Source: an uncultured Nitrososphaerota archaeon | Lineage (GTDB): Archaea; Thermoproteota; Methanomethylicia; Culexarchaeales; Culexmicrobiaceae | Reading direction: 5' to 3' | NCBI GenBank assembly: GCA_964497155.1 | Contig: CAZCCB010000001.1 | Location: 32,766 to 96,765 of the forward strand | Length of the DNA: 64,000 nucleotides | In this document: positions 1 through 64,000 of the stretch, in pieces | Layout: each line of letters opens with the position of its first letter | Numbering within the stretch: the first letter of the stretch is position 1 | Notes under the pieces: model-generated | Database searches by the model: none | What the model saw: only the letters and a program-made list of their open reading frames with translations | What the model was told of the DNA's origin: nothing | Translations under genes and position numbers: made by a program

Positions 1-35
1 GTAAATAAAATTATTTTGCTGTTCGGAGAATTATA

Positions 36-248
36 TTGGGGTTAGCTATGAATTTGAGTGATAGGTCTCCATTTACTACTGGATTTAAATTTTTAGGAAT
101 AGCACTTGATATAGCGATCTTCACTTTCATAGGGTATTATATCGGAAAGCAGATTGGATATGAGCTTTTAGGTGCTCTTTTAGGTGCATTATTTGGAACT
201 GCATTAACATGGTATTATTTATTTAAAATTGCTAGAAAACTTAGTTAA
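36..248 (+). CDS. small hydrophobic membrane protein (two predicted TM helices), function unknown
   Basis: 70-aa ORF, very hydrophobic with glycine-zipper-like GxxxG repeats (LGALLGALFG). Lies convergent to the ATPase I gene. No recognisable family. Confidence 0.35.
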   Translation: MGLAMNLSDRSPFTTGFKFLGIALDIAIFTFIGYYIGKQIGYELLGALLGALFGTALTWYYLFKIARKLS

Positions 249-274
249 TAAAGAAATGGAATGAGAAATAATAA

Positions 275-1867
275 TTATAATGATATTAGGGTGAAGGGTT
301 TAAATTCGTATCCTTCTCCTTTATAGAATTTTAGGAACCATTCAACCCAGTGAAGCCTTAATGTATGCATGAATGATAGTAATGATTCAAGCATTAATAT
401 TAGTAAGTTAAATCCGATGAATGCTCCAATAAATGCTATAGTTGATCCTGCAAAGTTAAATGGTAGTTTTGCAAATATTGTGTGCGCCATGTTTAATGCT
501 AGTATTCGGCTATAGGATACTGTATTTGATATTGATGCTAAGAATGATTCTAATGTTGAACCAAATCCCTCGGATGCTCCCTCAATTAAAATTCGTAACA
601 CTAGCATTACTATGAATGGAATTATTATAAATGGGATCATAATGTCCATTCTAAATATTACTTCAAATATTCTTGATCTATATGTTATGAATAGGTATGC
701 ACCACTACCATATAGCCAAAGCCATGTTCCCGGTCCTGCAATTGCATGTTTAAATTCTTTATTTGAAATTTTGTTTATTAAGTCCAGTATTATTCCTAAT
801 GTTATGTGAGCTATTGCTATGAATATGCATATTTTTAATAGATACATAGGTTCATGGTAGGGGCTAAACCATAATGGTCCATGTTCTTTTCCAAGTGCAT
901 GTAGAATTGGTTTAAATAGCATTTCAAACCATTCTTCACTTCCAAAGAATTCTCCATAAAGTATACCGAAAATTATGCTTGAAATTCCGCATAGTAATAG
1001 TAATGGTGAACCTTGAACTATATAGTTCAACATTTCTCCGAATTGCACTCCCTTCATTTTATAGTGAAGTGCTAGTAATGCTACTAATGTTACTATTAAT
1101 CCATGACCCACATCTCCGAACATGAATCCAAATATTATTGGGAATGAAAATACCATTATTGGTGTTGGATCTATTTCTTCATATGATGGTACTCCAATAG
1201 CTTTGGTTAATGCCCCGAAGGATGTTAGTATTCCTTTATATTCAATTAGTGTTGGTGGATGATCATGATGTCCTGGTTCGACTATTTCCATTACGAATTT
1301 ATCTTGAGTGGATTTCTTGAGGATTTCAATTAATTTGCTATAATACTTTTTAGGTATCCATCCAGTTATTACATTGAATGTTTCTCCGCATTTTCCAATT
1401 ATGGATTTTGCTTCTTCAAGTTTTTTATACTTTAAGGTTACTCCAAGCCATAAAGCTAATTTATCTTTAACTTCACTAGCTATTTCACTTAGTCTCTTTC
1501 TTAATAATTCTATTTTTTCAGTTTCACCTTTTTCTTCAAGTTTTGAAATTGCAAATCTTATGTTATTAACTTCCTCCTCTATTTTGCTAAGTTCCTCTTC
1601 CACTTTACTTATATCTTCCTTACCAACTTTGGGCGATATTTTTAAGTTTAGATTTAAGGCTAATTCCTCTATTCTAGTTGCAAGGCTTGTATATTTGTAG
1701 TAAGCGTCTGATAACCCCATTGGTTTAACTATTTCCTTTAATTCTTCATCATCCTCTACATTAGATAAATGGAGTATTTCAACTTCGCCTAAAGCTATTA
1801 ATATATTATTTAAATATTCTCTCGGTATTAGTATCCGTACTTTAAACATTGGTTCAGATTTAAACAC
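275..1867 (-). CDS. atpI: A/V-type ATP synthase subunit I (a-subunit, 116 kDa family)
   Basis: N-terminal soluble coiled-coil domain followed by a C-terminal polytopic membrane domain. The conserved Arg-containing helix (LRLHWVEWF) is typical of V/A-ATPase a-subunits. A GGAGG Shine-Dalgarno-like motif sits just upstream of the GTG start. Confidence 0.75.
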   Translation of the reverse strand: MFKSEPMFKVRILIPREYLNNILIALGEVEILHLSNVEDDEELKEIVKPMGLSDAYYKYTSLATRIEELALNLNLKISPKVGKEDISKVEEELSKIEEEVNNIRFAISKLEEKGETEKIELLRKRLSEIASEVKDKLALWLGVTLKYKKLEEAKSIIGKCGETFNVITGWIPKKYYSKLIEILKKSTQDKFVMEIVEPGHHDHPPTLIEYKGILTSFGALTKAIGVPSYEEIDPTPIMVFSFPIIFGFMFGDVGHGLIVTLVALLALHYKMKGVQFGEMLNYIVQGSPLLLLCGISSIIFGILYGEFFGSEEWFEMLFKPILHALGKEHGPLWFSPYHEPMYLLKICIFIAIAHITLGIILDLINKISNKEFKHAIAGPGTWLWLYGSGAYLFITYRSRIFEVIFRMDIMIPFIIIPFIVMLVLRILIEGASEGFGSTLESFLASISNTVSYSRILALNMAHTIFAKLPFNFAGSTIAFIGAFIGFNLLILMLESLLSFMHTLRLHWVEWFLKFYKGEGYEFKPFTLISL

Positions 1868-2066
1868 TCTGCCCCCTCCGCTGTTTCCTCATTTAAGCTA
1901 AGTGATTTTTAGTTGAACACTTTATATAACTTTTGAAGATGCTGTCGATGAGGGATATTTTCAAGTTTCTTTCAAAAATTATGGTGTGTAATCGTTACTT
2001 TTTTATATTCTACGCTATCCGTATCATTACGAGTTAACTATTACATAGTGATGCTGGTGGTGTATC

Positions 2067-4148
2067 ATGTATCCATATGCAGCTTGGTTATGTTGGGTAG
2101 TTCCAATTATTGGTGCAGTATTAACTCCAATAGTAGCTAAGTTAAGTGAGAAAGCTAGGGATTACTTTGCAGTATTCATATCATTTATAGCTGCAATCAT
2201 GGCTACATTATTAATACCATACGGGCTTTCAGGTGAATTTGAAATTCCAGGGGTTGGTAGAGTACCATTACCAGCTGATTGGAGAATTGATTGGATTAAA
2301 ATTTATGGAGTTAAAATTGATGCTGGAGTTCTAGTTGATCCATTAAGCATTTTCATGGCCAATGTAGTTGCTTGGATTTCCTTCTTAATTATGGTTTATA
2401 GTTTAGGATACATGCATGGTGAGGAAGGACTTACAAGGTACTGGTTCTTCATGAATTTCTTCATTGGAAATATGCTACTACTAGTAATGTCGGATAATAT
2501 ACTTCAATTGCTCTTTGGATGGGAAGGAGTAGGCTTATGCAGTTATGCATTAATTGGTTTTTGGTATCATGATGAACGTAAGAGATGGGTTGGTAATATA
2601 CCGCCTTCACATGCTGGAATGAAGGCTTTCATAATGACTAGAGCTGGCGATGTAGCATTAATGATTTCAGCCTTCATAATATTCACTCAGGCTGGAACAT
2701 TTAATTTCTTGGAGCTTCAACATCATTATGAATGGATAGTTGAATTGGCTAAACTTGGACTAGTTGTTCCAGTGGCAATAATGTTCTTTGGAGGTCCAGT
2801 TGGTAAGTCAGCTCAGTTTCCATTGCATGAATGGCTTCCAGAGGCAATGGCGGGTCCAACATCTGTTTCAGCACTTATACATGCAGCCACAATGGTTAAG
2901 GCTGGAGTTTACCTAACTGCCAGAGTATTTCCAATATTTACTGAGAGTTTCAGATTAGCTTCAGAACACTTAGCTGATACTATGACTAGAAGCCTAATTT
3001 TATCTGCTCAAAATCAATTCTTTAATGTAGTTGCTTGGATTGGTGCATTTACAGCTTTCCTAGCTGCTACTCAAGCTATGGTTGCTAGGGAATTAAAGAA
3101 GGTACTTGCATATTCAACTGTCTCACAAATAGGTTACATGATGTTAGCTTTAGGCGTAGGTGGATTAGCAGGAGAATATGCAGCTGAGGGATATGTTGCC
3201 GGATTATTCCACTTAATGAGTCATGCAATTTTTAAGGCACTACTCTTCATGGCAGCAGGTGCAGTCTTACATGCATGTGAAACAACGGATATGTTTAATA
3301 TGGGTGGAATTAGAAGGGAAATGCCCATAACATTTTGGTGTATGGTTATAGGTGCACTTTCACTTTCAGGTATACCTCCACTGAGTGGATTTTGGAGTAA
3401 AGAGGCAATATTTACTGCATGCTTAATATCAGGTCAATATGCTTTATTGGCATTAGCAGCAATAACAGCTGCAATAACATTCTTCTATAGCTTAAGATTA
3501 ATTGGAGTAACATTTCTAGGTGAGAAGAGCCATCATTTAAAGGAGCTTGAAGAGGAGGGTCATCATATTCATGAAGCACCAGCGGTAATGTGGGTCTCAT
3601 ATGGAATATTAGCTGCAGCAACAATTGGAATTGGAGTGATAGGTCCAATATTTGAACATGGATTACATAGTTTTCTAGAATTATCACTTCATTCACATCA
3701 TATGCAAGAATTATTGGCTTCCGCAATATCATTTGAAGCTGAAGCAGTAGATATATCAATTAAAATGACAACTTCAATGATCACTGCTTTAATGCTACTA
3801 TTAGGTGGAATACCCGGCTATTACCTATATATTGCTAGAAGAGTTGATCCCAAAGCTATAGTTGATAAGTATGGATTAAAGCCGCTATATAATTTCCTAT
3901 GGAATAGATGGTACATAAATCCAACTTACTATAAAGTGCTAGTTTATGGAGTAATAGATTTCAGTAGAGCATTATTCAAGCATTTTGAAGTTAAAGTCGT
4001 TGACGGCTTTAACTATGCACTTGCAAAGGCTACAGTAGCATTTTCAAATGGATTTAGAAGAATTCAAACAGGAATACTTCCATATAATATGCTTGGAATT
4101 GCAATAGGAATTCTACTATTAGCCGCACTCATATTATTAGGAATTTAA
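2067..4148 (+). CDS. nuoL: NADH-quinone oxidoreductase subunit L-like (NuoL/MrpA antiporter family)
   Basis: Contains the motif LLFGWEGVGLCSYALIGFWY (the NuoL LFxxWExxGxxSYLLIG signature). Polytopic membrane protein of 693 aa with a long C-terminal extension consistent with the NuoL transverse helix. Confidence 0.8.
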   Translation: MYPYAAWLCWVVPIIGAVLTPIVAKLSEKARDYFAVFISFIAAIMATLLIPYGLSGEFEIPGVGRVPLPADWRIDWIKIYGVKIDAGVLVDPLSIFMANVVAWISFLIMVYSLGYMHGEEGLTRYWFFMNFFIGNMLLLVMSDNILQLLFGWEGVGLCSYALIGFWYHDERKRWVGNIPPSHAGMKAFIMTRAGDVALMISAFIIFTQAGTFNFLELQHHYEWIVELAKLGLVVPVAIMFFGGPVGKSAQFPLHEWLPEAMAGPTSVSALIHAATMVKAGVYLTARVFPIFTESFRLASEHLADTMTRSLILSAQNQFFNVVAWIGAFTAFLAATQAMVARELKKVLAYSTVSQIGYMMLALGVGGLAGEYAAEGYVAGLFHLMSHAIFKALLFMAAGAVLHACETTDMFNMGGIRREMPITFWCMVIGALSLSGIPPLSGFWSKEAIFTACLISGQYALLALAAITAAITFFYSLRLIGVTFLGEKSHHLKELEEEGHHIHEAPAVMWVSYGILAAATIGIGVIGPIFEHGLHSFLELSLHSHHMQELLASAISFEAEAVDISIKMTTSMITALMLLLGGIPGYYLYIARRVDPKAIVDKYGLKPLYNFLWNRWYINPTYYKVLVYGVIDFSRALFKHFEVKVVDGFNYALAKATVAFSNGFRRIQTGILPYNMLGIAIGILLLAALILLGI

Positions 4149-4210
4149 TCTTTTTCTTTACAATTAATTTTACGTACAATTTAAATAATTGATTTCATCT
4201 AATTAGCTAG

Positions 4211-4639
4211 GTGAATTTAATGCCAATTGCAATTAAGGTTAGAGATGTTATGGATAAAAATGTATTCCTCGTTGAAGCTAATGAACCAGTAATGAAAGCA
4301 TTACAAACAATGATTGAGAAAGGTGTTTGGTCAGTAGTAATTACCGATAAAGGATTACCAGTAGGTGTAATTACTGAGAGAGACATTTTACGTAGATGTA
4401 TAGTTAAGGGTCTAGATATCAATAAATGCACCTGTAAAGAAATAATGTCAAGCCCATTAATAACAATAGGTCCAGACCAACCATTAGGTGATGCATGGAC
4501 AATAATGACTGAGAAGAAAATAAGAAGAGTGTATGTCGTAGAGAAAGGGAAAATTATTGGAAGAGTAACACAAACAACTCTATTCAATAAACTTTTAGAA
4601 TTAGTATTAGCATTAAGCTCAATCAAATATACATTGTAG
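4211..4639 (+). CDS. CBS-domain pair protein
   Basis: Two CBS-like segments (VMDKNVFLVEANEPVMKALQTM..., GVITERDILRR..., ...VYVVEKGKIIGRVTQTTL). Confidence 0.65.
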   Translation: MNLMPIAIKVRDVMDKNVFLVEANEPVMKALQTMIEKGVWSVVITDKGLPVGVITERDILRRCIVKGLDINKCTCKEIMSSPLITIGPDQPLGDAWTIMTEKKIRRVYVVEKGKIIGRVTQTTLFNKLLELVLALSSIKYTL

Positions 4640-4711
4640 AAGTGTCGCCCCGCTGACCGAAGCTGGATCATCGATATAAATGTAATCTCACCAGCTTGCG
4701 AGAGCGGGGCG
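4640..4711 (-). ncRNA. candidate archaeal H/ACA guide sRNA (single hairpin)
   Basis: GC-rich island in an AT-rich intergenic region. Minus strand reads 5'-CGCCCCGC/TCTCGC/AAGCTGG-[24-nt apical loop starting UGA and ending GAUGAU, K-loop-like]-CCAGCUU/CGGUCA/GCGGGGCG-ACA-CU-3'. It has an 8-bp lower stem, a 6+6-nt internal loop (pseudouridylation pocket), a 7-bp upper stem and an ACA box immediately 3' of the stem. Confidence 0.5.
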
Positions 4712-4767
4712 GGCTCAGACTACCTACCAATCATCACTATTCAGAGTCGCCTGAGCTCCTCACAGCC
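4712..4767 (-). ncRNA. candidate box C/D sRNA (2'-O-methylation guide)
   Basis: Minus strand reads 5'-GGC-UGUGAGGA(C box, 6/7)-GCUCAGGCGACU(12 nt)-CUGA(D')-AUA-GUGAUGA(C', perfect)-UUGGUAGGUAGU(12 nt)-CUGA(D)-GCC-3'. It has a terminal GGC/GCC stem and canonical 12-nt guide spacings. It is about 56 nt long, GC-rich and intergenic. Confidence 0.65.
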
Positions 4768-4843
4768 AATCTATAATCCATAAAATTCAAATTTATTTTT
4801 GTTTAAATATCACCCTAAACTAAAATTATATGGAGGTTTATAA

Positions 4844-6220
4844 TTGGAAATTAAATATGAATTATTAAATGCAGTTGAAAGTAATTTTAATGAATTAATA
4901 GAGTTATTTCAATCAATAATCAAGATAGATACATCAAATCCACCTGGAAATGAAGTCAAATTAGCAGAACATCTCTATAATGTTTTATCGAGAGAGGGAA
5001 TAAATTGCGAAATAATTGAATCAAGCCCTAATAGAGGTAATATTATTGCAAAAATTAATGGTGAGAGCAATAAGAGACTAATGTATCTCTCACATTTAGA
5101 TGTAGTTCCAGCCCAAAATCCAGAATTATGGAAATATCCACCATTCTCAGGATACATTGAAGGCAATTGGATTTATGGTAGAGGTGCTATTGACTGTAAA
5201 AGCATGGTTGCATCAATGCTCTACTCCCTCATAATATTAAAGAGATTAAATATTAAACCAAAATTTACCTTAATATTTGCCTCAACTGCTGATGAAGAAA
5301 TGGGTGGAAGAGTGGGGTTAGGATGGCTAATTGAACATTATCCTGAAAAGGTTAAGGCTGAATACGTAATTAATGAAGGTGGAGGTCTACCATTAAAATT
5401 AAAGGAGAAACATTTAGTCTACTTAGTTGATGTGGCTGAGAAAGGTGCATGCTGGATTAAGGTTAAGTTTAAAGGAAGAAGTGGACATGCATCAATACCT
5501 CAATTTAAGGATAATGCACTAATTAGACTTGGAGAAGCAATAATAAGGATTTCTAAATTTAGAGTTCCACCATACTATGTTGAAGCTGTAAAGATCCTTA
5601 TTGAGGAACTCTTAATTCTTCAACTTGGATTTAAGGGGAAGTTAATTTCAAAATTAATTATGAGCCCGATTGGAGAATTAATTCTATCAAGAATGGAGAA
5701 AAATCAACCTGAATTCACTTCATTTTTAAAGGCAATTACTAGAATGACTATGACTCCAACCATAGTTAAGGGTGGAGTTAAAGAAAATGTAATTCCAAGT
5801 GAATGCGAATTAACCATTGACTGCAGAATTCTACCTGGCCAGGATGAAAAATATGTTATTAAGATGATCAATAAGGTATTAAGTGGAATTAGTGGTTATG
5901 AAGTTCATATTAAAACTTGTTCTCAAGCATCAAGTTCACCCATAAATAAGTTCTTTCTCAACTCAATTGAATCGACAATGAAAACTATAATTCCAAATTA
6001 TAATGTTAAATTAGCTCCATATATACTTCCAGCATCTTCAGATAGTAGATATTTAAGAAGGCTTGGAGCAATAGTTTATGGTTTCGCACCATTAAATCCA
6101 GAAATTGATTATAGGGAAATTATGGGATTAGCTCATGGAGTCAATGAAAGAATTGATATTGAAAGCTTAAAAGTAATGTGTAAGTTCTTTACACTACTTC
6201 CATGTAAAATTGGTGCATAA
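4844..6220 (+). CDS. M20 family metallopeptidase (ArgE/DapE/CPG2-like deacylase)
   Basis: Metal-ligand motifs of the M20 family are present: SHLDVVP, GRGAIDCKS and ADEEMGG. 458 aa with a dimerisation-domain-sized insert. Confidence 0.7.
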   Translation: MEIKYELLNAVESNFNELIELFQSIIKIDTSNPPGNEVKLAEHLYNVLSREGINCEIIESSPNRGNIIAKINGESNKRLMYLSHLDVVPAQNPELWKYPPFSGYIEGNWIYGRGAIDCKSMVASMLYSLIILKRLNIKPKFTLIFASTADEEMGGRVGLGWLIEHYPEKVKAEYVINEGGGLPLKLKEKHLVYLVDVAEKGACWIKVKFKGRSGHASIPQFKDNALIRLGEAIIRISKFRVPPYYVEAVKILIEELLILQLGFKGKLISKLIMSPIGELILSRMEKNQPEFTSFLKAITRMTMTPTIVKGGVKENVIPSECELTIDCRILPGQDEKYVIKMINKVLSGISGYEVHIKTCSQASSSPINKFFLNSIESTMKTIIPNYNVKLAPYILPASSDSRYLRRLGAIVYGFAPLNPEIDYREIMGLAHGVNERIDIESLKVMCKFFTLLPCKIGA

Positions 6221-7259
6221 AATGATAAAAATTGATGGGTCAATTGGAAGCGGTAGTGGAACTATATTACGCCTATCATTAGCATTCTCAGCTATTCTCA
6301 ATGAGGAACTCCACATATTTAATATTAGAGCTAAGAGAAGTCCATCAGGATTGAGACCTCAACACCTCAAAGCAGTTTTAACTGCAGCTAAAATCTGTAA
6401 TGCTAAAGTTAAAAATGCAAAAGTTGGAGCAAAAGAATTATGGTTCAAACCTAATGGAATCAGAGGTGGAAAATTTAAAATTGAAATTGGAACTGCTGGA
6501 AGCATTCCAATGCTATTTTTAACAGTGCTTCCAATATCAATTTTCGCTGATAAACCAGTTGAAATTCAAGTATCCAAAGGTGGAACTGATGTTCATAGAT
6601 CTCCAACAATAAATTACCTTAAGTATATTCTACTACCGGTCTTAAGATTAATGAATATTCATGCCGAAATTGAAGTTAGAAAATATGGTTATTATCCTAA
6701 AGGTATGGGAGAAGCTATTCTAAAAGTCAATCCAACTAAAAGTATTAAGAGTATAGATTTTTCTAATAGAGGTAAAATTCTAAGTATAAATGGAATTTCA
6801 ATTTGCACTTTCCTTAAGGATCGTAGAGTAGCTGAACGTCAAGCTAAATCGGCAATTAATTATTTAAAATCTAAAGGGATTGAATGTAGTCAAATAAAGA
6901 TACACTATGATTTTTCCAATCCACTTCAAAAGGGAAGCTCAATAGTATTATGGGCTGAAACTGAATGTAAATCTAGAATTGGTGCAGATGCTATCGGAGC
7001 CATTCGCAAGCCCAGTGAAGTCGTTGGTAGAGAGGCTGCTGAAAAACTCTTAATTGAACTAAATTCTAAAGCCTCAATTGATACACATTTAGCTGACATG
7101 TTAATTCCATACATGGCATTTGCGAAAAATTCTTCAATCTATACTGTTAGGTCAATTACTGAGCACATATCAACTAATATTAGGCTGTGTGAATCAATAT
7201 TAGGTGTAGAGTTCAAGGTAAAAAGAATCGGTAAAATTTACAGAGTAGAGCGAAGATAA
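6210..7259 (+). CDS. rtcA: RNA 3'-terminal phosphate cyclase
   Basis: N-terminal IDGSIGSGSGTILRLSLAFSAI matches the RtcA signature. HLADMLIPYMAFA lies near the C-terminus. The likely true start is the ATG at 6222, two nt after the upstream stop. Confidence 0.8.
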   Translation: MVHKMIKIDGSIGSGSGTILRLSLAFSAILNEELHIFNIRAKRSPSGLRPQHLKAVLTAAKICNAKVKNAKVGAKELWFKPNGIRGGKFKIEIGTAGSIPMLFLTVLPISIFADKPVEIQVSKGGTDVHRSPTINYLKYILLPVLRLMNIHAEIEVRKYGYYPKGMGEAILKVNPTKSIKSIDFSNRGKILSINGISICTFLKDRRVAERQAKSAINYLKSKGIECSQIKIHYDFSNPLQKGSSIVLWAETECKSRIGADAIGAIRKPSEVVGREAAEKLLIELNSKASIDTHLADMLIPYMAFAKNSSIYTVRSITEHISTNIRLCESILGVEFKVKRIGKIYRVERR

Positions 7260-7261
7260 CG

Positions 7262-8698
7262 GTGAAAGCAATGTTCAAAGTAAGAATTCGAGGAATATAT
7301 GCTACTGCATTAACCAAATTATTACTTGATGAGGGATTTGAAATAGTTCAGCCATCATATGTTATTGAAGAGAGATTTCATTTAAATTCAAATGATCTAT
7401 CAAAACCATTGGATATAGACATATTTGATAGAAGTGATAGACAGGGAGTATATGCTTTATGCTTAAATAATGCTGATAATGCATTAAAATCTGTTCTTCA
7501 AGAAAAATTACTTGATGTCATAATTAGAAAGTGGAAAGTTCAAGTTGGAGGGGTATATAAGGGTTTAATTAAACATGTAGATTTATCTGGTAAAACTGCA
7601 TTTGTCCAGCTAACTAATGATGTTATAGGCTTACTTTATGCATCAAAACCTATTCCTAAGGATTGTAGAGAAATAGTAGTTCAAGTTGAAAGGAAAAATT
7701 TTGGGAGTAAATGTCCAATATTAACCGATCAAATTAAATTAGCAGGAAAATATGCAGTATTAATACCTCAAAATCAAATTAAGATTAGTAGTAAAATTAA
7801 GGATTTAGATAAAAGAAATTATCTATTAAAATTAGGTTTAAAATTTAAACCAGAAAATTGGGGAATTATTTGGAGAACTGCTGCAGCCAATGCTTCAGAA
7901 GATGAACTTAAACAGGAAATAGAATCTTTACTTGAAAAGCTAGATAAAATTTATAAGTCAATTAATGAAGTTGAAGCTCCCTCATTAATACTTAATGGAC
8001 AAACATTATTAAATATAGAATTTCCATATATTTCAAAGAAAACTTTAGATGAAATTAGAAGTAAAGTTGTTCCAACAATTCCTGGACATCACTTCTATAA
8101 AGCATTTAGCTCTGAATTATCAAGTTCAGTTGATATGGCTGAATCATTACTCAGTAAAGGTTTTTCAATTAATGATGTTTATAAGAAATTTATGGAAGAA
8201 TTTTGCTTGCATTTACCATGTAAAGGTGAATTAATACAAATTAAGCATGTAAAGCTTAGCGGTAGGGAAATTAATCTAGGGAAAGCATTAATTGAATACT
8301 TTAATGAGAAAACTGGTGAAATAAAGTTAAAGAGAATAATTCATAGTAAAGGATTTTATAATGGAATTAATGTTGAAAAGAATCCGGGAGATTACGCTAT
8401 AACTGAAACTAAAATTGGTGAGTGGTATTTAAAGACAACCTATTATTCAAATAACGGTGAATCTAAGGGAGTATATATAAACATTAACACCCCCATAGAA
8501 CTTTACTCAACATGCATAAGATATGTTGATTTAGAAATTGATGTATGCATTACTCGTGAAGGTAAAGTTCTGATATTAGATGAAGATAAGCTTATGAAGT
8601 CCTATGAATTAGAATTAATTTCAGATAAATTATTGAATAAGGTTAAGTCGGTTGTGAATCATATTTTAAATGAGATTGTTCCTAAAATTTCTCTCTAA
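7262..8698 (+). CDS. FAU-1-like ribonuclease (archaeal RNase E/G-like, DUF402 family)
   Basis: N-terminus MFKVRIRGIYATALTKLLLDEGFEIVQPS resembles archaeal FAU-1/RNase E-like proteins. About 478 aa. Confidence 0.55.
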   Translation: MKAMFKVRIRGIYATALTKLLLDEGFEIVQPSYVIEERFHLNSNDLSKPLDIDIFDRSDRQGVYALCLNNADNALKSVLQEKLLDVIIRKWKVQVGGVYKGLIKHVDLSGKTAFVQLTNDVIGLLYASKPIPKDCREIVVQVERKNFGSKCPILTDQIKLAGKYAVLIPQNQIKISSKIKDLDKRNYLLKLGLKFKPENWGIIWRTAAANASEDELKQEIESLLEKLDKIYKSINEVEAPSLILNGQTLLNIEFPYISKKTLDEIRSKVVPTIPGHHFYKAFSSELSSSVDMAESLLSKGFSINDVYKKFMEEFCLHLPCKGELIQIKHVKLSGREINLGKALIEYFNEKTGEIKLKRIIHSKGFYNGINVEKNPGDYAITETKIGEWYLKTTYYSNNGESKGVYININTPIELYSTCIRYVDLEIDVCITREGKVLILDEDKLMKSYELELISDKLLNKVKSVVNHILNEIVPKISL

Positions 8699-8780
8699 CC
8701 ATTTAAAATTATCATTAAATTAGGCATAAATGTTTTATATGGTTGATATAGACTGCCATATGCAATAGCTTTACACTAGA

Positions 8781-10280
8781 GTGTGGTGGGCGTTCATGGC
8801 AGTAGAAAATGCGCTTCTACAAATAATAGTTATTCCATTAATTTTCGTTCCAATAGTATACATTATAAGTAAGTGGACTGGATGGAGAACTGGTTGGATT
8901 GCATTTATACCATTAGCATATATTTCAATGCTTGTAATCTACTTAGTTGATTACGTTGCTAAGAATGGTGAAGTACTAGGTGTCTGGCCATTAGCTCCAT
9001 CAGCTGGATTATACTTCATTTTACTTGCAGATGGACTTAGTATGCCAGTAATATTAACTATAGCGATCTTATGCACTGTAATTTCAATATATTCAATGCC
9101 ATATATGGAACATAAGATAGGTAAGGAGGGAATTGGTCATGGAGCATATTATGCATTATATCTACTCTATGCTGTTGGAATGCTTGGAACAGCAATGTCC
9201 GCTAATTTAATTCAATTCTACTTCTTCTGGGAATTAATGCTAATTCCTTCATGGGCATTAATAAATATTTGGGGTTATGGTGAAAGAGAAAAAATTGCAT
9301 TAAAGTATTTCATTTACACTCATATCGGTGCATTATCACTACTCGCAGGTATATTAGCCGTATATGCTGCATATGGAACATTCGATTTAACTGAATTACT
9401 AGTTGCAGTGAAATATTATAAGCCAATAGAGTTTTTAAGATGGGTTGCATTTGCAATGTTCCTTGGATTTGCAGTTAAAATGGCAATTGTACCATTACAT
9501 ACGTGGCTTCCAGATGCACATGCAGAAGCACCAACACCAATAAGTGCATTATTATCACCTGCAATGATAGGTTTAGGAGGATATGCATTAGTAAGATTAG
9601 TCTACACATTATTCCCAGAAGTTCTAAGTGAATTTACTCTTGCACTTAGCGTTCTAGCATTAATAACTATGATTTATGGTGGAGTAATGGCATTAGCTCA
9701 AGATGATATTAAACGGTTATTAGCATATTCAAGTATATCTCAAATGGGCTATCTATTATTTGGAATTGCAAGTAACTATCCACAAGGAATTGCAGGTTCA
9801 ATATTCCATTACGTCAGTCATGGAACTTGTAAAGCTATACTCTTCATGATGGCTGGAGCAATAATACTTGAAACACATGGAATAAGAAGTATAAGTAAGC
9901 TTGGAGGACTTGCAGGTAAAATGCCACTTACAGCTACATGTACATTAATAGGATTCTTAGGAATAGCTGGAACTCCACCATTAAATGGATTTCAAAGCGA
10001 ATGGCTAATATTTACAGGTGCATTTGCAGGTGCAATTAATGCTCATGATACAATTAGAATTATAATTTCAGCATTAGCATTAATAGGAACAGTATTAACT
10101 GCAGGCTATGTTTTATGGGCTATGAGAAGAATATTCTTTGGACCGCTACCTGAACATTTAAATGAGGTTCACGAAGCACCATTAACGGTAACTATTCCAA
10201 TGTTCATACTTGCCTTCGTTACTGTAATACTTGGAATTTATCCAAAACCGATAGTAGACTTATTATCATTAGTGCTTTAA
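8781..10280 (+). CDS. nuoM: NADH-quinone oxidoreductase subunit M/N-like (complex I antiporter-like subunit)
   Basis: 14-TM protein with NuoM/NuoN family motifs (FYFFWELMLIPSWALI, HTWLPDAHAEAPTPISALL). GTG start; an internal ATG at 8796 is an alternative. Confidence 0.75.
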   Translation: MWWAFMAVENALLQIIVIPLIFVPIVYIISKWTGWRTGWIAFIPLAYISMLVIYLVDYVAKNGEVLGVWPLAPSAGLYFILLADGLSMPVILTIAILCTVISIYSMPYMEHKIGKEGIGHGAYYALYLLYAVGMLGTAMSANLIQFYFFWELMLIPSWALINIWGYGEREKIALKYFIYTHIGALSLLAGILAVYAAYGTFDLTELLVAVKYYKPIEFLRWVAFAMFLGFAVKMAIVPLHTWLPDAHAEAPTPISALLSPAMIGLGGYALVRLVYTLFPEVLSEFTLALSVLALITMIYGGVMALAQDDIKRLLAYSSISQMGYLLFGIASNYPQGIAGSIFHYVSHGTCKAILFMMAGAIILETHGIRSISKLGGLAGKMPLTATCTLIGFLGIAGTPPLNGFQSEWLIFTGAFAGAINAHDTIRIIISALALIGTVLTAGYVLWAMRRIFFGPLPEHLNEVHEAPLTVTIPMFILAFVTVILGIYPKPIVDLLSLVL

Positions 10281-10297
10281 TTAACCATTATTATTTT

Positions 10298-10807
10298 TTA
10301 ATGCATTTTAAATGTTAACGGTTTAATTGTAAGTAAATTTAAATTTGCACCTGCACTCATTAAGTTCTTTAATGTCCATACAGTAGCTATACCAGTAATT
10401 TCACCTTTATCCTTATATAAGGATCTCCATTTTAACATTGAAAGCTTACTTCTACTCTTATAAGTTATTTTTTCAACTCCATCAACTCTAATAATATCAA
10501 CAATTTCTCCATTCCTAATTTCAAAGCTTCCTAAAATTTCTCTTCTAGATGCATGAACCTTGATTCTCCCCTCAATTTCTGGGAAAACATTTCTACTACT
10601 AAAATATTCGTCTATTATTGATGGCATATTCCTCGCAATAGCTATTAAAAGAAATTTCCTAAAGATATTTAACGGTAATACTCCATCAATTTTATAAAGT
10701 ATTTCACGTTTAATTCTCTCAATATCTCTTTCTTCAAGACATTTTGGACAAATTATATTTGAACTCTCCTTTCCACAATAAATACATTTATAAGTAGTCT
10801 TCTCCAC
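10298..10807 (-). CDS. hypothetical protein with N-terminal C4 zinc ribbon
   Basis: CIYCGK...CPKC zinc-ribbon at the N-terminus. The rest has no family I can assign. Confidence 0.4.
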   Translation of the reverse strand: MEKTTYKCIYCGKESSNIICPKCLEERDIERIKREILYKIDGVLPLNIFRKFLLIAIARNMPSIIDEYFSSRNVFPEIEGRIKVHASRREILGSFEIRNGEIVDIIRVDGVEKITYKSRSKLSMLKWRSLYKDKGEITGIATVWTLKNLMSAGANLNLLTIKPLTFKMH

Positions 10808-10844
10808 TTAATGCTCTCCCTCCAAAGTGCTATTTGAATTCTAT

Positions 10845-11222
10845 TTAATTACTAGATCTATCCACATAATATTTAGTATATTTTTTAGGTTTCAATTTTT
10901 CTACAATAAAATCAAATGCAGCCTCAGCATCAGTATTACCGCAAGTATAAACATCAACAGTTGCATAACCATATTTTGGCCATGCATGAATTGCTATATG
11001 AGATTCCATTACAATTGCTATTGCAGCGACATAATCATTAACTGCATAAGCTTCAACTGAGCATAACTTCGCCCCTGCAATTTTAACAGCTTCAATAACA
11101 ATTTCCTCTAAATACTCTGGACTACTTAGTAGTTCCTCTATACATCCGTAAAGGCTCCCATATACGTGGTGTCCTATCGCCCTCCCGACCTGAATTTGGG
11201 TGTACATCTCATCTAGTCTCAT
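10845..11222 (-). CDS. speH: pyruvoyl-dependent S-adenosylmethionine decarboxylase family proenzyme (SpeH-type; could be the crenarchaeal arginine decarboxylase paralog)
   Basis: Motif VMESHIAIHAWPKYGYATVDVYTCG matches the AdoMetDC self-cleavage site (ESH) and active-site region. About 125 aa. Confidence 0.75.
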   Translation of the reverse strand: MRLDEMYTQIQVGRAIGHHVYGSLYGCIEELLSSPEYLEEIVIEAVKIAGAKLCSVEAYAVNDYVAAIAIVMESHIAIHAWPKYGYATVDVYTCGNTDAEAAFDFIVEKLKPKKYTKYYVDRSSN

Positions 11223-11427
11223 TAAGAACCCTAGTTTAACTTAAAAAGCTTTCTATTCAGAAATTTTTCAATTTAACCCAAAAATAGCAGAGAAAAATAA
11301 TTTTAATCTGCTAAATTCAAACTTTTTTTGACTCAAACTTTTTTCTACTAACTAAAATTGAAAATTCCAGCTAAGAGCTGTTTTCTCTCAATTAAAACTG
11401 CTCTTTTCTCCCAGATTTTTCCTAAAA

Positions 11428-11964
11428 CTATTCTCTACTGAAATTTTTCGAAATTTCTGTCTTCTTTATTTTTCTTTTCCCAAAAAGAATTAACGTAAAG
11501 TAAAATGATACGAGATAAATGATTCCTGAGCTTAAGCTTAATTCTCTATATTTCTGATAGTTGATTGGAATTATTGATTGCCCACACACGTATATTGAGA
11601 GATCATTAACTAAATTTATCATTAATAATGTAAATATTATTAATGGATATAAATAGGATACTACTTCAAGTTTATTACAATTAATTAAATTAGCAATTAT
11701 TATTGAGATCATCCATACAAGGCAATATAATGATGAGTAGAAAATATTTACTAGAAATGATAAGGCTATAATTTTAGGGGGGTCAAGATTAAAAATCCAT
11801 TTTATAGCCTCATTTTCTTCATATATTGTTCCATTATAAAAGCCAGCTATGGTAACTATGGAGTTCATAGTCAATATTATGAAAAACATGATCCATAACT
11901 TGATTAGGAATTTCTTTTTAATTGTAATTATTTCGATTACTGTTGAGTTTAAATAGTGTTTCAC
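11428..11964 (-). CDS. hypothetical polytopic membrane protein
   Basis: Multiple hydrophobic helices and no recognisable motif. Confidence 0.4.
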   Translation of the reverse strand: MKHYLNSTVIEIITIKKKFLIKLWIMFFIILTMNSIVTIAGFYNGTIYEENEAIKWIFNLDPPKIIALSFLVNIFYSSLYCLVWMISIIIANLINCNKLEVVSYLYPLIIFTLLMINLVNDLSIYVCGQSIIPINYQKYRELSLSSGIIYLVSFYFTLILFGKRKIKKTEISKNFSRE

Positions 11965-12193
11965 ATATTAAGATTAAGGGATATTATCATTAAAGCTTTA
12001 TTGAAAATTAGTCATATCATAAGCTATCTACTTGATGCATTAATTAAATTTAATCTATATCCATTTAGCATTAAGATTCTAATTGATGTTATTAGCTTTT
12101 CATTAATACTATTAATAATTACTTTTTTACTATCCCTTTATCCACCATGGTAAGTATTTTATCTAAATAAGCTTTATCTTTAATTGATCCTAA

Positions 12194-13579
12194 ATGGTTA
12201 AATTAAAACTCTTTGGCACTTCAGGAGTTAGAGGTGAGATAAATATTAATTTAACTCCTGAATTAGCAGTTAAGCTATCACTTGCATTTTCAAATTTTCT
12301 TGGAAATTTTGGAACTATTGCTATTGGTAGGGATGTTCGTATTCAATCAAAAGTTTTGGCTAAAGCTTGTATTTCAGGAGCCATTTCTGGTGGATTGAAT
12401 GTAATTAATGTTGGAGTGGTGCCTACTCCAGCGTTACTCCATATTGTTAAAGAGCTTAAGCTTAATGGTGCAATAATGGTTACTGCAAGCCATATCCCAC
12501 CAAAATATGCAGGAATACTTTTCTTCCTAGGAGATACTGCCGAGTTAACTCCAGATGAACATAAAATTTTGGAGAGAATGATTCTTGAGAATAAGTTTAA
12601 GCATTGTTCTTGGAGTGAAATTGGAAAGGTGGAATATTTTGATGGGAGTTTAGATATTTATTTAAAGGCTATTATTAGGCAGGTTAATGTTAGAAAGATT
12701 AGGAGTTTTGGTGCTAAAGTTTTAATTGACCCTTCAAATAGTGCTCAATCATTATTCCTAGTTGAAATTGCAAATGAATTTGGTTGTAAAATATTCACTC
12801 TAAATGATTTTCCATGCGAATATTTTCCTGGTAGGGGGCCTGATCTACATCCAAGAACATTAAAATTTACTTCAAATTACTGTAAGACTTTAAATGTTGA
12901 TTTCGGTATTGCAACCGATGGTGATGGAGATAGATGCTTATTCATTGATAGTAATGGTAAAGTCTTATGGGGTGATACTTCTGGCTGTATATTTGCATTT
13001 AGAGAATTATCACGTTTAAAGGGAGGAATTATAGTATGCCCAGTAAATACTTCTAATTTAATTTTCCACGTAGCTAAGCTATGTAATGGTAGTGTTCATT
13101 TAACGAAGGTTGGACCGCCAGCCATTATTGGGGCAGTGAAAAAATTGGGTAATGTTATTTTTGCATTTGAAGAATCTGGGAAATATATTTGGCCGGATAA
13201 TGTACTTTATGGTGATCCAGCATTAGCTCTAGGGAAAATGATCGAAATCCTATCTGAGAGATCAGTTTCATTAAGCAATCTTGTTAGCAGTTTTCCTAAG
13301 TACTATAGAGTTAAAGTTGCTGTTGATTGCCCAGAGAATATTAAGCTTAAAGTTTTAAATGAAGTTAAGAAAAGGATAAATGAATTGAATCCAGTTAAGA
13401 TTATTGATATTGATGGACTAAAGCTTATATTTAAAGATGATAGCTGGTTGTTATTTAGACCATCCGGAACTGAACCAGTATTTAGAGTTTTTAGTGAGAG
13501 TAAGGATAAAATATTGGCTGAAAAGCTAGCTAATCTCGGTGTTAAATTGATTAAAAATATAGTTAGTAAATTTATCTAA
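12194..13579 (+). CDS. phosphohexomutase (phosphoglucomutase/phosphomannomutase/GlmM family)
   Basis: N-terminal GTSGVRG. Active-site serine loop VTASHIPPKYAG. Metal-binding loop GIATDGDGDRC. Confidence 0.8.
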   Translation: MVKLKLFGTSGVRGEININLTPELAVKLSLAFSNFLGNFGTIAIGRDVRIQSKVLAKACISGAISGGLNVINVGVVPTPALLHIVKELKLNGAIMVTASHIPPKYAGILFFLGDTAELTPDEHKILERMILENKFKHCSWSEIGKVEYFDGSLDIYLKAIIRQVNVRKIRSFGAKVLIDPSNSAQSLFLVEIANEFGCKIFTLNDFPCEYFPGRGPDLHPRTLKFTSNYCKTLNVDFGIATDGDGDRCLFIDSNGKVLWGDTSGCIFAFRELSRLKGGIIVCPVNTSNLIFHVAKLCNGSVHLTKVGPPAIIGAVKKLGNVIFAFEESGKYIWPDNVLYGDPALALGKMIEILSERSVSLSNLVSSFPKYYRVKVAVDCPENIKLKVLNEVKKRINELNPVKIIDIDGLKLIFKDDSWLLFRPSGTEPVFRVFSESKDKILAEKLANLGVKLIKNIVSKFI

Positions 13580-14351
13580 ATAGATCTTTTTCTTCAGGAT
13601 AAATTAATTCTTCATGACTTCCTTCTCCTCTAGGGTATTCGTATCCCCTAATAATGACTACTGGAATTCCATTAGATTTACCCATAGCTAATTCAGCTGC
13701 AGCTGCAAGTTCATCTGCAATTGCCATTTGAGTTACTCTTAAAGTATATCCGAACATATCTTGCTCTCCTCTATAATCTCTTATAGGTTTCATACCTGCA
13801 ATTCCAATTGCAAAATTTACATGTCCAGCTCTCCAAGCTCTACCAAATGTATCTGATATTATTACTGCAACATCGACACCCTTTAACTCCTTAATTCTAT
13901 TCCTAATTTTTCTAGCTGATTCATCTGGATCTTCAGGTAAAAGTGAAACTACATCTTTCCTTCCAGCTACATTTGATCTATCAATACCTGCATTAGCACA
14001 TACAAATCCATGTTTAGTTTCAACTATAATATGTCGAAATTTCATTTTAACAATCTTATTACTTTCCCTCAAAATTAATTCAACAAGTCTTGGATCCTTA
14101 TTCATTAATAATCCTATTCTTTCAGCAAATTTTGATGGTTCAACTTCATTTAAATTTACAATTCTACCTTCAGCTTTTGCTACAATTTTACTTGCAATTA
14201 CAATTATATCTCCATCATGTATGCCGACTCCTTGCTTATCCGCTGCTTCACATATTATTTTCCCTAAATCATCCCCTTCTTTAATTAATGGTATTCCTCT
14301 TACTCCAATAATCTTAATTTCCTCAATATTCCTCTTCAAATTCTCCACCAC
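13572..14351 (-). CDS. cofE: CofE-like protein (F420-0:gamma-glutamyl ligase family)
   Basis: IIGVRGIPLIKEGDDLGKII...DGDIIVIASKIVAKAEGR and ...DTFGRAWRAGHVNFAIGIAG match the CofE fold family. Confidence 0.6.
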   Translation of the reverse strand: MVENLKRNIEEIKIIGVRGIPLIKEGDDLGKIICEAADKQGVGIHDGDIIVIASKIVAKAEGRIVNLNEVEPSKFAERIGLLMNKDPRLVELILRESNKIVKMKFRHIIVETKHGFVCANAGIDRSNVAGRKDVVSLLPEDPDESARKIRNRIKELKGVDVAVIISDTFGRAWRAGHVNFAIGIAGMKPIRDYRGEQDMFGYTLRVTQMAIADELAAAAELAMGKSNGIPVVIIRGYEYPRGEGSHEELIYPEEKDLFR

Positions 14352-15924
14352 TCATTAATCTATTAACGATTAATAGTAGAATTATTATTAAAGTTAGCAT
14401 GGTTAGTGTTATTGCATGGCTAGCTATAAATTCTGCAATTGAAGCTTTAATCAATGCTCCCCTAAAATCTCCCTTCTGAACTCTTTCTTCAGCTTCTTTA
14501 ACCAATCTTCTCGCTATTAAAATCCATGGCTGAGCCATTTTATTTTGATGATTTAATAATTTCTTAACATTATCAATTTTACTATATACGCTGTAAATGT
14601 CTATTATATCAAAGTTCCATTGCTTAAATCTACTTACTAGATCTTCACCTGCAGTTAGACTTAAATAGTAAACTAGAATGTCTGTTGAAGTAATATTTTT
14701 AAATCCTCTTATCCTATTAAAGAATTTTTCATAAAATTTTAATCCTCCATATAGTTTACCTAATTCCTTTATAACAGTATATGATGCTGCATAATAAAAT
14801 ATGACATCCTTACCAAGTTCACCTGGCTTCCAATTTTGAATGAATCCATAATTGTTTCCAACTATTGTTTTAGCAATTTTTTCAATTCTTTCCCTCCTAA
14901 CTTCAGCTCCAGTCCATCCGGCTTTCAATGTAACTTCAAAGCTTATATATTCTGCTAATCCTTCATGAAACCATAATAATTCTGGAGATATTCCAGCTGC
15001 CCATACGAAGTGATGTACTAATTCATGAATTGCAATTTGCTCCCAATATCCAAGTGCAGTTCTAACATAAAATAAATTCAATTTTATTTCACCTAAATGT
15101 GTACCATTGAATGGTACATATCCTCCAATCCATAAATCTTCAAGTGTTGGTGCATAAAATTCAACATTAACATTGGTTAAATTAACTGCAAAAATTCTAG
15201 TTAAATTTTGATACACCTTTTCATAGGCTAAAATCAATCTTTCAGCTAAATCATAGTATCTCCATGGAGTTTTAACACTAAATATTCCTCTATTAATTAC
15301 TGTTATATTTGGTGGATTAATTGTTGTATATTCAATTGCTATTCTAGCAATATTGTTATGTAATATAAATGTTACATTATGAAATCCTTCATATTGCTTA
15401 ATTTCAAATGGTTTCGGTTCCATTTTATTTGAATCTAATTTAGCTGTTTTGGGGAATAGTATGTAAACTGTGCAATTGTCATTCGAGCTAAATCCTATTT
15501 GAGGTGTAAAGAAGAAGCATTTAGGCTCAACAATTATTGATCCATAATTCATTTCATAATTAATTTTCATTTCAAATTCATTGCTACAAGTATAGTTAAA
15601 TGTAAAGTTATTATAAAATATGAATTTTTCACCATTTCTAAGATATGCATCTTTTTCCTTTGAATTAGTAATATTTCCTTTTAAAACTTCCAGCTTCCAT
15701 TCCGTAAAGTTTTTAGGTACTAATATCCATGAACTTCCTCTTCTTAATTTTGAATGATATATTATTTCAACCTTTAATTTACCATTATTGTCAACTTTCA
15801 TTATGTAATAATAAGTTCCATGTTTATTTCTAAATGACATTGTTGGAATGCTTATAATCGCGTTTATAAATATCATTATTGTAATGAAAGTTATTGCATA
15901 TAATGCCTTATGATGATTTTTCAT
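14323..15924 (-). CDS. membrane-anchored extracellular zinc metallopeptidase-like glycoprotein (HExxH)
   Basis: N-terminal TM/signal segment, HELVHH zinc-binding motif, about 11 N-x-S/T sequons and a C-terminal TM anchor. Overlaps the downstream CofE-like gene by 29 nt. Confidence 0.45.
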   Translation of the reverse strand: MKNHHKALYAITFITIMIFINAIISIPTMSFRNKHGTYYYIMKVDNNGKLKVEIIYHSKLRRGSSWILVPKNFTEWKLEVLKGNITNSKEKDAYLRNGEKFIFYNNFTFNYTCSNEFEMKINYEMNYGSIIVEPKCFFFTPQIGFSSNDNCTVYILFPKTAKLDSNKMEPKPFEIKQYEGFHNVTFILHNNIARIAIEYTTINPPNITVINRGIFSVKTPWRYYDLAERLILAYEKVYQNLTRIFAVNLTNVNVEFYAPTLEDLWIGGYVPFNGTHLGEIKLNLFYVRTALGYWEQIAIHELVHHFVWAAGISPELLWFHEGLAEYISFEVTLKAGWTGAEVRRERIEKIAKTIVGNNYGFIQNWKPGELGKDVIFYYAASYTVIKELGKLYGGLKFYEKFFNRIRGFKNITSTDILVYYLSLTAGEDLVSRFKQWNFDIIDIYSVYSKIDNVKKLLNHQNKMAQPWILIARRLVKEAEERVQKGDFRGALIKASIAEFIASHAITLTMLTLIIILLLIVNRLMSGGEFEEEY

Positions 15925-16723
15925 TATGATCCCTCTTCAATTTCTTTCTTGCAAATACAATGTAACCAGTATGTCCAACCATTAATGTTTCAGGTCTTGT
16001 TTCACCTGGAACTACTTTAAAGTTTCTAACAATGCATTCAATACATTCAATTGCAGTGAAATTATTTTCCTTCAATGCTCTCACCGTTTTGATTACCTGT
16101 TCAATTGTTGGACTATAACTTACAAATATTCCCCAATCTGCTAATGCATTATAAGCATGAGGGACAACTTCCCATGGAGTTGCCATATCAAGTATTACTA
16201 CATCAACATTCCTTTCATCAATACCCTTAGTTATATCCTTCAATTTAAATTCAACATAATCCATTAATCCAACTCTCTCCAAATTCCTTTTTGCAATTTC
16301 AAGAACATCCTCACGTATTTCATAGCTATAGACTTTACCATTAGGTCTAACATAAAAGGCTAATGCACTTGTTAATGCTCCACTACCAGTTCCAGCTTCA
16401 ACAACCCTACTTCCCGGACCAATACCCGAATACATTACTATTAAAGCTAAATCTTTAGGATAAATTATTTGGGTCTTCCTAGCAAATTTAAATATAAAAT
16501 CTCTTAAAATTGGCTTTAAAATTGTAAATTTAACTCCCATATGACTCTCAATTTCATCTCCAAATCTCCTACCAATGAGATCATCAAGCTTAATATATCC
16601 CTTATGTGTGTGAAGAACATTTCCAGACTTAACTTTAACTAAGTAGGTTCTACGCTTATTTAAATATAAAAGTACATAGTCTCCTTCATTGACAGTTTGA
16701 TTCAACTTCTTCACCATATGCAT
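15908..16723 (-). CDS. trmI: tRNA (adenine-N1)-methyltransferase TrmI (Gcd14 family)
   Basis: SAM-binding motif VVEAGTGSGALTSALAFYVRPNGKVYSYEIRED. Size and layout fit TrmI. Confidence 0.75.
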   Translation of the reverse strand: MHMVKKLNQTVNEGDYVLLYLNKRRTYLVKVKSGNVLHTHKGYIKLDDLIGRRFGDEIESHMGVKFTILKPILRDFIFKFARKTQIIYPKDLALIVMYSGIGPGSRVVEAGTGSGALTSALAFYVRPNGKVYSYEIREDVLEIAKRNLERVGLMDYVEFKLKDITKGIDERNVDVVILDMATPWEVVPHAYNALADWGIFVSYSPTIEQVIKTVRALKENNFTAIECIECIVRNFKVVPGETRPETLMVGHTGYIVFARKKLKRDHNEKSS

Positions 16724-16799
16724 TTAACCTAAATACTCTAATCTATATATCCCTATTTCACTTAACTTTATTACACCGAATTTGTAATGTTAATTTGAC

Positions 16800-17870
16800 A
16801 TGAAAATCGAAGAATTACTTAAATATCCAACTGTTAGAGAAGCTAAGCTTTATAGGAAAGTTAGGAATGATGTTGTTGAATGTAATTTATGTGAACGTAA
16901 ATGTATAATCCCAGTTAATAATACTGGTTATTGTAAGACTAGAATTAATATTAATGGTAAACTTTATACTTTAACTTATGGAGATTTAAGTGCAATTGAA
17001 AGTAGGCCAATTGAAATTAAACCATTCTATCATTTCTGGCCCGGTTCATCAGCATTAACATTTTCAACCTGGAGCTGTAATTTCTATTGTTTATGGTGTC
17101 AAAATTGGCATTTAAGTAAACAGGCTCCGGATCCTCGAACCACTAAATATATTGCACCTGAAAAAATTATTAGATATGCATTAAAGTTTGGTGATGAAGG
17201 TTTATGTGTAAGTTTTAATGAACCATTAATGTTATTTGAATATTCAATTGACTGCTTTAAGTTTGCAGTTAAAGAGAATTTGTATAACACTTATGTTAGT
17301 AATGGTTATATGAGTTTAGAAGCACTTAAAATGCTTAAGAATGCTGGTTTGCATGGATTAAAAATTGATGTTAAGGGTGATGAGGAAGTTTATCAGAAAT
17401 ATTGTGGTGGTGTTCATGTAAATTATGTTTGGAGAAATGCTAGAGAAGCTAAGAAGCTTGGTATTCATGTAGAAATTGTTAATTTAATAGTTACTGATGT
17501 TAATGATGATGAAGAATGCATTAGATGGATTATAGAGCAGCACTTAAAAAATGTTGGTCCTAATACTCCAATACACTTCACAAGATATTATCCAGCATTT
17601 AAATTCTATAATCCTCCAACTAAAATTGAGAAGCTTGAATTTGCATATGACCTAGCCAGACGAATGGGTGTAAATTATCCATATATTGGTAATGTTCCCG
17701 GGCATCCATATGAACATACATATTGCCATAATTGCGGGAAGGTAGTAATTAAGAGATATGGATATAGAATTATTGATTATAAATTAGATGAGAGGAAAAG
17801 ATGTCCATATTGTGGAACTGAAATTCCAATTACTGGAAAATATATTAGGAAGCCTTCTCCAATCTTTTAA
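16800..17870 (+). CDS. AmmeMemoRadiSam-system radical SAM enzyme (PflA-like activase family)
   Basis: N-terminal Cys cluster CNLCERKCIIPVNNTGYC. Radical SAM motif CNFYCLWC (CxxxCxxC). C-terminal CHNCG...CPYCG zinc ribbon. Confidence 0.6.
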   Translation: MKIEELLKYPTVREAKLYRKVRNDVVECNLCERKCIIPVNNTGYCKTRININGKLYTLTYGDLSAIESRPIEIKPFYHFWPGSSALTFSTWSCNFYCLWCQNWHLSKQAPDPRTTKYIAPEKIIRYALKFGDEGLCVSFNEPLMLFEYSIDCFKFAVKENLYNTYVSNGYMSLEALKMLKNAGLHGLKIDVKGDEEVYQKYCGGVHVNYVWRNAREAKKLGIHVEIVNLIVTDVNDDEECIRWIIEQHLKNVGPNTPIHFTRYYPAFKFYNPPTKIEKLEFAYDLARRMGVNYPYIGNVPGHPYEHTYCHNCGKVVIKRYGYRIIDYKLDERKRCPYCGTEIPITGKYIRKPSPIF

Positions 17871-18060
17871 TTATTAAATCAACTTTACTGGAAATTTCAT
17901 TTACCTTTTTAATTAATTCATTAATCTTCTTCTCCTGCTCAGATAATTTCCTAGTAATATGCATTAATAATTTAAGCATATCACCAGTCCAATGAGGTTC
18001 ATAAAGTAATGGTTCAACAGGTGTTAATGGAGGTTCAGATATACGTTTAAATTCATCCAA
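17845..18060 (-). CDS. small coiled-coil hypothetical protein
   Basis: 71-aa ORF convergent with the radical SAM gene, overlapping it by 26 nt. Coiled-coil C-terminus. Could be spurious. Confidence 0.25.
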   Translation of the reverse strand: MDEFKRISEPPLTPVEPLLYEPHWTGDMLKLLMHITRKLSEQEKKINELIKKVNEISSKVDLIIKRLEKAS

Positions 18061-18124
18061 AACTTAATCCCCTCCAACTGTAATCCATATAGATGATCAT
18101 GAATTTAAATATATGGTAAAACAT

Positions 18125-18847
18125 TTAGTCAATAATTTTTAATTCAACAATTTCGCCGCCACAAAACTTAACAGTATATTCACCAGCCATTTCAGCAGTC
18201 TTAATTAAATTTTTCCTGGATATTCCAGGTACTCCGCAAGTAATTATTAAAATATTTTTAGTTTCATTTGTAATTTTAGTTAATTCTGAATCTCTATGAG
18301 GATAGAGATTAATAATTTTTTCACGATCAGCAATCACTGGCTGTTTAGTAATTCTCCTCTTCTTATCACCAATACCCCAAAACTCCTCTCCTTCTTTAGA
18401 CCATCTTAAGATTATTGGTTCAACAATTTTATTGTAATCATATGCTCCAATTGAAATTTGAGTTAAAATTGAGACTATATTGTATACATCAACTGCACAA
18501 TTAATTCTAGGCAAGCCTTTTCCACGTAAAATTCTTCTAATCAAAGCTTCAGCTGAAGGTCTCTGCTTAGTAGGATCAATTTTAACTCTCCAATAAAAGT
18601 CTCTATAAGCCCTAATTATAGGCATGTCCTTTAAAGTTTTTAAATTAAAATTATTTCTCACCCAATTTTCCACACGTTTAATTTCACTTAAAAGTTCACT
18701 ACAATAATTCATTGAATTAACATTTCTTATTAAAGCCGCACCAAGATATAAATTCTCAAATTTAGCCTTAATATCACTGCTAATCTCAATTAATACCATA
18801 TATAGCACCAAATATTTTAAGCTAAAAATAGAATTAAAACTTAACAC
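18125..18847 (-). CDS. B3/B4 tRNA-binding-domain-like protein
   Basis: About 240 aa; N-terminal IEISSDIKAKFENLYLGAALIRNV resembles stand-alone B3/4 domain proteins. Confidence 0.4.
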   Translation of the reverse strand: MLSFNSIFSLKYLVLYMVLIEISSDIKAKFENLYLGAALIRNVNSMNYCSELLSEIKRVENWVRNNFNLKTLKDMPIIRAYRDFYWRVKIDPTKQRPSAEALIRRILRGKGLPRINCAVDVYNIVSILTQISIGAYDYNKIVEPIILRWSKEGEEFWGIGDKKRRITKQPVIADREKIINLYPHRDSELTKITNETKNILIITCGVPGISRKNLIKTAEMAGEYTVKFCGGEIVELKIID

Positions 18848-18914
18848 TTAAAATTCTAAGCATTCAAGAATTCTTTCAATTCTACTTAACCTATTCACAT
18901 GATTAGGTAATCGT

Positions 18915-18976
18915 GGGGCTCAGTTCTGGCGTCATTCTTCATCAAAATTGGTAATACCAGCCCTCTTCATCGCCCC
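18915..18976 (-). ncRNA. possible box C/D sRNA (non-canonical boxes)
   Basis: GC-rich 62-nt intergenic island. Minus strand reads GGGGC-g-AUGAAGA-(12 nt)-CCAA-UUUUG-AUGAAGA-(12 nt)-CUGA-GCCCC. It has a 5-bp terminal stem, two identical AUGAAGA C/C'-like boxes with 12-nt spacers and a canonical D box. Confidence 0.35.
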
Positions 18977-19037
18977 GATAAATAGTGTAATATTCAAATT
19001 TAAACTTAACTAATTAATTCATTTGAGGTGAAAATTA

Positions 19038-19343
19038 TTGAATTATATGGTTGAAATTATAGTTAAAGAGGTTAGGGGTTATTGTGCATGTAATTATAAG
19101 ATTGGAGATAAATTTGTAATTGAAAGATTTTACATTAAGTCAAATCAGCAATCAAAAATTTGCATTCATGCACTTTCATCAATGCTAACATTACTTTCAA
19201 AATTTCTAGCAGGAGTTTCAGCAAAAGATTTGGGTATAGGTGAAGTTGATGACATAGGTTATTTGCAATGTCCAGATCCCGGAAAACCATATACTAAAGG
19301 TGGAACAGTAATTTTTGAGTTAAGGAGAATTAAATTGAATTAA
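19038..19343 (+). CDS. small conserved protein, TIGR04076-like
   Basis: 101 aa with CxC...C...CPDPG pattern and C-terminal GGTVIFELRRI, reminiscent of the TIGR04076 family. Confidence 0.35.
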   Translation: MNYMVEIIVKEVRGYCACNYKIGDKFVIERFYIKSNQQSKICIHALSSMLTLLSKFLAGVSAKDLGIGEVDDIGYLQCPDPGKPYTKGGTVIFELRRIKLN

Positions 19344-19356
19344 AGGAGTGTCATAA

Positions 19357-19794
19357 TTGAAATATATTCTAATGTCAATTAAACCAGTATTTGCAAATGA
19401 AATTTTAAATGGAAGAAAGAAATTTGAAGTTAGAGCTAAAATTGGAGGGATTTCAAGTGGAGATAAGATAATCATTTATGCATCAAGTCCAGTAAGGGCA
19501 ATTATAGGTGAATTTACTGCTGGGAAAATCATTATTGGTAGTGGTGAGGAAATTTGGAATTATTTAATTTCAAATAATTATGGAATAACTAGTCTCGATG
19601 AACCATACATTAAACCTAAACGAAGAGTTATGGCAATTGAAGTTAAAAATCCAATAAGGTATGGTAATCCAATAACCTTAAATGAAATAAGAATGCATAT
19701 TCCAAAATTTATGCCACCAATGAGTTATCAAGAACTTAAGGGTGAACTTTTAAAGATAATTATGAAATTAATTAAAGAAAAATATTTGAATTAA
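19357..19794 (+). CDS. ASCH/PUA-like domain protein
   Basis: MKYILMSIKPVFANEILNGRKKFEVR matches the ASCH domain N-terminal consensus. Confidence 0.5.
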   Translation: MKYILMSIKPVFANEILNGRKKFEVRAKIGGISSGDKIIIYASSPVRAIIGEFTAGKIIIGSGEEIWNYLISNNYGITSLDEPYIKPKRRVMAIEVKNPIRYGNPITLNEIRMHIPKFMPPMSYQELKGELLKIIMKLIKEKYLN

Positions 19795-19859
19795 ATGTTT
19801 AACTATTCGAACTATTGTTCAAAACTTTAGTATTTTATATTTGAACTCCAATTTGTTAA

Positions 19860-21860
19860 GTGGTGAATGAATTGGAGGGTAAATTAAGGATAGCTGTAAT
19901 TACGCTACTAATGATTTCAATACTAATTGGAACAATATTCTTCATTAAACCAAGCAAACCAGAAGAGAAAATTCTCATCGAACAAATATCGATCGGAACA
20001 TTTAAATCAATAGATGAAATAGAAAGTTATATTAAATCTACAACTCAAGCATATGGAATAATGCCATCAATAATGCCATTTTATGGTGGTTTCGCTATAA
20101 CTGAAGAATTTAAAGGTGCACCAGTACCAATGGCTCCAGCTAGAGGTGAAGTTGGAGGATTAAAATATTCTAAAACTAATGTTCAAGTTGAAGGTGTTGA
20201 TGAGGCAGATATCGTGAAAACTAATGGTGAATACATTTTCTTAGCATCAAACAATGAATTATATATTATTAAGGCTTATCCACCCTCAGAATTAAAAATA
20301 ATTTCAAAAATGAAATTGAATAACTTTACTAGGATTGCTGGATTATTCATAACTCAAAATAGACTAATATTGCTATGCGAATCATTCATGAGGCATATAT
20401 GGGTTTTTTATGAAAATAGGACTAGTGAGACACAGATAGTTAAGGTTAGAATGATTACACCGAACACGACTACATACATGTATGATATATCTAATCCTAA
20501 AAATCCAAAGTTAATTAATTATGTTAATGTAACTGGAAGATATGTAACTTCAAGATTAATTGACAATTACATCTACGTAATAGTTTCACAGCCATCAATT
20601 ATTGGAGATAAAGTATTCTTACCAATAATTAATGGAAAACAGGTTTCACCATCAAATATAAAGTATTTTGGAGCAGATATTGGATATAGTTTCACGACAA
20701 TTTTAGCCATTAATACTGAAAATGGTGAATATAATGAGGAAGTATTCTTAACCGGATATTCAAGCCACATATATGTTTCATTAAAAAATCTCTATATACT
20801 CTCGAGAAGATGGATTAAACCAATTAAAATTATGAATAAAGCATTATCAGTAATAATGCCATTATTACCAAATGAGATTAAAAGCCAAATTGAAAAGATA
20901 AATAAAATGAATATAACTTTAATGGAGAAATATTATAAGATAGGAGATGTAATTAGCAATTGGATCAATAAATTACCAAAGGAGAAGAGAAAGAAATTCA
21001 TTGAGGAAATTCGGAGAAAAACATTTGAATTAATGAAAAAATTATGGAGAGAAGAAACTGCAATTTATAAGTTTAGACTTAATGGATTAAATATAACTGC
21101 AATAGCCATTGGAACTGTTCCAGGCTATGTTTTAGATCAATTTTCAATGGATGAATATAATGGATACTTTAGAATTGCAACAACTATTACAAAGCATTAT
21201 CCTAAATTTGAAACATCAAATAACGTATACATACTAGATGAAAATCTAAATATTACAGGTAAAGTTGAAGATTTAGCTATTGGAGAAAGAATTTATGCTG
21301 CAAGATATATGGGAAATATAATGTTCCTAGTAACATTTAGAAGAATTGATCCATTATTCGGAATTGACTTATCAGATCCAAGAAATCCGAAAGTAATTGG
21401 ATATCTAAAAATTCCAGGATATTCAGAATATCTCCATCCATATAAAGATAAGTATTTAATTGGAATTGGAATGGATGCTGATGAAACTGGAAGAATTAAG
21501 GGAATGAAAGTATCATTATTTGATATTTCGAATTTAAAGAACATAAAGGAAATTTCATCATTAAGCATTGGAAATGGATATGCATGGTCGCCAATATTAT
21601 CAGATCACAAAGCTTTCATGATTAATTTAGAGAAGAATTACTTTGCAATACCAGTAATGAGTAAGGTTAGCGAAAGCGGAGTATACATCATAGACATTAT
21701 TGGAGAAAAATTATCATTAAGAGGAATAATTCCCCATATTAATGCTCAAAGATCACTTTATATTGAAGACTACATTTACACGTTTTCATTCGATGAAGTT
21801 AAAGTTGTAAATGAAAATCTAGAAATGGTAAATCAAATTTCGCTGGAATCACTTAAATAA
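19860..21860 (+). CDS. secreted/membrane-anchored extracellular glycoprotein, beta-rich (possible beta-propeller)
   Basis: N-terminal TM/signal (ITLLMISILIGTIFFI) and many N-x-S/T sequons. Predicted start is GTG. Confidence 0.45.
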   Translation: MVNELEGKLRIAVITLLMISILIGTIFFIKPSKPEEKILIEQISIGTFKSIDEIESYIKSTTQAYGIMPSIMPFYGGFAITEEFKGAPVPMAPARGEVGGLKYSKTNVQVEGVDEADIVKTNGEYIFLASNNELYIIKAYPPSELKIISKMKLNNFTRIAGLFITQNRLILLCESFMRHIWVFYENRTSETQIVKVRMITPNTTTYMYDISNPKNPKLINYVNVTGRYVTSRLIDNYIYVIVSQPSIIGDKVFLPIINGKQVSPSNIKYFGADIGYSFTTILAINTENGEYNEEVFLTGYSSHIYVSLKNLYILSRRWIKPIKIMNKALSVIMPLLPNEIKSQIEKINKMNITLMEKYYKIGDVISNWINKLPKEKRKKFIEEIRRKTFELMKKLWREETAIYKFRLNGLNITAIAIGTVPGYVLDQFSMDEYNGYFRIATTITKHYPKFETSNNVYILDENLNITGKVEDLAIGERIYAARYMGNIMFLVTFRRIDPLFGIDLSDPRNPKVIGYLKIPGYSEYLHPYKDKYLIGIGMDADETGRIKGMKVSLFDISNLKNIKEISSLSIGNGYAWSPILSDHKAFMINLEKNYFAIPVMSKVSESGVYIIDIIGEKLSLRGIIPHINAQRSLYIEDYIYTFSFDEVKVVNENLEMVNQISLESLK

Positions 21861-21934
21861 TTTACAAAAACTCATTCCTTTTTTATGGCTAATTTAATAT
21901 ACTTTTAATGCTAATTAGGTTGAGGGTGAATTAA

Positions 21935-22732
21935 TTGAGATTTAAGGAGTTTATGGAGAAATCATCAATTGAACATGATAGTAGAATTGTTCTGGCTCTT
22001 GATCTTTCAGCTTTACCTAAAGACTTAGACTCAAATAGGTTGAAGAATAAGGCTATTAAAATTTTAAAGGATGTTAGTCCACATATATGTGCAGTTAAAA
22101 TTAATATGCAACTTCTTCTTCCACTTGGACTTTACACTGGTATTAAGGAGATTATTGATTTAGCTCATAATCTTGATTTACCAATAATTATGGATTGTAA
22201 ATTGAGTGATGTCGGTCATACTAATGCTTGGGCTACTAAACATTATTTTGAAGCTGGATTTGATGCATTGATAGTTAATCCATTGGTTGGATGGGAGCAG
22301 GGTATGGAGCCAGTATTTAATGTTGCAAATGAATATGATGGTAAAGGCGTAATTTTACTCGTATATACTTCTCATAAGGCTGCACCTGAAAGTTATGAAT
22401 TAAATGTGGTTGATCCATTAACTAATGAAGTTAAACCATTATTCATGATTTTTGCTGAGAGAGCATTGAAATGGAATGCTGATGGAATAGTTGTTGGTGC
22501 AACTTATCCTGAGAAAGTGAAGACTATTGCCGAATTTTTGAAGGGTAGGATTCCAATTTATTCTCCTGGAATTGGAGTTCAGGGCGGTAAGATTGAGAAT
22601 TGCCTTAAGGCTGGAACCAAATATTTCATTATTGGTAGATCAATATTTCAAGCTAATAATCCTGCTAAGACTGCTGAGAAAATTAAGTTAATGATTAAGT
22701 CCTATGAAAGCAAAGTTACCTATGAATCCTAG
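21935..22732 (+). CDS. pyrF: orotidine-5'-phosphate decarboxylase family protein (PyrF-like; KGPDC/HPS superfamily not excluded)
   Basis: IVLALDL near the N-terminus and MDCKLSDVGHTNA matching the DxKxxDIxxT active-site motif. Confidence 0.5.
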   Translation: MRFKEFMEKSSIEHDSRIVLALDLSALPKDLDSNRLKNKAIKILKDVSPHICAVKINMQLLLPLGLYTGIKEIIDLAHNLDLPIIMDCKLSDVGHTNAWATKHYFEAGFDALIVNPLVGWEQGMEPVFNVANEYDGKGVILLVYTSHKAAPESYELNVVDPLTNEVKPLFMIFAERALKWNADGIVVGATYPEKVKTIAEFLKGRIPIYSPGIGVQGGKIENCLKAGTKYFIIGRSIFQANNPAKTAEKIKLMIKSYESKVTYES

Positions 22733-23672
22733 TTATTATACCAAAACCTCTAGTTCTTCCCTCTCTAAATACAAACCAATCTCCTTCAGATACGTATTCA
22801 GGTTTATAACAGAATTCTAAGTCTACGTATGCTACATCACCTGTTCTTAATGGTTCCCTGGACATCCAAGTAAATTTTGCTGCCTGTCTAATGGTATATA
22901 TGTGTAGTACTGCTTGATATCCGCGCTTAATTGTTGTTGGATGGTGAAGTATTGTTACTCTAGCTCTAAATGATTTCACTGCTCTTGGAGTTAAACTTTT
23001 ATCTAAAATACACATTCCCTTTTCAACTTCATCATAATCTAGATTTCTTAGTGCTAGACATGCTTCTTGACCTGCAATTGCTCTATCAACACTAACTCTA
23101 TTTACATGAATTGACCTTACTTTTACAAGTCTAAAGCTTCCATCCCTAAATGGTCCAAGTTGTAAATAATCATCTACTTCAACTTCGCCTTGAAGAACGA
23201 GGCCGCTAACAACTGTTCCTACACCTCTAACATTAAATTTCTCTTCAACATACATTTTGAATGGTTTCCTAACCCTCTCTTCCCATCGAAGTCTTGGTGG
23301 TAGAATATTTAGAAATAATTTAAGCATATCTAATCCTTCGCCAGTAGTATTTGAGACTAGAAATATTGGGGTAATTCTTCCACTAGCCATATTTCTGGCA
23401 GCTACAACTACATCATCGATATCATTTATTATCATCGGAATCTTATTTATTCCCGGTCTTTTTAGAATATATTGAATTTCACGTATAACTCTATTTAAAA
23501 CTTCTTTGGGAGTCATATCAATTTTAGTTATTACTATGAATACTGGAATTTTAAGTACAACTGTTATTCCTAAATGTTCCTTTGCAGTTCCAATCATACC
23601 TGCATTCGCAGCTACGCATAGCATTACATAGTCTGGTACTCTTCCAGTCACCCCTTTAAGTGTAGTTCTCAA
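22716..23672 (-). CDS. GTPBP1-like translational GTPase, C-terminal fragment
   Basis: Contains VITKIDM (NKxD-like G4) and EF-Tu-like domain II/III. Upstream in the same frame it reads ...FVDLGGHERY (G3 DxxGH) before a stop. Its frame differs from the N-terminal fragment. Confidence 0.6.
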   Translation of the reverse strand: MRTTLKGVTGRVPDYVMLCVAANAGMIGTAKEHLGITVVLKIPVFIVITKIDMTPKEVLNRVIREIQYILKRPGINKIPMIINDIDDVVVAARNMASGRITPIFLVSNTTGEGLDMLKLFLNILPPRLRWEERVRKPFKMYVEEKFNVRGVGTVVSGLVLQGEVEVDDYLQLGPFRDGSFRLVKVRSIHVNRVSVDRAIAGQEACLALRNLDYDEVEKGMCILDKSLTPRAVKSFRARVTILHHPTTIKRGYQAVLHIYTIRQAAKFTWMSREPLRTGDVAYVDLEFCYKPEYVSEGDWFVFREGRTRGFGIITRIHR

Positions 23673-23794
23673 ATAGCGTTCATGTCCACCTAAATCTACG
23701 AAGCATATTACTTTGGAGCTATTTAGAAATACCTCAGCTTCATCTAATGGTGAGGCTAAATTATAATTTACAATATTTCCAGTTTCATCGAATC

Positions 23795-24304
23795 CTAATA
23801 GGTGACTTGAAATTTATGATCATGTAGAAATCTAACTTCTTTGCTTCTCGCTAGTCCATTCCCATCATCAAGTTCACCTGAACATAAAACTCCAATAACT
23901 GTTGATTTTCCACTATCAACATTACCTAAAACTGGGATCATAAGGTAGATTGGGAAATCTTCTCTAACCATTCTAATAAGAAGTTCAGCTACAATTCCCT
24001 TCTTCCCTCTACCCTTCCTTAGAATGGTTACTTTTGCACCTATTTTTCGGGCGGCCTCATTAATCCATTTTAAACTTTCCTTCAATTCATATTCATTTAA
24101 ACCTATTAATTGCCCATCATCGCTAACTCCAATTTCATAAATGGCTTCTCCGCCGCCCTCCCTTAATCTATAGCGCATTTGAGTTGCTAATCTTTCAATT
24201 CTATCTTCATTTGGATTAATGATCTTTAACTTATATTCTACATTACCCTCCTCTTTCTCCCTATCCATTTTCTCCCAATTAATCCAAATTGACATTAAAC
24301 TCAC
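23795..24304 (-). CDS. GTPBP1-like translational GTPase, N-terminal fragment
   Basis: Contains the P-loop GNVDSGKST and ends ...RFLHDHKFQVTY* where homologs continue into the switch region. Confidence 0.6.
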   Translation of the reverse strand: MSLMSIWINWEKMDREKEEGNVEYKLKIINPNEDRIERLATQMRYRLREGGGEAIYEIGVSDDGQLIGLNEYELKESLKWINEAARKIGAKVTILRKGRGKKGIVAELLIRMVREDFPIYLMIPVLGNVDSGKSTVIGVLCSGELDDGNGLARSKEVRFLHDHKFQVTY

Positions 24305-24367
24305 ACGCTTAATTCTATAGTTTATCTATGATTAATTTCACCTAAAATTAAAATATATCTTTCATTA

Positions 24368-24970
24368 ATGATTGTGTGGTGCTATAAATTGTCTAATAGA
24401 ATGATATTTTCAGGTAAAATTACATGTTACTATGAACTATTCGATAGAGATGCTTCAAAATATGAAGAGTTAGTTAGAAAAGCGATTATGAATGCATGGA
24501 AATTTAATGGTGAAGTTGAAGGTAAAATGACTTTCAAGGAGGGATTAATTTCAAATATAAAGATATGTACCGATTTCTCCATTAATAGAGCTATTTCTCA
24601 ATTTAACTTCTCAAATGTAAGAGAATTAAGCAATGTTGCTAAGCTGCTTAAATCAATACTTAAAAATGCTTCTCTATGTAACATTTTCATGAATATTAAT
24701 GGATTAACTGAAAAAGATTTGATTGAAATTGAGAATAGAATTAAGAAATTAAAATTTAGAGGCTTAATTGAAGATCCATCAACACACTCATTTAGATGTG
24801 ATATCATATTAAAGGACTTCTCCTATAGCTTTGCCATTTATGGCGAAATGTTTTCAGCTGATATTATTGCTAGATTTAGAGATGAAAGCGAAGTTAATAT
24901 GCTGTTTAACTCCATTAAATCTATAATTAAGCCCTCAGTAATTAATAGGCTATTTAAGGGAATAAAATAG
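24368..24970 (+). CDS. hypothetical protein
   Basis: 200-aa ORF with no recognisable motif. The start is uncertain; an internal Met at MIFSGK is an alternative. Confidence 0.35.
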   Translation: MIVWCYKLSNRMIFSGKITCYYELFDRDASKYEELVRKAIMNAWKFNGEVEGKMTFKEGLISNIKICTDFSINRAISQFNFSNVRELSNVAKLLKSILKNASLCNIFMNINGLTEKDLIEIENRIKKLKFRGLIEDPSTHSFRCDIILKDFSYSFAIYGEMFSADIIARFRDESEVNMLFNSIKSIIKPSVINRLFKGIK

Positions 24971-24971
24971 A

Positions 24972-25433
24972 TTACATCATTCTCCTATAAGATTTCCATA
25001 ACCTTATAACTTTAGGTATTAAATTCTTAATTGAATATCCAGCTCTAACATTTACTCCTGGACATGATTTATCAATGTAAACATATAGTGTTTCTCCATG
25101 ATAATTAACTTTGGCCGTTGAAGGCTTAATGTTCGGTAATGGCTTTTTAGAAACATGAAATGGATAGATCTTACAACATCCAGGTCTCTCCAAGTATATT
25201 TGGCAATAGGCTATTGGTCCTTCATATTTTAAGAAGATGCATGTATCATCAGGTTTTTTTATTAAGTAAAATTTTCCACCAGCTTGAATAACTACTGGTC
25301 CATATTTTCTCGTTAAATGTAATGCTTCAATAAATTTTAATGGAATGGCAAATGCTTTACAGCAATATCCACATCTAATGCATCTCCATAATTCAGCATC
25401 TCTCCAACCAATATAATTATGTCCCCTGATCAT
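24972..25433 (-). CDS. YkgJ-family (CxxCxxCC) putative Fe-S/zinc-binding protein
   Basis: CIRCGYCCKAF motif and further conserved Cys typical of PF03692-like proteins. Confidence 0.6.
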   Translation of the reverse strand: MIRGHNYIGWRDAELWRCIRCGYCCKAFAIPLKFIEALHLTRKYGPVVIQAGGKFYLIKKPDDTCIFLKYEGPIAYCQIYLERPGCCKIYPFHVSKKPLPNIKPSTAKVNYHGETLYVYIDKSCPGVNVRAGYSIKNLIPKVIRLWKSYRRMM

Positions 25434-25485
25434 CCCTATACTTCTCCAAACGCCATTTAACTAACTTTTACCTTAAATTTTACGG

Positions 25486-25935
25486 GTGAAATTTATGGAA
25501 TTGAGTAATGTGAGTTTAGGTAAACTTAATAGAATAAGTTTAAGCGAAATCGTAAAGCAATTAAAATCTTCTTCAAAGAATGTGGGTTGCATAATTCTAT
25601 TTATTGGAATTGTTAGAGAAGAAGCTGCCTTAGGCGGTAAGGTTAATCATTTATTTTATGAAGCATATGAATCAATGGCCATTAAGAAGATGCAGGATTT
25701 AATTAATAATGTAGTCAATAGAGAAAATGTTTTTTCTGCATGTATACATCATGAACTGGGTAAGGTTAAAGTTGGGGAATTAACCATGATTGTTGGGGTT
25801 GCAGCTAAACATAGAGCTGATGGATTTAAAGCTATTCAGTGGCTTATTGATAAAGTTAAGAGTGAAGTACCCATATGGAAAAAGGAAGTAACAGATAAAG
25901 GTGATTATTGGGTTCATGAAATTAAGAAGAATTAA
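25486..25935 (+). CDS. moaE: molybdopterin synthase catalytic subunit MoaE
   Basis: VGVAAKHRADGFKAIQWLIDKVKSEVPIWKKE matches the MoaE signature. 149 aa. Confidence 0.75.
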   Translation: MKFMELSNVSLGKLNRISLSEIVKQLKSSSKNVGCIILFIGIVREEAALGGKVNHLFYEAYESMAIKKMQDLINNVVNRENVFSACIHHELGKVKVGELTMIVGVAAKHRADGFKAIQWLIDKVKSEVPIWKKEVTDKGDYWVHEIKKN

Positions 25936-25989
25936 ACCATTAGTCTTATTAGCTAAATTTTAGATTAACTTAATATCGGGGTTGATTTT

Positions 25990-26898
25990 ATGTCTAAAGA
26001 CTTAGCTTCAATTATTGAGAAGGCTTCAACTCTACTTCTAAAAGCTGCAACAACAATTCTCCCACCAGATGTTAAAGAGGCATTAATTAAAGCTAGAGAT
26101 ATTGAAGACAATCCATTAGCGAAATCGCAATTAAATGCCATATTAAAGAACTGTGAAATAGCTGAGAAAGAAGGTAAACCTATTTGTCAAGATACTGGAC
26201 TGATAATATTTTACTTAAAAGTTGGAGAGAACTTTCCAATTAAAGGCAAGTTAAGTGAAGTCTTAAGTAAAGCAACAATTAATGCTACACGTGAAGTTCC
26301 ACTTAGACCAAATGCAGTTGACGTATTAACTAAAGTTAATAGTGGAGATAATACTGGAAGATATATTCCGTGGATTGAATGGGAAATAGTTCCTGACAGT
26401 GATATATTAGAGATTACTGCTTTTCCAAAAGGCGGTGGCAGTGAAGCTCCATGTATAGCTAAAGTATTCTCTCCAGCTCAGGGATTAAGATATGTTAAGA
26501 AATTGGTTGTAGATACTGTTGCTGATTGGGGTGCTAAACCATGCCCACCAATAGTTATTGGAGTTGGAATTGGAGGCACAATTGATATTGCAATGAAATT
26601 AGCTAAAAAATGTCTATTAAGACCAATTGGAACTAGACATGAAAATCCAGAGATTGCTAAATTGGAGGAAGAGTTACTTGAATTAGTTAATTCACTTGGA
26701 ATTGGACCTCACGGTGTTGGTGGTAAGACAACAGCATTAGCAGTAAATATTGATTATGCACATAGACATCCAGCAACTTATGCAACTGGATTAGCATTTA
26801 ACTGTTGGGCTGCAAGGAGATCTACAATGAAAGTTCACCCTAATGGTGAGGTTGAATTTGTTACTCATAAGATTTTGAATGAAATTTGGAGGAGGTGA
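25990..26898 (+). CDS. fumA: class I fumarate hydratase (Fe-S hydro-lyase), alpha subunit
   Basis: [10 protein letters not shown] motif of the tartrate/fumarate Fe-S hydro-lyase alpha subunit, followed by the beta-subunit gene. Confidence 0.8.
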
Positions 26899-27508
26899 AT
26901 TTATGGCTGAATATTATCTTAAAACTCCATTGAGTGAAGAGGACGTTAGGAAGCTACGTGTTGGAGATATAGTCTACCTTTCAGGATTAATTGTTACTGC
27001 AAGGGATGCTGCTCATTCAAGAGCATTAGAATTACTCAATAAGGGGGAGAAATTACCCATAGACTTGAAAGGTTTAGCTGTATATCATTGCGGCCCAGTA
27101 GTTCAGAAGAAGGATGATAAATGGATTATAGTTGCAGCTGGCCCAACAACCAGTGCTAGAATGGAGACATATGAAGCTGAATTCATTGAGAAAACTGGAG
27201 TTAGAATGATTATTGGTAAGGGTGGAATGGGATCTAAAACTGCAGAAGCATGTAAGAAGTTCGGTGCAGTTTATGCAATGTTTACTGGTGGTGCAGCTGT
27301 ACTCGCAAGTGGAGCTATGAAGGAAGTAGTTGGAGTTGAATGGTTAGATTTAGGTGTTCCAGAGGCACTTTGGATTATTAAAGTTGAAAATTTCGGTCCA
27401 CTAATGATTACAATAGATTCAACTGGAGAAAACTTCTATGAGAAGAAAGCTGAAGAGATTAAGAAACGATTAAAGGAGATTGTCTATCCGAAAATTGGAC
27501 TTACTTAA
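26879..27508 (+). CDS. fumB: class I fumarate hydratase, beta subunit
   Basis: GDIVYLSGLIVTARDAAHSR matches the beta-subunit N-terminal signature. The likely true start is MAEYY at 26903. Confidence 0.8.
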   Translation: MKFGGGEFMAEYYLKTPLSEEDVRKLRVGDIVYLSGLIVTARDAAHSRALELLNKGEKLPIDLKGLAVYHCGPVVQKKDDKWIIVAAGPTTSARMETYEAEFIEKTGVRMIIGKGGMGSKTAEACKKFGAVYAMFTGGAAVLASGAMKEVVGVEWLDLGVPEALWIIKVENFGPLMITIDSTGENFYEKKAEEIKKRLKEIVYPKIGLT

Positions 27509-27521
27509 CATTTTCATTTCT

Positions 27522-28028
27522 CTATTTTATATTTTCATTTTGATAAATACCATTGTAAAGTTTATGCGGTTTACTCTCCATTCTAACGAATATTAATTGC
27601 ATTAATCTAGCATTTCTCTCTAAATATACTCCATTAGGATTAAATACTACAAGTAAACTTTCACTTCTACCCCTATATCCTGGATCCCAAAGTGCAGAAA
27701 AAACCATGACTCCACTTCTAAGTAATGATGATCTAGGTATTCCAATTGCGATCATATTCTCTGGTACATGAACTACTTCATTAAATCTAACCTTATAAGC
27801 TCCCTTAGACAAAAAGACCTTACCTTCACTATCAAATTCAATTTTCCTACATTTTGAAATCTTTCTTTTCTCATTTGTAAGATCAATATATCCGGGATCA
27901 ATAAATTCCTCTACATCCCTTAATGTAAGCTCAATACCTGCGGGTTGAACTTGATGTTCAATTGAAATTAAATTGCTAATTGCTTTCATCTTCAAAATTT
28001 CAATTCCAGGAATTGCCATATTTTTCAC
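27522..28028 (-). CDS. dcd: dCTP deaminase/dUTPase family protein
   Basis: GIPRSSLLRSGVMV...WDPGYRGRSESLLVVFN...RLMQLIF matches the Dcd/Dut beta-barrel motifs. Confidence 0.7.
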   Translation of the reverse strand: MKNMAIPGIEILKMKAISNLISIEHQVQPAGIELTLRDVEEFIDPGYIDLTNEKRKISKCRKIEFDSEGKVFLSKGAYKVRFNEVVHVPENMIAIGIPRSSLLRSGVMVFSALWDPGYRGRSESLLVVFNPNGVYLERNARLMQLIFVRMESKPHKLYNGIYQNENIK

Positions 28029-28083
28029 CTAATTATTCCATAAATGGTTTCCCTAATTAACTACTATTCTAACGTTAACTGTT

Positions 28084-30900
28084 TTACTCCCAAAATGGTC
28101 TTGTTCTCAAATATTCTTTCTCAGCTTCAAGTAAATCTAAATAAAATTCATCTTCATCTTCATGATATTTCCTAAGTATTCTGGCTGCAACTGTAGGTCC
28201 AATACCTCTAGCTGAAAGTGCAATAATGGCTTTCTTACCATAAGTCATAACTAATCCAACAGTTTTCCTAAGTTTCTCAAATTCCTCCATTTCACTTCTA
28301 CTTAACCTTCTTCTTTTCTTCCATTTCTTCAATATTTTGATTAAATTAGTTTTGCTTGGATGAGCCGCACCAATAGCTTTAGCACCGCATTTTGGGCATC
28401 TAATTTCATTTGGAATATACTTGATTTTTCTAATTGTATGCCAATTTCCACAGTAAACACATATCAGTAATACTTCCTTATCAAGTAGTCTAGCTTTCAT
28501 AATTTCAGTTAATGTTGCCAATGCTTTTTTGGGAGGGATTAAATCGTATGGTAATGCTACATTAAGTATATAGTATGCCAGTGTCGAGACTCCCTCTTTA
28601 ATAGATCCATCGTAAATTTCCACTTTAACTTCTCTATTCCTTATTTTCTCAAGATAGTTAAATAATCTATTGATATCGAAGTAGTCATGTAATGTTTCAT
28701 TAATGGCTTCTTCTTCAACGGGAGTTCCTTCAAGTAACCTTAATATTCTATTAATCTTACTTAATGGAGCTTCTTTAGATAATATTCCAAATCTTTTAGC
28801 TACATGATATAATTTCCATTTAAAAATTTCACTTGATTTTATTGCTTCATTAATTTCTCTCATCGTATTACATAGTTGCATTAATAGTTTTGATATTGAA
28901 TGAGCCTTAATTGCCTTAGGTAGGCTTATTAATACTCTATATGGGTCACTAAATACTCTAACGCTAGTTTTTAATCTCTTAGTTAGTTCATAGCCTAATA
29001 ATACTGCCAACGCCTTATTTACTCTAGTTCCAAGGCATGAATGAATTACAATTATATTTCCCAATCCCTCAATAACAACTCTATTATTTGTTGGTAATGG
29101 TATTCCGCATGAAATATGTTCTCCCAATTCCTTTAAGGCTTTATTTAATGCCCTACTAGTTAATGGATATGTTTCCGCTTTAATGGATCCATTAATTAAT
29201 TTCTCTCTTAATTCACCCACTTCTTGAGCAATTTCATATGGAACTGGAATTAATTCTCCAATCCAAGCTGGTATCGCTCCAATTTCATCTTCAACCTGAA
29301 CTACATAAACTCTGCAATCTCCTTCTGATATTGTAATAGTTTTCCACGTTCTTCCAGCTAATATGAATGGCTCCTTTTTAAATCCATGAATTGCAATAAA
29401 TTCTTCATCAAGACTTCCAATAGGTTTTCTTGAGGCAATGTCTATTACAATAAACTTCTTAATATCTGGAATTACCGATAAATTTTCGTAATAGTATTTC
29501 CATGAACCTCTTCTACATTTAACGATTTTACTTTCATTATTAACTTCAAATTTTAAAATTTTAATTTCAGCTAGTAATGATGCAACTTTCTCTAAATCAT
29601 TAATAGTTAAATTTCTATACGGATAGGCTCTTCTAAATACTTTCAATGCATAATTTAAATCTAATTTTCTTAAATCCATAGTTAATCCTACAAGTTGATG
29701 AGCTAAAACATCAAGTGACCTTTCATATATTTCAGTTTTCTCCAAATTTTTTTCAAGAGCTCTTCTTGCAATCACAGCTGATTCTAAAATATCATCAACA
29801 TTCGAGGCTAAAATTAACCCTCTAGATACTTCCCATAATTTATGTCCAGCTCTACCAATTCTCTGAATCATTTTTGTTACCTGTCTAGGGGACATATATT
29901 GAATAACATAATTTGCTGTTCCAATATCAAGCCCCAATTCTAATGACGATGTACAAACAAGCAGATTTAGCATTCCTTTCTTAAACATTTTTTCAGCTTC
30001 AATTCTCTCTTCTTTAGATAATGATCCATGATGAACCTTAATTTTTAAATTTGAATCTAAAAGTTTTAGTCTTGAAGCTAATGCTTCAGCCATCTCCCTA
30101 GTATTTGTAAATAGTAATGTTGGACCTTCTCTATTAGCGATTCTAATTATATATTTTAGCTTACTTATTGCTGATGATGAAATTTCAAATTTTTCAGCTA
30201 AAGTTTCATTTCCCTCTTCCTCTGCTACATCAACTATTATTTCAAATTTCTTTTCAGCTGAGACATTAATTATTTGAACATCACGATTTGTTCCAACCAA
30301 AAATTTACCGACAATTTCGGGTGAACCAATAGTTGCAGATAAGCCTATTCGTTGAAATTCCCTCTTAGTAATTTCCCTTAATCTTTCTAAGGCTAATGCT
30401 AATTGTACTCCTCTTTTATCCGAAGCTAATTCATGAATTTCATCTATAATAATCCATTTAATATTACGTAAATGTCCCCTTAACACTCTACCCGGAAGAA
30501 TTGCCTGTAAAGTTTCAGGTGTAGTTATTAGTATTTGTGGGGGCTTAATTGCCTGCAATCTTCTTATTCTTTGAGGTGTATCTCCATGCCTAATGGAGAC
30601 ATTAATATTTAATTCACTGGCTATTTTAACCATCCTTCTAAAAACATCCCTATTTAATGCTCTAAGTGGAGTTATATATAATGCGTAAATTCCCCCTTCA
30701 ATTTCCCTTTCAATAATTTTATTGAATATTGGAAATAATGCGGCTTCAGTTTTACCTGAACCAGTAGGTGCAATTAGAAGGACATTAAATCCTGCTAATA
30801 TATATGGAATACCCTTTTCCTGAGCTATTGTAGGCTTATCATATCCATACTTCCTAATTACACTCCTTAATTTCTGATTTAATTTTTCGAAAACATTCAT
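28084..30900 (-). CDS. lhr: Lhr-like large DEAD/DEAH-box ATP-dependent helicase with C-terminal zinc ribbon
   Basis: Walker A IAPTGSGKTEAA, motif II DEIHEL and a SAT-like motif. It is 938 aa long, with C-terminal CVYCGNW...CPKCG. Confidence 0.7.
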   Translation of the reverse strand: MNVFEKLNQKLRSVIRKYGYDKPTIAQEKGIPYILAGFNVLLIAPTGSGKTEAALFPIFNKIIEREIEGGIYALYITPLRALNRDVFRRMVKIASELNINVSIRHGDTPQRIRRLQAIKPPQILITTPETLQAILPGRVLRGHLRNIKWIIIDEIHELASDKRGVQLALALERLREITKREFQRIGLSATIGSPEIVGKFLVGTNRDVQIINVSAEKKFEIIVDVAEEEGNETLAEKFEISSSAISKLKYIIRIANREGPTLLFTNTREMAEALASRLKLLDSNLKIKVHHGSLSKEERIEAEKMFKKGMLNLLVCTSSLELGLDIGTANYVIQYMSPRQVTKMIQRIGRAGHKLWEVSRGLILASNVDDILESAVIARRALEKNLEKTEIYERSLDVLAHQLVGLTMDLRKLDLNYALKVFRRAYPYRNLTINDLEKVASLLAEIKILKFEVNNESKIVKCRRGSWKYYYENLSVIPDIKKFIVIDIASRKPIGSLDEEFIAIHGFKKEPFILAGRTWKTITISEGDCRVYVVQVEDEIGAIPAWIGELIPVPYEIAQEVGELREKLINGSIKAETYPLTSRALNKALKELGEHISCGIPLPTNNRVVIEGLGNIIVIHSCLGTRVNKALAVLLGYELTKRLKTSVRVFSDPYRVLISLPKAIKAHSISKLLMQLCNTMREINEAIKSSEIFKWKLYHVAKRFGILSKEAPLSKINRILRLLEGTPVEEEAINETLHDYFDINRLFNYLEKIRNREVKVEIYDGSIKEGVSTLAYYILNVALPYDLIPPKKALATLTEIMKARLLDKEVLLICVYCGNWHTIRKIKYIPNEIRCPKCGAKAIGAAHPSKTNLIKILKKWKKRRRLSRSEMEEFEKLRKTVGLVMTYGKKAIIALSARGIGPTVAARILRKYHEDEDEFYLDLLEAEKEYLRTRPFWE

Positions 30901-30902
30901 TC

Positions 30903-31091
30903 CTAAATCTTCCTCAAAAACTTCATTCTCTCCCTATGCATTCTAAGTTCTTTTCTTAAGAAATCCCTTAAAGCCATTCTTATAATTTCACTTCTAGATG
31001 GATAAACCTTAATTTTAACTAATTCATCCATTATTTCAATATATGTCTCTGGTAATCTGACGCTTATGACCTTCAATTCACCATGCACCAA
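30903..31091 (-). CDS. ribbon-helix-helix (CopG/Arc/MetJ-like) DNA-binding protein
   Basis: ISVRLPETYIEIMDELVK...SRSEIIRMALRDFL is a typical RHH fold pattern. It is immediately upstream of, and likely co-transcribed with, the helicase. Confidence 0.6.
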   Translation of the reverse strand: MVHGELKVISVRLPETYIEIMDELVKIKVYPSRSEIIRMALRDFLRKELRMHRERMKFLRKI

Positions 31092-31178
31092 AATAAAACT
31101 ATATTATCGCCTAATTAATCTAATCTTCGGTTTAGTTTCATGAAATTTAAATTACTAAAACCAAATAATTTAATCTAG

Positions 31179-31958
31179 GTGAAGTATTTGGGAAAAATTT
31201 CGGTATCTAGAGTTAAAACTGGTATCCCAATTCTCGATAAGGCATTACCATTAGGTATTCCTAGAAATAATATGATTATGATTTTAGGTGAAGGTGGAAC
31301 AGGTAAATCAGTATTCATATTACAATTAATGTATGAAAGATTGAGGAGAAATGAACCATGTATTTTCATGTGTTTTGATGATGCACCAATAGCTATTGAG
31401 CAAAATGCAATGGGTTTCAATTGGAATTTAAGAGAATATGCGGATAAAGGATTATTAAGATTTATTGATTGCTATTCATTTAGAATGAAGCCGGATAAAA
31501 CTAGAATTCCCAAACATATAGTTTACATTGATAATCCAAGAGATTTACATCAATTAACACAAAGATTCACCGGTCTTATGGATGAAATGAATATGAATAA
31601 TGCCGGAGCTGTTTTCATAGATTCATTAACAGAATTAATGTCAATAACTGAATCTGCAATTGCATTAGAAACAATTAAGACTTGGAGAGCTGAAGCAGCT
31701 AAGGAAAGATTAGTAACTGTATTTGCAACATTTCATTTCGGAATTAAACCATTTGATGATTTAGAGCAAATACTTGAATATGTAGTTGATGGAATCATAG
31801 ATTTAAGATATGACCCTACGTTAATGCAAAAGGGTATTTTAATTAAACAATTTAGAGTTAGAAAGATGAAAGGAGCTCCACATCAAACAACATGGTTTAC
31901 ATTTACAGTTACAAATAATGGAATAGAAGAATTAACAATTAAATATGAGAAATCATAA
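31179..31958 (+). CDS. KaiC-like RecA-superfamily ATPase (single domain; FlaH/RadA-paralog-like)
   Basis: GIPILDKALPLGIPRNNMIMILGEGGTGKS Walker A in a KaiC/RadA-paralog context. 259 aa. Confidence 0.65.
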   Translation: MKYLGKISVSRVKTGIPILDKALPLGIPRNNMIMILGEGGTGKSVFILQLMYERLRRNEPCIFMCFDDAPIAIEQNAMGFNWNLREYADKGLLRFIDCYSFRMKPDKTRIPKHIVYIDNPRDLHQLTQRFTGLMDEMNMNNAGAVFIDSLTELMSITESAIALETIKTWRAEAAKERLVTVFATFHFGIKPFDDLEQILEYVVDGIIDLRYDPTLMQKGILIKQFRVRKMKGAPHQTTWFTFTVTNNGIEELTIKYEKS

Positions 31959-31961
31959 TTT

Positions 31962-32720
31962 CTAATATCTCACGGCATCTTTCCATAAATAGTTAAAGTA
32001 TATTCTTGCAAGCTTAACTAATTCACTATGATTAGACCATATTGCAATCAAGCTATTATCTTCTCCACCAAGTATAATTAATGCTTCCCGCTCATCAATA
32101 ATTAATCCTCCACCAAACATTTTCTCCCTAAACCTAACTTCAATTCCATAATTAACCAAGTCATTAAAACTTTCTCTTTGATCAATATTAACTAAAACTT
32201 TAATACTAATTCCTTTAAGGGCATAACTGAATAATCTATCTCTAATTAATCCATATATTAATTTAGATTTAAATGGAATTGCAACCTCAATTTCACTATT
32301 AACTCTATCTAAACTTTTTAAAACCCTATTTATAATTGAAGTAGCACCTCTCAAAATAATTACTTCAGGTTTTTCTTGAACGTAAATTCTATCATAAATT
32401 GGTTGAAGTTCATCAATCAAATTTCTCCCTAATTCACTAAATTCTCTTTCAATTTTACTCAATGATTTCTTTATACTTTCAATTGGAGGTTTTGCAAAAT
32501 ATTTTTTAGGCTTTCCTCCTTCAACATTAATCCAACCCTTCTCTCTAAGTTTAGATAATGCTTCATAAATTTTCGAATATGGTATCATCGCAATAGCACT
32601 TAATTCATTTGCAGTTAATGGTCCATATTCAATAAGTGCAATGTATGCTTTCGCCTCATAATTGCTTAAACCTAATTTTCTAAGTTTAATTAGAATTTCA
32701 TTTGAACTCATACAAATCAC
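31962..32720 (-). CDS. TrmB-family transcriptional regulator
   Basis: N-terminal wHTH LGLSNYEAKAYIALIEYGPLTANELSAIAMIPYSKIYEALSKLREKGWI is the classic TrmB signature. Confidence 0.8.
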   Translation of the reverse strand: MICMSSNEILIKLRKLGLSNYEAKAYIALIEYGPLTANELSAIAMIPYSKIYEALSKLREKGWINVEGGKPKKYFAKPPIESIKKSLSKIEREFSELGRNLIDELQPIYDRIYVQEKPEVIILRGATSIINRVLKSLDRVNSEIEVAIPFKSKLIYGLIRDRLFSYALKGISIKVLVNIDQRESFNDLVNYGIEVRFREKMFGGGLIIDEREALIILGGEDNSLIAIWSNHSELVKLARIYFNYLWKDAVRY

Positions 32721-32799
32721 CGGATGAATTGTTGGATTAACTTGAAATATACTTAGTTAAGTTAAATTTATAATGCTTACTATTAAAGGGTGATGCAAA

Positions 32800-35742
32800 T
32801 TGCAGGTGCTAAGAAAAACTAAAAGTTTATGCCCTAAATGTCTAAAAGTTATTGATGCAGAAGTATTCGTTGATGATAATAATGTTGTTAAAATAAGAAA
32901 AACATGTCCAGATCATGGTTATTTTGAAGACACCTATACTTTTTCAGATTATGAACTATATAAATGGGCCGAAAAATACGCTCACGATGGAAATGGAATT
33001 GAAAATCCATTAACAAAGGAAGTTAATGGATGCCCATTCGACTGCGGAATATGTCCAAATCATAAATCACATACAGTACTAGCCATAATTGATGTCACAA
33101 ATAGGTGCAATATGAAGTGCCCAGTATGTGTATCTGGGGACGAAATATTATTAGTCAAAAATTCACGTGAAGGTAAGTTTTTAACCTTAGAAGAAATTGC
33201 TACTTATGCTTTTAATACGATAAAGCCGATACCTCTATGTCCAAATGTCGACTATGTAAATGTTTTCCATCTCTCCATAATGGTTCCCATAGTAGAGGCA
33301 AATGGGAGAATTAAGTGGTCAAGGATAGTGAAAATTTACCGCAAAAGAAATGTTCCAAAACTACTGGAAATAGAAACCAATAGTGGTCGACGAATAAAGG
33401 TGACACATGATCATCCACTAATAATATTTAGGAATAATTGTATGCAAAAAATTCTTGCTAGAGAGTTAAAATTAGGAGATTACGTTTGCATAGCAGGTAA
33501 AATAGACTTAGGAGAGAGGAAACAAGTTAAAGAACTCGATATTCTCAAGCTTTTAGAGAAAGCCCCCTTGGAAGAACTTAATCAGGTTTATGTTAGAAAT
33601 CTCGGTTCATACTTAAAGTGGCTGAGGAGAAGTGTAGGAACTTACAAGAGAATTAGTGAAATTGCTGGGATAAATGTTTGGAATTATTGGTGGAGCACTA
33701 AAGGTTACATGCCATTAATTCACTTCTACAAATTAATTAGGAAATTTGGTTTACCATTAGAGTTTAAAAGAGAAATTAGGATAGGTGTGAAAGGCAAGAG
33801 ATATAATCTACCTGCGATACTACCAATAACAAGGGATTTTGCCCGCTTCCTAGCTCTATTTGTAGCTGAGGGTCACTTAGAGTATGTCCCTAAGCAAGCT
33901 TATAACGTAGTTATAACTGCAAAAGACGTTGAAGAAGTGCTTTCAATTCTTAAAAGGATAGGGCTTGACGCAAAAGTAGTGGATTACTCTAAGTATGGGA
34001 AAAGGCATAAAACTCCTCAAATAAAGGTATCAAATAAAATTTTAACCTTAGTTTTCCTCTATGGATTAAAGCTTGGGAGAACTGCAAGTGAAAAAAGATT
34101 GCCAAGCTTCACTCCATCATTGCCGATGGATATCATAAAGACAATTCTCTCCGAGTTATTTGACAGAGATGGATCAGTAACTCGAACTTCACGTCGTACT
34201 TGTGTAATCTATAAAACGACATCACGAATTCTTCTACAGCAACTACAATACCTGCTATCCATTTTCGGAATTTTCTCAAGAACTTACACTTCTTATTCCT
34301 CAAATAATCCGTTGGCAAAGCATGACGCCTATGAACTACAAATATCAACTAAGCCAGAGATCGAAAAACTCTTACGCTTGCTATGTAGTGAATCGAAAAC
34401 TGTCAAGAAGCTTAGAAAGCTACTCCCAAGTAAAGGTAAAACGACTTTTGAAAAACAGAGCGATATTATCTTAGATCGCGTGAAAAATATTAGGGAAATT
34501 GAGAATCTATCCAATACCGTCTACGATCTAGAAGTTCAACACTCCTCACATAACTTCCTCGTTGGAACAATTTTCGTTGGAAATTGCTTCGCTAATGCTG
34601 CAACTACAGGGTACGTATATGAGCCTTCATTAGAGCAAATTAGGAAAATGCTGATCACACTTAGATCAATAAAGCCAGTACCACCACCAGCAATACAGTT
34701 TAGCGGTGGAGAGCCAACTGTACGTAAGGACTTACCTGAAATAGTTAGGATGGCTAAGGAGGTTGGATTTGATCATGTTGAAGTTGATACTAATGGATTA
34801 GTTTTAGCTGAAAATATTGACTATTACAAAGCACTCCTAGATGCTGGAATGAGCACTATCTATTTGCAATTTGATGGATTAACTGACGATATTTACATTA
34901 AACTTAGAGGAATGCCATTAATGAAGAAGAAACTTAAGGTAATTGAAAATGCTAGAAAACTTGGTCATGAAAGTATAGTATTAGTAGTAACTTTAAGTAA
35001 AGGTGTAAATGATCATCAAATGGGAGACATAATTAAATTCGCAATGGAAAATTCAGATGTAATTAGATGTGTAAATGTTCAACCAATATCATTTAGTGGC
35101 AGAGCAACTCAACTTGAAAGACAACAATTACGAATTAATACGAGTGACTTTATGAAGCTAGTTGAAGAACAAACTAATGGATTAATAACTAGATGGGATT
35201 TCAGACCAGTACCATCAGTAGTCCCAATATCGAGAGCTGTAGGAGCACTTAAAGGAAAACGATATGTAGAATTTACTACAAGTCCCTTCTGTGGAGTAGC
35301 AACATTCTTAGTTAAAACAGATAAGGGTGAATGGGTTCCAATAACTAGGCTAGCTGATGTAGATAAATTCTTCAATGCAATGGAGAAAATTTATGAAGAT
35401 GCAATTAGAGGGAGAAAAGCTAGAGCATATATGAGAGCTATAGCAGCATTAAGGTACGTTAAATTTGGATTATTAAAAGATCTTGTATGGCCAGTAATTA
35501 AAGAGGGAAGCTATAAGGCGCTGGGAAGATTCATGAGAAGAGTAATTATGATCGGATGCATGCACTTCATGGATGTATGGAACTTCGATTTACAAAGAGT
35601 ACAAAGATGCGTAATACACTATGCACTTCCAGATGGAACTGTTAGACCATTCTGTTCACATAACAATATACATAGAGAACTAATAGAGAAAAAATTCAGC
35701 ATACCCTATGAAGAATGGCGAAGAATGGCAACATCTAAATAA
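32800..35742 (+). CDS. intein-containing radical SAM protein, COG1964-like; probable tetraether lipid synthase (Tes/GDGT-MAS) homolog
   Basis: N-terminal rubredoxin-like Cys pairs (CPKC...CPDHG) and CPFDCGICPNH. Radical SAM motif CNMKCPV-C is interrupted after CPV by an intein. After the intein the extein resumes CFANAAT...QFSGGEPT...VDTNG. The spliced product would be about 494 aa. Confidence 0.6.
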   Translation: MQVLRKTKSLCPKCLKVIDAEVFVDDNNVVKIRKTCPDHGYFEDTYTFSDYELYKWAEKYAHDGNGIENPLTKEVNGCPFDCGICPNHKSHTVLAIIDVTNRCNMKCPVCVSGDEILLVKNSREGKFLTLEEIATYAFNTIKPIPLCPNVDYVNVFHLSIMVPIVEANGRIKWSRIVKIYRKRNVPKLLEIETNSGRRIKVTHDHPLIIFRNNCMQKILARELKLGDYVCIAGKIDLGERKQVKELDILKLLEKAPLEELNQVYVRNLGSYLKWLRRSVGTYKRISEIAGINVWNYWWSTKGYMPLIHFYKLIRKFGLPLEFKREIRIGVKGKRYNLPAILPITRDFARFLALFVAEGHLEYVPKQAYNVVITAKDVEEVLSILKRIGLDAKVVDYSKYGKRHKTPQIKVSNKILTLVFLYGLKLGRTASEKRLPSFTPSLPMDIIKTILSELFDRDGSVTRTSRRTCVIYKTTSRILLQQLQYLLSIFGIFSRTYTSYSSNNPLAKHDAYELQISTKPEIEKLLRLLCSESKTVKKLRKLLPSKGKTTFEKQSDIILDRVKNIREIENLSNTVYDLEVQHSSHNFLVGTIFVGNCFANAATTGYVYEPSLEQIRKMLITLRSIKPVPPPAIQFSGGEPTVRKDLPEIVRMAKEVGFDHVEVDTNGLVLAENIDYYKALLDAGMSTIYLQFDGLTDDIYIKLRGMPLMKKKLKVIENARKLGHESIVLVVTLSKGVNDHQMGDIIKFAMENSDVIRCVNVQPISFSGRATQLERQQLRINTSDFMKLVEEQTNGLITRWDFRPVPSVVPISRAVGALKGKRYVEFTTSPFCGVATFLVKTDKGEWVPITRLADVDKFFNAMEKIYEDAIRGRKARAYMRAIAALRYVKFGLLKDLVWPVIKEGSYKALGRFMRRVIMIGCMHFMDVWNFDLQRVQRCVIHYALPDGTVRPFCSHNNIHRELIEKKFSIPYEEWRRMATSK
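33127..34584 (+). mobile_element. intein with LAGLIDADG homing endonuclease domain
   Basis: Block A CVSGDEILLVKN at the start. Two LAGLIDADG motifs (LALFVAEGHL, LSELFDRDGSV). Block F VYDLEVQHSSHNFLV and block G GTIFVGN followed by extein Cys+1. 486 aa, inserted in frame. Confidence 0.8.
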
Positions 35743-36196
35743 TAATCTCCTTCAATTTTATTCGGGGGCAATTTTGGTAACCGAAATTAGAGAATTTAAA
35801 TCTGTAAATGAACTCATAGACCACATAAATCATGAAATTAATAACATTACAGTAACAATAGAAAGCTATATGAAGAAAATTAATGAAATTAAAGATAAAA
35901 TTGAGAAGCTAAATAAAATATCAGATTATTTAACTAAAGTTTTAGGTAAAAGACCTGAAACAATTTCTCCTCAAGAAGTTAATTTTATGGGGCTAAAAAT
36001 TATAATAAATCCATCTCTCAAACATGAATTAGAAGTTTTTGAAGATATAATTAAAAAGTTAAATGATAAATTAATAGCACTACAAAAAATAAGAAAAGCA
36101 ATTGAATCTCTAGGATTAAGTGAATATGAAGAATTAGAATTAAAAGTTGTCATTATTGATGAATTACCCGTAAAATTAATGATTAAATTGGAGTGA
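35708..36196 (+). CDS. coiled-coil hypothetical protein at the head of the pilus-like locus
   Basis: 162-aa ORF overlapping the 3' end of the radical SAM gene by 35 nt and strongly alpha-helical/coiled-coil. The true start may be the internal Met MKKINEI. Confidence 0.35.
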   Translation: MKNGEEWQHLNNNLLQFYSGAILVTEIREFKSVNELIDHINHEINNITVTIESYMKKINEIKDKIEKLNKISDYLTKVLGKRPETISPQEVNFMGLKIIINPSLKHELEVFEDIIKKLNDKLIALQKIRKAIESLGLSEYEELELKVVIIDELPVKLMIKLE

Positions 36197-36213
36197 TAAT
36201 ATATGATACTTGA

Positions 36214-38019
36214 GTGGTGTTTAAATTGGGCTTCTCAGATTTTGCCTATAAATATTTCTTCGGTATTGGTAGAATCATACTTAAACTTCGTTCTTCACTT
36301 CCAGATGAAATTAGAAAAGCTGGAATGAATATTCACTATGAAGTTTATGCTTCGATAATTGGTTTCGTAATCTTTGTTCTACTAATTATTTTTTCTTCCT
36401 CTATCTCATTAATAGTTTACATTTACATAATGTATTTCAATTTCATACCATTAAATAAAGTTATATTATTAAGCTTAATGTTTACGGTGATATTAGTTCT
36501 CGTAATTTCAATAAGCACTATTTATCCTAAACTACTCGCAGCTAATAGAGTTTCTGCATATGATCAAGAAATTCCATATGCTGTGGCATATCTAAGTATA
36601 ATGACCTCTGGAGGTATGTCCCCCTATATTGCTATTGAGAGATTGGGTTTTGCTAAAATAGTCTTTAAAAAGTTTTCCCAGCTTGCAATGAGATTTACAG
36701 TTATGGTTAGAGCTATTGGATGGGATCCATTAACTGCACTCGAAGATATTGCACATAGAAATCCAAGCGGACTTTTCCATGATTTGGTTATGGGTTTCAT
36801 TGCAACATTAAGAGCTGGAGGTGATATTGCGGATTACTTAAATAAGAAGTCTAGAGATTTATTCAATATTCTCATTAATAAAATTAAGTCAGCTGGAGAA
36901 AGAATGAGCGTTATACTCGAATCATATTTAGCTGTAGCTTTCATATTGCTATTAACTCTAAACGCAATATATCTCGTAAGCTTATCAATTTCAGGACTAA
37001 GCTTACCTGGAATGAATGAAGCAACATTGTTTATCTCGTCATATATACTATTACCCTTCATGTCTGGATTAATGCTCTATTTATCAGATATAGTTCAGTA
37101 TAAGGAGCCTGGAATTGAATTAAGTCCATATAAAGTCTATTTAATGGTATCAATACCTATAATGATAATTCTAACACTATTCTTTGTTGCACCTTCCTTC
37201 TTGCCATTTAACCATCCAATAATCAGATATACAATGTATCTTTATGAACCATTGAAGATAATATTAAGTAAATTTAATATAAATGAAATTTATGTTCCTG
37301 GAATTGGTTTAAGTATTTCATTAGCAATCTCAACTATTCCTGCAGCAATTTCTGAACATGTTGTATGTGGAAAGCAGCGTAAAATTGCTAATGGAATAAT
37401 TAGATTTCTGAGGGATCTTGTTGAAATTAGAAAGACGGGACTATCACCTGAGAAATGCATAATTTCTCTTTCTAAAAGAGATTATGGAGTTTTCTCTAAG
37501 TATTTAAGGGAGATGGCTGTTCAAATTTCACTTGGATTTTCACTATCTAAAATTTATTCCAGAATTATTAGAAAAATTAAAGCTTGGAGAGCAAGAGTTT
37601 TCTTATACATTTTAACTGAGGCTATTGAAGTTGGCGGAGGTACTCCTGAAACATTAGAGAATATTGCTCATTTCGCGGAGCTTACTCAAGAATTGGAGCG
37701 TGAAAGAGCTTCAGCAATTAAAACTTTAATTATAATCCCATATTTAGGTGCAATAGTTATTGTTAGTTCAATAATTCTATTAACCTCATTTATGGCTACA
37801 CTTGCTACTGGTGTTTCAGCATATGTTATTGCTGCAAAAATGGTTATTCCAGCGGCAATAATTAATGTTTACTTTATGGGTCTAGTTGCTGGTAAAATAT
37901 CTACAGGTACTGTTTCAGCAGGCTTTAAGCATGCATCCTTACTATGTCTAATTTCACTATTAACTATGTTTTCATCACCATATTTAGCAACTATGATGAG
38001 GGGGATAACTGGTGGTTAA
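36214..38019 (+). CDS. TadC/FlaJ-like polytopic membrane protein of a type IV filament system (two T2SS-F domains)
   Basis: 601 aa with two repeats resembling T2SS protein F domains (AYDQEIPYAVAYLSIMTSGGMSPYIAIERL; ...ILTEAIEVGGGTPETLENIAHFAE), each followed by TM helices. Confidence 0.7.
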   Translation: MVFKLGFSDFAYKYFFGIGRIILKLRSSLPDEIRKAGMNIHYEVYASIIGFVIFVLLIIFSSSISLIVYIYIMYFNFIPLNKVILLSLMFTVILVLVISISTIYPKLLAANRVSAYDQEIPYAVAYLSIMTSGGMSPYIAIERLGFAKIVFKKFSQLAMRFTVMVRAIGWDPLTALEDIAHRNPSGLFHDLVMGFIATLRAGGDIADYLNKKSRDLFNILINKIKSAGERMSVILESYLAVAFILLLTLNAIYLVSLSISGLSLPGMNEATLFISSYILLPFMSGLMLYLSDIVQYKEPGIELSPYKVYLMVSIPIMIILTLFFVAPSFLPFNHPIIRYTMYLYEPLKIILSKFNINEIYVPGIGLSISLAISTIPAAISEHVVCGKQRKIANGIIRFLRDLVEIRKTGLSPEKCIISLSKRDYGVFSKYLREMAVQISLGFSLSKIYSRIIRKIKAWRARVFLYILTEAIEVGGGTPETLENIAHFAELTQELERERASAIKTLIIIPYLGAIVIVSSIILLTSFMATLATGVSAYVIAAKMVIPAAIINVYFMGLVAGKISTGTVSAGFKHASLLCLISLLTMFSSPYLATMMRGITGG

Positions 38020-38797
38020 GAAATTAATTGTTGGGCAAGCAGACGTTATTTCAATAGTTATTTTAACGTCGATCATTATCATATTAGCTATTTCAGTCTT
38101 AAATTATGCTGTTTTTTCACTTGAAAAAGCCGCTCAACAAGCTGAATTTGAAAAAGTCAAGAACATTTTAAGGGAAATGGCATTTTATACAGTTGATTCA
38201 GTAATTAATGGAATTAATTATGAAATATCATTTCCAACTAGAACTACTAGACTTAACTTCATAACTTCAAAATACAAGTTGAGATTAGAAATTTACGGTT
38301 TATCTAAGAAACCAATTGAACGTATTGTTGATGATGAAATTATTGAAGTAATATGCTTGGGTGGAGAATTTGTTTCTCCTTATGAGGAAGTTATTGTTGG
38401 TTTAAGAGGTAGAGTTGCATTTATTAATGATATTTATACAACGCCATTAGTTGTGGTAAATTATAATGAATTTTTCGGTAGAACAGCAGTATCACTAAAT
38501 TTTTCAAGACTATTAATTCAAGACTATAAATTCTCTAATAATATGATTTTAGATTTAACTTATATCGATATTTCATGGACTTCAAAGGGAGAGGTAAGTC
38601 TAGGTAAAATTAGCATTATTTACATTGGGTCAAGTAATGATGTAATTTATGAGGAATATGTAAAGAAACCCATTAAAGTCATGTTAAAACTATATTTGGA
38701 TTCTAAGTTGCTTGATGAAACCGTTATTGAAGTTAATGGGAAAACCTATTTTACTATTAGACTCGTAACTCATAAAGTTCAATATATATTGAGGTGA
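38012..38797 (+). CDS. pilin-like protein with N-terminal class III-type signal peptide (putative minor pilin/assembly protein)
   Basis: N-terminus MVKKLIVGQADVISIVILTSIIIILAISV: a basic residue, G-Q, then a hydrophobic helix. The rest is beta-rich. The start overlaps the TadC-like stop. Confidence 0.45.
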   Translation: MVKKLIVGQADVISIVILTSIIIILAISVLNYAVFSLEKAAQQAEFEKVKNILREMAFYTVDSVINGINYEISFPTRTTRLNFITSKYKLRLEIYGLSKKPIERIVDDEIIEVICLGGEFVSPYEEVIVGLRGRVAFINDIYTTPLVVVNYNEFFGRTAVSLNFSRLLIQDYKFSNNMILDLTYIDISWTSKGEVSLGKISIIYIGSSNDVIYEEYVKKPIKVMLKLYLDSKLLDETVIEVNGKTYFTIRLVTHKVQYILR

Positions 38798-38801
38798 TTT
38801 C

Positions 38802-39272
38802 ATGCCGAAATCGCCAGTAACAACAATTATTGGATTAACAATGCTATCAATAATATTCATGATAATACTTCAATATTCAATAACCTTAACTCTAACCTAT
38901 GAGGAGAGAATTGCTGAAAAAGAATTGAAAGTCATTGCAAATAGTATTGTAAGTCAAATAATGGATGCATTAACTCTAGCTGAAAACCTAAATGAAAATG
39001 GAGAAGTCCAAGTTAAATTAGAAATACCTGAGGAATGCAGTTTAGGTCATTATGAAATAACATTAACTAATCAAGATAATACTCCAGTAATTATATTAAA
39101 ACCGATTACTAGACCAATACCTAAAATAACTTTGGAACTCCTAATTTCTAAGAGGAAAGTTTCAATAACAACTACAGTTGTTTATAGTGGAGCTAAATGG
39201 AATTACATTAAAGTCAGAAATGTAAATGGAATATTCCATGTTCAATTAGTCCATATTGGTGGTGAAACTTGA
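38802..39272 (+). CDS. pilin-like protein with N-terminal hydrophobic helix
   Basis: MPKSPVTTIIGLTMLSIIFMIILQYS N-terminal helix, then a beta-rich domain of about 130 aa. Translationally coupled to its neighbours. Confidence 0.4.
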   Translation: MPKSPVTTIIGLTMLSIIFMIILQYSITLTLTYEERIAEKELKVIANSIVSQIMDALTLAENLNENGEVQVKLEIPEECSLGHYEITLTNQDNTPVIILKPITRPIPKITLELLISKRKVSITTTVVYSGAKWNYIKVRNVNGIFHVQLVHIGGET

Positions 39273-40342
39273 AGGAACCAATCGAATTTTCAATAGCTTC
39301 AATGACAATAATACTCATATTACTATTAACTGTAAATCTATTAAACTTAATATATAGTGTGGAATTTAAAGTCAATATTAAAGCTAAATCTCTAATGAAT
39401 AAATTAGAATTAACAATAGGATCACCATCAAATTGGGATGAATCAATAATTTTAGGAGGCAAAATAGTAGATTTTGGATTAAGCTCATTAAATGGATTAT
39501 CATTAGATAAGGATAAAGTTAACTTAATAACATATAATTATATTGGTTCAATAAAATTTTTACGTAAAAATCCATTATACATAGATCCATTAGCCTTTAA
39601 AAAACTATTAAATATTAAGAATAAAGAGTTTAGATTGGATTTTAAACCAGCATTAAATATTACAATTAAAGTTTCTAGAATTAAGCTAAAGTATAGAATT
39701 GAGGTTAAAATATATGATTTAAATGGAAAAGATTTAACTTCAAAAGCTTCAATTACATATCTAATAGTTTATAGTTATCGTTTAGAAACTAAATATGCCA
39801 TCTATATTAATGGGCCACCATCTATAAGTGTTAGCGGATCAATCAGAGCTTTAGCTGTAATTGCAAATGTCAATGGAATAAAATCAATAGCATATTGGCT
39901 CTATAAGTTCATTCCATTTGGAATTATAATAGGTTCATACATAATTTCTCCTATTCCGCTTTCTTTAGCTGAGGGAACATTGCTCTTTTGCGAATATATG
40001 GGTAAAGACTTTAAGTGTAATGTGAAGTTAAGATTTATAGACCGTATTGGTGAAATCTTCATTTATAAGTTTTATAATGATAATTGGAGTAAAGTAGTTA
40101 GTCATAATATTGATGATAAGGTTGTAATGCTAATTGTAAATACAATTAGATTTAAAGTATTACTCTCAATTTTCCTTGCATATTCAGCTCCAATATACTA
40201 TGATAATAATTTCTCAGGTTTGCCAAAATTAAGTTATGGGAATCTCAATCTACCAGTCGAGTATTCAGTCGAGAGAAGATTTGTATTAATTGGAGAAATG
40301 AATTATGAAATTAAGCTTTACTTATGGAGGATTGAGAAATGA
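39269..40342 (+). CDS. pilin-like/pilus-associated protein with N-terminal hydrophobic helix
   Basis: MKEPIEFSIASMTIILILLLTVNLL N-terminus, then a beta-rich domain. 4-nt overlap (ATGA) with the upstream gene. Confidence 0.4.
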   Translation: MKEPIEFSIASMTIILILLLTVNLLNLIYSVEFKVNIKAKSLMNKLELTIGSPSNWDESIILGGKIVDFGLSSLNGLSLDKDKVNLITYNYIGSIKFLRKNPLYIDPLAFKKLLNIKNKEFRLDFKPALNITIKVSRIKLKYRIEVKIYDLNGKDLTSKASITYLIVYSYRLETKYAIYINGPPSISVSGSIRALAVIANVNGIKSIAYWLYKFIPFGIIIGSYIISPIPLSLAEGTLLFCEYMGKDFKCNVKLRFIDRIGEIFIYKFYNDNWSKVVSHNIDDKVVMLIVNTIRFKVLLSIFLAYSAPIYYDNNFSGLPKLSYGNLNLPVEYSVERRFVLIGEMNYEIKLYLWRIEK

Positions 40343-40737
40343 GAAGAGGACAAATATTCCTAGTCAGTGCATTTGCTGCAGTAATTATCGTATTAATGTT
40401 TATTTCAGTAGCAATGCAAATTGGAGAATTAACTACAATTAGAACTGAAAATAGGAAATTAATTGATAATGGCTTACTTGCTATTCAAGCAATTATCAAG
40501 TCAGGAGCTATAGAAAAGCTAATTGAAGATAGAGATGATATTCCAATTAGAAATTTAATGGAAACGCTATTGCCTTCAAACACTTACTATTCTTTAACAT
40601 TAACTTGTGATTCCAATAAAATTGAAATTTACAATAAACCTAATTTTGAACCTAAAGTAACAATTAAATATATTTATACTAGTGTTGATTTAAAAACAAT
40701 TTTCACAATAACTTTGAGATTATCGATTGGTGGTTGA
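40339..40737 (+). CDS. pilin-like protein with canonical class III signal peptide
   Basis: MRRGQIFLVSAFAAVIIVLMFISVAM has the (K/R)G|Q prepilin peptidase motif. 132 aa. Confidence 0.55.
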   Translation: MRRGQIFLVSAFAAVIIVLMFISVAMQIGELTTIRTENRKLIDNGLLAIQAIIKSGAIEKLIEDRDDIPIRNLMETLLPSNTYYSLTLTCDSNKIEIYNKPNFEPKVTIKYIYTSVDLKTIFTITLRLSIGG

Positions 40738-41455
40738 ATTGAAAGGTCAATTTACAATATTATCTGCAGTAACATTAATGATTGCTATAATAACAATTTC
40801 AATAATAATTGCCAATGCAAATTTGAGATTGAGAAGGTATCAGGAATATTCATTACCACCAATTATAATTAATATTCTTCAAGATTATTCAAGAATGTTA
40901 TCAGCATCACTTTCTAAGGCTACTAATGAAGCGTACTCAGTAATTTATCTTAAGAGAGGAAATATTAATTATGCAGTTAAGAAAGCTGAAGATATTTCAA
41001 AGAATTTCGTTGATAAATGGATTAAATCATTTATTGATGCTTATGCTGGATTGGGAGTAAATCTCAATGTTAAAGTTAAGTTAGATTTAAGGTGGAGTAA
41101 GGGTACTTCATGGGCTTCTATATTAACTGGAGAATTAATTGTAGAAATTCCATCAATTGGCTTTAAATTAAATAGAATTATTAAGCAAGCTGGCATATCA
41201 ATTGAAAGAGTTTTTATTAGTAAGATTGGAAAACAGTACTATTTGCATGTTGTTGGGATAAGTTTGGATGAGGGGAGAGGTATTCCACTCAAAATTGAAA
41301 AATTAATTATTGATGGTAGAGAAGTTAATTTTTATCATTACTATCTTGGTGGTGGATTAAATAGGTATCTAATTAAAGTGCGTGAAATTCATAGATATGT
41401 TGAGGGTTATTTTGAATATAACAATATAATTATTCGAGTTTACCTGGAAATTTAA
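40727..41455 (+). CDS. pilin-like protein with canonical class III signal peptide
   Basis: MVVELKGQFTILSAVTLMIAIITISIIIANA has the KG|Q motif followed by a hydrophobic helix. Confidence 0.55.
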   Translation: MVVELKGQFTILSAVTLMIAIITISIIIANANLRLRRYQEYSLPPIIINILQDYSRMLSASLSKATNEAYSVIYLKRGNINYAVKKAEDISKNFVDKWIKSFIDAYAGLGVNLNVKVKLDLRWSKGTSWASILTGELIVEIPSIGFKLNRIIKQAGISIERVFISKIGKQYYLHVVGISLDEGRGIPLKIEKLIIDGREVNFYHYYLGGGLNRYLIKVREIHRYVEGYFEYNNIIIRVYLEI

Positions 41456-42588
41456 GTTTTAACTTCAACTTCAAATGGAATTCTCAATCTCAATTCTGCT
41501 AATATCCATCTAGCTTCATCAATTAATTTCTTCTTAACGGCTTTTACATTTGGACGTCTAAAGCTGAATCCTTTCTTCCTAATTTTTACCTTAAATCTTA
41601 TGATATCATCTGATGCATCAACATTTAAATCTTCAAGTTCATATCCGAGAACATCTAAGACTTCCAGAAAATATTCATTAGCCTTAGCTATAATTTTATC
41701 AATTTTTTCCTCAATTTCTTTTCTCTTAATTTTCTCCTCTACTTTTTCTTCAGTTATGGGTGCTTTTGTAATTATTTTTCCCTTTAATTCCTCTTCCAAT
41801 CTTAAAATTGGTATCTTTATTTTTGCTTCTTCAAGTACTTTTATTGGGTCAATTTCAACTTCGTAGATTAAAATTTCAAATGAACCATATCCAGTTAGAG
41901 CTCTAGGATTAAGCATTATTTTTAGGGCTTCAATTCCAGTGATAGTGCTGCCATCAGCTTTATAGATTACTGCAGCTAATACTTCTCTATTTCTAATTAG
42001 AATTTCAAGACTTCTCCATATTTCCGATTCACTAATTGTAGCTATAATGTATCTTGTAGAATTGGTACTAGCTTCAATTTCATTGGCTATTACTGAAGAT
42101 AAGTTAGTCATATTTATTGCCATTTGAGCTCTAACATCTAAGTGAACGCTATTTACTATAAATAATGTTTTAATGGGAATTATGGCTGCAAGTCTAACAC
42201 TATACTCTTCAATTTTATTATGAATATTAATTGGAATTTTCTTTTCCCCTAACAATTTTATTTTAGCTGTTGGGACAATATCTAAATCACTATCTATTTC
42301 ATCTACTGTAAGTTCATAAACTTCAATAAATCCAACAGCTTCCCTAAGAATTTCATTGAGCTCATTCCAAGCGGCATCACCTTCTAGGTGAGCATCATTT
42401 CTTAATAGAGCTAGAACGGGACTACCTTCTTTAAAATCAACATAAACTTCATAGCTTCTACCACTAGATATTATTAAGCCTTGAATTCTAACATTGGCCT
42501 TATTATTCCTAATATCCTCTATTAAATCTGATAGAGATTCCTCAGCTAAATTAATCATATCTACTAGTTTACCTCTACTTTTAAGCAA
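41452..42588 (-). CDS. hypothetical soluble protein co-transcribed downstream of the pilus ATPase (UpsX/accessory-like position)
   Basis: 378 aa with no TM segment and a charged coiled-coil stretch (EEKVEEKIKRKEIEEKIDKI). Lies 79 nt downstream of the ATPase gene on the same strand. Confidence 0.4.
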   Translation of the reverse strand: MLKSRGKLVDMINLAEESLSDLIEDIRNNKANVRIQGLIISSGRSYEVYVDFKEGSPVLALLRNDAHLEGDAAWNELNEILREAVGFIEVYELTVDEIDSDLDIVPTAKIKLLGEKKIPINIHNKIEEYSVRLAAIIPIKTLFIVNSVHLDVRAQMAINMTNLSSVIANEIEASTNSTRYIIATISESEIWRSLEILIRNREVLAAVIYKADGSTITGIEALKIMLNPRALTGYGSFEILIYEVEIDPIKVLEEAKIKIPILRLEEELKGKIITKAPITEEKVEEKIKRKEIEEKIDKIIAKANEYFLEVLDVLGYELEDLNVDASDDIIRFKVKIRKKGFSFRRPNVKAVKKKLIDEARWILAELRLRIPFEVEVKT

Positions 42589-42667
42589 TTATGTATTAAC
42601 CTCCAATTATTCTCACGTCTATCATATGTCAAATCTAATATATAAAGCATTTAAAAGTGACGCAAAA

Positions 42668-44254
42668 TTATTTAACATAAATTTTACTTAACTTGCTAGT
42701 CCCTTTTACAACCATTTCATAAATACTTTTTGGATCATAGTAATATTTGAAAATATATTTGCTTACCTCCCATGGATCATAAATCTGTCTCTCCTTAAGC
42801 CATCTTAAAACTTCAGCTCTCCTAAATATTTCATTCTTTAATTCGGTAATAGTTCTACCAGTCTTCATACTAATTTCCTTTAAAAGAATTGAATTATCTA
42901 AATTTACTTCATGAACATCCTTAACTGGATTCCATTTAGAAATAATTCTATAATCATTATAATCAGCTATTTCCTGAACAATACTAACTCTCCTAGCAAC
43001 TTTTACTTTACCTTCACTAACTCTAGTAATGACTCTTTGAATATGCATGAAGATATTCATTAATTTAATATATGGTGGTGGAATATTCATTGGAGGTGAA
43101 GTTAATCTCTTAATTGCATAATCAAGGGTTTCAGCATGAATGGTTGATAATCCTCCATGTCCTGTTGCCATTGCCTGAAATAATACGTATGCTTCTTCAC
43201 CTCTAACTTCACCGACAATTAAGTAGTCTGGTCTATATCTTAAGCTTAATTTAACTAAATCGAAGAGTTCAATTTCACCAGCCTTAACACCAATAGTATA
43301 TACTGGTCTAACTGTGAGTTGAACCCAATTTTCATGAGGTAAATTTAATTCCGGCGTATCTTCAACAGTAACTATTTTCATTCCAGGCTTAATAAATAGG
43401 CTTAAAGCATTGAGAAGAGTGGTTTTACCTGCACCAGTCCCACCTGCAATCATTAATGTCCTACCATATTCAAGCATAAGCCAAATATAAGCTGCAATAA
43501 GTTCATTAATAACACCAGTTGCAATAAGTTCAACTGGTGAAAATGGCTTCTCCCTAAACTTTCTAATAGTAAATGTTGGACCCATAGGACTAATTTCAGT
43601 ACCAAATGTAGCTGCAAATCTATGCTTTCCGGGAAGCATTGCATCGAGGACGGGGTAAGCCAAACTAATATGCTTACCAGCCATATGAGCTAATTTCAAT
43701 ATAAATTCATTTAAAGTAGTTAAATCCCTAAAAACGATATTTGTAGGAATGCTTTCATAACGTCTATGCCAAACATAGATAGGCTTACCAACACCATCAC
43801 AACTAATATCCTCAATATATGGATCACGCATTAAAGGCTCAATAGGACCATAACCAAGTAAGTCACGTTCAATATAATAGAAAATCTTAGCTCTCCTAGC
43901 ACCAACCAAACCTAATTTACCACGATATTTTTCAGATAAACGTCTTAATTCACTGAAAATATAGCTCCTAAAATCTTCAAAAACTTCAGCTGGCTGAAGC
44001 TCCTCAATAAGTAATTCAACAAGCTTATCAAAAACCTCCCTTTCTTCATCACTCAACTTATATTCATCAACATAGTAAAGTAAGCTTCCCTCCTTAAGAA
44101 ACCTAATAATATCAACTCTAACAAATGGTTCATAAACCCAATAGCTCTCTATAACTTCAAATTCTCCTTCTAAAGGTAAATATTCGATATTACTCCAATC
44201 CATACCAATTTTACTTTCATATCTACTTTTACTGGCTTTAATCACATATTTCAC
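42668..44254 (-). CDS. type IV filament assembly ATPase (FlaI/TadA/GspE-VirB11 family)
   Basis: Walker A IAGGTGAGKTTLLNALSLFI and Walker B/Asp box (VTVEDTPEL). His box region and conserved N-terminal domain are present. 528 aa. Confidence 0.8.
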   Translation of the reverse strand: MKYVIKASKSRYESKIGMDWSNIEYLPLEGEFEVIESYWVYEPFVRVDIIRFLKEGSLLYYVDEYKLSDEEREVFDKLVELLIEELQPAEVFEDFRSYIFSELRRLSEKYRGKLGLVGARRAKIFYYIERDLLGYGPIEPLMRDPYIEDISCDGVGKPIYVWHRRYESIPTNIVFRDLTTLNEFILKLAHMAGKHISLAYPVLDAMLPGKHRFAATFGTEISPMGPTFTIRKFREKPFSPVELIATGVINELIAAYIWLMLEYGRTLMIAGGTGAGKTTLLNALSLFIKPGMKIVTVEDTPELNLPHENWVQLTVRPVYTIGVKAGEIELFDLVKLSLRYRPDYLIVGEVRGEEAYVLFQAMATGHGGLSTIHAETLDYAIKRLTSPPMNIPPPYIKLMNIFMHIQRVITRVSEGKVKVARRVSIVQEIADYNDYRIISKWNPVKDVHEVNLDNSILLKEISMKTGRTITELKNEIFRRAEVLRWLKERQIYDPWEVSKYIFKYYYDPKSIYEMVVKGTSKLSKIYVK

Positions 44255-44337
44255 CCATAAACAAAATAGTAAACGAATATAAATAATTTAACATCAAAAA
44301 ATTATACTTTAAAAAAATTTATAAGGAAGCAATACAA

Positions 44338-44901
44338 ATGTTCGACGGTGGGAGAATGAATAGGAGAGGAGTCTCTCCTGTAATAGCTACAGTAATAATA
44401 GTAGCAGTAGCAATTGCAATAACAGTTGCAGTAGCATTCTGGATGACAGGTATAATAGGAACATTTACCCGCCATGAAGAATTAAAATTAACAGGATACG
44501 TATTACAGGCAAATACTGATTTAGAGAGATCAGGCGATGGAAAGAATGATTGGGCATTAATAATTAAAGTAAAGAATACTGGAACAACAGATGCAACCCT
44601 AACAGAATTAATGATAAATGGAAAACCATTCAGTACATATTCATACTCATACGATTGCAATCAAGGAAAACTAAAATCAACATACATTCCAGGACTACCA
44701 TCAGGTTCAGGAGTATATAAGGTAGAGAAAGATTCAGATTGGAAGCCTGGAACAAACACCATAAGAGTATCATCAGGAACAGAAGTAACCCTAATAATAC
44801 CAATCACAACTAGAGATGGATTCACTCCTGGAACAAGTATTGAAGTTAAAGTTGTATCTGCATCCGGAATCGAATATCCAAAGACATTGGTTCTCCCATA
44901 A
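44338..44901 (+). CDS. pilin (candidate major subunit) with class III signal peptide
   Basis: MFDGGRMNRRGVSPVIATVIIVAVAIAITVAVAFW has RRG followed by an archaellin/pilin-type hydrophobic N-terminal helix. The mature part is beta-rich and Thr/Ser-rich. The true start may be the second Met. Confidence 0.65.
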   Translation: MFDGGRMNRRGVSPVIATVIIVAVAIAITVAVAFWMTGIIGTFTRHEELKLTGYVLQANTDLERSGDGKNDWALIIKVKNTGTTDATLTELMINGKPFSTYSYSYDCNQGKLKSTYIPGLPSGSGVYKVEKDSDWKPGTNTIRVSSGTEVTLIIPITTRDGFTPGTSIEVKVVSASGIEYPKTLVLP

Positions 44902-44945
44902 ACAAGTTTGGTAATTGAAGTAGCTTCTGACATCACTTAAGCTCC

Positions 44946-44982
44946 CACCTTTTTTGCATATCACATAAAACAATGTGCAAAA
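44946..44982. terminator. T-run plus imperfect palindrome downstream of the pilin gene (possible terminator/operator)
   Basis: TTTTTTGCATAT-cacataaaaca-ATGTGCAAAAAAAA. This is a 6-bp stem flanked by a T-run on the 5' side and an A-run on the 3' side, 45 nt after the pilin stop. Confidence 0.3.
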
Positions 44983-45217
44983 AAAAGGAATAAATTATAG
45001 TAAATTTTCAATATAAAATGCTAGTAAATGCAATTTTTAGGAAAAATTTATATATTTCTTTTTCATATTTTTGCATGAGAATAATTTGTAAGAATATATT
45101 GGAAATCTCTAAGGTAGCTGTGTCACTATTTTTTATTTTTTACAAAAGAGCTCCATTGTATTTTTTGAAAATTCTTAAGAAAGCTTATATAACATTTGTT
45201 TAACAAGAACATCCGAT

Positions 45218-45412
45218 ATGCCAACCAAGAGTAGTGCCCGTAAATCGCAGGTAATTGCGGTTAGAGTAACTCCTAAGATAAAGGAAATTATAGTACAAGT
45301 AGCTAGAAGTGAGGGTCTAGACGTATCGGAGTGGATTAGACATTTAATTGTTAGTGAATTAAGAAGAAGAGGTATATTATCCCCATTACCGACAATCACT
45401 GAAATTAGGTAA
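45218..45412 (+). CDS. ribbon-helix-helix-like small DNA-binding protein
   Basis: VIAVRVTPKIKEIIVQVARSEGLDVSEWIRHLIVSELRR shows a beta-strand plus two helices pattern typical of RHH/CopG proteins. Directly upstream of a KaiC-like ATPase. Confidence 0.5.
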   Translation: MPTKSSARKSQVIAVRVTPKIKEIIVQVARSEGLDVSEWIRHLIVSELRRRGILSPLPTITEIR

Positions 45413-45436
45413 ATGAATTAGGGGAGGGTAATAGTA

Positions 45437-46561
45437 TTGTATGAGAATACAGAGCGAGTATTAACAGGTATTCCAGAATTTGATAGATTGGTTGGAGGAG
45501 GATTTCCGAAGGGAAGCATAATATTATTGGCTGGAGATCCTGGTGCTGGTAAAACAATTTTCTCGGCAACTTTTCTATATAAGGGTGCTACCGAATTTAA
45601 TGAGCCAGGAGTATACGTATGCTTTGCTGAAGATAGGGAAACTTTCCTTAACAATATGAGTAAGCTCGGCATGGATTTTAAGAGATTAATGTGGGAGAGA
45701 AAAATTGATGTCCTAGATTTATCTATTGGAACAGAATTTGAAGTCCAGACAATTTTAAATAAAATACTTAATAGCCTAAATAGTTTAAAGGCTAAGAGAC
45801 TTGTAATAGATTCAATAACAGCAATACTAGTTTCACTGAAAAGCGAAGTTGAGAGAAGATATCTTGCAAGGCTATTATATAAAATTATTAAACGTGTAAA
45901 TTGTACTGCAATCCTAATTGCAGATAAACCATGGAGGCAAAATATTATTGGTTCAGAAATACTTGAATTTGTTTCAGATGGAATAATTATAATGGAAACA
46001 TATTATGATGCCAGCAATTTTCTTAGAAGGAGAATTCAAATTTTAAAGATGAGAGGAACTGGGCATTCATTAGAAGCTCATGAATATGTTATAACCAGTA
46101 GTGGAATAAAATTTCTATTAAAAGTTGAAGAGGCATACCAATATGTCTTAAAAAAGGAGTCAATTCATAAAATATTGGAACCATTAGTTAATGAGGGATG
46201 GCAATATAAGGCTCCAGCTAAAATAACTGGTAGAAGTGGATTAAAACATGAATTTACATTAGCATTATGGAATCCTGGAAATCCATCAAAGGAAGATTCT
46301 CCAGATGTCATTGTAGACGTTTACATATCATCAACTGAAAGAGAAATAAATGAAATTCCAATATTAAAAACATTTACAAAAGAATTTGATATAAGAAATA
46401 ACAATAAGGAGATTGGAAAATATATCATAGCTGTCCCATCAGTAAATAGCTTTGGAAAATCATTATCGAAACAATTCAACATAAAAATTCTAGAGGCCAA
46501 TTCAGTGAAATATGTTGAATCAAAGTTAAGGGAAATCGCTAACGAACTAATATTTCACTAA
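45437..46561 (+). CDS. KaiC-like RecA-superfamily ATPase with C-terminal extension
   Basis: GIPEFDRLVGGGFPKGSIILLAGDPGAGKTIFSATF Walker A. 374 aa, with the KaiC/RadA-paralog domain followed by a domain of about 130 aa. Confidence 0.65.
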   Translation: MYENTERVLTGIPEFDRLVGGGFPKGSIILLAGDPGAGKTIFSATFLYKGATEFNEPGVYVCFAEDRETFLNNMSKLGMDFKRLMWERKIDVLDLSIGTEFEVQTILNKILNSLNSLKAKRLVIDSITAILVSLKSEVERRYLARLLYKIIKRVNCTAILIADKPWRQNIIGSEILEFVSDGIIIMETYYDASNFLRRRIQILKMRGTGHSLEAHEYVITSSGIKFLLKVEEAYQYVLKKESIHKILEPLVNEGWQYKAPAKITGRSGLKHEFTLALWNPGNPSKEDSPDVIVDVYISSTEREINEIPILKTFTKEFDIRNNNKEIGKYIIAVPSVNSFGKSLSKQFNIKILEANSVKYVESKLREIANELIFH

Positions 46562-46711
46562 TACTTCAAAATTAAACAAATGAACTATAGTGATGAAGTA
46601 GAATAATCTATTTGCTAATGCTTATTAATCATTGCTAATTTATGGAAATATTTAAATGAATTAAGCTAATTTTTTGCATATTACAGCAATTTATCGAAAA
46701 ATTTTATATAT

Positions 46712-47134
46712 TTGAATTTCCATCTTTTTGTAGGTGATTATATGTTAAACACTAGGAAGCTTAAACGAATATTACTAGTATTTCTAATTGCTTTAGCTAT
46801 TGCTAATGCCCATCCATCTGCCCTAGCATTAAGTTTCAACATGCCGAAAATTAAGATTAAAGAAATTAGCTATGAAGACGATCTTACATGCGTAACCTTA
46901 TTGATCAAGTATAAAGGTGAAAAGCAATATGTAACAGTTGAAACTTCAAGTTTAACTCCAATAGTAACCGTAGATTACGATTTAGAAAATCATGTAGTTA
47001 AAGTATATGTACTGCCAAATCTAGGTGGAGAATTGATTGAAGTTGCTAATTTCCAAATTGGAGATTGGACAGTAATAATTTATGTTGATCCTCCAGGTGG
47101 AACTGAAGGTCCAATTGGCAGTGGAGACGATTAA
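46712..47134 (+). CDS. small secreted protein (signal peptide), function unknown
   Basis: N-terminal KLKRILLVFLIALAIANAHPSALA signal peptide-like segment. 140 aa, beta-rich. Confidence 0.4.
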   Translation: MNFHLFVGDYMLNTRKLKRILLVFLIALAIANAHPSALALSFNMPKIKIKEISYEDDLTCVTLLIKYKGEKQYVTVETSSLTPIVTVDYDLENHVVKVYVLPNLGGELIEVANFQIGDWTVIIYVDPPGGTEGPIGSGDD

Positions 47135-47173
47135 ACCAGTAACTCTACTTTAACTTTATTTGGAGGTAAATTA

Positions 47174-48244
47174 ATGTCATTAGATGAAGTAGATTACAAA
47201 ATACTTACTGCCCTAAGTAAAAATCCCCTAGGGAGAATTAATGAATTAAGTAAGCAGGCTGAAGTTAGCGATAAAACTTTTAGACAGAGATTTTCAAAGT
47301 TAATTGAAAATAAAATTTTTCTTGGAGTTTCAGCTCAAATATGCTATCCAACATTGAGTTTAGATCCAATATTAATTTTCGCTAATGCTAAATTTAGGAA
47401 TATAGGTATTCTTGAGGATATGTGCGATTTACATCCATATACTAGATATAGAATTAGATGTTTAGGTGCTGTTAATGGTTTAATAATGTTCTTTGCAGTT
47501 CCAACTGGTTCATACTCCTTATTATTCGAGCTCTTAGATGAACTATGTGATAGAGGTTTAATAATTAATTATACTTATAGCATACCCATTGGTAAATGGA
47601 TATGTGTGGAGCATGATTTCTCATATTATGATGTTGAAAATGATAGTTGGAGTTTTAATTGGGCTGATTGGGAAGATTACTTGAGTTCAATGAACCCCCC
47701 GCCTAAAATAGAAGAGTGCCCTCCATCAATTCTCCATAAAATGGATGATAGGGATATGCTAATCTTAAGATACTTAACTATCAACGCAAGGGTTAAGCTT
47801 AAATATTTATCTAGGAAATGTAATGTTCCAATTTATCATTTAAGTAGGAGAATTAAATTTTATAGGAGAAGTGGAGTTATAGATTCTTTTAGAGTAATAA
47901 TTTCTAGTAAAGCTTCAAGACTATTTGATTTATTTCATTTTAAATGTAAATGTTCAGTTAAAGTTACAGCTAAATTTGCTAAGGCAATATTAAAAATACC
48001 TTTTCAAGCAACATTAATACCATTAACTGATGGATTCATGCTTCAAATATTTCTCCCACCATCAAATATCTCTTCAATTGGAGAAATACTTCAAAAATAT
48101 TGTGATGATGTCCAATTTATTTGGGGTGATTATAAATCTAGTAAGAGATATTGGTTTTATCATGAACCATTCGTTAATGGTAAATGGCTTTCATCTAGAG
48201 AGTATATGGTTGACAATGTGCTTAAAGAATTATTTATGGAATAA
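47174..48244 (+). CDS. transcriptional regulator with two tandem Lrp/AsnC-type wHTH domains
   Basis: First HTH is DYKILTALSKNPLGRINELSKQAEVSDKTFRQRFSKL. The second is DRDMLILRYLTINARVKLKYLSRKCNVPIYHLSRRIKFYRRSGVI. Confidence 0.5.
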   Translation: MSLDEVDYKILTALSKNPLGRINELSKQAEVSDKTFRQRFSKLIENKIFLGVSAQICYPTLSLDPILIFANAKFRNIGILEDMCDLHPYTRYRIRCLGAVNGLIMFFAVPTGSYSLLFELLDELCDRGLIINYTYSIPIGKWICVEHDFSYYDVENDSWSFNWADWEDYLSSMNPPPKIEECPPSILHKMDDRDMLILRYLTINARVKLKYLSRKCNVPIYHLSRRIKFYRRSGVIDSFRVIISSKASRLFDLFHFKCKCSVKVTAKFAKAILKIPFQATLIPLTDGFMLQIFLPPSNISSIGEILQKYCDDVQFIWGDYKSSKRYWFYHEPFVNGKWLSSREYMVDNVLKELFME

Positions 48245-48333
48245 TTTGAATTAACATAGAATTAACTAAATAAGTTTTATCGAGTGAATAATATTAAATA
48301 TTTCAAGTCTACTTAATCTGTTCAGGTGATTTA

Positions 48334-49506
48334 ATGGATAGCGTCTTCCTTAAATGCAGTTTTTGCGGAGAAATTTATTCTTATCCACATATAATTAATA
48401 CTTGCCCAAAATGCGGTGGAGCATTATTATTTCAATATAATCTAGATGAGATTAAGCAAATCTTAATTAGGGAAATGCTTGAAGATAGAATTAATAGTTA
48501 TTGGAAATATCTTGAATTACTACCAATTACCTCTCTAAATAATGCAGTTTCATTAGGAGAAGTATTTACTCCAGTAATCGAGCTCCCTGAAAAAATAACC
48601 TTCAACTTCAAACATATATATGCCAAAAATGATGGTTTTCTTCCAACATTAACATTTAAGGCTAGAGGTATGAGTATAGCTGTTTCATGTCTAAAAGAAC
48701 TTAAAGTAAAGAAGGTAGTTATTCCAAGTGCAGGTAATGCAGCAGCTGCTCTAGCTGCATATGGTGCTAAAGCTAATATGGAAGTTCACGTATATATGCC
48801 CAGTAATGCTCCAAGTAGCACTATTAAAGAATGCATGTTTATGGGTGCAAATGTACACTTAATTGATGGAAATATTAATGATGCAGCTAAAAAGGTTAGT
48901 GAAGTTAAGGATAAATATGGCTGGTTTGATTTATCAACTAATAAGCAACCATATAGATTTGAAGGATATAAAGCAATGGCATTTGAATTGGCTGAACAAT
49001 TTAATTGGAAGCCACCGGAAGCAATAATTTTCCCCACAGGTGGTGGTGAGGGAGTAATTGGATTATGGAAGGGATTTAAAGAATTAAGTGAACTTGGATG
49101 GCTTGAATCTGAAATTCCAAGACTAATAATTGTTCAATCAAATGGATGTGCACCATTAGTAAAAGCTTTCAAGGAGAATAAAGATGAAGTTGAGGAGACA
49201 TGGATAAATCCAGAAACAATAGCAGCTGGACTTAAAGTTCCAAAACCATATGCAAGCTACCTAATTTTAAGGGCTGTTAGGGAGACAAATGGATATGCAG
49301 TTTCAGTTAGTGATCATGAAATATTAAATTCAATGAAGCAATTAGCGAGAAATGGCCTATTTATATGTCCAGAGGCAGCTGCAACTCATGCAGCATTACC
49401 ACATCTATATGAGCAAGGTGTTCTAGACCATGAAGATAGAGTACTACTATATTTTACTGGTAATGGCTTAAAGTATTTGGACATAATAGATAAATATTTT
49501 CATTAA
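48334..49506 (+). CDS. thrC: threonine synthase
   Basis: N-terminal zinc ribbon (CSFCGEIY...CPKCGGALLFQY). PLP-lysine motif TFKARG. Layout of the tryptophan-synthase-beta-like fold. Confidence 0.7.
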   Translation: MDSVFLKCSFCGEIYSYPHIINTCPKCGGALLFQYNLDEIKQILIREMLEDRINSYWKYLELLPITSLNNAVSLGEVFTPVIELPEKITFNFKHIYAKNDGFLPTLTFKARGMSIAVSCLKELKVKKVVIPSAGNAAAALAAYGAKANMEVHVYMPSNAPSSTIKECMFMGANVHLIDGNINDAAKKVSEVKDKYGWFDLSTNKQPYRFEGYKAMAFELAEQFNWKPPEAIIFPTGGGEGVIGLWKGFKELSELGWLESEIPRLIIVQSNGCAPLVKAFKENKDEVEETWINPETIAAGLKVPKPYASYLILRAVRETNGYAVSVSDHEILNSMKQLARNGLFICPEAAATHAALPHLYEQGVLDHEDRVLLYFTGNGLKYLDIIDKYFH

Positions 49507-49508
49507 TC

Positions 49509-50087
49509 TTACTTACTCATGAGGAAGTATATTAATCCTTTAAATGATAATACAATACTAATAACAGCTATAACTAAACATAGTAAACTCATTATATTAA
49601 AGTAGCTTGGTTTTAAATAATACTTAACTTCAATATCTAAATCGATAATTTGATTATTAGTGGAATTTAATGCTAAAACAATTTTCGATAAAAATGATGA
49701 TAACCTAATTGTTCCAGTGCTAATGTTATTGGTAAAATTTAATCGTTTCAATTTAAAACTAATATTCTCTTCACTGAAAAATATTAAGAAAACATTTAAT
49801 CTTGAATTATTTCTTAATCTTACTTTATAATCTAGCTTGATGACATAGCCATTAGGTATATTGGTAATGTTATGATATTTTAACTTCTCATTTACTATTA
49901 AATTATTAAATTCATATTTCTCAGTAATATCGTAACTATAAATTATTAAGGTAATGGATAAAATTAGTGAGATAAAAAGTAGGGTTATACCAATCTTAAG
50001 ATAGGTTCTTGATGCTCTCTTAATTTGATACTTTAAATTGTTTTCTATATAATCTACTTTATTTAATGTACATCCAACAAGATACAT
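49509..50087 (-). CDS. hypothetical membrane-anchored extracellular protein
   Basis: N-terminal TM segment, several N-x-S/T sequons and a C-terminal TM segment. Confidence 0.35.
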   Translation of the reverse strand: MYLVGCTLNKVDYIENNLKYQIKRASRTYLKIGITLLFISLILSITLIIYSYDITEKYEFNNLIVNEKLKYHNITNIPNGYVIKLDYKVRLRNNSRLNVFLIFFSEENISFKLKRLNFTNNISTGTIRLSSFLSKIVLALNSTNNQIIDLDIEVKYYLKPSYFNIMSLLCLVIAVISIVLSFKGLIYFLMSK

Positions 50088-51078
50088 AGTGATTATCCTC
50101 TACTTCAGTTAATGGTGGCTCTTTTGTTTTGCATAGTTTCTTTATTTTTTCTGGCGCATTATCGTACACTACACATCTATTAATAAATCTGCATCCACTC
50201 GGTATATTTATTGGGCTTGGAATTTCACCCTTAATTGGTACTTCTCTCATCTTTAATCTATTACTTGGATCTGGCTCTGGTACTGCTGCTATTAAAGCTT
50301 TAGTATATGGATGTATTGGATTATCAGCTATTTCATCTGCACTACTTAATTCAACTATTTTTCCAAGATACATTACGGCTATTCTATCGCAGAAGTATCT
50401 TGCAGTGCTTAAGTCATGTGTAATGTATAGATATGTTAGGTTTCTCTTCAATTGTAAATCTCTTAATAGTTGGAGTATTTCAGCTCTAATTGATAAGTCT
50501 AACATTGATACTGGTTCGTCTGCAACTATAAATTCTGGATTTAATGCTAATGCACGTGCAATACATACTCTTTGTCTCTGTCCACCGCTAAGTTGATGTG
50601 GGAATCTCCATAGAAATTCCTCTATTGGTGTTAATTTTACTTCTTCAAGTAATTTACTTACAATTTCAATTTTCTCTTCAAATGATCCAATTTTATGGAT
50701 AGTTAATGGTTCAGATATTACTTCGAATACTGTGAATCTTGGATTCATTGCTGCATATGGGTCTTGGGATATCATGCTTGTCTTCCTTCTAAATTCGATT
50801 AATTGCTTTTCCGGTGTCATAGTGATATCCTTATTTTCAAAAATTATTCTTCCATCAGTTGGTTTTAATAATCTTAATAATAGTCTTCCAGTTGTAGTTT
50901 TTCCACATCCAGATTCACCTACTAAGCAGAATGTTTCTCCCCTAAAAATATTAAACGATATTCCATCTACAGCTCTTACATAGAGCTTTTCTTTTTTAAA
51001 TATTGATAGTAAACCTGTTTTTATTGGAAACCATTTCTTCAAGTTTTCAGCTTTAACTATTACTTCACGATTAGTCAT
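50059..51078 (-). CDS. oligopeptide/dipeptide ABC transporter ATP-binding protein (OppF/DppF type)
   Basis: Walker A GESGCGKTTTGRLL, signature LSGGQRQRVCIARAL, Walker B IVADEP and the C-terminal oligopeptide-transporter extension. Confidence 0.85.
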   Translation of the reverse strand: MTNREVIVKAENLKKWFPIKTGLLSIFKKEKLYVRAVDGISFNIFRGETFCLVGESGCGKTTTGRLLLRLLKPTDGRIIFENKDITMTPEKQLIEFRRKTSMISQDPYAAMNPRFTVFEVISEPLTIHKIGSFEEKIEIVSKLLEEVKLTPIEEFLWRFPHQLSGGQRQRVCIARALALNPEFIVADEPVSMLDLSIRAEILQLLRDLQLKRNLTYLYITHDLSTARYFCDRIAVMYLGKIVELSSADEIADNPIHPYTKALIAAVPEPDPSNRLKMREVPIKGEIPSPINIPSGCRFINRCVVYDNAPEKIKKLCKTKEPPLTEVEDNHYVSCWMYIK

Positions 51079-51082
51079 TTAA

Positions 51083-52069
51083 TCACCTCTTAGCATAAAT
51101 CCAGCATGCAACCTTATGCTCGGGTTCAACTTCTATTAATGGTGGTTCTTCAATATCACATAATCCCTTAAAGTTACTTTTCTCTTTGAATATCGGGCAT
51201 CTTGGATGAAATCTACATCCTGGTGGTGGACTTATTAAATTTGGTGGGGCTCCTGGAATGAATTCGAGCTTATCTACTTTTACATGTAGCCTTGGCACTG
51301 CTCTTAATAGTTTTTGCGTATATGGATGTTTTGGTGTTAAATAAATTTGTTCTGATGTTCCATATTCAACTATTTTCCCAGCATACATTATTGCCACTTT
51401 ATCAACTACTTCTGATAGTACGCTTAAATCATGCGTTATTAGTATTAGACCCATTCCCTCTCTCTGTGTAAGATTTTTCAGTAAATTAATTATTTGTGCT
51501 TGTACTACTACATCTAATGCTGTTGTTGGTTCATCTGCAATTACTAGTTTCGGCTTTAATATTAATGCCATTGCTATTACTGCTCTCTGCTTCATTCCTC
51601 CACTTAATTCATGTGGATATCTATCAACTATATGTTCTGGTAATCCAACTAATTTTAATGCTTCAACCACGTATTTTCTAGCTTCTTTATAGGTCATGTT
51701 TTTATGATATACTAATGGTTCTGATAATTGTCTCCCAACCGTTAATACTGGATTTAATGAATTCATTGCTCCTTGAAATACCATTGAAACTTTAATCCAT
51801 CTATAATGTCTCCTCAACCATGATTCCGGCTTATTCGCTACATTCTCTCCTTCAAATAATATTTCTCCTCCAACTATTTTTCCTGGTCTCGGTATACATG
51901 TTAATATTGAGTAGCCGAGAGTACTTTTTCCACATCCAGATTCTCCAGCAAGTCCAAGTGATTCTCCCTGACTAAGCCTTATCGATACATTATCAACTGC
52001 CTTTACTATTCTTCTTTCATCTAATATGAAGTATGTTTTTAATTCTCTTACTTCAAGTAATTCTTTCAT
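51083..52069 (-). CDS. oligopeptide/dipeptide ABC transporter ATP-binding protein (OppD/DppD type)
   Basis: GESGCGKSTLG, LSGGMKQRAVIAMAL, LVIADEPTTALD and the C-terminal extension. Confidence 0.85.
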   Translation of the reverse strand: MKELLEVRELKTYFILDERRIVKAVDNVSIRLSQGESLGLAGESGCGKSTLGYSILTCIPRPGKIVGGEILFEGENVANKPESWLRRHYRWIKVSMVFQGAMNSLNPVLTVGRQLSEPLVYHKNMTYKEARKYVVEALKLVGLPEHIVDRYPHELSGGMKQRAVIAMALILKPKLVIADEPTTALDVVVQAQIINLLKNLTQREGMGLILITHDLSVLSEVVDKVAIMYAGKIVEYGTSEQIYLTPKHPYTQKLLRAVPRLHVKVDKLEFIPGAPPNLISPPPGCRFHPRCPIFKEKSNFKGLCDIEEPPLIEVEPEHKVACWIYAKR

Positions 52070-52078
52070 TCTCTCACC

Positions 52079-53515
52079 TCAGTATTTAAGTTTTGGATTT
52101 AGTATTTTATCGACTGCAACTCCTATCATTGCGAACGAGAGTCCAACTAGGGCTATTAGTATTCCTGGAGGAATTACCCACCACCAATATCCACAGAGTG
52201 CTGCTCCATGGATTGATGCATCGTGAAGTATTTGGCCCCATGTTGGTAGTGTTGGATCTCCAAGTCCAAGATAACTTAATCCAGCTTCCGTTAATATGTA
52301 GCCAGGTACTCCTATTACCATTAAGTAGAATGAGTATGGTAGTACTTGCGGTAGTATGTGTCTTAGTATTATCCATCTCGTTGATGCTCCAGCTACTCTA
52401 GCCATTTCAATGTATGGTGCTTCTCTAATTTGAAATACCATTGCTCTAATTGTTTTTATTCCTCCAGTCCATGTTAATGCAACTAATATTCCTATAATTA
52501 TTATTAGTTTTGGACCGAAAATCATTGCACATAATATCAATACTGGTAGTACTGGTATGCTTGAAACTATATCAACTATTCTCTGCATTACTTCATCTAC
52601 ATATCCACCATAATATGCACTTATAACTGCATATATTACTCCCACAATTGTTGTTAGAAATGAGGTGACAATTCCTATTAATAGTGCTATTGGAAATCCC
52701 CAAAGCAGCCCGAGGAATAAGTCTCTCCTATAACTATCTGTTCCCATTAATCCATATGCATTTGCATATAATGTTAATTTTACTTTACTTATTTTAACTT
52801 CACCTTCAAATGTTGATGTCCTAATTATTAGGACATATGATCCTTTAAGAGGCTTAGCTTTCGCTGGTGTCCACATATCCTGCGATTCCTCTCCAAATAA
52901 TATGCATAAGTTGTTTACAATATCTGGACTTACGTTTAATTTGAAGTGATTTACGAGGATATGCGATATTTCTGATTCTCTCCTAATGAATAAGCTTATT
53001 ATTGTTCTATTTGCTCTTTCAGTTATGCTTTCAGTTTTATCGTATATTGTTATTTTATGTTTATCTGGTCTATGGATTATTATTGTTATTCTAATTATAT
53101 TAGTTCCTTTAGGTATTATTTCTACATTTAATTTTGCATCAGTTGGAAACGTATTTGCATCATAATGGAAGGCAATGATTGCTTCTTTTTTCCCCTCTGG
53201 AAATGTTTTGGTTACTACTGTATGTGGAAATATTGGTTGACCAGTTAATTTTAACCACCATTCTGGTGGAACGAGTTCTGGATAATCGCTCCATTCTCCT
53301 GGGCTTCGCCATTTTTTTGGGAATTCTGCTGGTATTATTGTATTAGTAACTACTAGTATTGATATTATTATGAAGATTATTAGCATTATTAGTCCGCACA
53401 TTCCCAACTTACTGTGTTTAAAGTCATCCCAAAACATTCTTAATTTAATCCATCTAGTTTTCCTGTATAATTTCATGTATCTCTCAAATTTATTACTCAT
53501 ATCTTCACCTCGCAA
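52079..53515 (-). CDS. oligopeptide/dipeptide ABC transporter permease (OppC/DppC type) with large N-terminal extracytoplasmic domain
   Basis: Binding-protein-dependent transport inner membrane component pattern in the C-terminal half. A domain of about 200 aa follows the first TM helix, as in archaeal DppC. Confidence 0.8.
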   Translation of the reverse strand: MRGEDMSNKFERYMKLYRKTRWIKLRMFWDDFKHSKLGMCGLIMLIIFIIISILVVTNTIIPAEFPKKWRSPGEWSDYPELVPPEWWLKLTGQPIFPHTVVTKTFPEGKKEAIIAFHYDANTFPTDAKLNVEIIPKGTNIIRITIIIHRPDKHKITIYDKTESITERANRTIISLFIRRESEISHILVNHFKLNVSPDIVNNLCILFGEESQDMWTPAKAKPLKGSYVLIIRTSTFEGEVKISKVKLTLYANAYGLMGTDSYRRDLFLGLLWGFPIALLIGIVTSFLTTIVGVIYAVISAYYGGYVDEVMQRIVDIVSSIPVLPVLILCAMIFGPKLIIIIGILVALTWTGGIKTIRAMVFQIREAPYIEMARVAGASTRWIILRHILPQVLPYSFYLMVIGVPGYILTEAGLSYLGLGDPTLPTWGQILHDASIHGAALCGYWWWVIPPGILIALVGLSFAMIGVAVDKILNPKLKY

Positions 53516-54611
53516 CTCCAGCTGTAATTCTAACTCTTGGATCTAAAATTCCATATAGAATATCTAGTACTGCTAATGTAATTAAGTAGACTAGTAGTGA
53601 TAGGTAAACTAGTCCTAAAACTACTGGAGTATCATTTCCAGCTATTGCCTCCCAGAAGAGCAATCCCATTCCAGGCCACATGAATACTGTTTCAGTTATT
53701 ATTGCTCCACCAAATATGCTTCCAGTTATACTTAACAATACTATCGTAATTATTGGTGGTGCAGCTGCTCTTAAAACATGCTTATAAATTACATCTCTTT
53801 CAGGTAATCCTTTAGCCCTAGCTACAAATACGAAGTCTTCAGTCATTGTTGTTAATACAATATTCCTCATTAAGTATACTTCTGCTCCTAAACTTACTAA
53901 AATAACTGTTAATAATGGTAATGACATGTAGTAGAAGACATTAGTTAAATATTGTAATATTTCTATTGGATTTGTTAATGGAGGAAATCTCGCAACTACA
54001 GCTTTAATTTCAACTGGTGGTGGAAATAAATGTAAATAGTAGACAAAGAGTAGCACAAATATCATTGCAAGCCACCACATTGGAAGGCTATTTCCAATTA
54101 ATGCGTAAATTATGAACGATACATCCATTATTGATCCAGGTTTCCTAGCACATGCTAATCCAATTATTAATCCTAATACTACTAGAATAATAGTTGAAGT
54201 TGTGAATAATAATACTGAGAATGGTATTCTCTCAAAAATTATGTCTGCAATATTTCTTGTCCCCATAAATGATCTAATCATATGTGATCTTCCCAGTCTG
54301 AAAATTAGCATGTCAAATACTCTTTTAGGAAGCCTTTCATACCATGGTTTATCTAGTCCTTCACGTTTCATAATTATTCTTAACTGATCATTAATCCATT
54401 CTTCTGGAGTAATACCCTTAGCTCTTAATTTTTGAATTAGTTTTGGATCGCTTCTAAGCCTTGCATTTAATGTTTCCCTCCACATATTTATTAATGCTTG
54501 ATCTGCTATTGGAGCCATAGCTGCATATGTTAATGACAATACTATTAGTAATACTAAAATGTAATTAACTATTCTAGTTGCAACATACTTTTTTATGCCG
54601 CTCAAATTCAC
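53505..54611 (-). CDS. oligopeptide/dipeptide ABC transporter permease (OppB/DppB type)
   Basis: Six-TM permease with a conserved EAA-like loop region. Overlaps the downstream permease gene. Confidence 0.8.
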   Translation of the reverse strand: MNLSGIKKYVATRIVNYILVLLIVLSLTYAAMAPIADQALINMWRETLNARLRSDPKLIQKLRAKGITPEEWINDQLRIIMKREGLDKPWYERLPKRVFDMLIFRLGRSHMIRSFMGTRNIADIIFERIPFSVLLFTTSTIILVVLGLIIGLACARKPGSIMDVSFIIYALIGNSLPMWWLAMIFVLLFVYYLHLFPPPVEIKAVVARFPPLTNPIEILQYLTNVFYYMSLPLLTVILVSLGAEVYLMRNIVLTTMTEDFVFVARAKGLPERDVIYKHVLRAAAPPIITIVLLSITGSIFGGAIITETVFMWPGMGLLFWEAIAGNDTPVVLGLVYLSLLVYLITLAVLDILYGILDPRVRITAGVAR

Positions 54612-54788
54612 ACCTTACCCTTCAACCATAATTTAATTTAGATAATTACTCCCTTCTTAAAGGAATAGTAAGTGGAATATAAAATTATTGTAGTTTACTA
54701 AGTAGATTAACTTAAACTTTTGCTCTAATCTTTAATAATATTTATAAGTATTAAATACATATGCTCTTAATAGCGAGGTATTGATATT

Positions 54789-57506
54789 ATGTTTAGGTGT
54801 AGAAAGTTCATATTAACAGTACTATTGCTATTCACATTAGCTCTCGCTATTACCTCAACAATTAACGTTACTGCCAAACCAGAGAAGAAAGGTCCAAGAG
54901 CAGAAAAATTAATTTTCGTGGAATATGGTACTAATTGGGAAGCAGCATTATTGGATGTTGCTGAAGGTAAAGCTGCAACTTTCGTTTGGGGTGCATCTAA
55001 GGAGGCATATGAGAAGTATAAGGATGATCCTAGAGTAAAATTCTTCCTAGCCCCATCAGGTATACACAGCTTCATACTAAATCCAACCTATAATGAATCT
55101 GATCCAACTAAGTTCAATCCATTTGCAATTAAAAAGATAAGATATGCAATGAATTTCCTATTTGATAGAGAATGGTATGTAAGCCAAGTTTTAGGTGGAC
55201 TTGGAAAACCAATGTATACTGCTTTAAGCGAATTCGATCCAGACTTCCTAGTAGTTCTCCCCTCAATATTAAAGCATAACATTAAGTTTGATGAGGATTA
55301 TGCATTAAAGCTAATTGAAGAGGGAATGAAAGAGGCTAATGAAACTGCACCATGGACTGGAAAAATAAAGAAAATTGAAGGAAAATGGTATTATAATGGT
55401 GAGCCAGTTAAAATTATAGGTGCAATTAGAAGTGATGATCCAAGAAGGAAAACTATGGGAGAATACTTTGCAAATCAACTTGAAAAAGCTGGATTTACGG
55501 TTGAGCGTAAATATGGTACATTTAGAGAATTAATACCAGTAATTTATCTTAGTGATCCTAGAAAGCTTGAATGGCACTTCTATACTGAGGGTTGGGGTGG
55601 AGGCTTCTCAAGATATAGTGATTGGGATCCAATATTCTTCTATACAACTGCCTATTGGCAATGGCAATTTGGTACACCATCAGGATTTAATGGAAGCCTA
55701 GTTAAAGTGAAGTATCTAGGTAAATTGATGACTCTAGATGATGTTGCAAAGATTTTAGGAGATGGTAAGTATAAGAATGTTGATGAAAGAAATGAAGCTA
55801 TGAGAGTAATATGCGATGTCGGTATATCATCGTCGGTAAGAATATTTGTAGCCAAATTGGCTGAAGCATACTTCGTAAATTCAAAGGTTTCTAAACCAGT
55901 AGTACATTTTGGTTATGGTACTGGAAATAGATGGTTCTTCCTAACAGCAAGCATGGAGGGAACAGATACACTTACAATTGCAATGGTTCACGTAACCGAA
56001 ACTGAACCATGGAATTGGGCTAATGATGACTGGTATACACATATAATTTGGCAGGCAACATATGAAGCTGGAATTTCAAGACATCCACATAATGGTAAAG
56101 TATTACCAGTATGTGCTTCATATAAAGTTGAAACTAAGGGACCAGAGGGAACCTATACTGTGCCCGATACAGCCCTATTATGGGATCCATATCAGAATAA
56201 ATGGGTTTCACCATCAGAATTATCAGATGACTTCCTAACTAACTTCTACGATTCAGACTTAAATGTAGCTAAGTCGATGGCTAAGAAGGCTAAAAGTAAG
56301 GTAACATTTACATATAAGTTCCCAACATTCCATGATGGAAGTAAAGAGAGCTTAGCAGACATATTCTACAGCCTATACTTTAATTGGCAATGGGCAGTTA
56401 GAGTTAATGATACGGACCCAACTTATGATGAATCTCAATCACCAAGTCTATTAAGCTTCATGAGCATGATTAGAGGAATTGAAGTAATTAATGACAATAC
56501 ATTGGTAGTCTACATTGATTATTGGCACTTTGATCCAGATGAAATAGCAGATATGGCGTCAATATTTACTGGAGAACCATGGCACTTATTATGGGCTCAA
56601 GAACAATTAGTAATTTCAGGTGCATATAGCTGGACAGCTGAGGAAATTGCTCCAAGAATAGATTTAAGAAATGCTGATCACGCAAACTCCATAAAGACAT
56701 TCTTAAGTGAAGCAGCTGAAACCGGAAAAGTTCCAAGATGCTTAAAGCTACTTGAAACAAAAGGAGTAGTTTCATTAGATGATGCAGTTAGTAGATATAA
56801 TAATGCAATTAGCTTCATAGATAAGTATGGACATGCAATTATAGGAAATGGACCATACTATGTAACTAAAGTAGATTTCGTAGCAATGAGAATGGAATTA
56901 GAGGCTTGGAGGGATCCAGGATATCCATGGGAAGTTGGTCATTGGGATGAACTTGCTGAATTAAAGAAGGCAGATATAGTTAAAGTGGATGTACCTGAAG
57001 CAGCAATGCTCGGCATTTCATTTGAATCAACAATCGATATTACTGGAACAACAAGCGATGAACTAGAAATTGTATCAGCACTAGTTGTTGATTCTGAGGG
57101 CAACATAATATACCCAACATCTGAATATGAAGTAGTGGATAAAGATACGATTAAAATACCAATGAAAATTGAAAAAACAGGACTATTCAGCTTAAGAGTT
57201 GCAGTAGCATCAACGGATGTAATAATACCATCCGTAAAGGAGGTGCCATTAAAAGTAGTTGAAGTTGAACCATATGTAAAGTCATTAGAAAAAGAGTTAA
57301 GTAGTGCTAAAGATGAAATTGTAAGTTTACAGGCAGATATTGCTAAACTTCAATCAGAAATGGAGAAAATTAAAGTTGAACGCTATGAAGCTGGTAAGAG
57401 TGAGGGCTACTCATCTGGAATGACTACTGGAGCAGTTATAGGATTAATAGTAGGACTAGTTATTGGAGCAGTAGTGGTTAAATTTGCATTAAAACCTAAG
57501 AGCTAA
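54789..57506 (+). CDS. family-5 extracellular solute-binding protein (OppA-like), membrane-anchored by C-terminal TM helix
   Basis: N-terminal signal peptide, SBP-family-5-like core and many sequons. C-terminal coiled coil (LQADIAKLQSEMEKIK), then a Ser/Thr/Gly-rich linker and a TM helix (GAVIGLIVGLVIGAVVV). Confidence 0.7.
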   Translation: MFRCRKFILTVLLLFTLALAITSTINVTAKPEKKGPRAEKLIFVEYGTNWEAALLDVAEGKAATFVWGASKEAYEKYKDDPRVKFFLAPSGIHSFILNPTYNESDPTKFNPFAIKKIRYAMNFLFDREWYVSQVLGGLGKPMYTALSEFDPDFLVVLPSILKHNIKFDEDYALKLIEEGMKEANETAPWTGKIKKIEGKWYYNGEPVKIIGAIRSDDPRRKTMGEYFANQLEKAGFTVERKYGTFRELIPVIYLSDPRKLEWHFYTEGWGGGFSRYSDWDPIFFYTTAYWQWQFGTPSGFNGSLVKVKYLGKLMTLDDVAKILGDGKYKNVDERNEAMRVICDVGISSSVRIFVAKLAEAYFVNSKVSKPVVHFGYGTGNRWFFLTASMEGTDTLTIAMVHVTETEPWNWANDDWYTHIIWQATYEAGISRHPHNGKVLPVCASYKVETKGPEGTYTVPDTALLWDPYQNKWVSPSELSDDFLTNFYDSDLNVAKSMAKKAKSKVTFTYKFPTFHDGSKESLADIFYSLYFNWQWAVRVNDTDPTYDESQSPSLLSFMSMIRGIEVINDNTLVVYIDYWHFDPDEIADMASIFTGEPWHLLWAQEQLVISGAYSWTAEEIAPRIDLRNADHANSIKTFLSEAAETGKVPRCLKLLETKGVVSLDDAVSRYNNAISFIDKYGHAIIGNGPYYVTKVDFVAMRMELEAWRDPGYPWEVGHWDELAELKKADIVKVDVPEAAMLGISFESTIDITGTTSDELEIVSALVVDSEGNIIYPTSEYEVVDKDTIKIPMKIEKTGLFSLRVAVASTDVIIPSVKEVPLKVVEVEPYVKSLEKELSSAKDEIVSLQADIAKLQSEMEKIKVERYEAGKSEGYSSGMTTGAVIGLIVGLVIGAVVVKFALKPKS

Positions 57507-57520
57507 CTTATCTTTTTTAT

Positions 57521-58261
57521 TTAATATTTTCTTAAAAGTTTACCATAGCCATTTATAGGTTCATTATAACCCACAAATCTAAGCATATTCCATAATGTAG
57601 CAGTATTACTCGATATTACTGGTTTACCTATTTTATTCTCAAGTTTCTCTACGATTTCAATCGTTCTAAAATTAGTGCAACTAATAAATATTGCATCTAC
57701 ATTTGGATAATAGGCTTTTAAAGCTAAATTATATGCAACTTCAGGTTTAAGACTTCCAATTTTAACATTGTCTTTAATTCCTAAACCAATAATTCTTATA
57801 ACTTCAAATCCATTTTCCTCGAGAAATCTTTTTTCAAGAACATTTAATTCCTCAATATATGGAGTTGCAATTACTATTTTCTTGGCATTTAACACTTTCA
57901 AGGCTCTTAAAATGGAATTTGCAGTTGCAACTGCAGGTATTCCTGTTTTTTCTTTAATTTTCTCTTCAATTTCAGATGCATGTTTAGCTCCTTTAATTAA
58001 ACTTCCAGTTGTACATCCATAAGCTATAATATCCACTTTTGCATCTGCAAGCTTAATTGCCTCATTAATTGCCTCCTTCTCCATTTCAGCTAAACTTTCA
58101 GCCGTAACTTTTCTCAATCGCATTCTAGCAGTATGAATAGATGCATTTCTAGGCTTCATTCTATTAAATTCTATCTCCATAGTTGTATTTGATGATGGAA
58201 CTATAATTCCAAGCTTAATCCATTTACTCATAAACTTCACCCTAAATACAGTTTTAAACAA
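57521..58261 (-). CDS. Asp/Glu/hydantoin racemase superfamily protein (maleate isomerase/arylmalonate decarboxylase-like)
   Basis: LGIIVPSSNTTMEIEF N-terminal motif and a second catalytic Cys region (FISCTNFRT). Confidence 0.55.
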   Translation of the reverse strand: MFKTVFRVKFMSKWIKLGIIVPSSNTTMEIEFNRMKPRNASIHTARMRLRKVTAESLAEMEKEAINEAIKLADAKVDIIAYGCTTGSLIKGAKHASEIEEKIKEKTGIPAVATANSILRALKVLNAKKIVIATPYIEELNVLEKRFLEENGFEVIRIIGLGIKDNVKIGSLKPEVAYNLALKAYYPNVDAIFISCTNFRTIEIVEKLENKIGKPVISSNTATLWNMLRFVGYNEPINGYGKLLRKY

Positions 58262-58291
58262 TTATAATTTAATGTATTATGGTGAACTATA

Positions 58292-58930
58292 ATGAGTGAA
58301 GTTGGTAAATGTGCATATTGTGAGGTATTAGCTTGTTATAAAGGTGACTTTAAAAATTTACCAATTTTCTGTCCAATGAGGAAGTTTATAAATATAATTG
58401 AAGAATCTCGGAGAAAATATCTTGATAATCAAAATTTGAGGAAATTAGCTGTTAATGCTTCTATGATTGAAGGTGAAGGTTATATGAAGTGGCCAAGGTT
58501 AAAAGAGATTATTGAATATGCGAAGAAGCTTGGAATAAAGAGGATTGGAATTGCTTTTTGCATTGGATTAAGACGTGAGGCTAGAATGGTTTCTCAAGCA
58601 CTTGAAAATGCTGGCTTTAAAGTTCACTCTGTTTGTTGTAAAATTGGTGGGATAAATAAGGGTGATATTGGTGTTCCAAGAAAATATTGGCTTTCAAATA
58701 GGGATTTTGAAGCTATATGTAATCCAATTGGTCAAGCACTTGTTTTAAATGCTATTGGAACAGAGCTAAACATTGTTGTTGGCTTATGTGTTGGTCATGA
58801 TTCATTATTTTATATGCATTCTAAGGCTCCAGTAGTAACTTTAATTGCTAAAGATAGAGTTACTGGACATAATCCAGTTGCAGTAATTTATTCATCATAC
58901 TATTGGAGTCAATTTGGAATTAGAGTATAA
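58292..58930 (+). CDS. DUF1847-like metal-binding protein
   Basis: N-terminal CAYCEVLACYKGDFKNLPIFCP Cys pattern. 212 aa. Confidence 0.45.
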   Translation: MSEVGKCAYCEVLACYKGDFKNLPIFCPMRKFINIIEESRRKYLDNQNLRKLAVNASMIEGEGYMKWPRLKEIIEYAKKLGIKRIGIAFCIGLRREARMVSQALENAGFKVHSVCCKIGGINKGDIGVPRKYWLSNRDFEAICNPIGQALVLNAIGTELNIVVGLCVGHDSLFYMHSKAPVVTLIAKDRVTGHNPVAVIYSSYYWSQFGIRV

Positions 58931-59278
58931 CTACTCTATGTATTCTAAATCCTTAATTCTTCTCAATGTCTTTCCCTTCAACTTTACTCTTAACTCATCC
59001 TTCTCAGCTTCCTCTTCAATGCTCCTAATCTTCCTACGCTCCCTCCTTAAATTAAGTCCACATGTTCCATCTGGAAGTAATGCTCTCTTTTCACAGAATG
59101 CGTATTGGCATGCTGGTCCTTGACATAAATCTCCAGCCCAATTACATAATGCTATTAATCCTCTCTCTAATGGATTTCCTCTCCTACGATGTCTTTGAAA
59201 TGGTCTTCTACCTTTAACTATTAATGCTCTCTTAGCGCATCTAAAGAATTTACAAGTAGGATTACATTTTTGGAGCAA
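58931..59278 (-). CDS. Cys-rich, highly basic small protein
   Basis: 115 aa with 10 Cys and Arg/Lys-rich segments. Convergent with and abutting the DUF1847 gene. No family assigned. Confidence 0.3.
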   Translation of the reverse strand: MLQKCNPTCKFFRCAKRALIVKGRRPFQRHRRRGNPLERGLIALCNWAGDLCQGPACQYAFCEKRALLPDGTCGLNLRRERRKIRSIEEEAEKDELRVKLKGKTLRRIKDLEYIE

Positions 59279-59358
59279 AACTATCCCCCAGAACAGAATA
59301 CTCTACATTGTTTCTCTCCTAAACGATTATCCTATCATTTCTACTTGGATTTATCCTT

Positions 59359-60291
59359 TTATGTTTTACGCATTTTAGCAATTAGCCAATAATATACATC
59401 TTCTAGGTCTATACTTGAAATTTGAAATGTAATTATTTCATCTTTCAATTTAAGCAGCTCAGAAGTTAATTCTAATACTTCATTTTCATTTCTTAAATAG
59501 AATCTTATTAGACTTCCAAACCTCTGATATGGGTATTCTAGCTCTAATATTTTCTTAATTGATTTTGATGTTTTCGGCATTACCTCTACGTCAAATTTAT
59601 ATGGATAATTTGAGAGCAATTCTTTAACTGAACCCAGAGCTGCTACTTTACCTTTAGTTAATAGTAATACTTTCTTACAAAATCTTTCTAAAGTTTCCAT
59701 CTCCTTATCAACCATTATTAAAGTTGATTCTTCAGCTACTTTCTCTACAGCTTTAGCGAAAACTTCCTTAATTTTAGGTTCAAGTGCACCGAAAACTTCA
59801 TCTAATAAAAGAACTTTTGGCTTCTTAATTAGTCCAATAGATAATTTTAGTACTGCTACTTGAACATCAGATAGAACTTCAATTCTCTTATCATAAACAT
59901 CATCAACTATGTCGGCTGTTTCCAATAATTCCTCAACATCCTCATCAATTTTCTTCCCAGTAACTCTAGTAAAGTATCTTAATATTTCTCTAACAGTTAA
60001 TTTTTTATTAAATTGAATTTGAGGTGATAGGTAGCATGTAAGCCCTCTAACTGCTTCATTCTTCTTTCTACAGCTAAATCCATAGACATATACATCTCCT
60101 TCATCTGGCAAGTATATGCCTGAAATTAATTTTAATAATGTAGTTTTTCCAGATGGACTTGGACCCATAACAGCTAAATGCTCTCCCTCACTTAATGTGA
60201 AATTAACTTTTTCTAATACAGTAATCTGTTTCTTTGTAAGGGGATTTAATGTAAATCTTTTAGTTAAATTAACTACTTTAACAGCTTCCAT
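59359..60291 (-). CDS. ABC transporter ATP-binding protein (ABC-2 exporter type)
   Basis: Walker A GPSPSGKTT, Q-loop and a signature-like LSDVQVAVLKLSIGL. Walker B LLLDEVFGALEP. Confidence 0.7.
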   Translation of the reverse strand: MEAVKVVNLTKRFTLNPLTKKQITVLEKVNFTLSEGEHLAVMGPSPSGKTTLLKLISGIYLPDEGDVYVYGFSCRKKNEAVRGLTCYLSPQIQFNKKLTVREILRYFTRVTGKKIDEDVEELLETADIVDDVYDKRIEVLSDVQVAVLKLSIGLIKKPKVLLLDEVFGALEPKIKEVFAKAVEKVAEESTLIMVDKEMETLERFCKKVLLLTKGKVAALGSVKELLSNYPYKFDVEVMPKTSKSIKKILELEYPYQRFGSLIRFYLRNENEVLELTSELLKLKDEIITFQISSIDLEDVYYWLIAKMRKT

Positions 60292-60302
60292 AATTCTCCT
60301 CC

Positions 60303-61148
60303 CTAATATTGCTCAATTGTACCCCATTTCTGAGACATTTTAGTTATTAGAATTAATGTTCCAAATGAAATTACTAGAAATATTCCTAAGCTAACAATCA
60401 TTTTCATAATTCCGCTCCCAAGTGTAGTATATATTGCAGTTACACTTTTCCTAGGATACCCTAATATTAGTAAATCTCTAATTATCTGTAATCCAATAGT
60501 ATATGGTATAATGCTTAATATTGGCCATAATATTTTGGGAAATAATTCTATTGGGAAATAAAATCCAACTCCAAACATTAATGTTTCCATTATCGAAACT
60601 GGAAGCATTCCAATTCTCTTGAAAATTAATATCATGCTATTTATGATAGCTGATAATCCTAATATAAATAGCCATGAACATCCGAAGCATAATAATATTA
60701 GTGGAATGTATTTTAATTGAATATTTAAAGCTCCAATTAAATGAAGTACTGGTATTCCAAATAATGATGCCAGTATTCCATATCTAATTGTTGAAGCTAA
60801 CGCCCTACCTAAAATTATTAATGGTACTGAAACATTACTTTCAAGTAATAAGGTTAAACTTCCAGTTGATGCCTCTTCTCTTAAAACTCTAGTACAATCA
60901 TCATAAATTTTAGTCATCATAACCCTAACATAAGTTCCAACAAGCATGAATTTCTCAAACTCATATCCCTGTGGAAGAACTCCTCCTCTAGCCTGCATAA
61001 AGAATCCCATAATTCCATATCCAATAAAATTTCCAGCAATGATGGCTGCATCCATTAAATATTGAAATTTATATTTAGTATCAAGTCTAAAATAGCGCTC
61101 GGCAGTAGCTAATGTTATTCTTAGTCCTTCAAGAATTTCCTCTAGCAC
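60303..61148 (-). CDS. ABC-2 type transporter permease
   Basis: Six-TM membrane protein immediately upstream of, and co-oriented with, the ABC ATPase. Confidence 0.6.
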   Translation of the reverse strand: MLEEILEGLRITLATAERYFRLDTKYKFQYLMDAAIIAGNFIGYGIMGFFMQARGGVLPQGYEFEKFMLVGTYVRVMMTKIYDDCTRVLREEASTGSLTLLLESNVSVPLIILGRALASTIRYGILASLFGIPVLHLIGALNIQLKYIPLILLCFGCSWLFILGLSAIINSMILIFKRIGMLPVSIMETLMFGVGFYFPIELFPKILWPILSIIPYTIGLQIIRDLLILGYPRKSVTAIYTTLGSGIMKMIVSLGIFLVISFGTLILITKMSQKWGTIEQY

Positions 61149-61203
61149 GAAATAACATATTTCTGTTAGATGTATAAAATTATTATGGAGGGGTTAAATA
61201 GTA

Positions 61204-62130
61204 ATGGAAATTATTCATCTGATAATTCAGCAATTAATAGCGGTGAGATTAACCCAATTAATTGCATGGTTAATCATAATACTGATAATAATAGCATTAA
61301 TTGCATCTGCAATTAGAGTTGTTAGAGAATATGAAAGAGTTGTAGTATTCAGACTTGGAAGATGCATTGGAGCTAAGGGTCCGGGAATAGTTTTCATCGT
61401 ACCATTTATTGATAGACCAGTAAAAATTGATTTGAGAGAGCGTTATCTCGAAGTTCCGCATCAAACATGCATTACTAAGGATAATGCTCCAGTTGACATA
61501 GACTTCCTAATCTATTATAAAGTGATTGATCCAATTAAAAGTGTACTTCAAGTACAAAACTTCGAGGGAGCTGCGGTTGGAATTGCAACAACAACATTAA
61601 GAGCAGTTGTTGGAGATATCCTATTAGATGATGTTTTAGCTAAGAGAGAGGAAATTAATAATATTTTAAGAGTAAAACTTGATGAAGTAACTGAGAGGTG
61701 GGGTGTAAAAGTAACTAGTGTCGAAATTAGAGAAATCACTCCTCCACGTGATGTTCAAGAAGCTATGATTAAACAAATGGCTGCTGAAAGAACTAAGAGG
61801 GCAATGATACTTGAAGCTGAAGGTAAACGTGAATCATCAATTAGAGTTGCTGAAGGTGAACGTCAAGCAGCAATATTGAAGGCTGAAGGTGAGAGAAAAG
61901 CTGCAATACTAAGGGCTGAGGGTTATGCTCAGGCATTAGAGACTATTTATAAGGCAGCTAGTAAACTTGACTATAAAACTATGGCATTACAGTATCTTGA
62001 AGCACTTAAAGCTTTAGGTCAAAGTCCAGCAACCAAATTCATATTGCCTATGGAATTCACAGAATTAATTAAGCCAGTAAGGTCATTTCTAGGATTAACT
62101 GCTGAAGAGAAGGAGAGTGAAGGTAAATGA
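61204..62130 (+). CDS. SPFH/band-7 (stomatin/prohibitin-like) protein
   Basis: N-terminal TM helix followed by an SPFH core (EYERVVVFRLGRCIGAKGPGIVFIVPFIDRPVKIDLRE) and a C-terminal coiled coil with AEGE repeats. Confidence 0.8.
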   Translation: MEIIHLIIQQLIAVRLTQLIAWLIIILIIIALIASAIRVVREYERVVVFRLGRCIGAKGPGIVFIVPFIDRPVKIDLRERYLEVPHQTCITKDNAPVDIDFLIYYKVIDPIKSVLQVQNFEGAAVGIATTTLRAVVGDILLDDVLAKREEINNILRVKLDEVTERWGVKVTSVEIREITPPRDVQEAMIKQMAAERTKRAMILEAEGKRESSIRVAEGERQAAILKAEGERKAAILRAEGYAQALETIYKAASKLDYKTMALQYLEALKALGQSPATKFILPMEFTELIKPVRSFLGLTAEEKESEGK

Positions 62131-62321
62131 GTGAATTTGAAGAAGAACAGGAAGCCATTGAGGAGAAGAGTAGATTTAATCAGTGGTTAATGATTTTTGG
62201 AGCAGGATGGATAACCTTCCTATTATCAATATATGTTCCAGAAAACTCTAGATTGCCATTTATAATTGTAGGTGCAGCACTAATGTTTTTCTCAATGCTA
62301 GCTATGGTTAGAAAATGGTAG
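62127..62321 (+). CDS. small membrane protein, probable stomatin operon partner (short NfeD-like)
   Basis: 64 aa, two TM helices, 4-nt overlap with the stomatin gene. Confidence 0.4.
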   Translation: MSEFEEEQEAIEEKSRFNQWLMIFGAGWITFLLSIYVPENSRLPFIIVGAALMFFSMLAMVRKW

Positions 62322-63098
62322 TTAACCTCTAAATACCTTTATTTCTTTACCATTCTCAATAGCTACTACTTCAACATACTCGGATATCCCTGATGTATAA
62401 ATTTTTTTGCTAAGAACATGATCGATTTGAAATATTCCCGCAGGATTATCCATGTAAACTAGTATTTTAACTGGCCTTTCATCACCCCTAACTATTTCAA
62501 CTTTCCTAATGGCGAGTGCAGATAATGAGTGAATATCAACTTTACCTAAATCATATGGTATTCTAGCTCTCCCCTCAGCCATGTCCGTTCCATCAGCAAC
62601 TTTAACTACTCCAGCTTCAATACTTAAACAATTAACATTTTCATCATGAGCGTAAATGCAATGTAAAATTTCACACTTCACTTTGATTAAAATTTCCTTC
62701 GAATCGTAGATTCTAGATAATAAGTCATCTAGAATAGAGTTTACTAAGTAACATCCATGAAGGTTATGCTGTACTCTATGAATTGCATTTCCAATATCAT
62801 GTAGATATGCACCACACATTGTAATTAATTTCGCATCTTCAATAGATAACCCATGTTCAGAAACAGCATTAGGAGTAACTTCTTCAGAGATAATATTTAA
62901 TATTTCAAGTGCACTGCCAGCAGTTATTCTTGAATGTACAACTCCATGATCATTATATTTTAACCTAGTCACAGCCATAATGTTAGCCATTTTAAGATAG
63001 GATTGAACTTCACTATTTCTCTCAAGCAAGAAGAACATTCTCCTAAGTTTCCTAGTATTAAGATGGGAATATATGAGTGATGGAGATACTATAACCAT
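62322..63098 (-). CDS. HD-domain phosphohydrolase
   Basis: H...H(V/S)...YLHDIGNAIH...D metal-binding pattern characteristic of the HD superfamily. Confidence 0.55.
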   Translation of the reverse strand: MVIVSPSLIYSHLNTRKLRRMFFLLERNSEVQSYLKMANIMAVTRLKYNDHGVVHSRITAGSALEILNIISEEVTPNAVSEHGLSIEDAKLITMCGAYLHDIGNAIHRVQHNLHGCYLVNSILDDLLSRIYDSKEILIKVKCEILHCIYAHDENVNCLSIEAGVVKVADGTDMAEGRARIPYDLGKVDIHSLSALAIRKVEIVRGDERPVKILVYMDNPAGIFQIDHVLSKKIYTSGISEYVEVVAIENGKEIKVFRG

Positions 63099-63184
63099 AA
63101 TTTCACCTAAGCGTTAAAACTTATAAACGATACTTGTAATAATTTTGTCGATAAATTAACTATAATAATTTATGAGGTGTAATT

Positions 63185-63676
63185 ATGGTGAAGCTCTTAT
63201 GGGCTCCATGGAGACTTGAATATGTAAGATCTCCGCATAAATATAGGGGTTGCTTTCTATGTGATTATCCCAAAATGAATAGGGATGATGAATACTATAT
63301 TTTAAAGCGTGGTGAGCATTGCTATATAATTATGAATGCATATCCATATAATAATGGCCATTTAATGGTTGCACCTTATAGACATGTAATTTATCCATAT
63401 GAATTAAATAAAGATGAATTAATTGAATTAAATGAATTTGCTAATTTATCAATTAAGGTTTTGAAGAGGACATTTAATCCAGATGGATTTAATATTGGAA
63501 TTAATATTGGTAAAGCTGCTGGAGCTGGTGCTGAGCATTTACATGTACATATTGTTCCAAGATGGAATGGAGATACCAATTTTATGCCAGTTCTAGCTGA
63601 AGTTAAAGTCATACCACAACATATTAAACAGACATATTTTGAACTTAAAAAAGCTTTAAATGAATTAAAAGATTAG
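63185..63676 (+). CDS. HIT (histidine triad) family nucleotide hydrolase/transferase
   Basis: GAGAEHLHVHIVPR histidine triad motif. N-terminal CFLC zinc-binding pair. Confidence 0.8.
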   Translation: MVKLLWAPWRLEYVRSPHKYRGCFLCDYPKMNRDDEYYILKRGEHCYIIMNAYPYNNGHLMVAPYRHVIYPYELNKDELIELNEFANLSIKVLKRTFNPDGFNIGINIGKAAGAGAEHLHVHIVPRWNGDTNFMPVLAEVKVIPQHIKQTYFELKKALNELKD

Positions 63677-63684
63677 AATTGAAG

Positions 63685-64000
63685 TTATAAGCCTCTCTTG
63701 TATCCTATTTTCCTCAAAAATTCCATTCTTTCCTTGATTTCCTCATCTCCTTCAACGCCTTTAGTCTTGTATCCATCAATTACCCCTAATATACCCCTGC
63801 CTTGATCTGTTTCAGCAATTATTACTTGAACTGGATTTGCAGTTGCACAATATATGTTGACTACTTCTGGTGTAGCTTTAACTCTATCTAAAACATTTAT
63901 TGGATACGCATTTTTCATTACTATTATGAAGCAATGTCCAGCTGAAAGTTTAAGTGCATTTTCAATTGCAATTTTCCTTAATTCCTCGTCATTACCATCA
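63685..64000 (-). CDS. adenosine-specific kinase-like (DUF/PF04008-like) protein, 5'-truncated by window edge
   Basis: The frame stays open upstream of the listed Met to the window end (...[56 protein letters not shown]). Confidence 0.45.

Follow-up and report, generated by a model that had tools for sequence, protein, structure and literature searches.

The convergent gene for a CBS-domain protein ends at position 4639 of the window, the whole 64-kb stretch of archaeal DNA analysed here, and the gene for an M20 peptidase starts at 4844, which leaves the intergenic gap of 204 nt that the first-pass annotation had given. The gap holds a 125-base GC-rich island within AT-rich archaeal DNA. With a GC content of 0.60 vs. 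a background of 0.32, it is the richest 50-nt stretch of the window. The minus strand of the island carries a candidate box C/D sRNA module of 56 nt (4712–4767), recognised from its sequence, a descriptor search, Rfam, and comparison with a second lineage, and a candidate single-hairpin H/ACA sRNA module of 69 nt (4643–4711), recognised from sequence, fold, descriptor, and Rfam. The H/ACA module directly abuts the C/D module, the spacer between them being 0 nt. The first-pass annotation had proposed that the two elements are C/D and H/ACA guides, and the present analysis supports this identity. Taken as a whole, the locus is very probably one minus-strand sRNA gene that encodes fused C/D and H/ACA guides for the helix-93 region of 23S rRNA.

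A TATA-like A/T-rich element, AUAAAUUU / AAATTTGAAT, lies on the minus strand at 4785–4796, approximately at −18 to −29 relative to the first G of the C/D terminal stem, in the region common to this locus and the divergent M20 peptidase gene. Judging by its composition, it may serve as a promoter. The 10-mer AAATTTGAAT recurs at an equal distance upstream of a second C/D candidate in the window. At the other end, the modules are followed by the 3′ tail CUUCU (4638–4642, minus strand), which overlaps the stop codon of the CBS gene and is identical in the second lineage, where the sequence beyond it is unrelated. An oligo-T terminator is absent from the guide RNA locus. According to the proposed scheme, the gene would be read from the A/T-rich promoter shared divergently with the M20 peptidase gene, to give a transcript of about 125–130 nt consisting of two canonical archaeal guides without a spacer.

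Anatomy of the two modules

The C/D element (minus strand, 4767–4712) was assessed for a terminal stem with a C box (RUGAUGA) towards the 5′ terminus and a D box (CUGA) towards the 3′ terminus. It begins with the 5′ half of the terminal stem, GGC (4765–4767), which pairs with GCC (4712–4714). After a single U follow the C box GUGAGGA (4757–4763), the 12-nt D′ guide GCUCAGGCGACU (4745–4756), the D′ box CUGA (4741–4744), a 3-nt spacer AUA (4738–4740), the C′ box GUGAUGA (4731–4737), the 12-nt D guide UUGGUAGGUAGU (4719–4730), and the D box CUGA (4715–4718); the closing GCC directly abuts the lower stem of the H/ACA hairpin. The stem, the four boxes, and the two 12-nt guides of the first-pass description are thus all in place, and they amount to an archaeal C/D arrangement with a K-turn-capable C/D pair next to a terminal stem, a K-loop formed by D′ and C′, and guides of 12 + 12 nt. 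The C box has G at position 5 vs. U in RUGAUGA, and this G pairs with position 2 of the D box, as G·U here and as G–C in the second lineage, where the D box reads CCGA. We take this C-box/D-box pairing to be a K-turn of the U4-snRNA type. In the predicted fold of the naked RNA, the D′ guide is paired to the D box and the 3′ stem.

The H/ACA element (minus strand, 4711–4643) was compared with the expected archaeal design, in which a lower stem of about 7–9 bp is followed by ANA, the pocket has 5–11 nt per strand, and a 10-layer GA stem contains tandem sheared G·A pairs. Its lower stem is formed by CGCCCCGC (4704–4711) and GCGGGGCG (4646–4653), 8 bp in length or 9 bp if an optional U–A pair is counted, and the ACA box (4643–4645) follows directly. 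The pocket consists of UCUCGC (4698–4703) on the 5′ side and CGGUCA (4654–4659) on the 3′ side. The upper stem pairs AAGCUGG (4691–4697) with CCAGCUU (4660–4666) and is crowned by a 24-nt loop of the form U-GA...GA-U, whose 3′ GA-U lies at 4667–4669, so that the 5′ strand together with the K-loop spans 4667–4697. The GA stem counts 10 layers, i.e., seven Watson–Crick pairs plus U·U, G·A, and A·G, and ACA stands 14 nt from the pocket-closing pair. Published functional constraints on H/ACA guides place ANA 14–15 nt away from the pair that closes the upper stem (PMC4652768), and the 10-layer GA stem and the 14-nt distance found here agree exactly with the published rules; the lower stem with its ANA, the pocket size, and the K-loop placement also follow the archaeal design. 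The first-pass annotation had described an 8-bp lower stem, a 6 + 6 internal loop, a 7-bp upper stem, a K-loop, and an ACA about 14 nt away, every one of which was located. The fold belongs to the 10/5/9 or 10/6/8 class with a K-loop, a 6-layer 5′ guide pairing, and a 5-layer 3′ guide pairing, which is the class given for Pa91-L2685.

Chance expectation and conservation

A regular-expression descriptor of C/D sRNAs matched the 64-kb window only at this site and matched none of 200 dinucleotide shuffles. An H/ACA descriptor that encodes the published constraints likewise matched the window at this site alone, vs. about 0.16 matches per shuffled window, and the hairpin folds with −32.8 kcal/mol (z = −4.6). 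In a search of the whole window, no Rfam family reached its gathering threshold. Below threshold, each module gave a full-length match on the minus strand: snoPyro_CD for the C/D module (27.6 bits, gathering score 45; E = 6.6e-4 on 321 nt and 0.13 in the whole-window search) and Pab160 (H/ACA) for the hairpin (29.6 bits, gathering score 47.4), the latter being absent from the whole-window Rfam search at E <= 5. A low snoPyro_CD score is expected because Rfam families of this kind are guide-specific. The first-pass annotation had named a covariance-model match to a tRNA or SRP fragment as one outcome that would overturn it, and the search returned no matches to tRNA, SRP, or other families. A tRNA fragment, an SRP fragment, and a terminator have been rejected as identities of the island on Rfam, gene-context, and second-lineage evidence, and an antisense ORF of 154 aa (4207–4671) has been rejected as an explanation of it.

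The same tandem was found in a second lineage (L005), in which the neighbouring M20 peptidase shares only 62% identity with that of the window. Outside the apical loop, 95 of 102 positions (93%) are identical between the two, vs. 36–37% in the flanks, and the changes are limited to guide ends, spacers, and the loop interior. Each guide keeps 11 of its 12 nucleotides, the sole variable base of the D′ guide adjoining the D′ box and that of the D guide being the distal one. The D′/C′ region of L005 reads CUGA-AAA-GUGAUGA. In the terminal stem of the C/D module, the middle pair changes from G–C to A–U, and the U-to-C change in the D box converts G·U to G–C. The interior of the apical loop has diverged, with UGA...GAUGA retained and U·U replaced by U–A, and the pocket measures 7 + 6 nt in L005 vs. 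6 + 6 nt here. The zero-nucleotide junction between the modules is present in both lineages. Just two distinct sequences were found, so support from covariation consists of one compensatory pair, and conservation of the H/ACA stems is uninformative because they do not differ between the two lineages. A metagenome scan for the pattern C′ box/D guide/D box returned the same two lineages only. No identical protein was on record for the M20 peptidase of the window. At M20 homologues of 52–58% identity, the synteny is not conserved, and no such sRNA lies beside them. Judging from the aligned sequences, the two modules have been kept together in a clearly diverged second lineage while their flanks have been randomised.

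This pattern of strong selective conservation effectively refutes the view that the island is a non-functional GC-rich sequence arisen by chance or a fragment of tRNA, SRP RNA, or rRNA. Such a view could draw on the lack of an Rfam match at gathering score, but the descriptor counts exceed those in shuffled sequence and no tRNA or other-family matches were obtained, and we give it practically no weight.

Predicted targets in 23S rRNA

The pocket of the H/ACA module is perfectly complementary to GACCG-UC-GCGAGA of crenarchaeal-type 23S helix 93 (E. coli U2593), with 5 + 6 Watson–Crick pairs: CGGUC of the 3′ strand pairs with GACCG, the target segment 5′ of the U, and UCUCGC of the 5′ strand pairs with GCGAGA, the target segment 3′ of U-N. 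Targets were sought in rRNAs of other lineages that served as proxies, namely a complete rRNA operon (L052) and an rRNA contig (L051), both found through a protein-database search with a translated hypothetical 23S segment (21 ORFs), and in rRNA of Haloarcula marismortui reached through a megaplasmid. The 23S rRNAs of the relatives Pca, Tte, and Sac and that of L052 read GACCGUCGCGAGA, the full pocket complement, where the helix-93 loop is GCGA; in Mka, Mma, Iho, and H. marismortui this loop is GUGA. A wobble-tolerant pocket pattern gave one match in the H. marismortui operon locus and one in L052, both in helix 93, and the archaeal LSU consensus agrees with this target. Scans of viral contigs for archaeal rRNA found none and returned a reduced bacterial-type SSU instead, and the helix-93 16-mer matched phage, adaptor, and eukaryotic sequences in viral contigs, with no archaeal rRNA among them. 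In P. abyssi, Ψ2685 lies in helix 93, and its guidance by Pab91 has been verified. By offset arithmetic, Ψ2685 falls on the same column as the pocket target, which suggests that the pocket is directed at the Pyrococcus Pab91 pseudouridine site, E. coli U2593.

This correspondence also bears on the idea that the C/D module alone is functional and the hairpin serves to stabilise or terminate the RNA at its 3′ end, or to terminate the CBS gene, its H/ACA geometry being due to chance. The hairpin does abut the CBS stop codon, its stems lack covariation, and its Rfam score is below threshold. Nevertheless, L005 has no CBS gene, yet it keeps the hairpin, the GA pairs of the K-loop, the pocket bases, ACA, and the 5-nt tail. 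In addition, a generic hairpin requires none of the H/ACA features, neither the exact 10-layer GA stem nor the 14-nt distance to ACA, nor a unique and perfect target in helix 93 that probably coincides with a verified Pyrococcus pseudouridine. Such a role for the hairpin is very improbable.

For the C/D guides, the expected target is a segment of rRNA or tRNA that pairs over at least 9 bp and has a Watson–Crick pair at N+5. The best sense-strand match of the D′ guide in L052 is the 23S segment AGCCGCCUGAGG, ranked first among 4525 positions; in this proxy, 10 of the 12 nucleotides form Watson–Crick pairs, 8 of them contiguous, N+5 is paired, and there is an internal mismatch. The D guide reaches the joint second-best score among the 4525 positions of L052, with 6–8 Watson–Crick pairs plus G·U pairs on the proxies. 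Its best site in L051, UCUACCUACUAG, is the homologue of the L052 site, and CGCCUGAG occurs in the seven-species 23S alignment at the D-guide site only. The D′ and D sites of L052 lie 41 and 22 nt downstream of the predicted pseudouridine and 19 nt apart, and they are the best sites within 200-nt segments of most of the seven archaeal species. The N+5 positions correspond to alignment columns 2889 and 2908, i.e., to the predicted methylation sites of Methanopyrus kandleri sR80 and sR3. The chance that both guide sites fall within 45 nt of the predicted pseudouridine is roughly estimated at ~0.002. The combined pairing score in L052 was equalled by 17 of 100 shuffled guide pairs and is not significant alone; the argument for these targets is one of co-location and not of pairing strength. 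As a positive control, the second C/D candidate was matched against L052, where each of its two guides pairs almost perfectly with the 16S 530-loop region.

It could be supposed that both modules are real and that the C/D guides serve a tRNA, another RNA, or no target at all (an orphan or chaperone-only RNA), the 23S sites in the proxies being chance near-matches. None of the proxy rRNAs examined contains an exact 11–12-nt complement of a guide, shuffled guides match H. marismortui rRNA as well as the real ones do, and the supplements of Dennis et al. (2015) contain no 8–9-mer from the guides. With wobble pairs admitted, the G/U-rich D guide finds partners widely, and rRNA targets are lacking for about one third of archaeal C/D sRNAs (PMC4644070). 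A protein-coding match in Pontibacter to the order D′ target ... D target has been dismissed as chance, with later evidence supporting the reverse order, and the reverse-order pattern had no match in viral contigs. Against targets outside 23S rRNA stand the retention of 11 of 12 positions in each guide between lineages with otherwise randomised intergenic DNA, the co-location of the sites, and the exact coincidence of their N+5 positions with two predicted M. kandleri methylation sites. We therefore regard targets other than 23S rRNA as rather unlikely.

With 23S rRNA as the preferred target, L7Ae would bind the C/D K-turn and the C′/D′ K-loop, where Nop5–fibrillarin would assemble, and each 12-nt guide would direct 2′-O-methylation to the nucleotide that pairs with its fifth base, counted upstream from D′ or D. 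L7Ae would likewise occupy the K-loop of the H/ACA hairpin, with Cbf5–Nop10–Gar1 on the lower stem and ACA, and the pocket, when paired with helix 93 (5′-GACCG-U-C-GCGAGA-3′), would present the unpaired U (E. coli U2593) for conversion to pseudouridine. For the two methylation guides, the likeliest pairing sites are E. coli 2615 and 2634, which lie 22 and 41 nt further 3′. The three guide elements would thereby be directed at a single stretch of ~50 nt in 23S rRNA adjoining the catalytic centre, made up of helix 93, the strand that follows, and the next helix, and they would act during assembly of the large subunit. In the organism's own 23S rRNA, the exact targets are expected to read ACUACCUACCA and GUCGCCUGAGC, ~7–10 nt apart and just 3′ of helix 93, in the layout ACTACCTACCA-N(5–12)-GTCGCCTGAGC, ~17–20 nt 3′ of GACCGTCGCGAGACAGG.

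A bolder version of this scheme is that the RNA stays fused and forms one particle with both the fibrillarin and the Cbf5 machineries, which docks once on nascent 23S rRNA and installs Ψ2593 and the 2′-O-methyl groups at 2615 and 2634 within a span of 42 nt in helix 93 and the strands next to it. Such a particle would be the archaeal equivalent of the composite scaRNAs of eukaryotes and a three-pronged assembly chaperone of the peptidyl-transferase region; this remains a tentative proposal that we think unlikely to hold in full. It is also conceivable, with somewhat less than an even chance, that the two genuine modules are co-transcribed and then cut into two unrelated RNPs, so that their adjacency reflects genomic economy and their co-targeting is coincidental. 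Pyrococcus Pab21 exists in vivo in both composite and H/ACA-only forms (PMC2377435), archaeal sRNAs are often processed out of longer transcripts (PMC3849170), and the C/D targets have been assigned from proxy rRNAs with imperfect matches. However, in both lineages there are zero nucleotides between the terminal stem of the C/D module and the lower stem of the H/ACA module, so cleavage would need to fall exactly at the helix boundary, and the first-ranked and joint-second sites both lie within 45 nt of the pseudouridine site, an arrangement put at ~0.002 by chance.

Relation to known guide RNAs

The H/ACA module resembles Pab91 in having a single hairpin with a K-loop, a fold of the 10/5/9 type, and a guide pairing of 6 layers on the 5′ side and 5 layers on the 3′ side. 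Its predicted target is likewise helix 93, at the column of E. coli U2593 by offset arithmetic, and the equivalence is presumably one of function; the Pab91 family is absent from the Rfam matches of the locus. Unlike the H/ACA hairpin described here, Pab91 was not found described in the literature as fused to a C/D RNA. The C/D module shares with M. kandleri sR3 and sR80 (Dennis et al. 2015) the symmetric C-D′-C′-D order, 12-nt guides, and two targets less than 100 nt apart, and its predicted N+5 positions equal U2889 of Mka sR80 D′ and G2908 of Mka sR3 D. M. kandleri uses two different sRNAs for these positions, each of which has another site as well, whereas a single sRNA would serve both here. 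The C box GUGAGGA also differs from the RUGAUGA of archaeal double-guide C/D sRNAs.

The nearest precedent for the fusion is Pyrococcus Pab21/Pf1, an H/ACA RNA fused to the C/D RNA snoR9 (RF00065), with forms that include or lack the C/D part in vivo (PMC2377435; PMC4652768). Both loci place H/ACA and C/D motifs on one archaeal transcript, predicted in the present case, but in Pyrococcus the H/ACA module lies 5′ of the C/D module, and here the order is opposite. Pab21 targets 16S U891 in contrast to the 23S target predicted for our locus, and its host belongs to a different phylum-level lineage. RF00065 was not among the Rfam matches at E <= 10, and no similarity in sequence or covariance model was found. 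The locus would work like the Pyrococcus snoR9/Pab21 composite without being a member of RF00065.

The locus adds candidate C/D and H/ACA guides for an uncultured AT-rich archaeal lineage that has no RNA annotation and only a distant relationship to Culexarchaeia and Methanomethylicia. In practice, a scan for GC islands together with published geometric rules finds such genes in AT-rich MAGs where Rfam thresholds fail. If the three guides do converge on the helix-93 region, the locus would offer a compact natural test of guides as local folding chaperones, as well as of whether two RNP types work from one RNA.

In eukaryotes, scaRNAs of the U85 type combine both guide types in one RNA and direct methylation and pseudouridylation at neighbouring target nucleotides. 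They are localised to Cajal bodies, target snRNAs, have two H/ACA hairpins, and differ in domain arrangement; the likeness is to be read as an analogy that implies no evolutionary link. A composite H/ACA and C/D transcript is already known in Pyrococcus, and the guides of the present locus belong to known kinds. What the locus would add is a second, independent archaeal fusion of a methylation guide with a pseudouridylation guide, its modules arranged in the order opposite to that in Pyrococcus.

Anatomy of the tandem and its departure from chance

In a window that is AT-rich overall (32% GC), the most GC-rich 50-nt stretch (0.60 GC) forms the core of the 204-nt gap between a CBS-domain gene (4211-4639, plus strand) and an M20 peptidase gene (4844-6220, plus strand). 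The minus strand of this gap carries two modules that abut with a 0-nt spacer. The box C/D module (4767-4712) reads GGC-U-GUGAGGA-GCUCAGGCGACU-CUGA-AUA-GUGAUGA-UUGGUAGGUAGU-CUGA-GCC, in the order terminal stem, C box, 12-nt guide, D′ box, 3-nt spacer, C′ box, 12-nt guide, D box, and terminal stem. The H/ACA module (4711-4643) reads CGCCCCGC-UCUCGC-AAGCUGG-(UGA...GAU loop, 24 nt)-CCAGCUU-CGGUCA-GCGGGGCG-ACA. The first-pass annotation had placed adjacent C/D and H/ACA elements here, and all of them are present in the minus-strand reading at the positions it gave.

The C box GUGAGGA departs from RUGAUGA at position 5, where G replaces U. In the K-turn of C/D RNAs, this position lies opposite position 2 of the D box, and the two form a G.U in the window and a G-C in the related locus L005, whose D box is CCGA. 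UGAGG/CCGA is the arrangement of the U4 snRNA K-turn, so that the deviations of the two boxes explain each other.

The upper stem of the H/ACA hairpin comprises seven Watson–Crick pairs followed by U.U, G.A, and A.G, i.e., 10 layers, and the ACA is reached in 14 nt (class 10/5/9, or 10/6/8). In a survey of structure and function among archaeal H/ACA RNAs, every crystal structure had exactly 10 layers, as did 14 of 15 productive Pyrococcus folds, and ANA followed the closing pair at 14-15 nt (PMC4652768). A 154-aa ORF antisense to the CBS gene (4207-4671, minus strand) reaches into the hairpin; it is almost certainly spurious and could be mis-annotated as a gene across the sRNA 3′ end.

A regular expression describing how the C/D module is laid out, applied to both strands of the 64 kb, matched the tandem site alone and none of 200 dinucleotide-preserving shuffles. 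A descriptor built from published H/ACA rules (lower stem of 7-10 bp, pocket strands measuring 5-9 and 4-8 nt, ANA at a distance of 14-15 nt from the closing pair, and tandem G.A pairs at the end of a 10-layer stem) matched solely 4643-4711 on the minus strand, at 0.16 loci per shuffled window and with no match in 10 random sequences of 64 kb each that had the base composition of the island. The sole matches of these two descriptors in the window adjoin each other. The hairpin folds with −32.8 kcal/mol (z = −4.6), and none of 200 shuffles was equally stable.

At gathering thresholds, Rfam gave no match anywhere in the window, and ARAGORN found no tRNA. In a permissive-filter search of 321 nt, the top matches were full-length, sub-threshold, and on the minus strand, namely the archaeal H/ACA family Pab160 at 4643-4711 (29.6 bits, E = 0.0037) and snoPyro_CD at 4712-4767 (27.6 bits, E = 6.6e-4), with a run of archaeal sR* C/D families ranking behind the latter. 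In the whole-window search, the C/D E-value was 0.13, and Pab160 was not among matches at E ≤ 5. Since it is largely the guides that define these families, such scores are expected for a new guide; we regard them as supportive, not decisive.

Conservation, proposed transcription, and a second C/D candidate

Named relatives of the M20 peptidase of this uncultured archaeon (Culexarchaeum, Methanomethylicia) reach only about 51% identity, and two syntenic loci were recovered. One, L009, comes from nearly the same strain and is identical in the sRNA region. The other is represented by L005, L006, and L011, a single lineage in which the M20 protein is 62% identical and the CBS gene is missing. Between L005 and the window, the tandem is kept with 50 of 56 identical columns in the C/D module and 62 of 70 in the H/ACA module; outside the apical loop, 95 of 102 columns agree, and the 60 columns on each side are only 36-37% identical. 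The differences affect the guide base adjoining D′, the distal base of the D guide, the C′/D′ spacer, the apical loop interior, the 5′ pocket strand (one additional base), the middle pair of the C/D stem (a compensatory G-C to A-U), the D box (U to C), and layer 8 of the GA stem (U.U to U-A), all of them positions that the predicted guide-RNA model permits. The H/ACA stems are invariant between the lineages, and covariation statistics are weak with two distinct sequences. A metagenome scan for the C′-box/D-guide/D-box pattern yielded no further lineage.

Directly downstream of the M20 gene (6210-8698, plus strand) lie genes for an RNA 3′-phosphate cyclase (RtcA) and an RNase E/G-like + DUF402 protein, a cluster whose synteny with the sRNA is preserved in the two lineages; a connection to sRNA end processing would be pure speculation.

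The whole-window Rfam scan also gave an sR1 match (25.4 bits) at 18918-18974, minus strand. The full candidate, GGGGC-GAUGAAGA-GGGCUGGUAUUA-CCAA-UUUU-GAUGAAGA-AUGACGCCAGAA-CUGA-GCCCC, extends over 18913-18976 between ORFs 18125-18847 (minus) and 19038-19343 (plus), with a 5-bp terminal stem, identical C and C′ boxes, a degenerate D′ box (CCAA), and guides of 12 + 12 nt.

The two tandem modules would have to be co-transcribed, as a second promoter does not fit into their 0-nt junction. The first G of the C/D module has an A/T-rich element, AUAAAUUU/AAATTTGAAT, at 18-29 nt on its upstream side. The 10-mer AAATTTGAAT recurs before both sRNA genes on the minus strand (4785-4794 and 18992-19001, about −18 to −27 and −16 to −25, respectively) and may be a promoter element common to them; the window holds four copies versus 1.7 expected, the other two inside ORFs. 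On the transcript, three K-motifs would serve as binding sites for L7Ae, with Nop5-fibrillarin assembling on the C/D module and Cbf5-Nop10-Gar1 on the H/ACA module. Because a conserved CUUCU directly follows the ACA and an oligo-T run is absent, the 3′ end is likely trimmed back to the RNP boundary.

Predicted targets around helix 93 of 23S rRNA

The two-stranded pocket predicts the target 5′-(U)GACCG-U-N-GCGAGA-3′, with G.U allowed. In 12 kb of the H. marismortui rRNA operon, obtained from a megaplasmid, this wobble-tolerant pattern (about 18 bits; by our estimate, about 0.02 chance matches per rRNA set) occurs once, as AGACCG-U-C-GUGAGA in 23S rRNA. The Rfam archaeal LSU consensus at this site, in helix 93, is UUUAGacCGuCGuGAGaCAG. 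Pyrobaculum calidifontis, Thermoproteus tenax, and Sulfolobus acidocaldarius read GACCGUCGCGAGA there in the seven-species 23S alignment (Dennis et al. 2015), as does L052, a complete rRNA operon from a hot-spring metagenome, and with this sequence of relatives the pocket forms 5 + 6 Watson–Crick pairs, all perfect. The target U is alignment column 2867, i.e., E. coli U2593. Helix 93 of P. abyssi bears two pseudouridines, 2685 and 2697, the former guided by Pab91 as verified in vivo and in vitro; position 2698 is the site often modified in eukaryotes (PMC2377435), which corresponds to E. coli 2606 (Dennis et al. 2015, PMC4644070). From the offset of 92, we infer that Ψ2685 equals E. coli 2593. 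We regard helix 93 as the probable target of the pocket.

A 16-mer that matches 23S helix 93 exactly, GACCGTCGTGAGACAG, also turns up in many unrelated phage-like IMG/VR contigs (L014, L017, L021-L026, L031-L034, L040, L041, L045, L047), inside hairpin-like GG(N)CC...GG(N)CC contexts and in several cases with a second similar copy about 40-60 nt off; these occurrences may represent a repeated phage motif, in RNA or DNA, mimicking helix 93. At the ends of other IMG/VR contigs, from 33000092xx-33000093xx (L016, L018, L019, L030, L042, L046, L049), the 16-mer is fused to CCCTATAGTGAGTCGTATTA, the T7 promoter complement, which looks like leftover linker or adaptor. A further "viral" IMG/VR contig, L013, holds a shortened SSU rRNA (6900-7949, minus strand; about 1050 nt whose alignment spans a 1533-nt bacterial model from end to end) whose 3′ end matches the archaeal-type query. 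In public protein collections, at least 21 clusters (P0139-P0159) are archaeal 23S rRNA translations (helices 90-95, forward frame), and such spurious calls are usable as handles to rRNA contigs, as for L051 and L052.

The C/D target tests rest on rRNA of other archaea as proxies, for which the second C/D candidate served as a positive control. Its D′ guide forms 11 Watson–Crick pairs and one G.U with UAAUACCAGCUC of the L052 16S rRNA. The site of its D guide, GUCUGGUGUCAG, is located 21 nt further upstream; the two sites, almost perfect and within the 530-loop region, are top-ranked in the operon. The same 21-nt spacing characterizes a conserved double-guide group for 16S G491/A512 (Dennis et al. 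2015, PMC4644070). These matches indicate that the organism uses canonical C/D guides and that L052 can reasonably stand in for its rRNA.

The complements of the tandem's D′ and D guides have no other occurrence within the window. In 200-nt segments around helix 93, the D guide finds its best site at columns 2885-2896 in five of seven archaea (second-best in a sixth), and the D′ guide at columns 2904-2915 in four (second-best in the other three). Among 4525 sense positions of L052 16S and 23S rRNA, the D′ guide ranks first at 23S AGCCGCCUGAGG (10 of 12 Watson–Crick pairs, N+5 paired), and the D guide shares the second-best score at the homologous site UCUACCUGUUGG; counted in the 3′ direction from the pseudouridine target, these sites are 41 and 22 nt away, a proximity with a chance of about 0.002 by our rough, rank-based, post hoc estimate. 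In L051, another archaeal 23S contig, examined on both strands, the D guide fits best at the homologous UCUACCUACUAG (eight contiguous Watson–Crick pairs). Within the 23S alignment, the 8-mer CGCCUGAG is confined to this D-guide site. The N+5 nucleotides fall in columns 2889 and 2908, the same columns as the methylations predicted for M. kandleri sR80 (D′) and sR3 (D), U2889 and G2908. On the other side, neither guide matches any proxy rRNA perfectly, matches to H. marismortui rRNA do not exceed those of shuffled guides, the combined L052 pairing score, which 17% of shuffles reach, lacks significance by itself, and the G/U-rich D guide pairs promiscuously. The balance tips modestly towards 23S rRNA as the target of both C/D guides.

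Comparison with known guide RNAs

Both modules are ordinary members of their guide classes. The H/ACA module shares its description with Pab91 (Pa91-L2685), namely 6-layer 5′ and 5-layer 3′ guide pairing and a K-loop, and is predicted to be its functional equivalent. Fused archaeal H/ACA and C/D transcripts are already known: in Pyrococcus, the H/ACA guide Pab21 is the 5′ end of a transcript annotated as the C/D RNA snoR9 (RF00065), with in vivo forms both with and without the C/D motif (PMC2377435, PMC4652768). However, Pab21/snoR9 carries its modules in the opposite order, addresses a different target, and shows no sequence similarity to the tandem described here. What may be new in this tandem is the combination of three guides on one putative fused RNA, all predicted to be directed at one rRNA neighbourhood of ~50 nt.

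Follow-up and report, generated by a model that had tools for sequence, protein, structure and literature searches.

The window analysed here, a stretch of 64 kb, carries on its minus strand a gene that is broken into two reading frames. The upstream fragment (frame A, 23798-24304, minus strand) encodes an N-terminal domain of the GTPBP1 type with the motif EGNVEYK (24250-24230), followed by the G1/P-loop GNVDSGKST (23926-23900), and ends ...RFLHDHKFQVTY before a TAG at 23795-23797. Counted from its GTG, the minus-strand ORF 24304-23795 encodes 169 aa, of which the terminal five residues (FQVTY) are an out-of-frame read-through into the downstream segment; the NCBI record annotates this frame as a separate protein of 166 aa (P0121). 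The downstream fragment (frame B, which is frame A -1; 22716-23813, minus strand) opens at 23813, just past a TAA at 23816-23814, reads ISSHLLGFDETGNIVNY...FVDLGGHERYLRTTLKGVTG... and then ITKIDM, and ends with a stop at 22718-22716. It contains ISSHLLGFD (23813-23787), G3 DLGGHE (23696-23679), G4 TKID (23528-23517), G5 SNTTG (23354-23340), and domains II (about 23219-23007) and III (about 22985-22725), all on the minus strand and all out of frame with G1. The Pfam families GTP_EFTU, GTP_EFTU_D2, and GTP_EFTU_D3 each score above their cut-offs in this frame. The sole ATG, GTG, or TTG of frame B ahead of the ORF body is a TTG at 23670-23672, the start of the annotated 318-aa protein P0014, and the downstream ORF listed at 23672-22716 is merely the stretch from this first TTG on. 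Since the TTG comes after G3, the 318-aa product would be without G1-G3. These features are in agreement with the original prediction of one gene broken into two frames, in which ORF 23795-24304 holds the N-terminal part with the P-loop and another minus-strand frame holds the rest including ITKIDM and domains II-III; the predicted net offset of -1 and the interval within which a shift could join the frames (23813-23798) were also found to be correct.

The conceptual fusion of both frames matched GTP-binding protein 1 in the PDB (9ypg) with an E value of 1.1e-129, fusion residues 9-515 aligning to GTPBP1 residues 94-607, which supports the earlier naming of the gene as a GTPBP1-like translational GTPase. 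With the fusion as query, 9ypg was the only PDB entry that passed 1e-30. An intact ortholog (P0001) matched GTPBP1 at 1e-135, and its second-best PDB match was aEF1A at 6e-24. The family-specific N-terminal domain is present as well, fusion residues 9-110 aligning to GTPBP1 residues 94-195, and no Pfam model was found for this portion. Four syntenic single-chain orthologs have 76-85% aa identity to the window gene, and the gene order CxxCxxCC protein, 200-aa ORF, GTPase, and OMP decarboxylase is conserved, so that the gene sits where Ca. Culexmicrobium and its relatives have their intact ortholog. The full-length homologs that we found, including these four closest ones, are each encoded in one frame (493-547 aa; 522-547 aa in the relatives), as had been anticipated. 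The gene is kept as a single copy in each relative examined, and there is no second GTPBP1-family paralog in the 64-kb window. Judged from the sequence, an uncultured Culexarchaeia-related archaeon carries here its single-copy ortholog of the GTPBP1 translational GTPase of archaea and eukaryotes, and we regard the membership of the gene in this family as established.

The homology to the GTPBP1/GTPBP2 family of EF1-type translational GTPases thus runs end to end. The same family includes archaeal orthologs annotated as "GTP-binding protein" and frequently misnamed "elongation factor 1-alpha", as well as the mimivirus GTPBP1-like factors. Like these proteins, the window gene has kept the N-terminal domain, G1, G3, G4, G5, and domains II and III. 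Unlike them, it is not encoded in one continuous frame of about 520-535 aa but in two frames with stops at 23797-23795 (A) and 23816-23814 (B), and its switch I/G2 segment is deleted; the motif HE-x3-(G/R)RT(S)S is missing in every frame. It is a disrupted allele and would not be a working member of the family as encoded.

The nature of the break was revealed by a MAFFT alignment of the window DNA with four orthologous loci (L001, L003, L004, and L005), in which there is one internal gap of 19 nt at 23820|23819 and no further internal indel. Sliding the gap along the alignment gave a minimum at 23820/23821, and the protein alignments agree; the distance between the anchors RFLH and LLGFD is 39 nt in the orthologs and 20 nt in the window. 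The junction on the minus strand (23819-23820) is CTACATGA|TCATAAATTT, within the contig string CTACATGATCATAAATTTC. At this place the orthologs have about ACTCAAAACAGGTAGAACA, coding for (E)LKTGRT of switch I/G2, and the intact-type pattern is ...CATGAA(C/T)T(C/A)AAA.CNGGNAGAAC.TC.TCAATTTCAAG..., with the 19 nt present in all full-length homologs found. The 19 nt immediately past the junction (TCATAAATTTCAAGTCACC) are genuine gene sequence in agreement with the orthologs. Among 119 homologs, the lost columns are R in 119, T or S in 119, S in 119, and S in 118, and the invariant Glu of HE is changed to Asp in the window. The alignment with the solved GTPBP1 has the same 6-residue gap, over IESGRT. 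The switch I Thr of translational GTPases coordinates Mg2+ and the gamma-phosphate. In the best alignment, the TAA of frame B (23814-23816, minus strand) stands where a Ser codon (TCA, TCC, or TCG) is conserved for the second S of GRTSS, and may be either a second lesion or collateral damage from the deletion event.

The lesion is therefore identified by the alignments as a 19-nt deletion that takes out the switch I codons, and not as a one-base slip. The original prediction had assumed a one-nt indel and quoted the homolog string ..HE(I)ESGRTSS..LGFD, although the GRTSS of this string is missing from both window frames. Alignment with orthologs did locate the site, as it had been expected to, but the gap lies just upstream of the interval 23798-23812 that had been named, with the TAA as adjoining damage. 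A sequencing error in a homopolymer, also considered then, finds no substrate, since no run of at least 5 bases occurs within 100 nt of the site. As to how 19 nt could be lost, the ortholog sequences contain only about 1 nt of direct microhomology and no direct repeat. An 8-nt palindrome, ATGATCAT (ATGA|TCAT), is formed at the junction, which has a chance of roughly 1%, and no mechanism could be tied to it. An origin by restriction and ligation at GATC was rejected, because it needs a GATC on the left-hand side, whereas the left flank reads GAA in each of the four orthologs and GATC in none; the Glu at this place is invariant in the 119 homologs.

Outside the lesion the gene is pristine. All 77 of the other invariant columns are kept, relative-rate tests were non-significant with no acceleration of the branch, and the within-species SNPs in the gene are all synonymous (6/6; neutral P of about 8e-5, or about 1.5e-3 with transitions only). 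We searched the gene for signs of relaxed constraint, such as extra lesions or nonsynonymous drift, and found none. An old pseudogene is ruled out by the absence of other decay and by the synonymous SNPs. The lesion is therefore very recent or artefactual, and if real it is very young. Of the explanations offered originally, a genuine pseudogene is thus retained as a very recent loss-of-function allele and not as a decayed gene.

We consider a recent, strain-level loss-of-function deletion in this Culexarchaeia-related MAG to be the best explanation, with a probability of roughly 0.55. A 19-bp deletion at 23820|23819 would have removed the (E)LKTGRT codons of switch I/G2 and, because 19 is 18 + 1, shifted the 365 codons that follow to the -1 frame, with an adjacent TCA to TAA change in the original frame. 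The predicted products are only an N-terminal fragment of 166-169 aa, comprising the N-domain and the P-loop, and at best also the 318-aa piece without G1-G3. Neither fragment could be a working GTPase.

The main rival is that the gene of the organism is intact and that the deletion and the TAA arose during contig building at a spot where strains vary or coverage is thin, e.g., by a faulty tip join, a gap closure, or bubble resolution. We take this possibility seriously, while giving it somewhat less than even odds. The window comes from a contig of 99,777 nt in a metagenome bin that is not a GTDB species representative. An independent MEGAHIT assembly of the same species, 99.9% identical, leaves exactly 23874-23800 open: contig L052 stops at 23874 and L047 at 23800, with the stretch 23801-23873 unassembled between them. 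Next to the end at 23874 is position 23873, which varies between samples, and a second strain SNP (23861) likewise lies close beside the junction. These breaks are also what an unresolved two-haplotype bubble, e.g., an indel polymorphism, would give, which speaks for a real deletion. No other contig confirms 23801-23849, and coverage of the species is low in at least part of the samples (3.27 for contig L050; L049 is a single-fragment contig). The deletion and the TAA are two anomalies within 5 nt, at the one place that another assembly failed to close, and may just as well stem from a bad join. The flawless remainder of the gene points in the same direction: being under purifying selection and a single copy in all relatives examined, the gene may be costly to lose, which favors an artefact.

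Against this stands the quality of the assembly elsewhere. Comparison with independent same-species contigs over 14,719 shared bases revealed no indel, and the GTPase is the sole frame-changed gene across about 25 kb of synteny. The assembly is thus not error-prone in general, and a generally indel-prone assembly can be ruled out. (A second gene that had seemed broken, at 32800-35742, is actually an intact ORF containing an intein.) No repeat or homopolymer is present that would make an assembler skip 19 nt, and simple end-to-end abutment of the two contigs seen elsewhere does not explain the junction, because TCATAAATTTCAAGTCACC past the junction matches the orthologs. De Bruijn assemblers normally require read support for junction k-mers, and a deletion of 19 nt is atypical for a base-calling error. 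The earlier suggestion of a sequencing or assembly error therefore survives as an assembly-level artefact but not as an error of base calling. Attempts to find the junction or an intact allele in other same-species sequences gave negative results. None of the 53 loci retrieved contains the junction 22-mer, and the independent same-species contigs reached via neighboring genes all end short of the junction. No same-species protein fragment across the junction was found among 20 short candidates scored, a weak negative because of that small number, and scans of genome and metagenome contigs retrieved nothing closer than 85% aa identity.

Recoding would have to join the two frames within 23813-23798, by transcriptional slippage or a programmed -1 ribosomal frameshift, to give a full-length protein of 529 aa, with ..VRFLHDHKISSHLLGFDETGNIVNY.. 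as the junction-spanning peptide. In its favor, the frames overlap by 16-18 nt, within which a -1 shift would join them, neither half is otherwise damaged, and the interval begins with an A3T3 stretch (AAATTTC). However, this sole XXXYYYZ heptamer, at 23815, is read AAA|TTT|C in frame A, out of register for X_XXY_YYZ, with re-pairing to UAA and AUU. The RNA fold of 23830-23700 has a minimum free energy of -16.8 kcal/mol, whereas its shuffles average -19.1 (z = +0.66) and 149 of the 200 were as stable; no A or T run is long enough for transcriptional slippage. The two-frame layout occurs in no relative, all of which have single ORFs, and the -1 fusion product would still be without the invariant R-T-S-S residues of switch I. 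Programmed -1 frameshifting is known in archaea from the alpha-L-fucosidase gene fucA1 of Saccharolobus solfataricus, which has an A-AAA-AAT site. The window resembles that case in its overlapping 0 and -1 ORFs that together look like one protein, but it differs in having no in-register heptamer, no stimulator, and no conservation in relatives, and the join discards essential residues and does not give back a colinear protein. Our literature search on recoding or splitting of archaeal GTPBP1 found nothing relevant. Recoding, raised in the original prediction, is thus very unlikely, because there is no in-register heptamer, homopolymer, structure, or usable restart codon and the frameshifted product would be without switch I. 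That a noncanonical -1 shift at CAU-AAA-UUU yields an expressed GTPBP1 variant without switch I, acting as a nucleotide-state-locked regulator or a dominant-negative surveillance factor, is even harder to credit.

A functional gene fission, in which separately expressed polypeptides assemble as an active split GTPase, deserves as little credence as recoding: the source record does annotate separate proteins (P0121 and P0014), both undamaged internally, but frame B has no start before the TTG at 23672, past G3, so that ISSHLL...DLGGHERY would stay untranslated, switch I is wholly missing, the break is an out-of-frame deletion without the stop/start pair typical of real fissions, and no relative has two genes. 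The possibility that relatives carry the halves separately had been put forward as a check, and single chains were found throughout the relatives examined; in other lineages no split was found at the same site, including among the other short fragments retrieved.

If the deletion is present in real cells, it would represent a young strain-level allele, possibly alongside an intact one. Loss of the gene may be tolerated because GTPBP1-type factors serve ribosome surveillance and not bulk elongation. A study of mouse brain reports a phenotype of GTPBP1 loss under tRNA deficiency (PMC7665888), which gives weak and indirect support to the dispensability of GTPBP1. The loss-of-function allele would be comparable to ordinary bacterial and archaeal pseudogenes or segregating alleles: a single 19-bp out-of-frame deletion with a premature stop and no compensating signals, limited to one genome with intact relatives. 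It differs from them in being unusually young, with no lesions past the immediate junction and exclusively synonymous within-species SNPs, and in that it may instead be an assembly artefact.

The locus is either an ordinary allele inactivated recently or an assembly flaw, with no recoding signal, and the consequences outside annotation are small. In the source record, the CDSs of 166 aa and 318 aa are best combined into a single GTPBP1-family gene that is marked as disrupted, and the locus is unfit for lists of candidate archaeal recoding sites. The case also illustrates that a reading of "one frameshift" from protein strings can mask a larger deletion, which nucleotide counts from anchor to anchor or an alignment of ortholog DNA expose. 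A real deletion would make the strain a naturally occurring knockout and would suggest that a Culexarchaeia-related archaeon can do without its GTPBP1 homolog, at least for a time, a minor point on a poorly studied archaeal factor.

The GTPase gene lies on the minus strand in two pieces related by a −1 shift, and the original prediction described both pieces and their frame relation accurately. The upstream fragment (frame A) extends from a GTG at 24304, or an ATG at 24295, to a TAG at 23797-23795; it reads EGNVEYK, then carries the P-loop GNVDSGKST (23926-23900), and its C-terminal end is ARSKEVRFLHDHKFQVTY. In the −1 frame (frame B), a TAA (23816-23814) stands just before an open stretch of 365 codons, from 23813 to the stop at 22718-22716, which encodes ISSHLLGFDETGNIVNY...FVDLGGHERY...ITKIDM...SNTTG and then two beta-barrel domains. 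The ORF list gives the downstream half as 23672-22716 only, because frame B offers no possible start before the TTG at 23672. A Pfam search matched GTP_EFTU (profile positions 66-187 only), GTP_EFTU_D2, and GTP_EFTU_D3 in the downstream part and nothing in the upstream part.

For family assignment, we used a conceptual fusion of frame A through AAA 23815-23813 and frame B from 23813 onward. The fusion found more than 2,000 homologs, and the best 120 consist almost entirely of single chains, 493-547 aa long, the nearest four (P0001-P0004) being 85, 81, 78, and 76% identical to it. Among solved structures, its sole match below 1e-30 is "GTP-binding protein 1" in 9ypg, from ribosome complexes (E = 1.1e-129, residues 9-515 to 94-607), and the intact ortholog P0001 matches GTPBP1 at 1e-135 with aEF1A next best at 6e-24. 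The GTPBP1-like assignment made earlier thus holds, and membership of the gene in the GTPBP1 family is solid as judged by homology. Two defining features of the family fail in the gene as encoded, namely, switch I and the continuous frame. The closest orthologs come from species representatives that are Ca. Culexmicrobium and Methanomethylicota-type MAGs, one being isolate B20_Guay2 and others Ga0190363-derived contigs; the genome studied here is an NCBI bin (contig of 99,777 nt) and not a species representative. The window and the four closest orthologs share the gene order CxxCxxCC protein, 195-205-aa ORF, GTPase, and convergent OMP decarboxylase. The latter gene (21935-22732, plus strand) overlaps the 3′ end of the GTPase gene by 17 nt (22716-22732), as it does in the same-species contig L047 and in L048; the overlap is 4 nt in L003, L005, and L006 and absent in L001 and L004. 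Packed tail to tail in this way, the two genes leave no space for a terminator between them.

Aligned at the DNA level with the coding sequences of the four closest orthologs, the window shows a single internal gap, 19 nt long, with CTACATGA and TCATAAATTTCAAGTCAC on its two sides opposite CTACATGAACTCAAAACAGGTAGAACATCATCAATTTCAAGCCAT (H E L K T G R T S S I S S H) in the ortholog locus L001. The lesion is therefore a 19-nt deletion and not the one-nt indel proposed before. When the gap was slid through every position, the fewest summed mismatches (56-57) were obtained at 23820/23821; an alternative at 23813/23814, closer to the original prediction and keeping HDHK as a diverged HELK, gave 62. 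The best placement sets the TAA at 23816-23814 opposite the second Ser codon of GRTSS, which makes it a nonsense codon within the original reading frame; the alternative replaces an invariant Glu (119/119 homologs) by Asp and a conserved aliphatic residue by His. Either placement thus implies additional damage immediately beside the deletion. The lost columns are nearly invariant among the 119 homologs (R, T/S, and S in 119 and a second S in 118), and alignment with mammalian GTPBP1 leaves the same six-residue hole, over IESGRT. From established knowledge of G proteins, we take the deleted segment to be switch I (G2), the Thr of which is in contact with Mg2+ and the gamma-phosphate. The junction is also the exact center of a perfect 8-nt palindrome, ATGA|TCAT (23816-23823, minus strand), which contains GATC; both arms are ancestral sequence, about 1% is expected by chance, and we attach no mechanism to it.

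Away from the junction, no defect is seen in the gene: all 77 other columns of at least 97% invariance are conserved. In Tajima relative-rate tests run with four different outgroups, the window and its sister ortholog P0001 did not differ significantly (p = 0.11-0.54), and the window branch is, if anything, the shorter of the two. Same-species contigs from four other assemblies (99.1-99.9% nucleotide identity), reached via neighboring genes, show six differences from the gene, of which five lie in the upstream half and one in the downstream half. Every one of them is synonymous, compared with an expected 21-23% of random changes (P ~8e-5) or 33-34% of transitions (P ~1.5e-3 for transitions only); purifying selection has therefore acted on both halves within the species. 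If the lesion is real at all, it is very recent. A same-species contig, L050 (ENA ERZ584659), has a Transposase_mut (IS256-type) gene (L050:1776-2585) adjoining MoaE; compared with the window at ~25896-26700, it loses its similarity at 25896, ~2 kb from the GTPase gene. This break indicates a strain-level insertion-sequence polymorphism and shows that several strains of the species co-occur in the sampled sites.

We favor a real, young loss-of-function allele, at a probability of roughly 0.55, because assemblers normally require read support for junction k-mers and no repeat able to cause a 19-nt skip was found. The chief rival, an assembly artefact, is somewhat less likely on the same two grounds. 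Several results mark the site as unusual. None of the independent same-species contigs crosses the junction, and the junction 22-mer is absent from all 53 fetched loci. The MEGAHIT assembly ERZ27248328 breaks on either side of the site, with the end of the 36-kb contig L047 at 23800 and that of the 2.3-kb contig L052 at 23874; bases 23801-23849 are confirmed in no other assembly. The end of L052 is directly beside 23873, where the window has A and L049, from another sample, has G, and a second SNP lies at 23861. A contig end at a known polymorphic site points more to an unresolved two-haplotype bubble than to a simple lack of coverage, and bubble merging would not collapse a difference such as a 19-nt indel together with a few SNPs inside ~90 nt. 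The breaks fit co-existing deleted and intact alleles and, equally, a wrong join by the assembler of the window. L049 (ENA ERZ27227321 k141_572502, 800 nt) appears to be a single Nextera fragment; it ends at 23850, too far from the junction to inform on it, and has adapter, presumably Nextera, at both ends (L049:1-53 and 744-800), translated into the predicted protein P0122 (...GNGLAVSYTHLTLPTTERV), which looks like adapter contamination in the deposited assembly and derived protein databases. A generally poor assembly is unlikely, since 14,719 window bases covered by independent same-species contigs show no indels and the GTPase gene is the only one whose match changes frame in ~25 kb of synteny with the closest-relative loci L019 and L020. 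The other two-piece match there, a radical-SAM gene (32800-35742, plus strand), is an intact 980-aa ORF of an HMPTM-type enzyme (Zn_ribbon_HMPTM, residues 3-46; Radical_SAM, 596-748) interrupted by a ~490-aa intein with a LAGLIDADG homing endonuclease (Intein_splicing, 168-595; LAGLIDADG_3, 449-526). The intein sits right at the CxxxCxxC iron-sulfur motif (CNMKCPV|CVSGDE...IFVGN|CFANAA) and is lacking from the L019 and L020 orthologs (490/529 aa); its C-terminal junction is GN|C, whereas that of inteins is usually HN|C.

A homopolymer sequencing error, as once suggested, finds no run of at least five bases within 100 nt of the site. Recoding by −1 frameshifting, also raised in the original prediction, is unsupported. 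Close to the overlap there is a single XXXYYYZ heptamer, AAATTTC (23815-23809). The upstream frame divides it as AAA|TTT|C, so that a tandem −1 slip would have to re-pair with UAA and AUU. When folded, the 131 nt starting at the site are no more stable than shuffled sequence (−16.8 versus −19.1 kcal/mol, z = +0.66), and the two-frame arrangement was found in none of the relatives examined; short GTPBP1-like fragments in other lineages are truncated at other places and all retain GRT(S/T). In register, stimulator, and conservation alike, the locus is unlike the programmed frameshift sites known from archaea. Any frame-shifted product would still be without switch I, and an expressed trans-frame GTPBP1 variant of this kind is extremely improbable. 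Fission into two polypeptides is likewise unsupported, as frame B has no start codon upstream of the TTG at 23672, which is downstream of G3 and would therefore yield a second polypeptide without G1-G3, and no relative has the arrangement.

The locus should therefore be described as a disrupted GTPBP1-family gene that works in the same way as ordinary small out-of-frame deletion alleles, and there is nothing new in kind here. For annotation, the two CDSs are to be merged and flagged as disrupted, and the locus is to be dropped from candidate lists of recoding events.

Follow-up and report, generated by a model that had tools for sequence, protein, structure and literature searches.

Organization of the gene cluster

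A complete archaeal type IV pilus gene cluster is present in the window (the whole stretch of DNA analyzed, 64 kb in length); its accessory genes form a conserved group of five that encode pilin-like proteins. On the plus strand, a coiled-coil gene is followed by a TadC/T2SSF platform gene and by five tightly packed genes (the cassette, positions 1 to 5) encoding proteins with an N-terminal helix. The genes encoding a 378-aa soluble protein and a FlaI/PilB-type ATPase lie on the minus strand, convergent with the cassette, and a pilin gene is located beyond them. The initial annotation had proposed a type IV filament (TFF) locus, which was borne out by matches to the Pfam families T2SSE and T2SSF and by a pilin scoring above the TIGR02537 cut-off. 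It had also placed TadC and the five genes in a block beginning at 35708; the order is correct, but the coiled-coil gene starts at this position and TadC starts at 36214.

The coiled-coil gene (35708..36196, plus strand) encodes a soluble protein of 162 aa in its longest ORF (140 aa as called on an identical contig) that contains no transmembrane segment and shows weak coiled-coil-type Pfam matches only. Homologues adjoin TadC in related loci (16 ORFs), including L001, L010, L047 and the L002/L014 type, and the gene, which lies directly upstream of TadC, is probably the first of the operon. The TadC/FlaJ-type polytopic platform protein (601 aa; 36214..38019, plus strand) matches Pfam T2SSF in two stretches (E 1.3e-23) and has about 11 hydrophobic segments. 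It is 68% identical to the TadC of related locus L001, 50-56% identical to proteins from Methanomethylicota/Methanomethylicia MAGs, and 42% and 41% identical (BLAST) to those of Staphylothermus hellenicus and Desulfurococcus mucosus, respectively.

The stop codon of the coiled-coil gene is separated from the TadC start by 18 nt. With the longest possible ORFs, the TadC/261-aa, 156/357-aa, 357/132-aa and 132/242-aa junctions overlap by 8, 4, 4 and 11 nt, respectively, whereas the 261- and 156-aa genes are separated by a 4-nt spacer; the overlaps of 4-11 nt reported earlier for the whole series therefore hold at four of five junctions. A gene caller applied to the identical contig placed the starts of TadC and the 242-aa gene 12 nt further downstream. 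The tight packing of the plus-strand genes suggests a single operon. At the convergent end, the stop codons of the 378-aa gene (minus) and the 242-aa gene (plus) overlap. That these are genuine genes and not chance ORFs follows from the recurrence of their order and sizes in independent loci in which TadC is only 37-68% identical. No prepilin peptidase gene was found within the 64-kb window.

The five-gene cassette

The cassette proteins are predicted from their N-termini and profiles to be pilin-like. Each of the five contains a single hydrophobic segment within its first 25 residues, in agreement with the N-terminal hydrophobic helices described earlier. The N-terminal motifs are position-specific and conserved over about 20 loci, and a cleavage-type motif, [KR][GA/S]|, is conserved in three of the five families, which upholds the original description of these genes as pilin-like.

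Position 1 (261 aa; 38012..38797, plus strand) belongs to a PilA-related family corresponding to arCOG08836, which merges with PilA-type pilins in iterative HMM searches. Its HMM recruits the proteins that follow TadC in D. mucosus (250 and 258 aa) and S. hellenicus (253 aa), and weak Pfam matches to Pilin_N and DUF7289 were obtained. The orthologues carry [KR][GA]|xS(E/Q)V; the copy in the window reads KKLIVG|QADV and is non-canonical, with V instead of K/R at -2.

Position 2 (156 aa; 38802..39272, plus strand) occupies the arCOG03511 position and has an N-terminal anchor helix. A prepilin leader was not recognizable in its N-terminus, which is conserved as MP(S/H/K)x..(V/I)T.LIG from the first possible codon. 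The protein scores 25.4 bits against DUF7266 (cut-off 27.6), and 6 of 14 family members match this model. In D. mucosus, the N-terminal part of an 862-aa surface protein is picked up by the family HMM; there the module is joined to DUF2341, and position 2 represents the short form of this module.

Position 3 (357 aa; 39269..40342, plus strand), the largest cassette protein in the window, is a homologue of the arCOG08837-position proteins in which a beta-rich body follows the N-terminal helix. Its N-terminus is conserved as MKE.IE(Y/F/L), from which a G/A cleavage site is absent. Only two clusters were retrieved by a word-indexed search. The HMM recruits a 369-aa protein of D. mucosus, and alignment with the Desulfurococcaceae position-3 group gave a probability of 96.5% (hhalign; E 8.8e-10, 236 columns).

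Positions 4 (132 aa; 40339..40737) and 5 (242 aa; 40727..41455), both on the plus strand, encode pilin-like proteins with canonical class III-type motifs, MRRG|Q and ELKG|Q, exactly as first quoted. Among the 12 position-4 orthologues examined, [KR][G/S]|Q occurs in nearly all, the exception being IG|Q. This small protein aligns with the Desulfurococcales position-4 group (128-134 aa, arCOG10426 position) with a probability of 71% (hhalign; E 3.6e-5). The position-5 motif, [KR][GA]|(Q/D/G), is kept in all loci. Its globular part is variable and larger in other loci (length range 214 to 1360 aa), and no significant profile similarity to Desulfurococcales position-5 proteins was detected by hhalign past the N-terminal helix.

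Related loci carry versions of position 1, 2 or 5 with large fused domains, either lectin-like or of the DUF2341 type, whereas the cassette in the window consists of minimal modules without such fused domains. In L047, a close relative, TadC, the soluble partner and the ATPase are present and the cassette is absent; the cassette is therefore dispensable or encoded elsewhere.

The ATPase and its soluble partner

The convergent pair of a FlaI/TadA-family ATPase and a 378-aa soluble protein was correctly recognized at the outset. The ATPase (528 aa; 42668..44254, minus strand) matches Pfam T2SSE (E 3.6e-33) and is the predicted assembly motor. Its best solved relative is the GspE-like protein of A. 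fulgidus (2oap, 346 bits), followed by FlaI (4ii7, 262 bits). By BLAST, it is 82% identical to the ATPase of L001, 66% to that of L047, 63% to that of S. hellenicus and 62% to that of D. mucosus.

The partner (378 aa; 41452..42588, minus strand), which is encoded downstream of the ATPase and contains no transmembrane segment, begins with two alpha/beta domains in tandem, which a charged disordered linker connects to a small alpha/beta domain at the C-terminus (AF2 model, pLDDT 76.8). It has no Pfam match, fold searches returned nothing other than generic alpha/beta plaits, and it is rare (only 7 clusters among 5.8 billion proteins, 15 representatives among 1.84 billion). It aligns with the proteins neighbouring the ATPase in Desulfurococcales (hhalign; probability 96.8%, E 2.3e-10) and is predicted to be a domain-duplicated homologue of these arCOG08835-position proteins (250-270 aa). 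It thus looks like a conserved, previously unrecognized motor partner. Distant relatives of its N-domain match DUF2226 (33.9 bits, above cut-off) and show a weak DUF4388/PATAN match (E 1e-3; 19.5 vs 25 bits).

The pilin gene and neighbouring genes

The pilin gene reported beyond the ATPase was confirmed (44338..44901, plus strand). It encodes a PilA-type pilin of 187 aa that scores 23.9 bits against TIGR02537 (cut-off 20). The true start is likely the ATG at 44356, which is preceded by the SD-like sequence GGTGGGAG and gives MNRRG|VSPVIATVIIVAVAIAI, beginning MNRRG|VSPV. A T-run follows the stop codon. Among solved structures, its closest relative is AapB from the Aap pilus of S. acidocaldarius (8q30; E 5.7e-8). 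Pilins of this type adjoin the machinery in most loci, with 40 nearly invariant N-terminal residues, and the 187-aa protein is a candidate major subunit.

A KaiC-like ATPase of 374 aa, with a single domain and a C-terminal extension (45437..46561, plus strand; Pfam KaiC E 3.7e-61), is encoded further downstream, with a small RHH ORF (45218-45412; NikA-like, E 1.6e-7) just upstream of it. It scores 67 bits against the ArlH model (cut-off 215) and may have a regulatory role, with a presumed connection to the pilus. Other KaiC-like genes are found close to TadC or the ATPase in L001, L010 and L047 and in the Desulfurococcales loci L003, L016, L021, L022 and L046. A second KaiC-like ATPase (259 aa; 31179..31958, plus strand; Pfam KaiC E 3e-35) is encoded upstream of the locus, in a position conserved in L001, L010 and L047; its membership in the pilus system is uncertain. 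A TrmB-family regulator and Tes are encoded between this gene and TadC. The adjacent radical-SAM gene was considered as AapX and rejected, as it encodes the lipid synthase Tes.

An oligopeptide ABC transporter is encoded about 5 kb downstream of the locus, and beside it lies the gene for a 905-aa protein whose N-terminal hydrophobic signal is of the ordinary kind, not a [KR][GA] class III motif. An Lhr-type helicase gene is located about 5 kb upstream, in a housekeeping block that is syntenic with or without the cassette.

Proposed function

The locus probably encodes a complete assembly system for a type IV pilus of the subclade 4A complex form; the cassette proteins would be minor pilins and the AapB-like pilin would form the shaft. 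Judged from the sequences, the pilus most likely serves for adhesion, with minor pilins that prime its assembly or form its tip. Cleavage of the 187-aa pilin and of positions 1, 4 and 5 after [KR][GA] would fall to a prepilin peptidase of the PibD/FlaK type whose gene lies elsewhere. The hexameric ATPase would dock on TadC and lift subunits from the membrane. The cassette proteins, as low-abundance minor pilins, would nucleate assembly and finish at the tip, the AapB-like pilin would then polymerize into the shaft, and the filament would adhere to surfaces or other cells. Positions 2 and 3, which lack a recognizable cleavage site, may remain membrane-anchored at the base, outside the filament. 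Proposed cytoplasmic binding partners or regulators of the motor are the KaiC-like ATPases, the coiled-coil protein and the 378-aa protein. Adhesin-type expansions, DUF2341 with a lectin-like barrel, occur in related loci.

Major pilin genes are often duplicated, and D. mucosus and D. fermentans each have two copies of the position-1 gene. The position-1 protein, itself PilA-related, could accordingly be the major subunit, with the AapB-like pilin forming a separate Aap-like filament that shares the ATPase and TadC or uses another pair. Makarova et al. label arCOG08836, and not an AapB-like pilin, the 'Major pilin' of clade 4A in Table S1 and argue that ATPase/TadC pairs serve several pilin sets (PMC4858521). 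This assignment is nevertheless unlikely. Position-1 proteins diverge fast (21-48% identity), and some hold large DUF2341/lectin insertions (578 aa in L022) that are unusual in a shaft subunit, whereas the helix of the 187-aa-type pilin is nearly invariant and its gene stands beside the machinery.

Alternatively, all or part of the cassette, and above all positions 2 and 3, could form a membrane-anchored base, scaffold or stator in the pseudo-periplasm, like ArlF/ArlG, and aid rotation or retraction rather than priming. The conservation of positions 2 and 3 from the first codon without a [KR][GA] site would fit such a role, the archaellum analogy has been drawn by Makarova et al. (PMC4858521), and KaiC/ArlH-like ATPases are conserved neighbours. 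However, no match to ArlF/ArlG or Arch_flagellin was found in Pfam or NCBIfam at E<0.1, the KaiC-like proteins score 40-67 against an ArlH cut-off of 215 bits, and ArlX and ArlCDE are absent, so that a base or stator role for the cassette is rather improbable.

There is a slim chance that what is assembled is a short pseudopilus or a surface structure resembling a bindosome, for secretion or display of substrate-binding proteins instead of a long adhesive pilus. Five pilin-like genes after a platform gene resemble the pseudopilin set of the bacterial T2SS, G-H-I-J-K, and the oligopeptide ABC transporter lies nearby. Wide use of TFF machines for displaying binding proteins has been proposed (10.64898/2026.04.22.720090). 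Against this, BasE and BasF score far below cut-off (258/1000 and 51/1300 bits in NCBIfam, respectively), no binding protein with a class III signal is encoded in the locus, that of the 905-aa protein being ordinary, and no Pfam pseudopilin family was matched, while an AapB-like shaft pilin is present. A pilus for DNA exchange or uptake, like Ups or competence pili, is very improbable: it has general TFF precedent and the upstream helicase in its favour, but the helicase block is syntenic irrespective of the cassette, UpsA and UpsF score far below cut-off, and UpsX, Ced, ComEC and ComEA-type genes are absent from the locus. Nothing in the locus supported the secretion and DNA-uptake alternatives raised initially, and an adhesive pilus with minor pilins is the preferred reading.

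Comparison with known systems

The remaining NCBIfam scores and cut-offs were 365/550 bits for ArlI, 33/400 for ArlJ, 57/400 for UpsF and 31/130 for UpsA. Because all scores, including those for BasE and BasF, are far below cut-off, the locus is not Ups, Bas or an archaellum; the earlier separation from Ups and the archaellum was therefore justified. The archaellum has a homologous ATPase and platform protein in common with the locus, and KaiC/ArlH-like ATPases are encoded nearby, but ArlF, ArlG, ArlX, ArlCDE and archaellin are all absent and the KaiC-like proteins stay under the ArlH cut-off.

Bacterial minor-pilin and pseudopilin sets (FimU-PilVWXE in T4aP, GspH-I-J-K in T2SS) likewise comprise four to five co-transcribed pilin-like proteins of low conservation encoded beside the machinery, with one large member often adhesin-fused or adhesin-associated, and for both them and the cassette a role in priming assembly and capping the tip has been proposed. 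The analogy is purely functional, and no sequence similarity to these sets was detected. Two of the five cassette proteins, unlike the bacterial ones, lack a prepilin cleavage motif, order and sizes differ, and secretin and PilMNOP are absent.

In cyanobacteria, the PilB motor is bound by PATAN-domain regulators (bioRxiv 10.1101/2021.06.11.447907). Both there and here, a soluble protein is associated with the T4P extension ATPase, either through its gene's position or by action on the motor, but the 378-aa protein has no receiver domain. Its PATAN link, sub-threshold, indirect and without support from fold searches, is to be read as a lead only.

Aap was placed by Makarova et al. (PMC4858521) in ATPase subclade 4A together with the Desulfurococcales orthologues of the present locus. 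Each system has one ATPase and one platform protein. The S. acidocaldarius order is aapA-aapX-aapE-aapF-aapB, without the five-gene cassette, the 378-aa partner or the coiled-coil protein, whereas the window lacks the AapX Fe-S protein. This comparison is based on gene content, subclade filing and the AapB-pilin match. A canonical Aap operon was rejected because AapX is absent, as had been supposed at first.

The locus is distinct from Ups, Bas, the archaellum and canonical Aap, but it matches Desulfurococcales subclade 4A loci. The cassette type is listed in the complex form of T4P subclade 4A by Makarova et al. (PMC4858521), with arCOG08836, arCOG03511, arCOG08837, arCOG10426 and arCOG10615 in order, and a minor-pilin role was proposed for the set in section 13 of that paper. 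Accessory genes downstream of the platform gene are also described for 4A loci in a 2026 preprint (10.64898/2026.04.22.720090). Desulfurococcales loci carry the cassette directly after TadC in the order seen in the window and with the same size pattern, about 255, 165, 370, 130 and at least 220 aa. The corresponding genes encode 253, 169, 382, 128 and 621 aa in S. hellenicus and 250, 258, 862, 369, 129 and 438 aa in D. mucosus, matching the D. fermentans subclade-4A entry in Table S4 (PMC4858521) in order and sizes.

The window and these loci have in common an orthologous ATPase (62-63%) and TadC (41-42%, BLAST), the position-specific N-terminal motifs of the cassette proteins, a soluble homologue next to the ATPase, and KaiC-like and PilA-type pilin genes nearby. 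The Desulfurococcales loci have a divergently oriented ATPase gene upstream of TadC, whereas in the window the ATPase and its partner are downstream of the cassette and convergent. The partner has a duplicated N-domain and 378 aa in the window vs 250-270 aa in Desulfurococcales, and position 2 is a minimal 156-aa module vs a DUF2341 adhesin body in Desulfurococcus. A coiled-coil gene precedes TadC and an ACT/V4R protein is absent, unlike in Desulfurococcales loci, and the host is a Methanomethylicota-like lineage (Thermoproteota MAG) rather than Desulfurococcales. Since cultured Desulfurococcales hold the same cassette with orthologous ATPase and TadC, catalogued in 2016 (PMC4858521), the suggestion of an undescribed filament did not stand, and the locus can be assigned as a further member of the catalogued 4A kind, known so far from comparative genomics.

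Gene organization of the locus

A gene cluster encoding the parts of a type IV filament (TFF) was identified at 35.7-45 kb of the window, which is AT-rich (G+C about 31%), and the ORF map matched the gene layout proposed for this interval in the initial annotation. The first gene (35708-36196, + strand) encodes a soluble coiled-coil protein of 162 aa. It is followed by a gene (36214-38019, +) encoding a polytopic platform protein of the TadC/PilC family (601 aa), which has about 11 hydrophobic segments and matches Pfam T2SSF in two stretches (E = 1.3e-23). Five ORFs (38012-41455, +), closely packed with these two genes, encode proteins of 261, 156, 357, 132 and 242 aa, referred to as cassette positions 1 to 5, respectively. 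Overlaps of 4-11 nt had been claimed throughout this series; they are present at four of the five junctions, the 261/156 junction having instead a 4-nt spacer. The claimed N-terminal hydrophobic helix was found in all five proteins as one hydrophobic segment at the extreme N-terminus.

A gene encoding a 378-aa protein with no TM segments and no Pfam families (41452-42588, - strand) converges on the last cassette ORF, and the two stop codons overlap. On the same converging side, a further gene (42668-44254, -) encodes a secretion ATPase of the PilB/FlaI family (528 aa; Pfam T2SSE, E = 3.6e-33), whose relatives in the PDB include 2oap (346 bits) and FlaI (262 bits). Between the start of the ATPase gene and a divergent pilin gene (44338-44901, +) lies an AT-rich spacer of 84 nt; the likely start codon of the pilin gene is the ATG at 44356. 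From this codon the pilin reads MNRRG↓VSPVIATVIIVAVAIAI (the arrow marks the putative cleavage site here and below), and GGTGGGAG precedes the ATG. A T-run lies 3' of the pilin stop codon. No RNA family was found in the window by an Rfam scan.

The 187-aa pilin matches TIGR02537 (23.9 bits, cut-off 20) and carries a putative class III signal motif (RRG↓VSPVIATV...) and an N-terminal hydrophobic helix, and its score with Arch_flagellin is only 17.6 bits against a cut-off of 29.5. Its best solved relative is AapB (8q30), with moderate similarity over about 85 residues (E = 5.7e-8, 36 bits). The ATPase, the platform and the pilin all matched their families (T2SSE, T2SSF and TIGR02537, respectively), and the reading of the locus as a TFF system was correct. 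No candidate prepilin peptidase (PibD/FlaK/EppA) was found within the 64-kb window, where NCBIfam gave no match for either of two multi-TM ORFs (11428-11964 and 60303-61148).

The flanking block contains genes for Lhr helicase, dCTP deaminase, a KaiC-like protein, a TrmB regulator and Tes. Since this housekeeping block is syntenic in related MAGs, a location on a mobile element was rejected and the locus is considered chromosomal. A 64-aa ribbon-helix-helix/NikA-like ORF (45218-45412, +; E = 1.6e-7) lies 24 nt 5' of a gene for a 374-aa KaiC-like ATPase (45437-46561, +), and the two may form a small regulator-ATPase pair beside the pilin gene. A second KaiC-like ATPase of 259 aa (31179-31958, +) and the TrmB-family transcription regulator (31962-32720, -) are encoded 5' of Tes. 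A KaiC-like gene recurs near related pilus loci of both Methanomethylicia and Desulfurococcales type. An oligopeptide-type ABC transporter operon (50059-57506) encoding two ATPases and two permeases is located about 5 kb downstream of the pilus locus, beside a divergent gene for a 905-aa protein with an ordinary N-terminal signal sequence, which is presumably the binding protein of the transporter. No link between this region and the pilus locus is evident.

Assignment to subclade 4A

As judged from gene content and sequence similarity, the locus belongs to the complex, Desulfurococcales-type form of type IV pilus subclade 4A; its gene order is rearranged, and its putative motor partner contains a duplication. 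In Table S4 of Makarova et al. 2016, the entry for D. fermentans lists arCOG08835 (249 aa), the ATPase (-) and TadC (+), followed by arCOG08836 twice (254 aa), arCOG03511 (870 aa), arCOG08837 (367 aa), arCOG10426 (129 aa) and arCOG10615 (140 and 272 aa) (PMC4858521). This series matches the 261/156/357/132/242-aa series of the window position by position, and the tabulated architecture is that recovered here from D. mucosus. The loci of D. mucosus and S. hellenicus were equated with the D. fermentans entry by identical architecture and sizes, and arCOG names are assigned by position in that entry rather than by arCOG profiles. The ATPase showed 62-63% BLAST identity with those of D. mucosus and S. 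hellenicus, and TadC showed 41-42%. The ATPase and the TadC of the window are orthologues of their counterparts in Desulfurococcales 4A loci, and the window also contains ordered pilin-like accessory genes directly 3' of the platform gene and proteins of the arCOG08836 (position 1) and arCOG08837 (position 3) types.

The accessory genes of 4A loci have been proposed as a minor pilin set, and in 2016 the cassette was noted in about seven genomes of Desulfurococcales (PMC4858521). According to a 2026 preprint (Sivabalasarma and Albers), subsystem 4A has accessory genes 3' of the platform gene, together with a PilY-like adhesin (10.64898/2026.04.22.720090). Because the D. fermentans architecture, the ATPase identity and this description agree, the locus is a member of a catalogued kind. 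The suggestion that the system could be undescribed was not borne out, as the locus type and its proposed role had already been published. The layout differs from that of the Desulfurococcales 4A loci, in which the ATPase gene is divergent and 5' of TadC, whereas the ATPase and its neighbour in the window lie 3' of the cassette and converge on it. The small coiled-coil gene 5' of TadC is a trait of Methanomethylicia-type loci, including that of the window.

Distribution and variation of related loci

Scanning of genomes and of metagenomes, together with look-ups of encoding contigs, yielded 47 related loci (L001-L047), and ORFs were called in all of them and clustered by BLASTP and iterative HMM searches. 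Three groups of loci show TadC followed by proteins of about 260, 160, 350, 130 and at least 220 aa, namely the closest relatives (L001/L007, L006, L008 and L010), the Desulfurococcaceae-like loci (L017-L025) and more distant loci (L027 and L034-L036) with a TadC only 37-41% identical. Among cultured organisms, the proteins encoded 3' of TadC have 253, 169, 382, 128 and 621 aa in Staphylothermus hellenicus and 250, 258, 862, 369, 129 and 438 aa in Desulfurococcus mucosus. Compared globally, the proteins of the window and of S. hellenicus are 54% identical for the ATPase and 43% for TadC, but only about 20-25% for the cassette. The closest named relatives of TadC are MAG proteins of Methanomethylicota/Methanomethylicia (50-56%), a lineage now placed within Thermoproteota in NCBI, and then those of Desulfurococcales (39-49%). 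The Desulfurococcales cassette of 2016 is an ordered, position-specific five-gene module, which also occurs in Methanomethylicota-like and other uncultured Thermoproteota.

In L047, from a Methanomethylicia MAG (JANXEO010000001, 10001-14628), TadC (50% BLAST identity with the window) is followed directly by a convergent partner of the 378-aa type and the ATPase (66%), with no five-gene cassette, so the cassette can be lost or encoded elsewhere. Four Desulfurococcales MAG-type loci (L002, L013, L014 and L015) lack the pilin-like cassette and contain a coiled-coil protein gene, an opposite-strand 160-aa gene, TadC, the ATPase and another coiled-coil paralogue; a neighbouring protein of 266-285 aa shows weak similarity to that of 378 aa (hhalign 44.6%). 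Seven Desulfurococcales-type loci (L003, L016, L018, L021, L022, L038 and L046) share a conserved block 5' of the ATPase, encoding in this order a KaiC-like protein (233-261 aa), an unknown protein (448-494 aa), an arCOG08835-like protein (257-269 aa) and an ACT+V4R protein (282-302 aa). The ACT/V4R and 448-494-aa proteins have no counterpart in the window.

Several ATPase orthologues from metagenomic loci contain inteins, namely those of L002/L013/L015 (1042 aa), L018/L021/L022 (1056-1067 aa) and L038:3128-7771 (1547 aa). The inteins occupy two sites, at about residues 278 and 364 in the numbering of the window ATPase, and L038 has both. They were confirmed by Pfam Intein_splicing and LAGLIDADG_3; the window ATPase is intein-free.

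Proteins of the cassette

The N-termini of the cassette proteins are position-specific. Position 1 has the family motif [KR][GA]↓xS(E/Q)V, the window copy (KKLIVG↓QADV) being atypical, and positions 4 and 5 have [KR][G/S]↓Q and [KR][GA]↓(Q/D/G), respectively. Position 2 begins at its first codon with MP(S/H/K)..(V/I)T.LIG, without a leader, and position 3 begins with MKE.IE(Y/F/L), without Gly or Ala. A class III-type cleavage motif is therefore present in three of the five families and in the 187-aa pilin, and absent from two conserved families. The two prepilin motifs quoted in the initial annotation were correct, and a third, at position 1, became apparent in the family alignment.

Homology of positions 1, 2 and 3 between the two lineages is supported by iterative HMM searches, which recruited the 250- and 258-aa proteins (position 1) and the 369-aa protein (position 3) of D. 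mucosus; for position 3, hhalign of the window and Desulfurococcales families gave 96.5% (E = 8.8e-10). For position 4 the corresponding values of 71% and 3.6e-5 suggest homology across both lineages, and position, size and the [KR][GA]↓Q motif are kept. For position 5, hhalign detected no homology beyond the N-terminal helix; position and the [KR][GA]↓Q motif are kept. A word-indexed search with the 357-aa protein returned two clusters, too few for an alignment, because of the low identity of cassette proteins (about 20-25% between the window and S. hellenicus). Its predicted structure, from a 2-sequence alignment, was unusable (pLDDT 40.5). Nothing meaningful was found among PDB sequences with the profiles of positions 1 and 2, and Pfam scans of 32 proteins of positions 3-5 revealed no consistent family.

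Position 2 of the window is a minimal module of 156 aa. Its homologue in D. mucosus is the N-terminal part of the DUF2341-containing protein of 862 aa; DUF2341 was absent from window position 2 in Pfam. Position 2 of S. hellenicus (169 aa) is a short form too, so the large arCOG03511-type DUF2341 protein is variable within the locus type. Position 1 of L022 contains DUF2341 and a lectin-like barrel. Expanded cassette members of 578-1360 aa were found at L034:14717-18799, L022:11642-13378, L046:14582-16447 and L045:13521-16109, with DUF2341 or a lectin-like domain at position 1 or 2 and no recognisable domain at position 5; the member that is expanded varies by lineage. In two distant loci, proteins of about 900 aa with peptidase M6 catalytic and CARDB domains are encoded directly 3' of pilin-like genes (L034:18809-21616 and L039:14065-16770).

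The 378-aa neighbour of the ATPase

The 378-aa protein is very rare, with 7 clusters among 5.8 billion proteins in a word-indexed search and 15 representatives among 1.84 billion in an exhaustive profile search. Its AlphaFold model (7-sequence alignment, pLDDT 76.8) consists of a pair of similar alpha/beta domains (approximately residues 1-105 and 120-255), a charged disordered linker (256-286) and a C-terminal alpha-beta-beta-alpha-beta domain. Similarity to the smaller ATPase neighbours of Desulfurococcales, of 250-270 aa, covers the second of the alpha/beta domains and the domain at the C-terminus (hhalign 96.8%, E = 2.3e-10); these neighbours occupy the arCOG08835 position. In the table of Makarova et al., arCOG08835 is an 'Uncharacterized protein' with no T4P flag (PMC4858521). 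A literature search on DUF2226 returned nothing. The 378-aa protein adjoins the ATPase despite the rearrangement, and also in the cassette-less L047, an association that speaks for a role as motor partner. Even in rearranged loci, the ATPase is accompanied by this soluble protein, to which no assignment was given in 2016.

Proposed function of the locus

In the most likely mechanism, a prepilin peptidase encoded elsewhere would process positions 1, 4 and 5 as well as the 187-aa pilin, and the ATPase docked on TadC would extrude the subunits from the membrane. By analogy with bacterial minor pilins, the cassette proteins may nucleate assembly and sit at the tip of a shaft composed of the AapB-like pilin, and the filament would adhere to surfaces or cells. 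Such a tip-adhesin role is consistent with the lectin-like and DUF2341 domains by which cassette members are expanded in other genomes. Positions 2 and 3, which are without a cleavage site, may stay membrane-anchored. An alternative in which position 1, one of the families with a cleavage motif, is the major pilin finds nothing in its favour beyond analogy. The same is true of a role of the cassette proteins as stator-like or base components, and of a pseudopilus or bindosome-like structure as the product of the system. A DNA-exchange pilus, too, is suggested by analogy and by nothing else.

Under a broader extension of the minor-pilin reading, the cassette would be the archaeal counterpart of the bacterial minor-pilin priming/tip complex, of unprecedented make-up, with three members processed by the peptidase and positions 2 and 3 never processed and forming a membrane-anchored base. 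Together with an unrecognised cytoplasmic motor partner (the arCOG08835/378-aa family), it would define a distinct and more elaborate class of archaeal pilus machine common to Desulfurococcales and Methanomethylicia; we consider this combination improbable. To our knowledge, experiments have yet to address an archaeal type IV pilus that has a minor-pilin set of its own. Still unexplored, the locus type is a good target for experiments and a useful pointer for the choice of an archaeal system for pilus priming, tip adhesins and motor regulation. Nothing is overturned by these results; earlier work had already proposed that such loci exist and what they probably do.

Comparison with known systems

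The characterised crenarchaeal pili (Aap, Ups) are simple forms. The archaellum was excluded by the NCBIfam scores of ArlI (365 bits, cut-off 550) and ArlJ (33 against 400). No match to ArlF, ArlG or ArlX was found at the locus, and the two flanking KaiC-like ATPases scored 40-67 bits with ArlH (cut-off 215). The Bindosome assembly system was excluded by BasE (257.6 bits against 1000) and BasF (51.5 against 1300), and the Ups pilus by the equivalogs UpsF (56.9 against 400) and UpsA (31.2 against 130), with a UpsX-like gene also absent. These sub-cut-off scores agree with the mismatch with the archaellum and Sulfolobus ups operons noted in the initial annotation.

The sole Fe-S/radical-SAM gene nearby is Tes (NF045702, 592.6 bits, cut-off 450), which lies directly 5' of the pilus locus in the window and is not adjacent to TadC in L047. 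It was rejected as an AapX equivalent, the gene being Tes with an intein. The intein that interrupts Tes (32800-35742, +; 980 aa) includes a LAGLIDADG homing endonuclease, and intein-free orthologues of 493, 537 and 484 aa are present in the related loci L001, L010 and L047, respectively. The 90%-identity cluster of the Tes protein includes RLE49677.1 from a 'Candidatus Methanomethylicota archaeon' MAG.

The closest characterised system is Aap. The Aap pilus is without a cassette and needs AapX, whereas the window locus contains a cassette and AapX was not found in it; the mismatch noted with the Sulfolobus aap operon also stands. The AapB-like pilin is common to both, 8q30 being the best solved match of the 187-aa protein, and Aap has been placed in ATPase subclade 4A together with the Desulfurococcales counterparts of the locus (PMC4858521).
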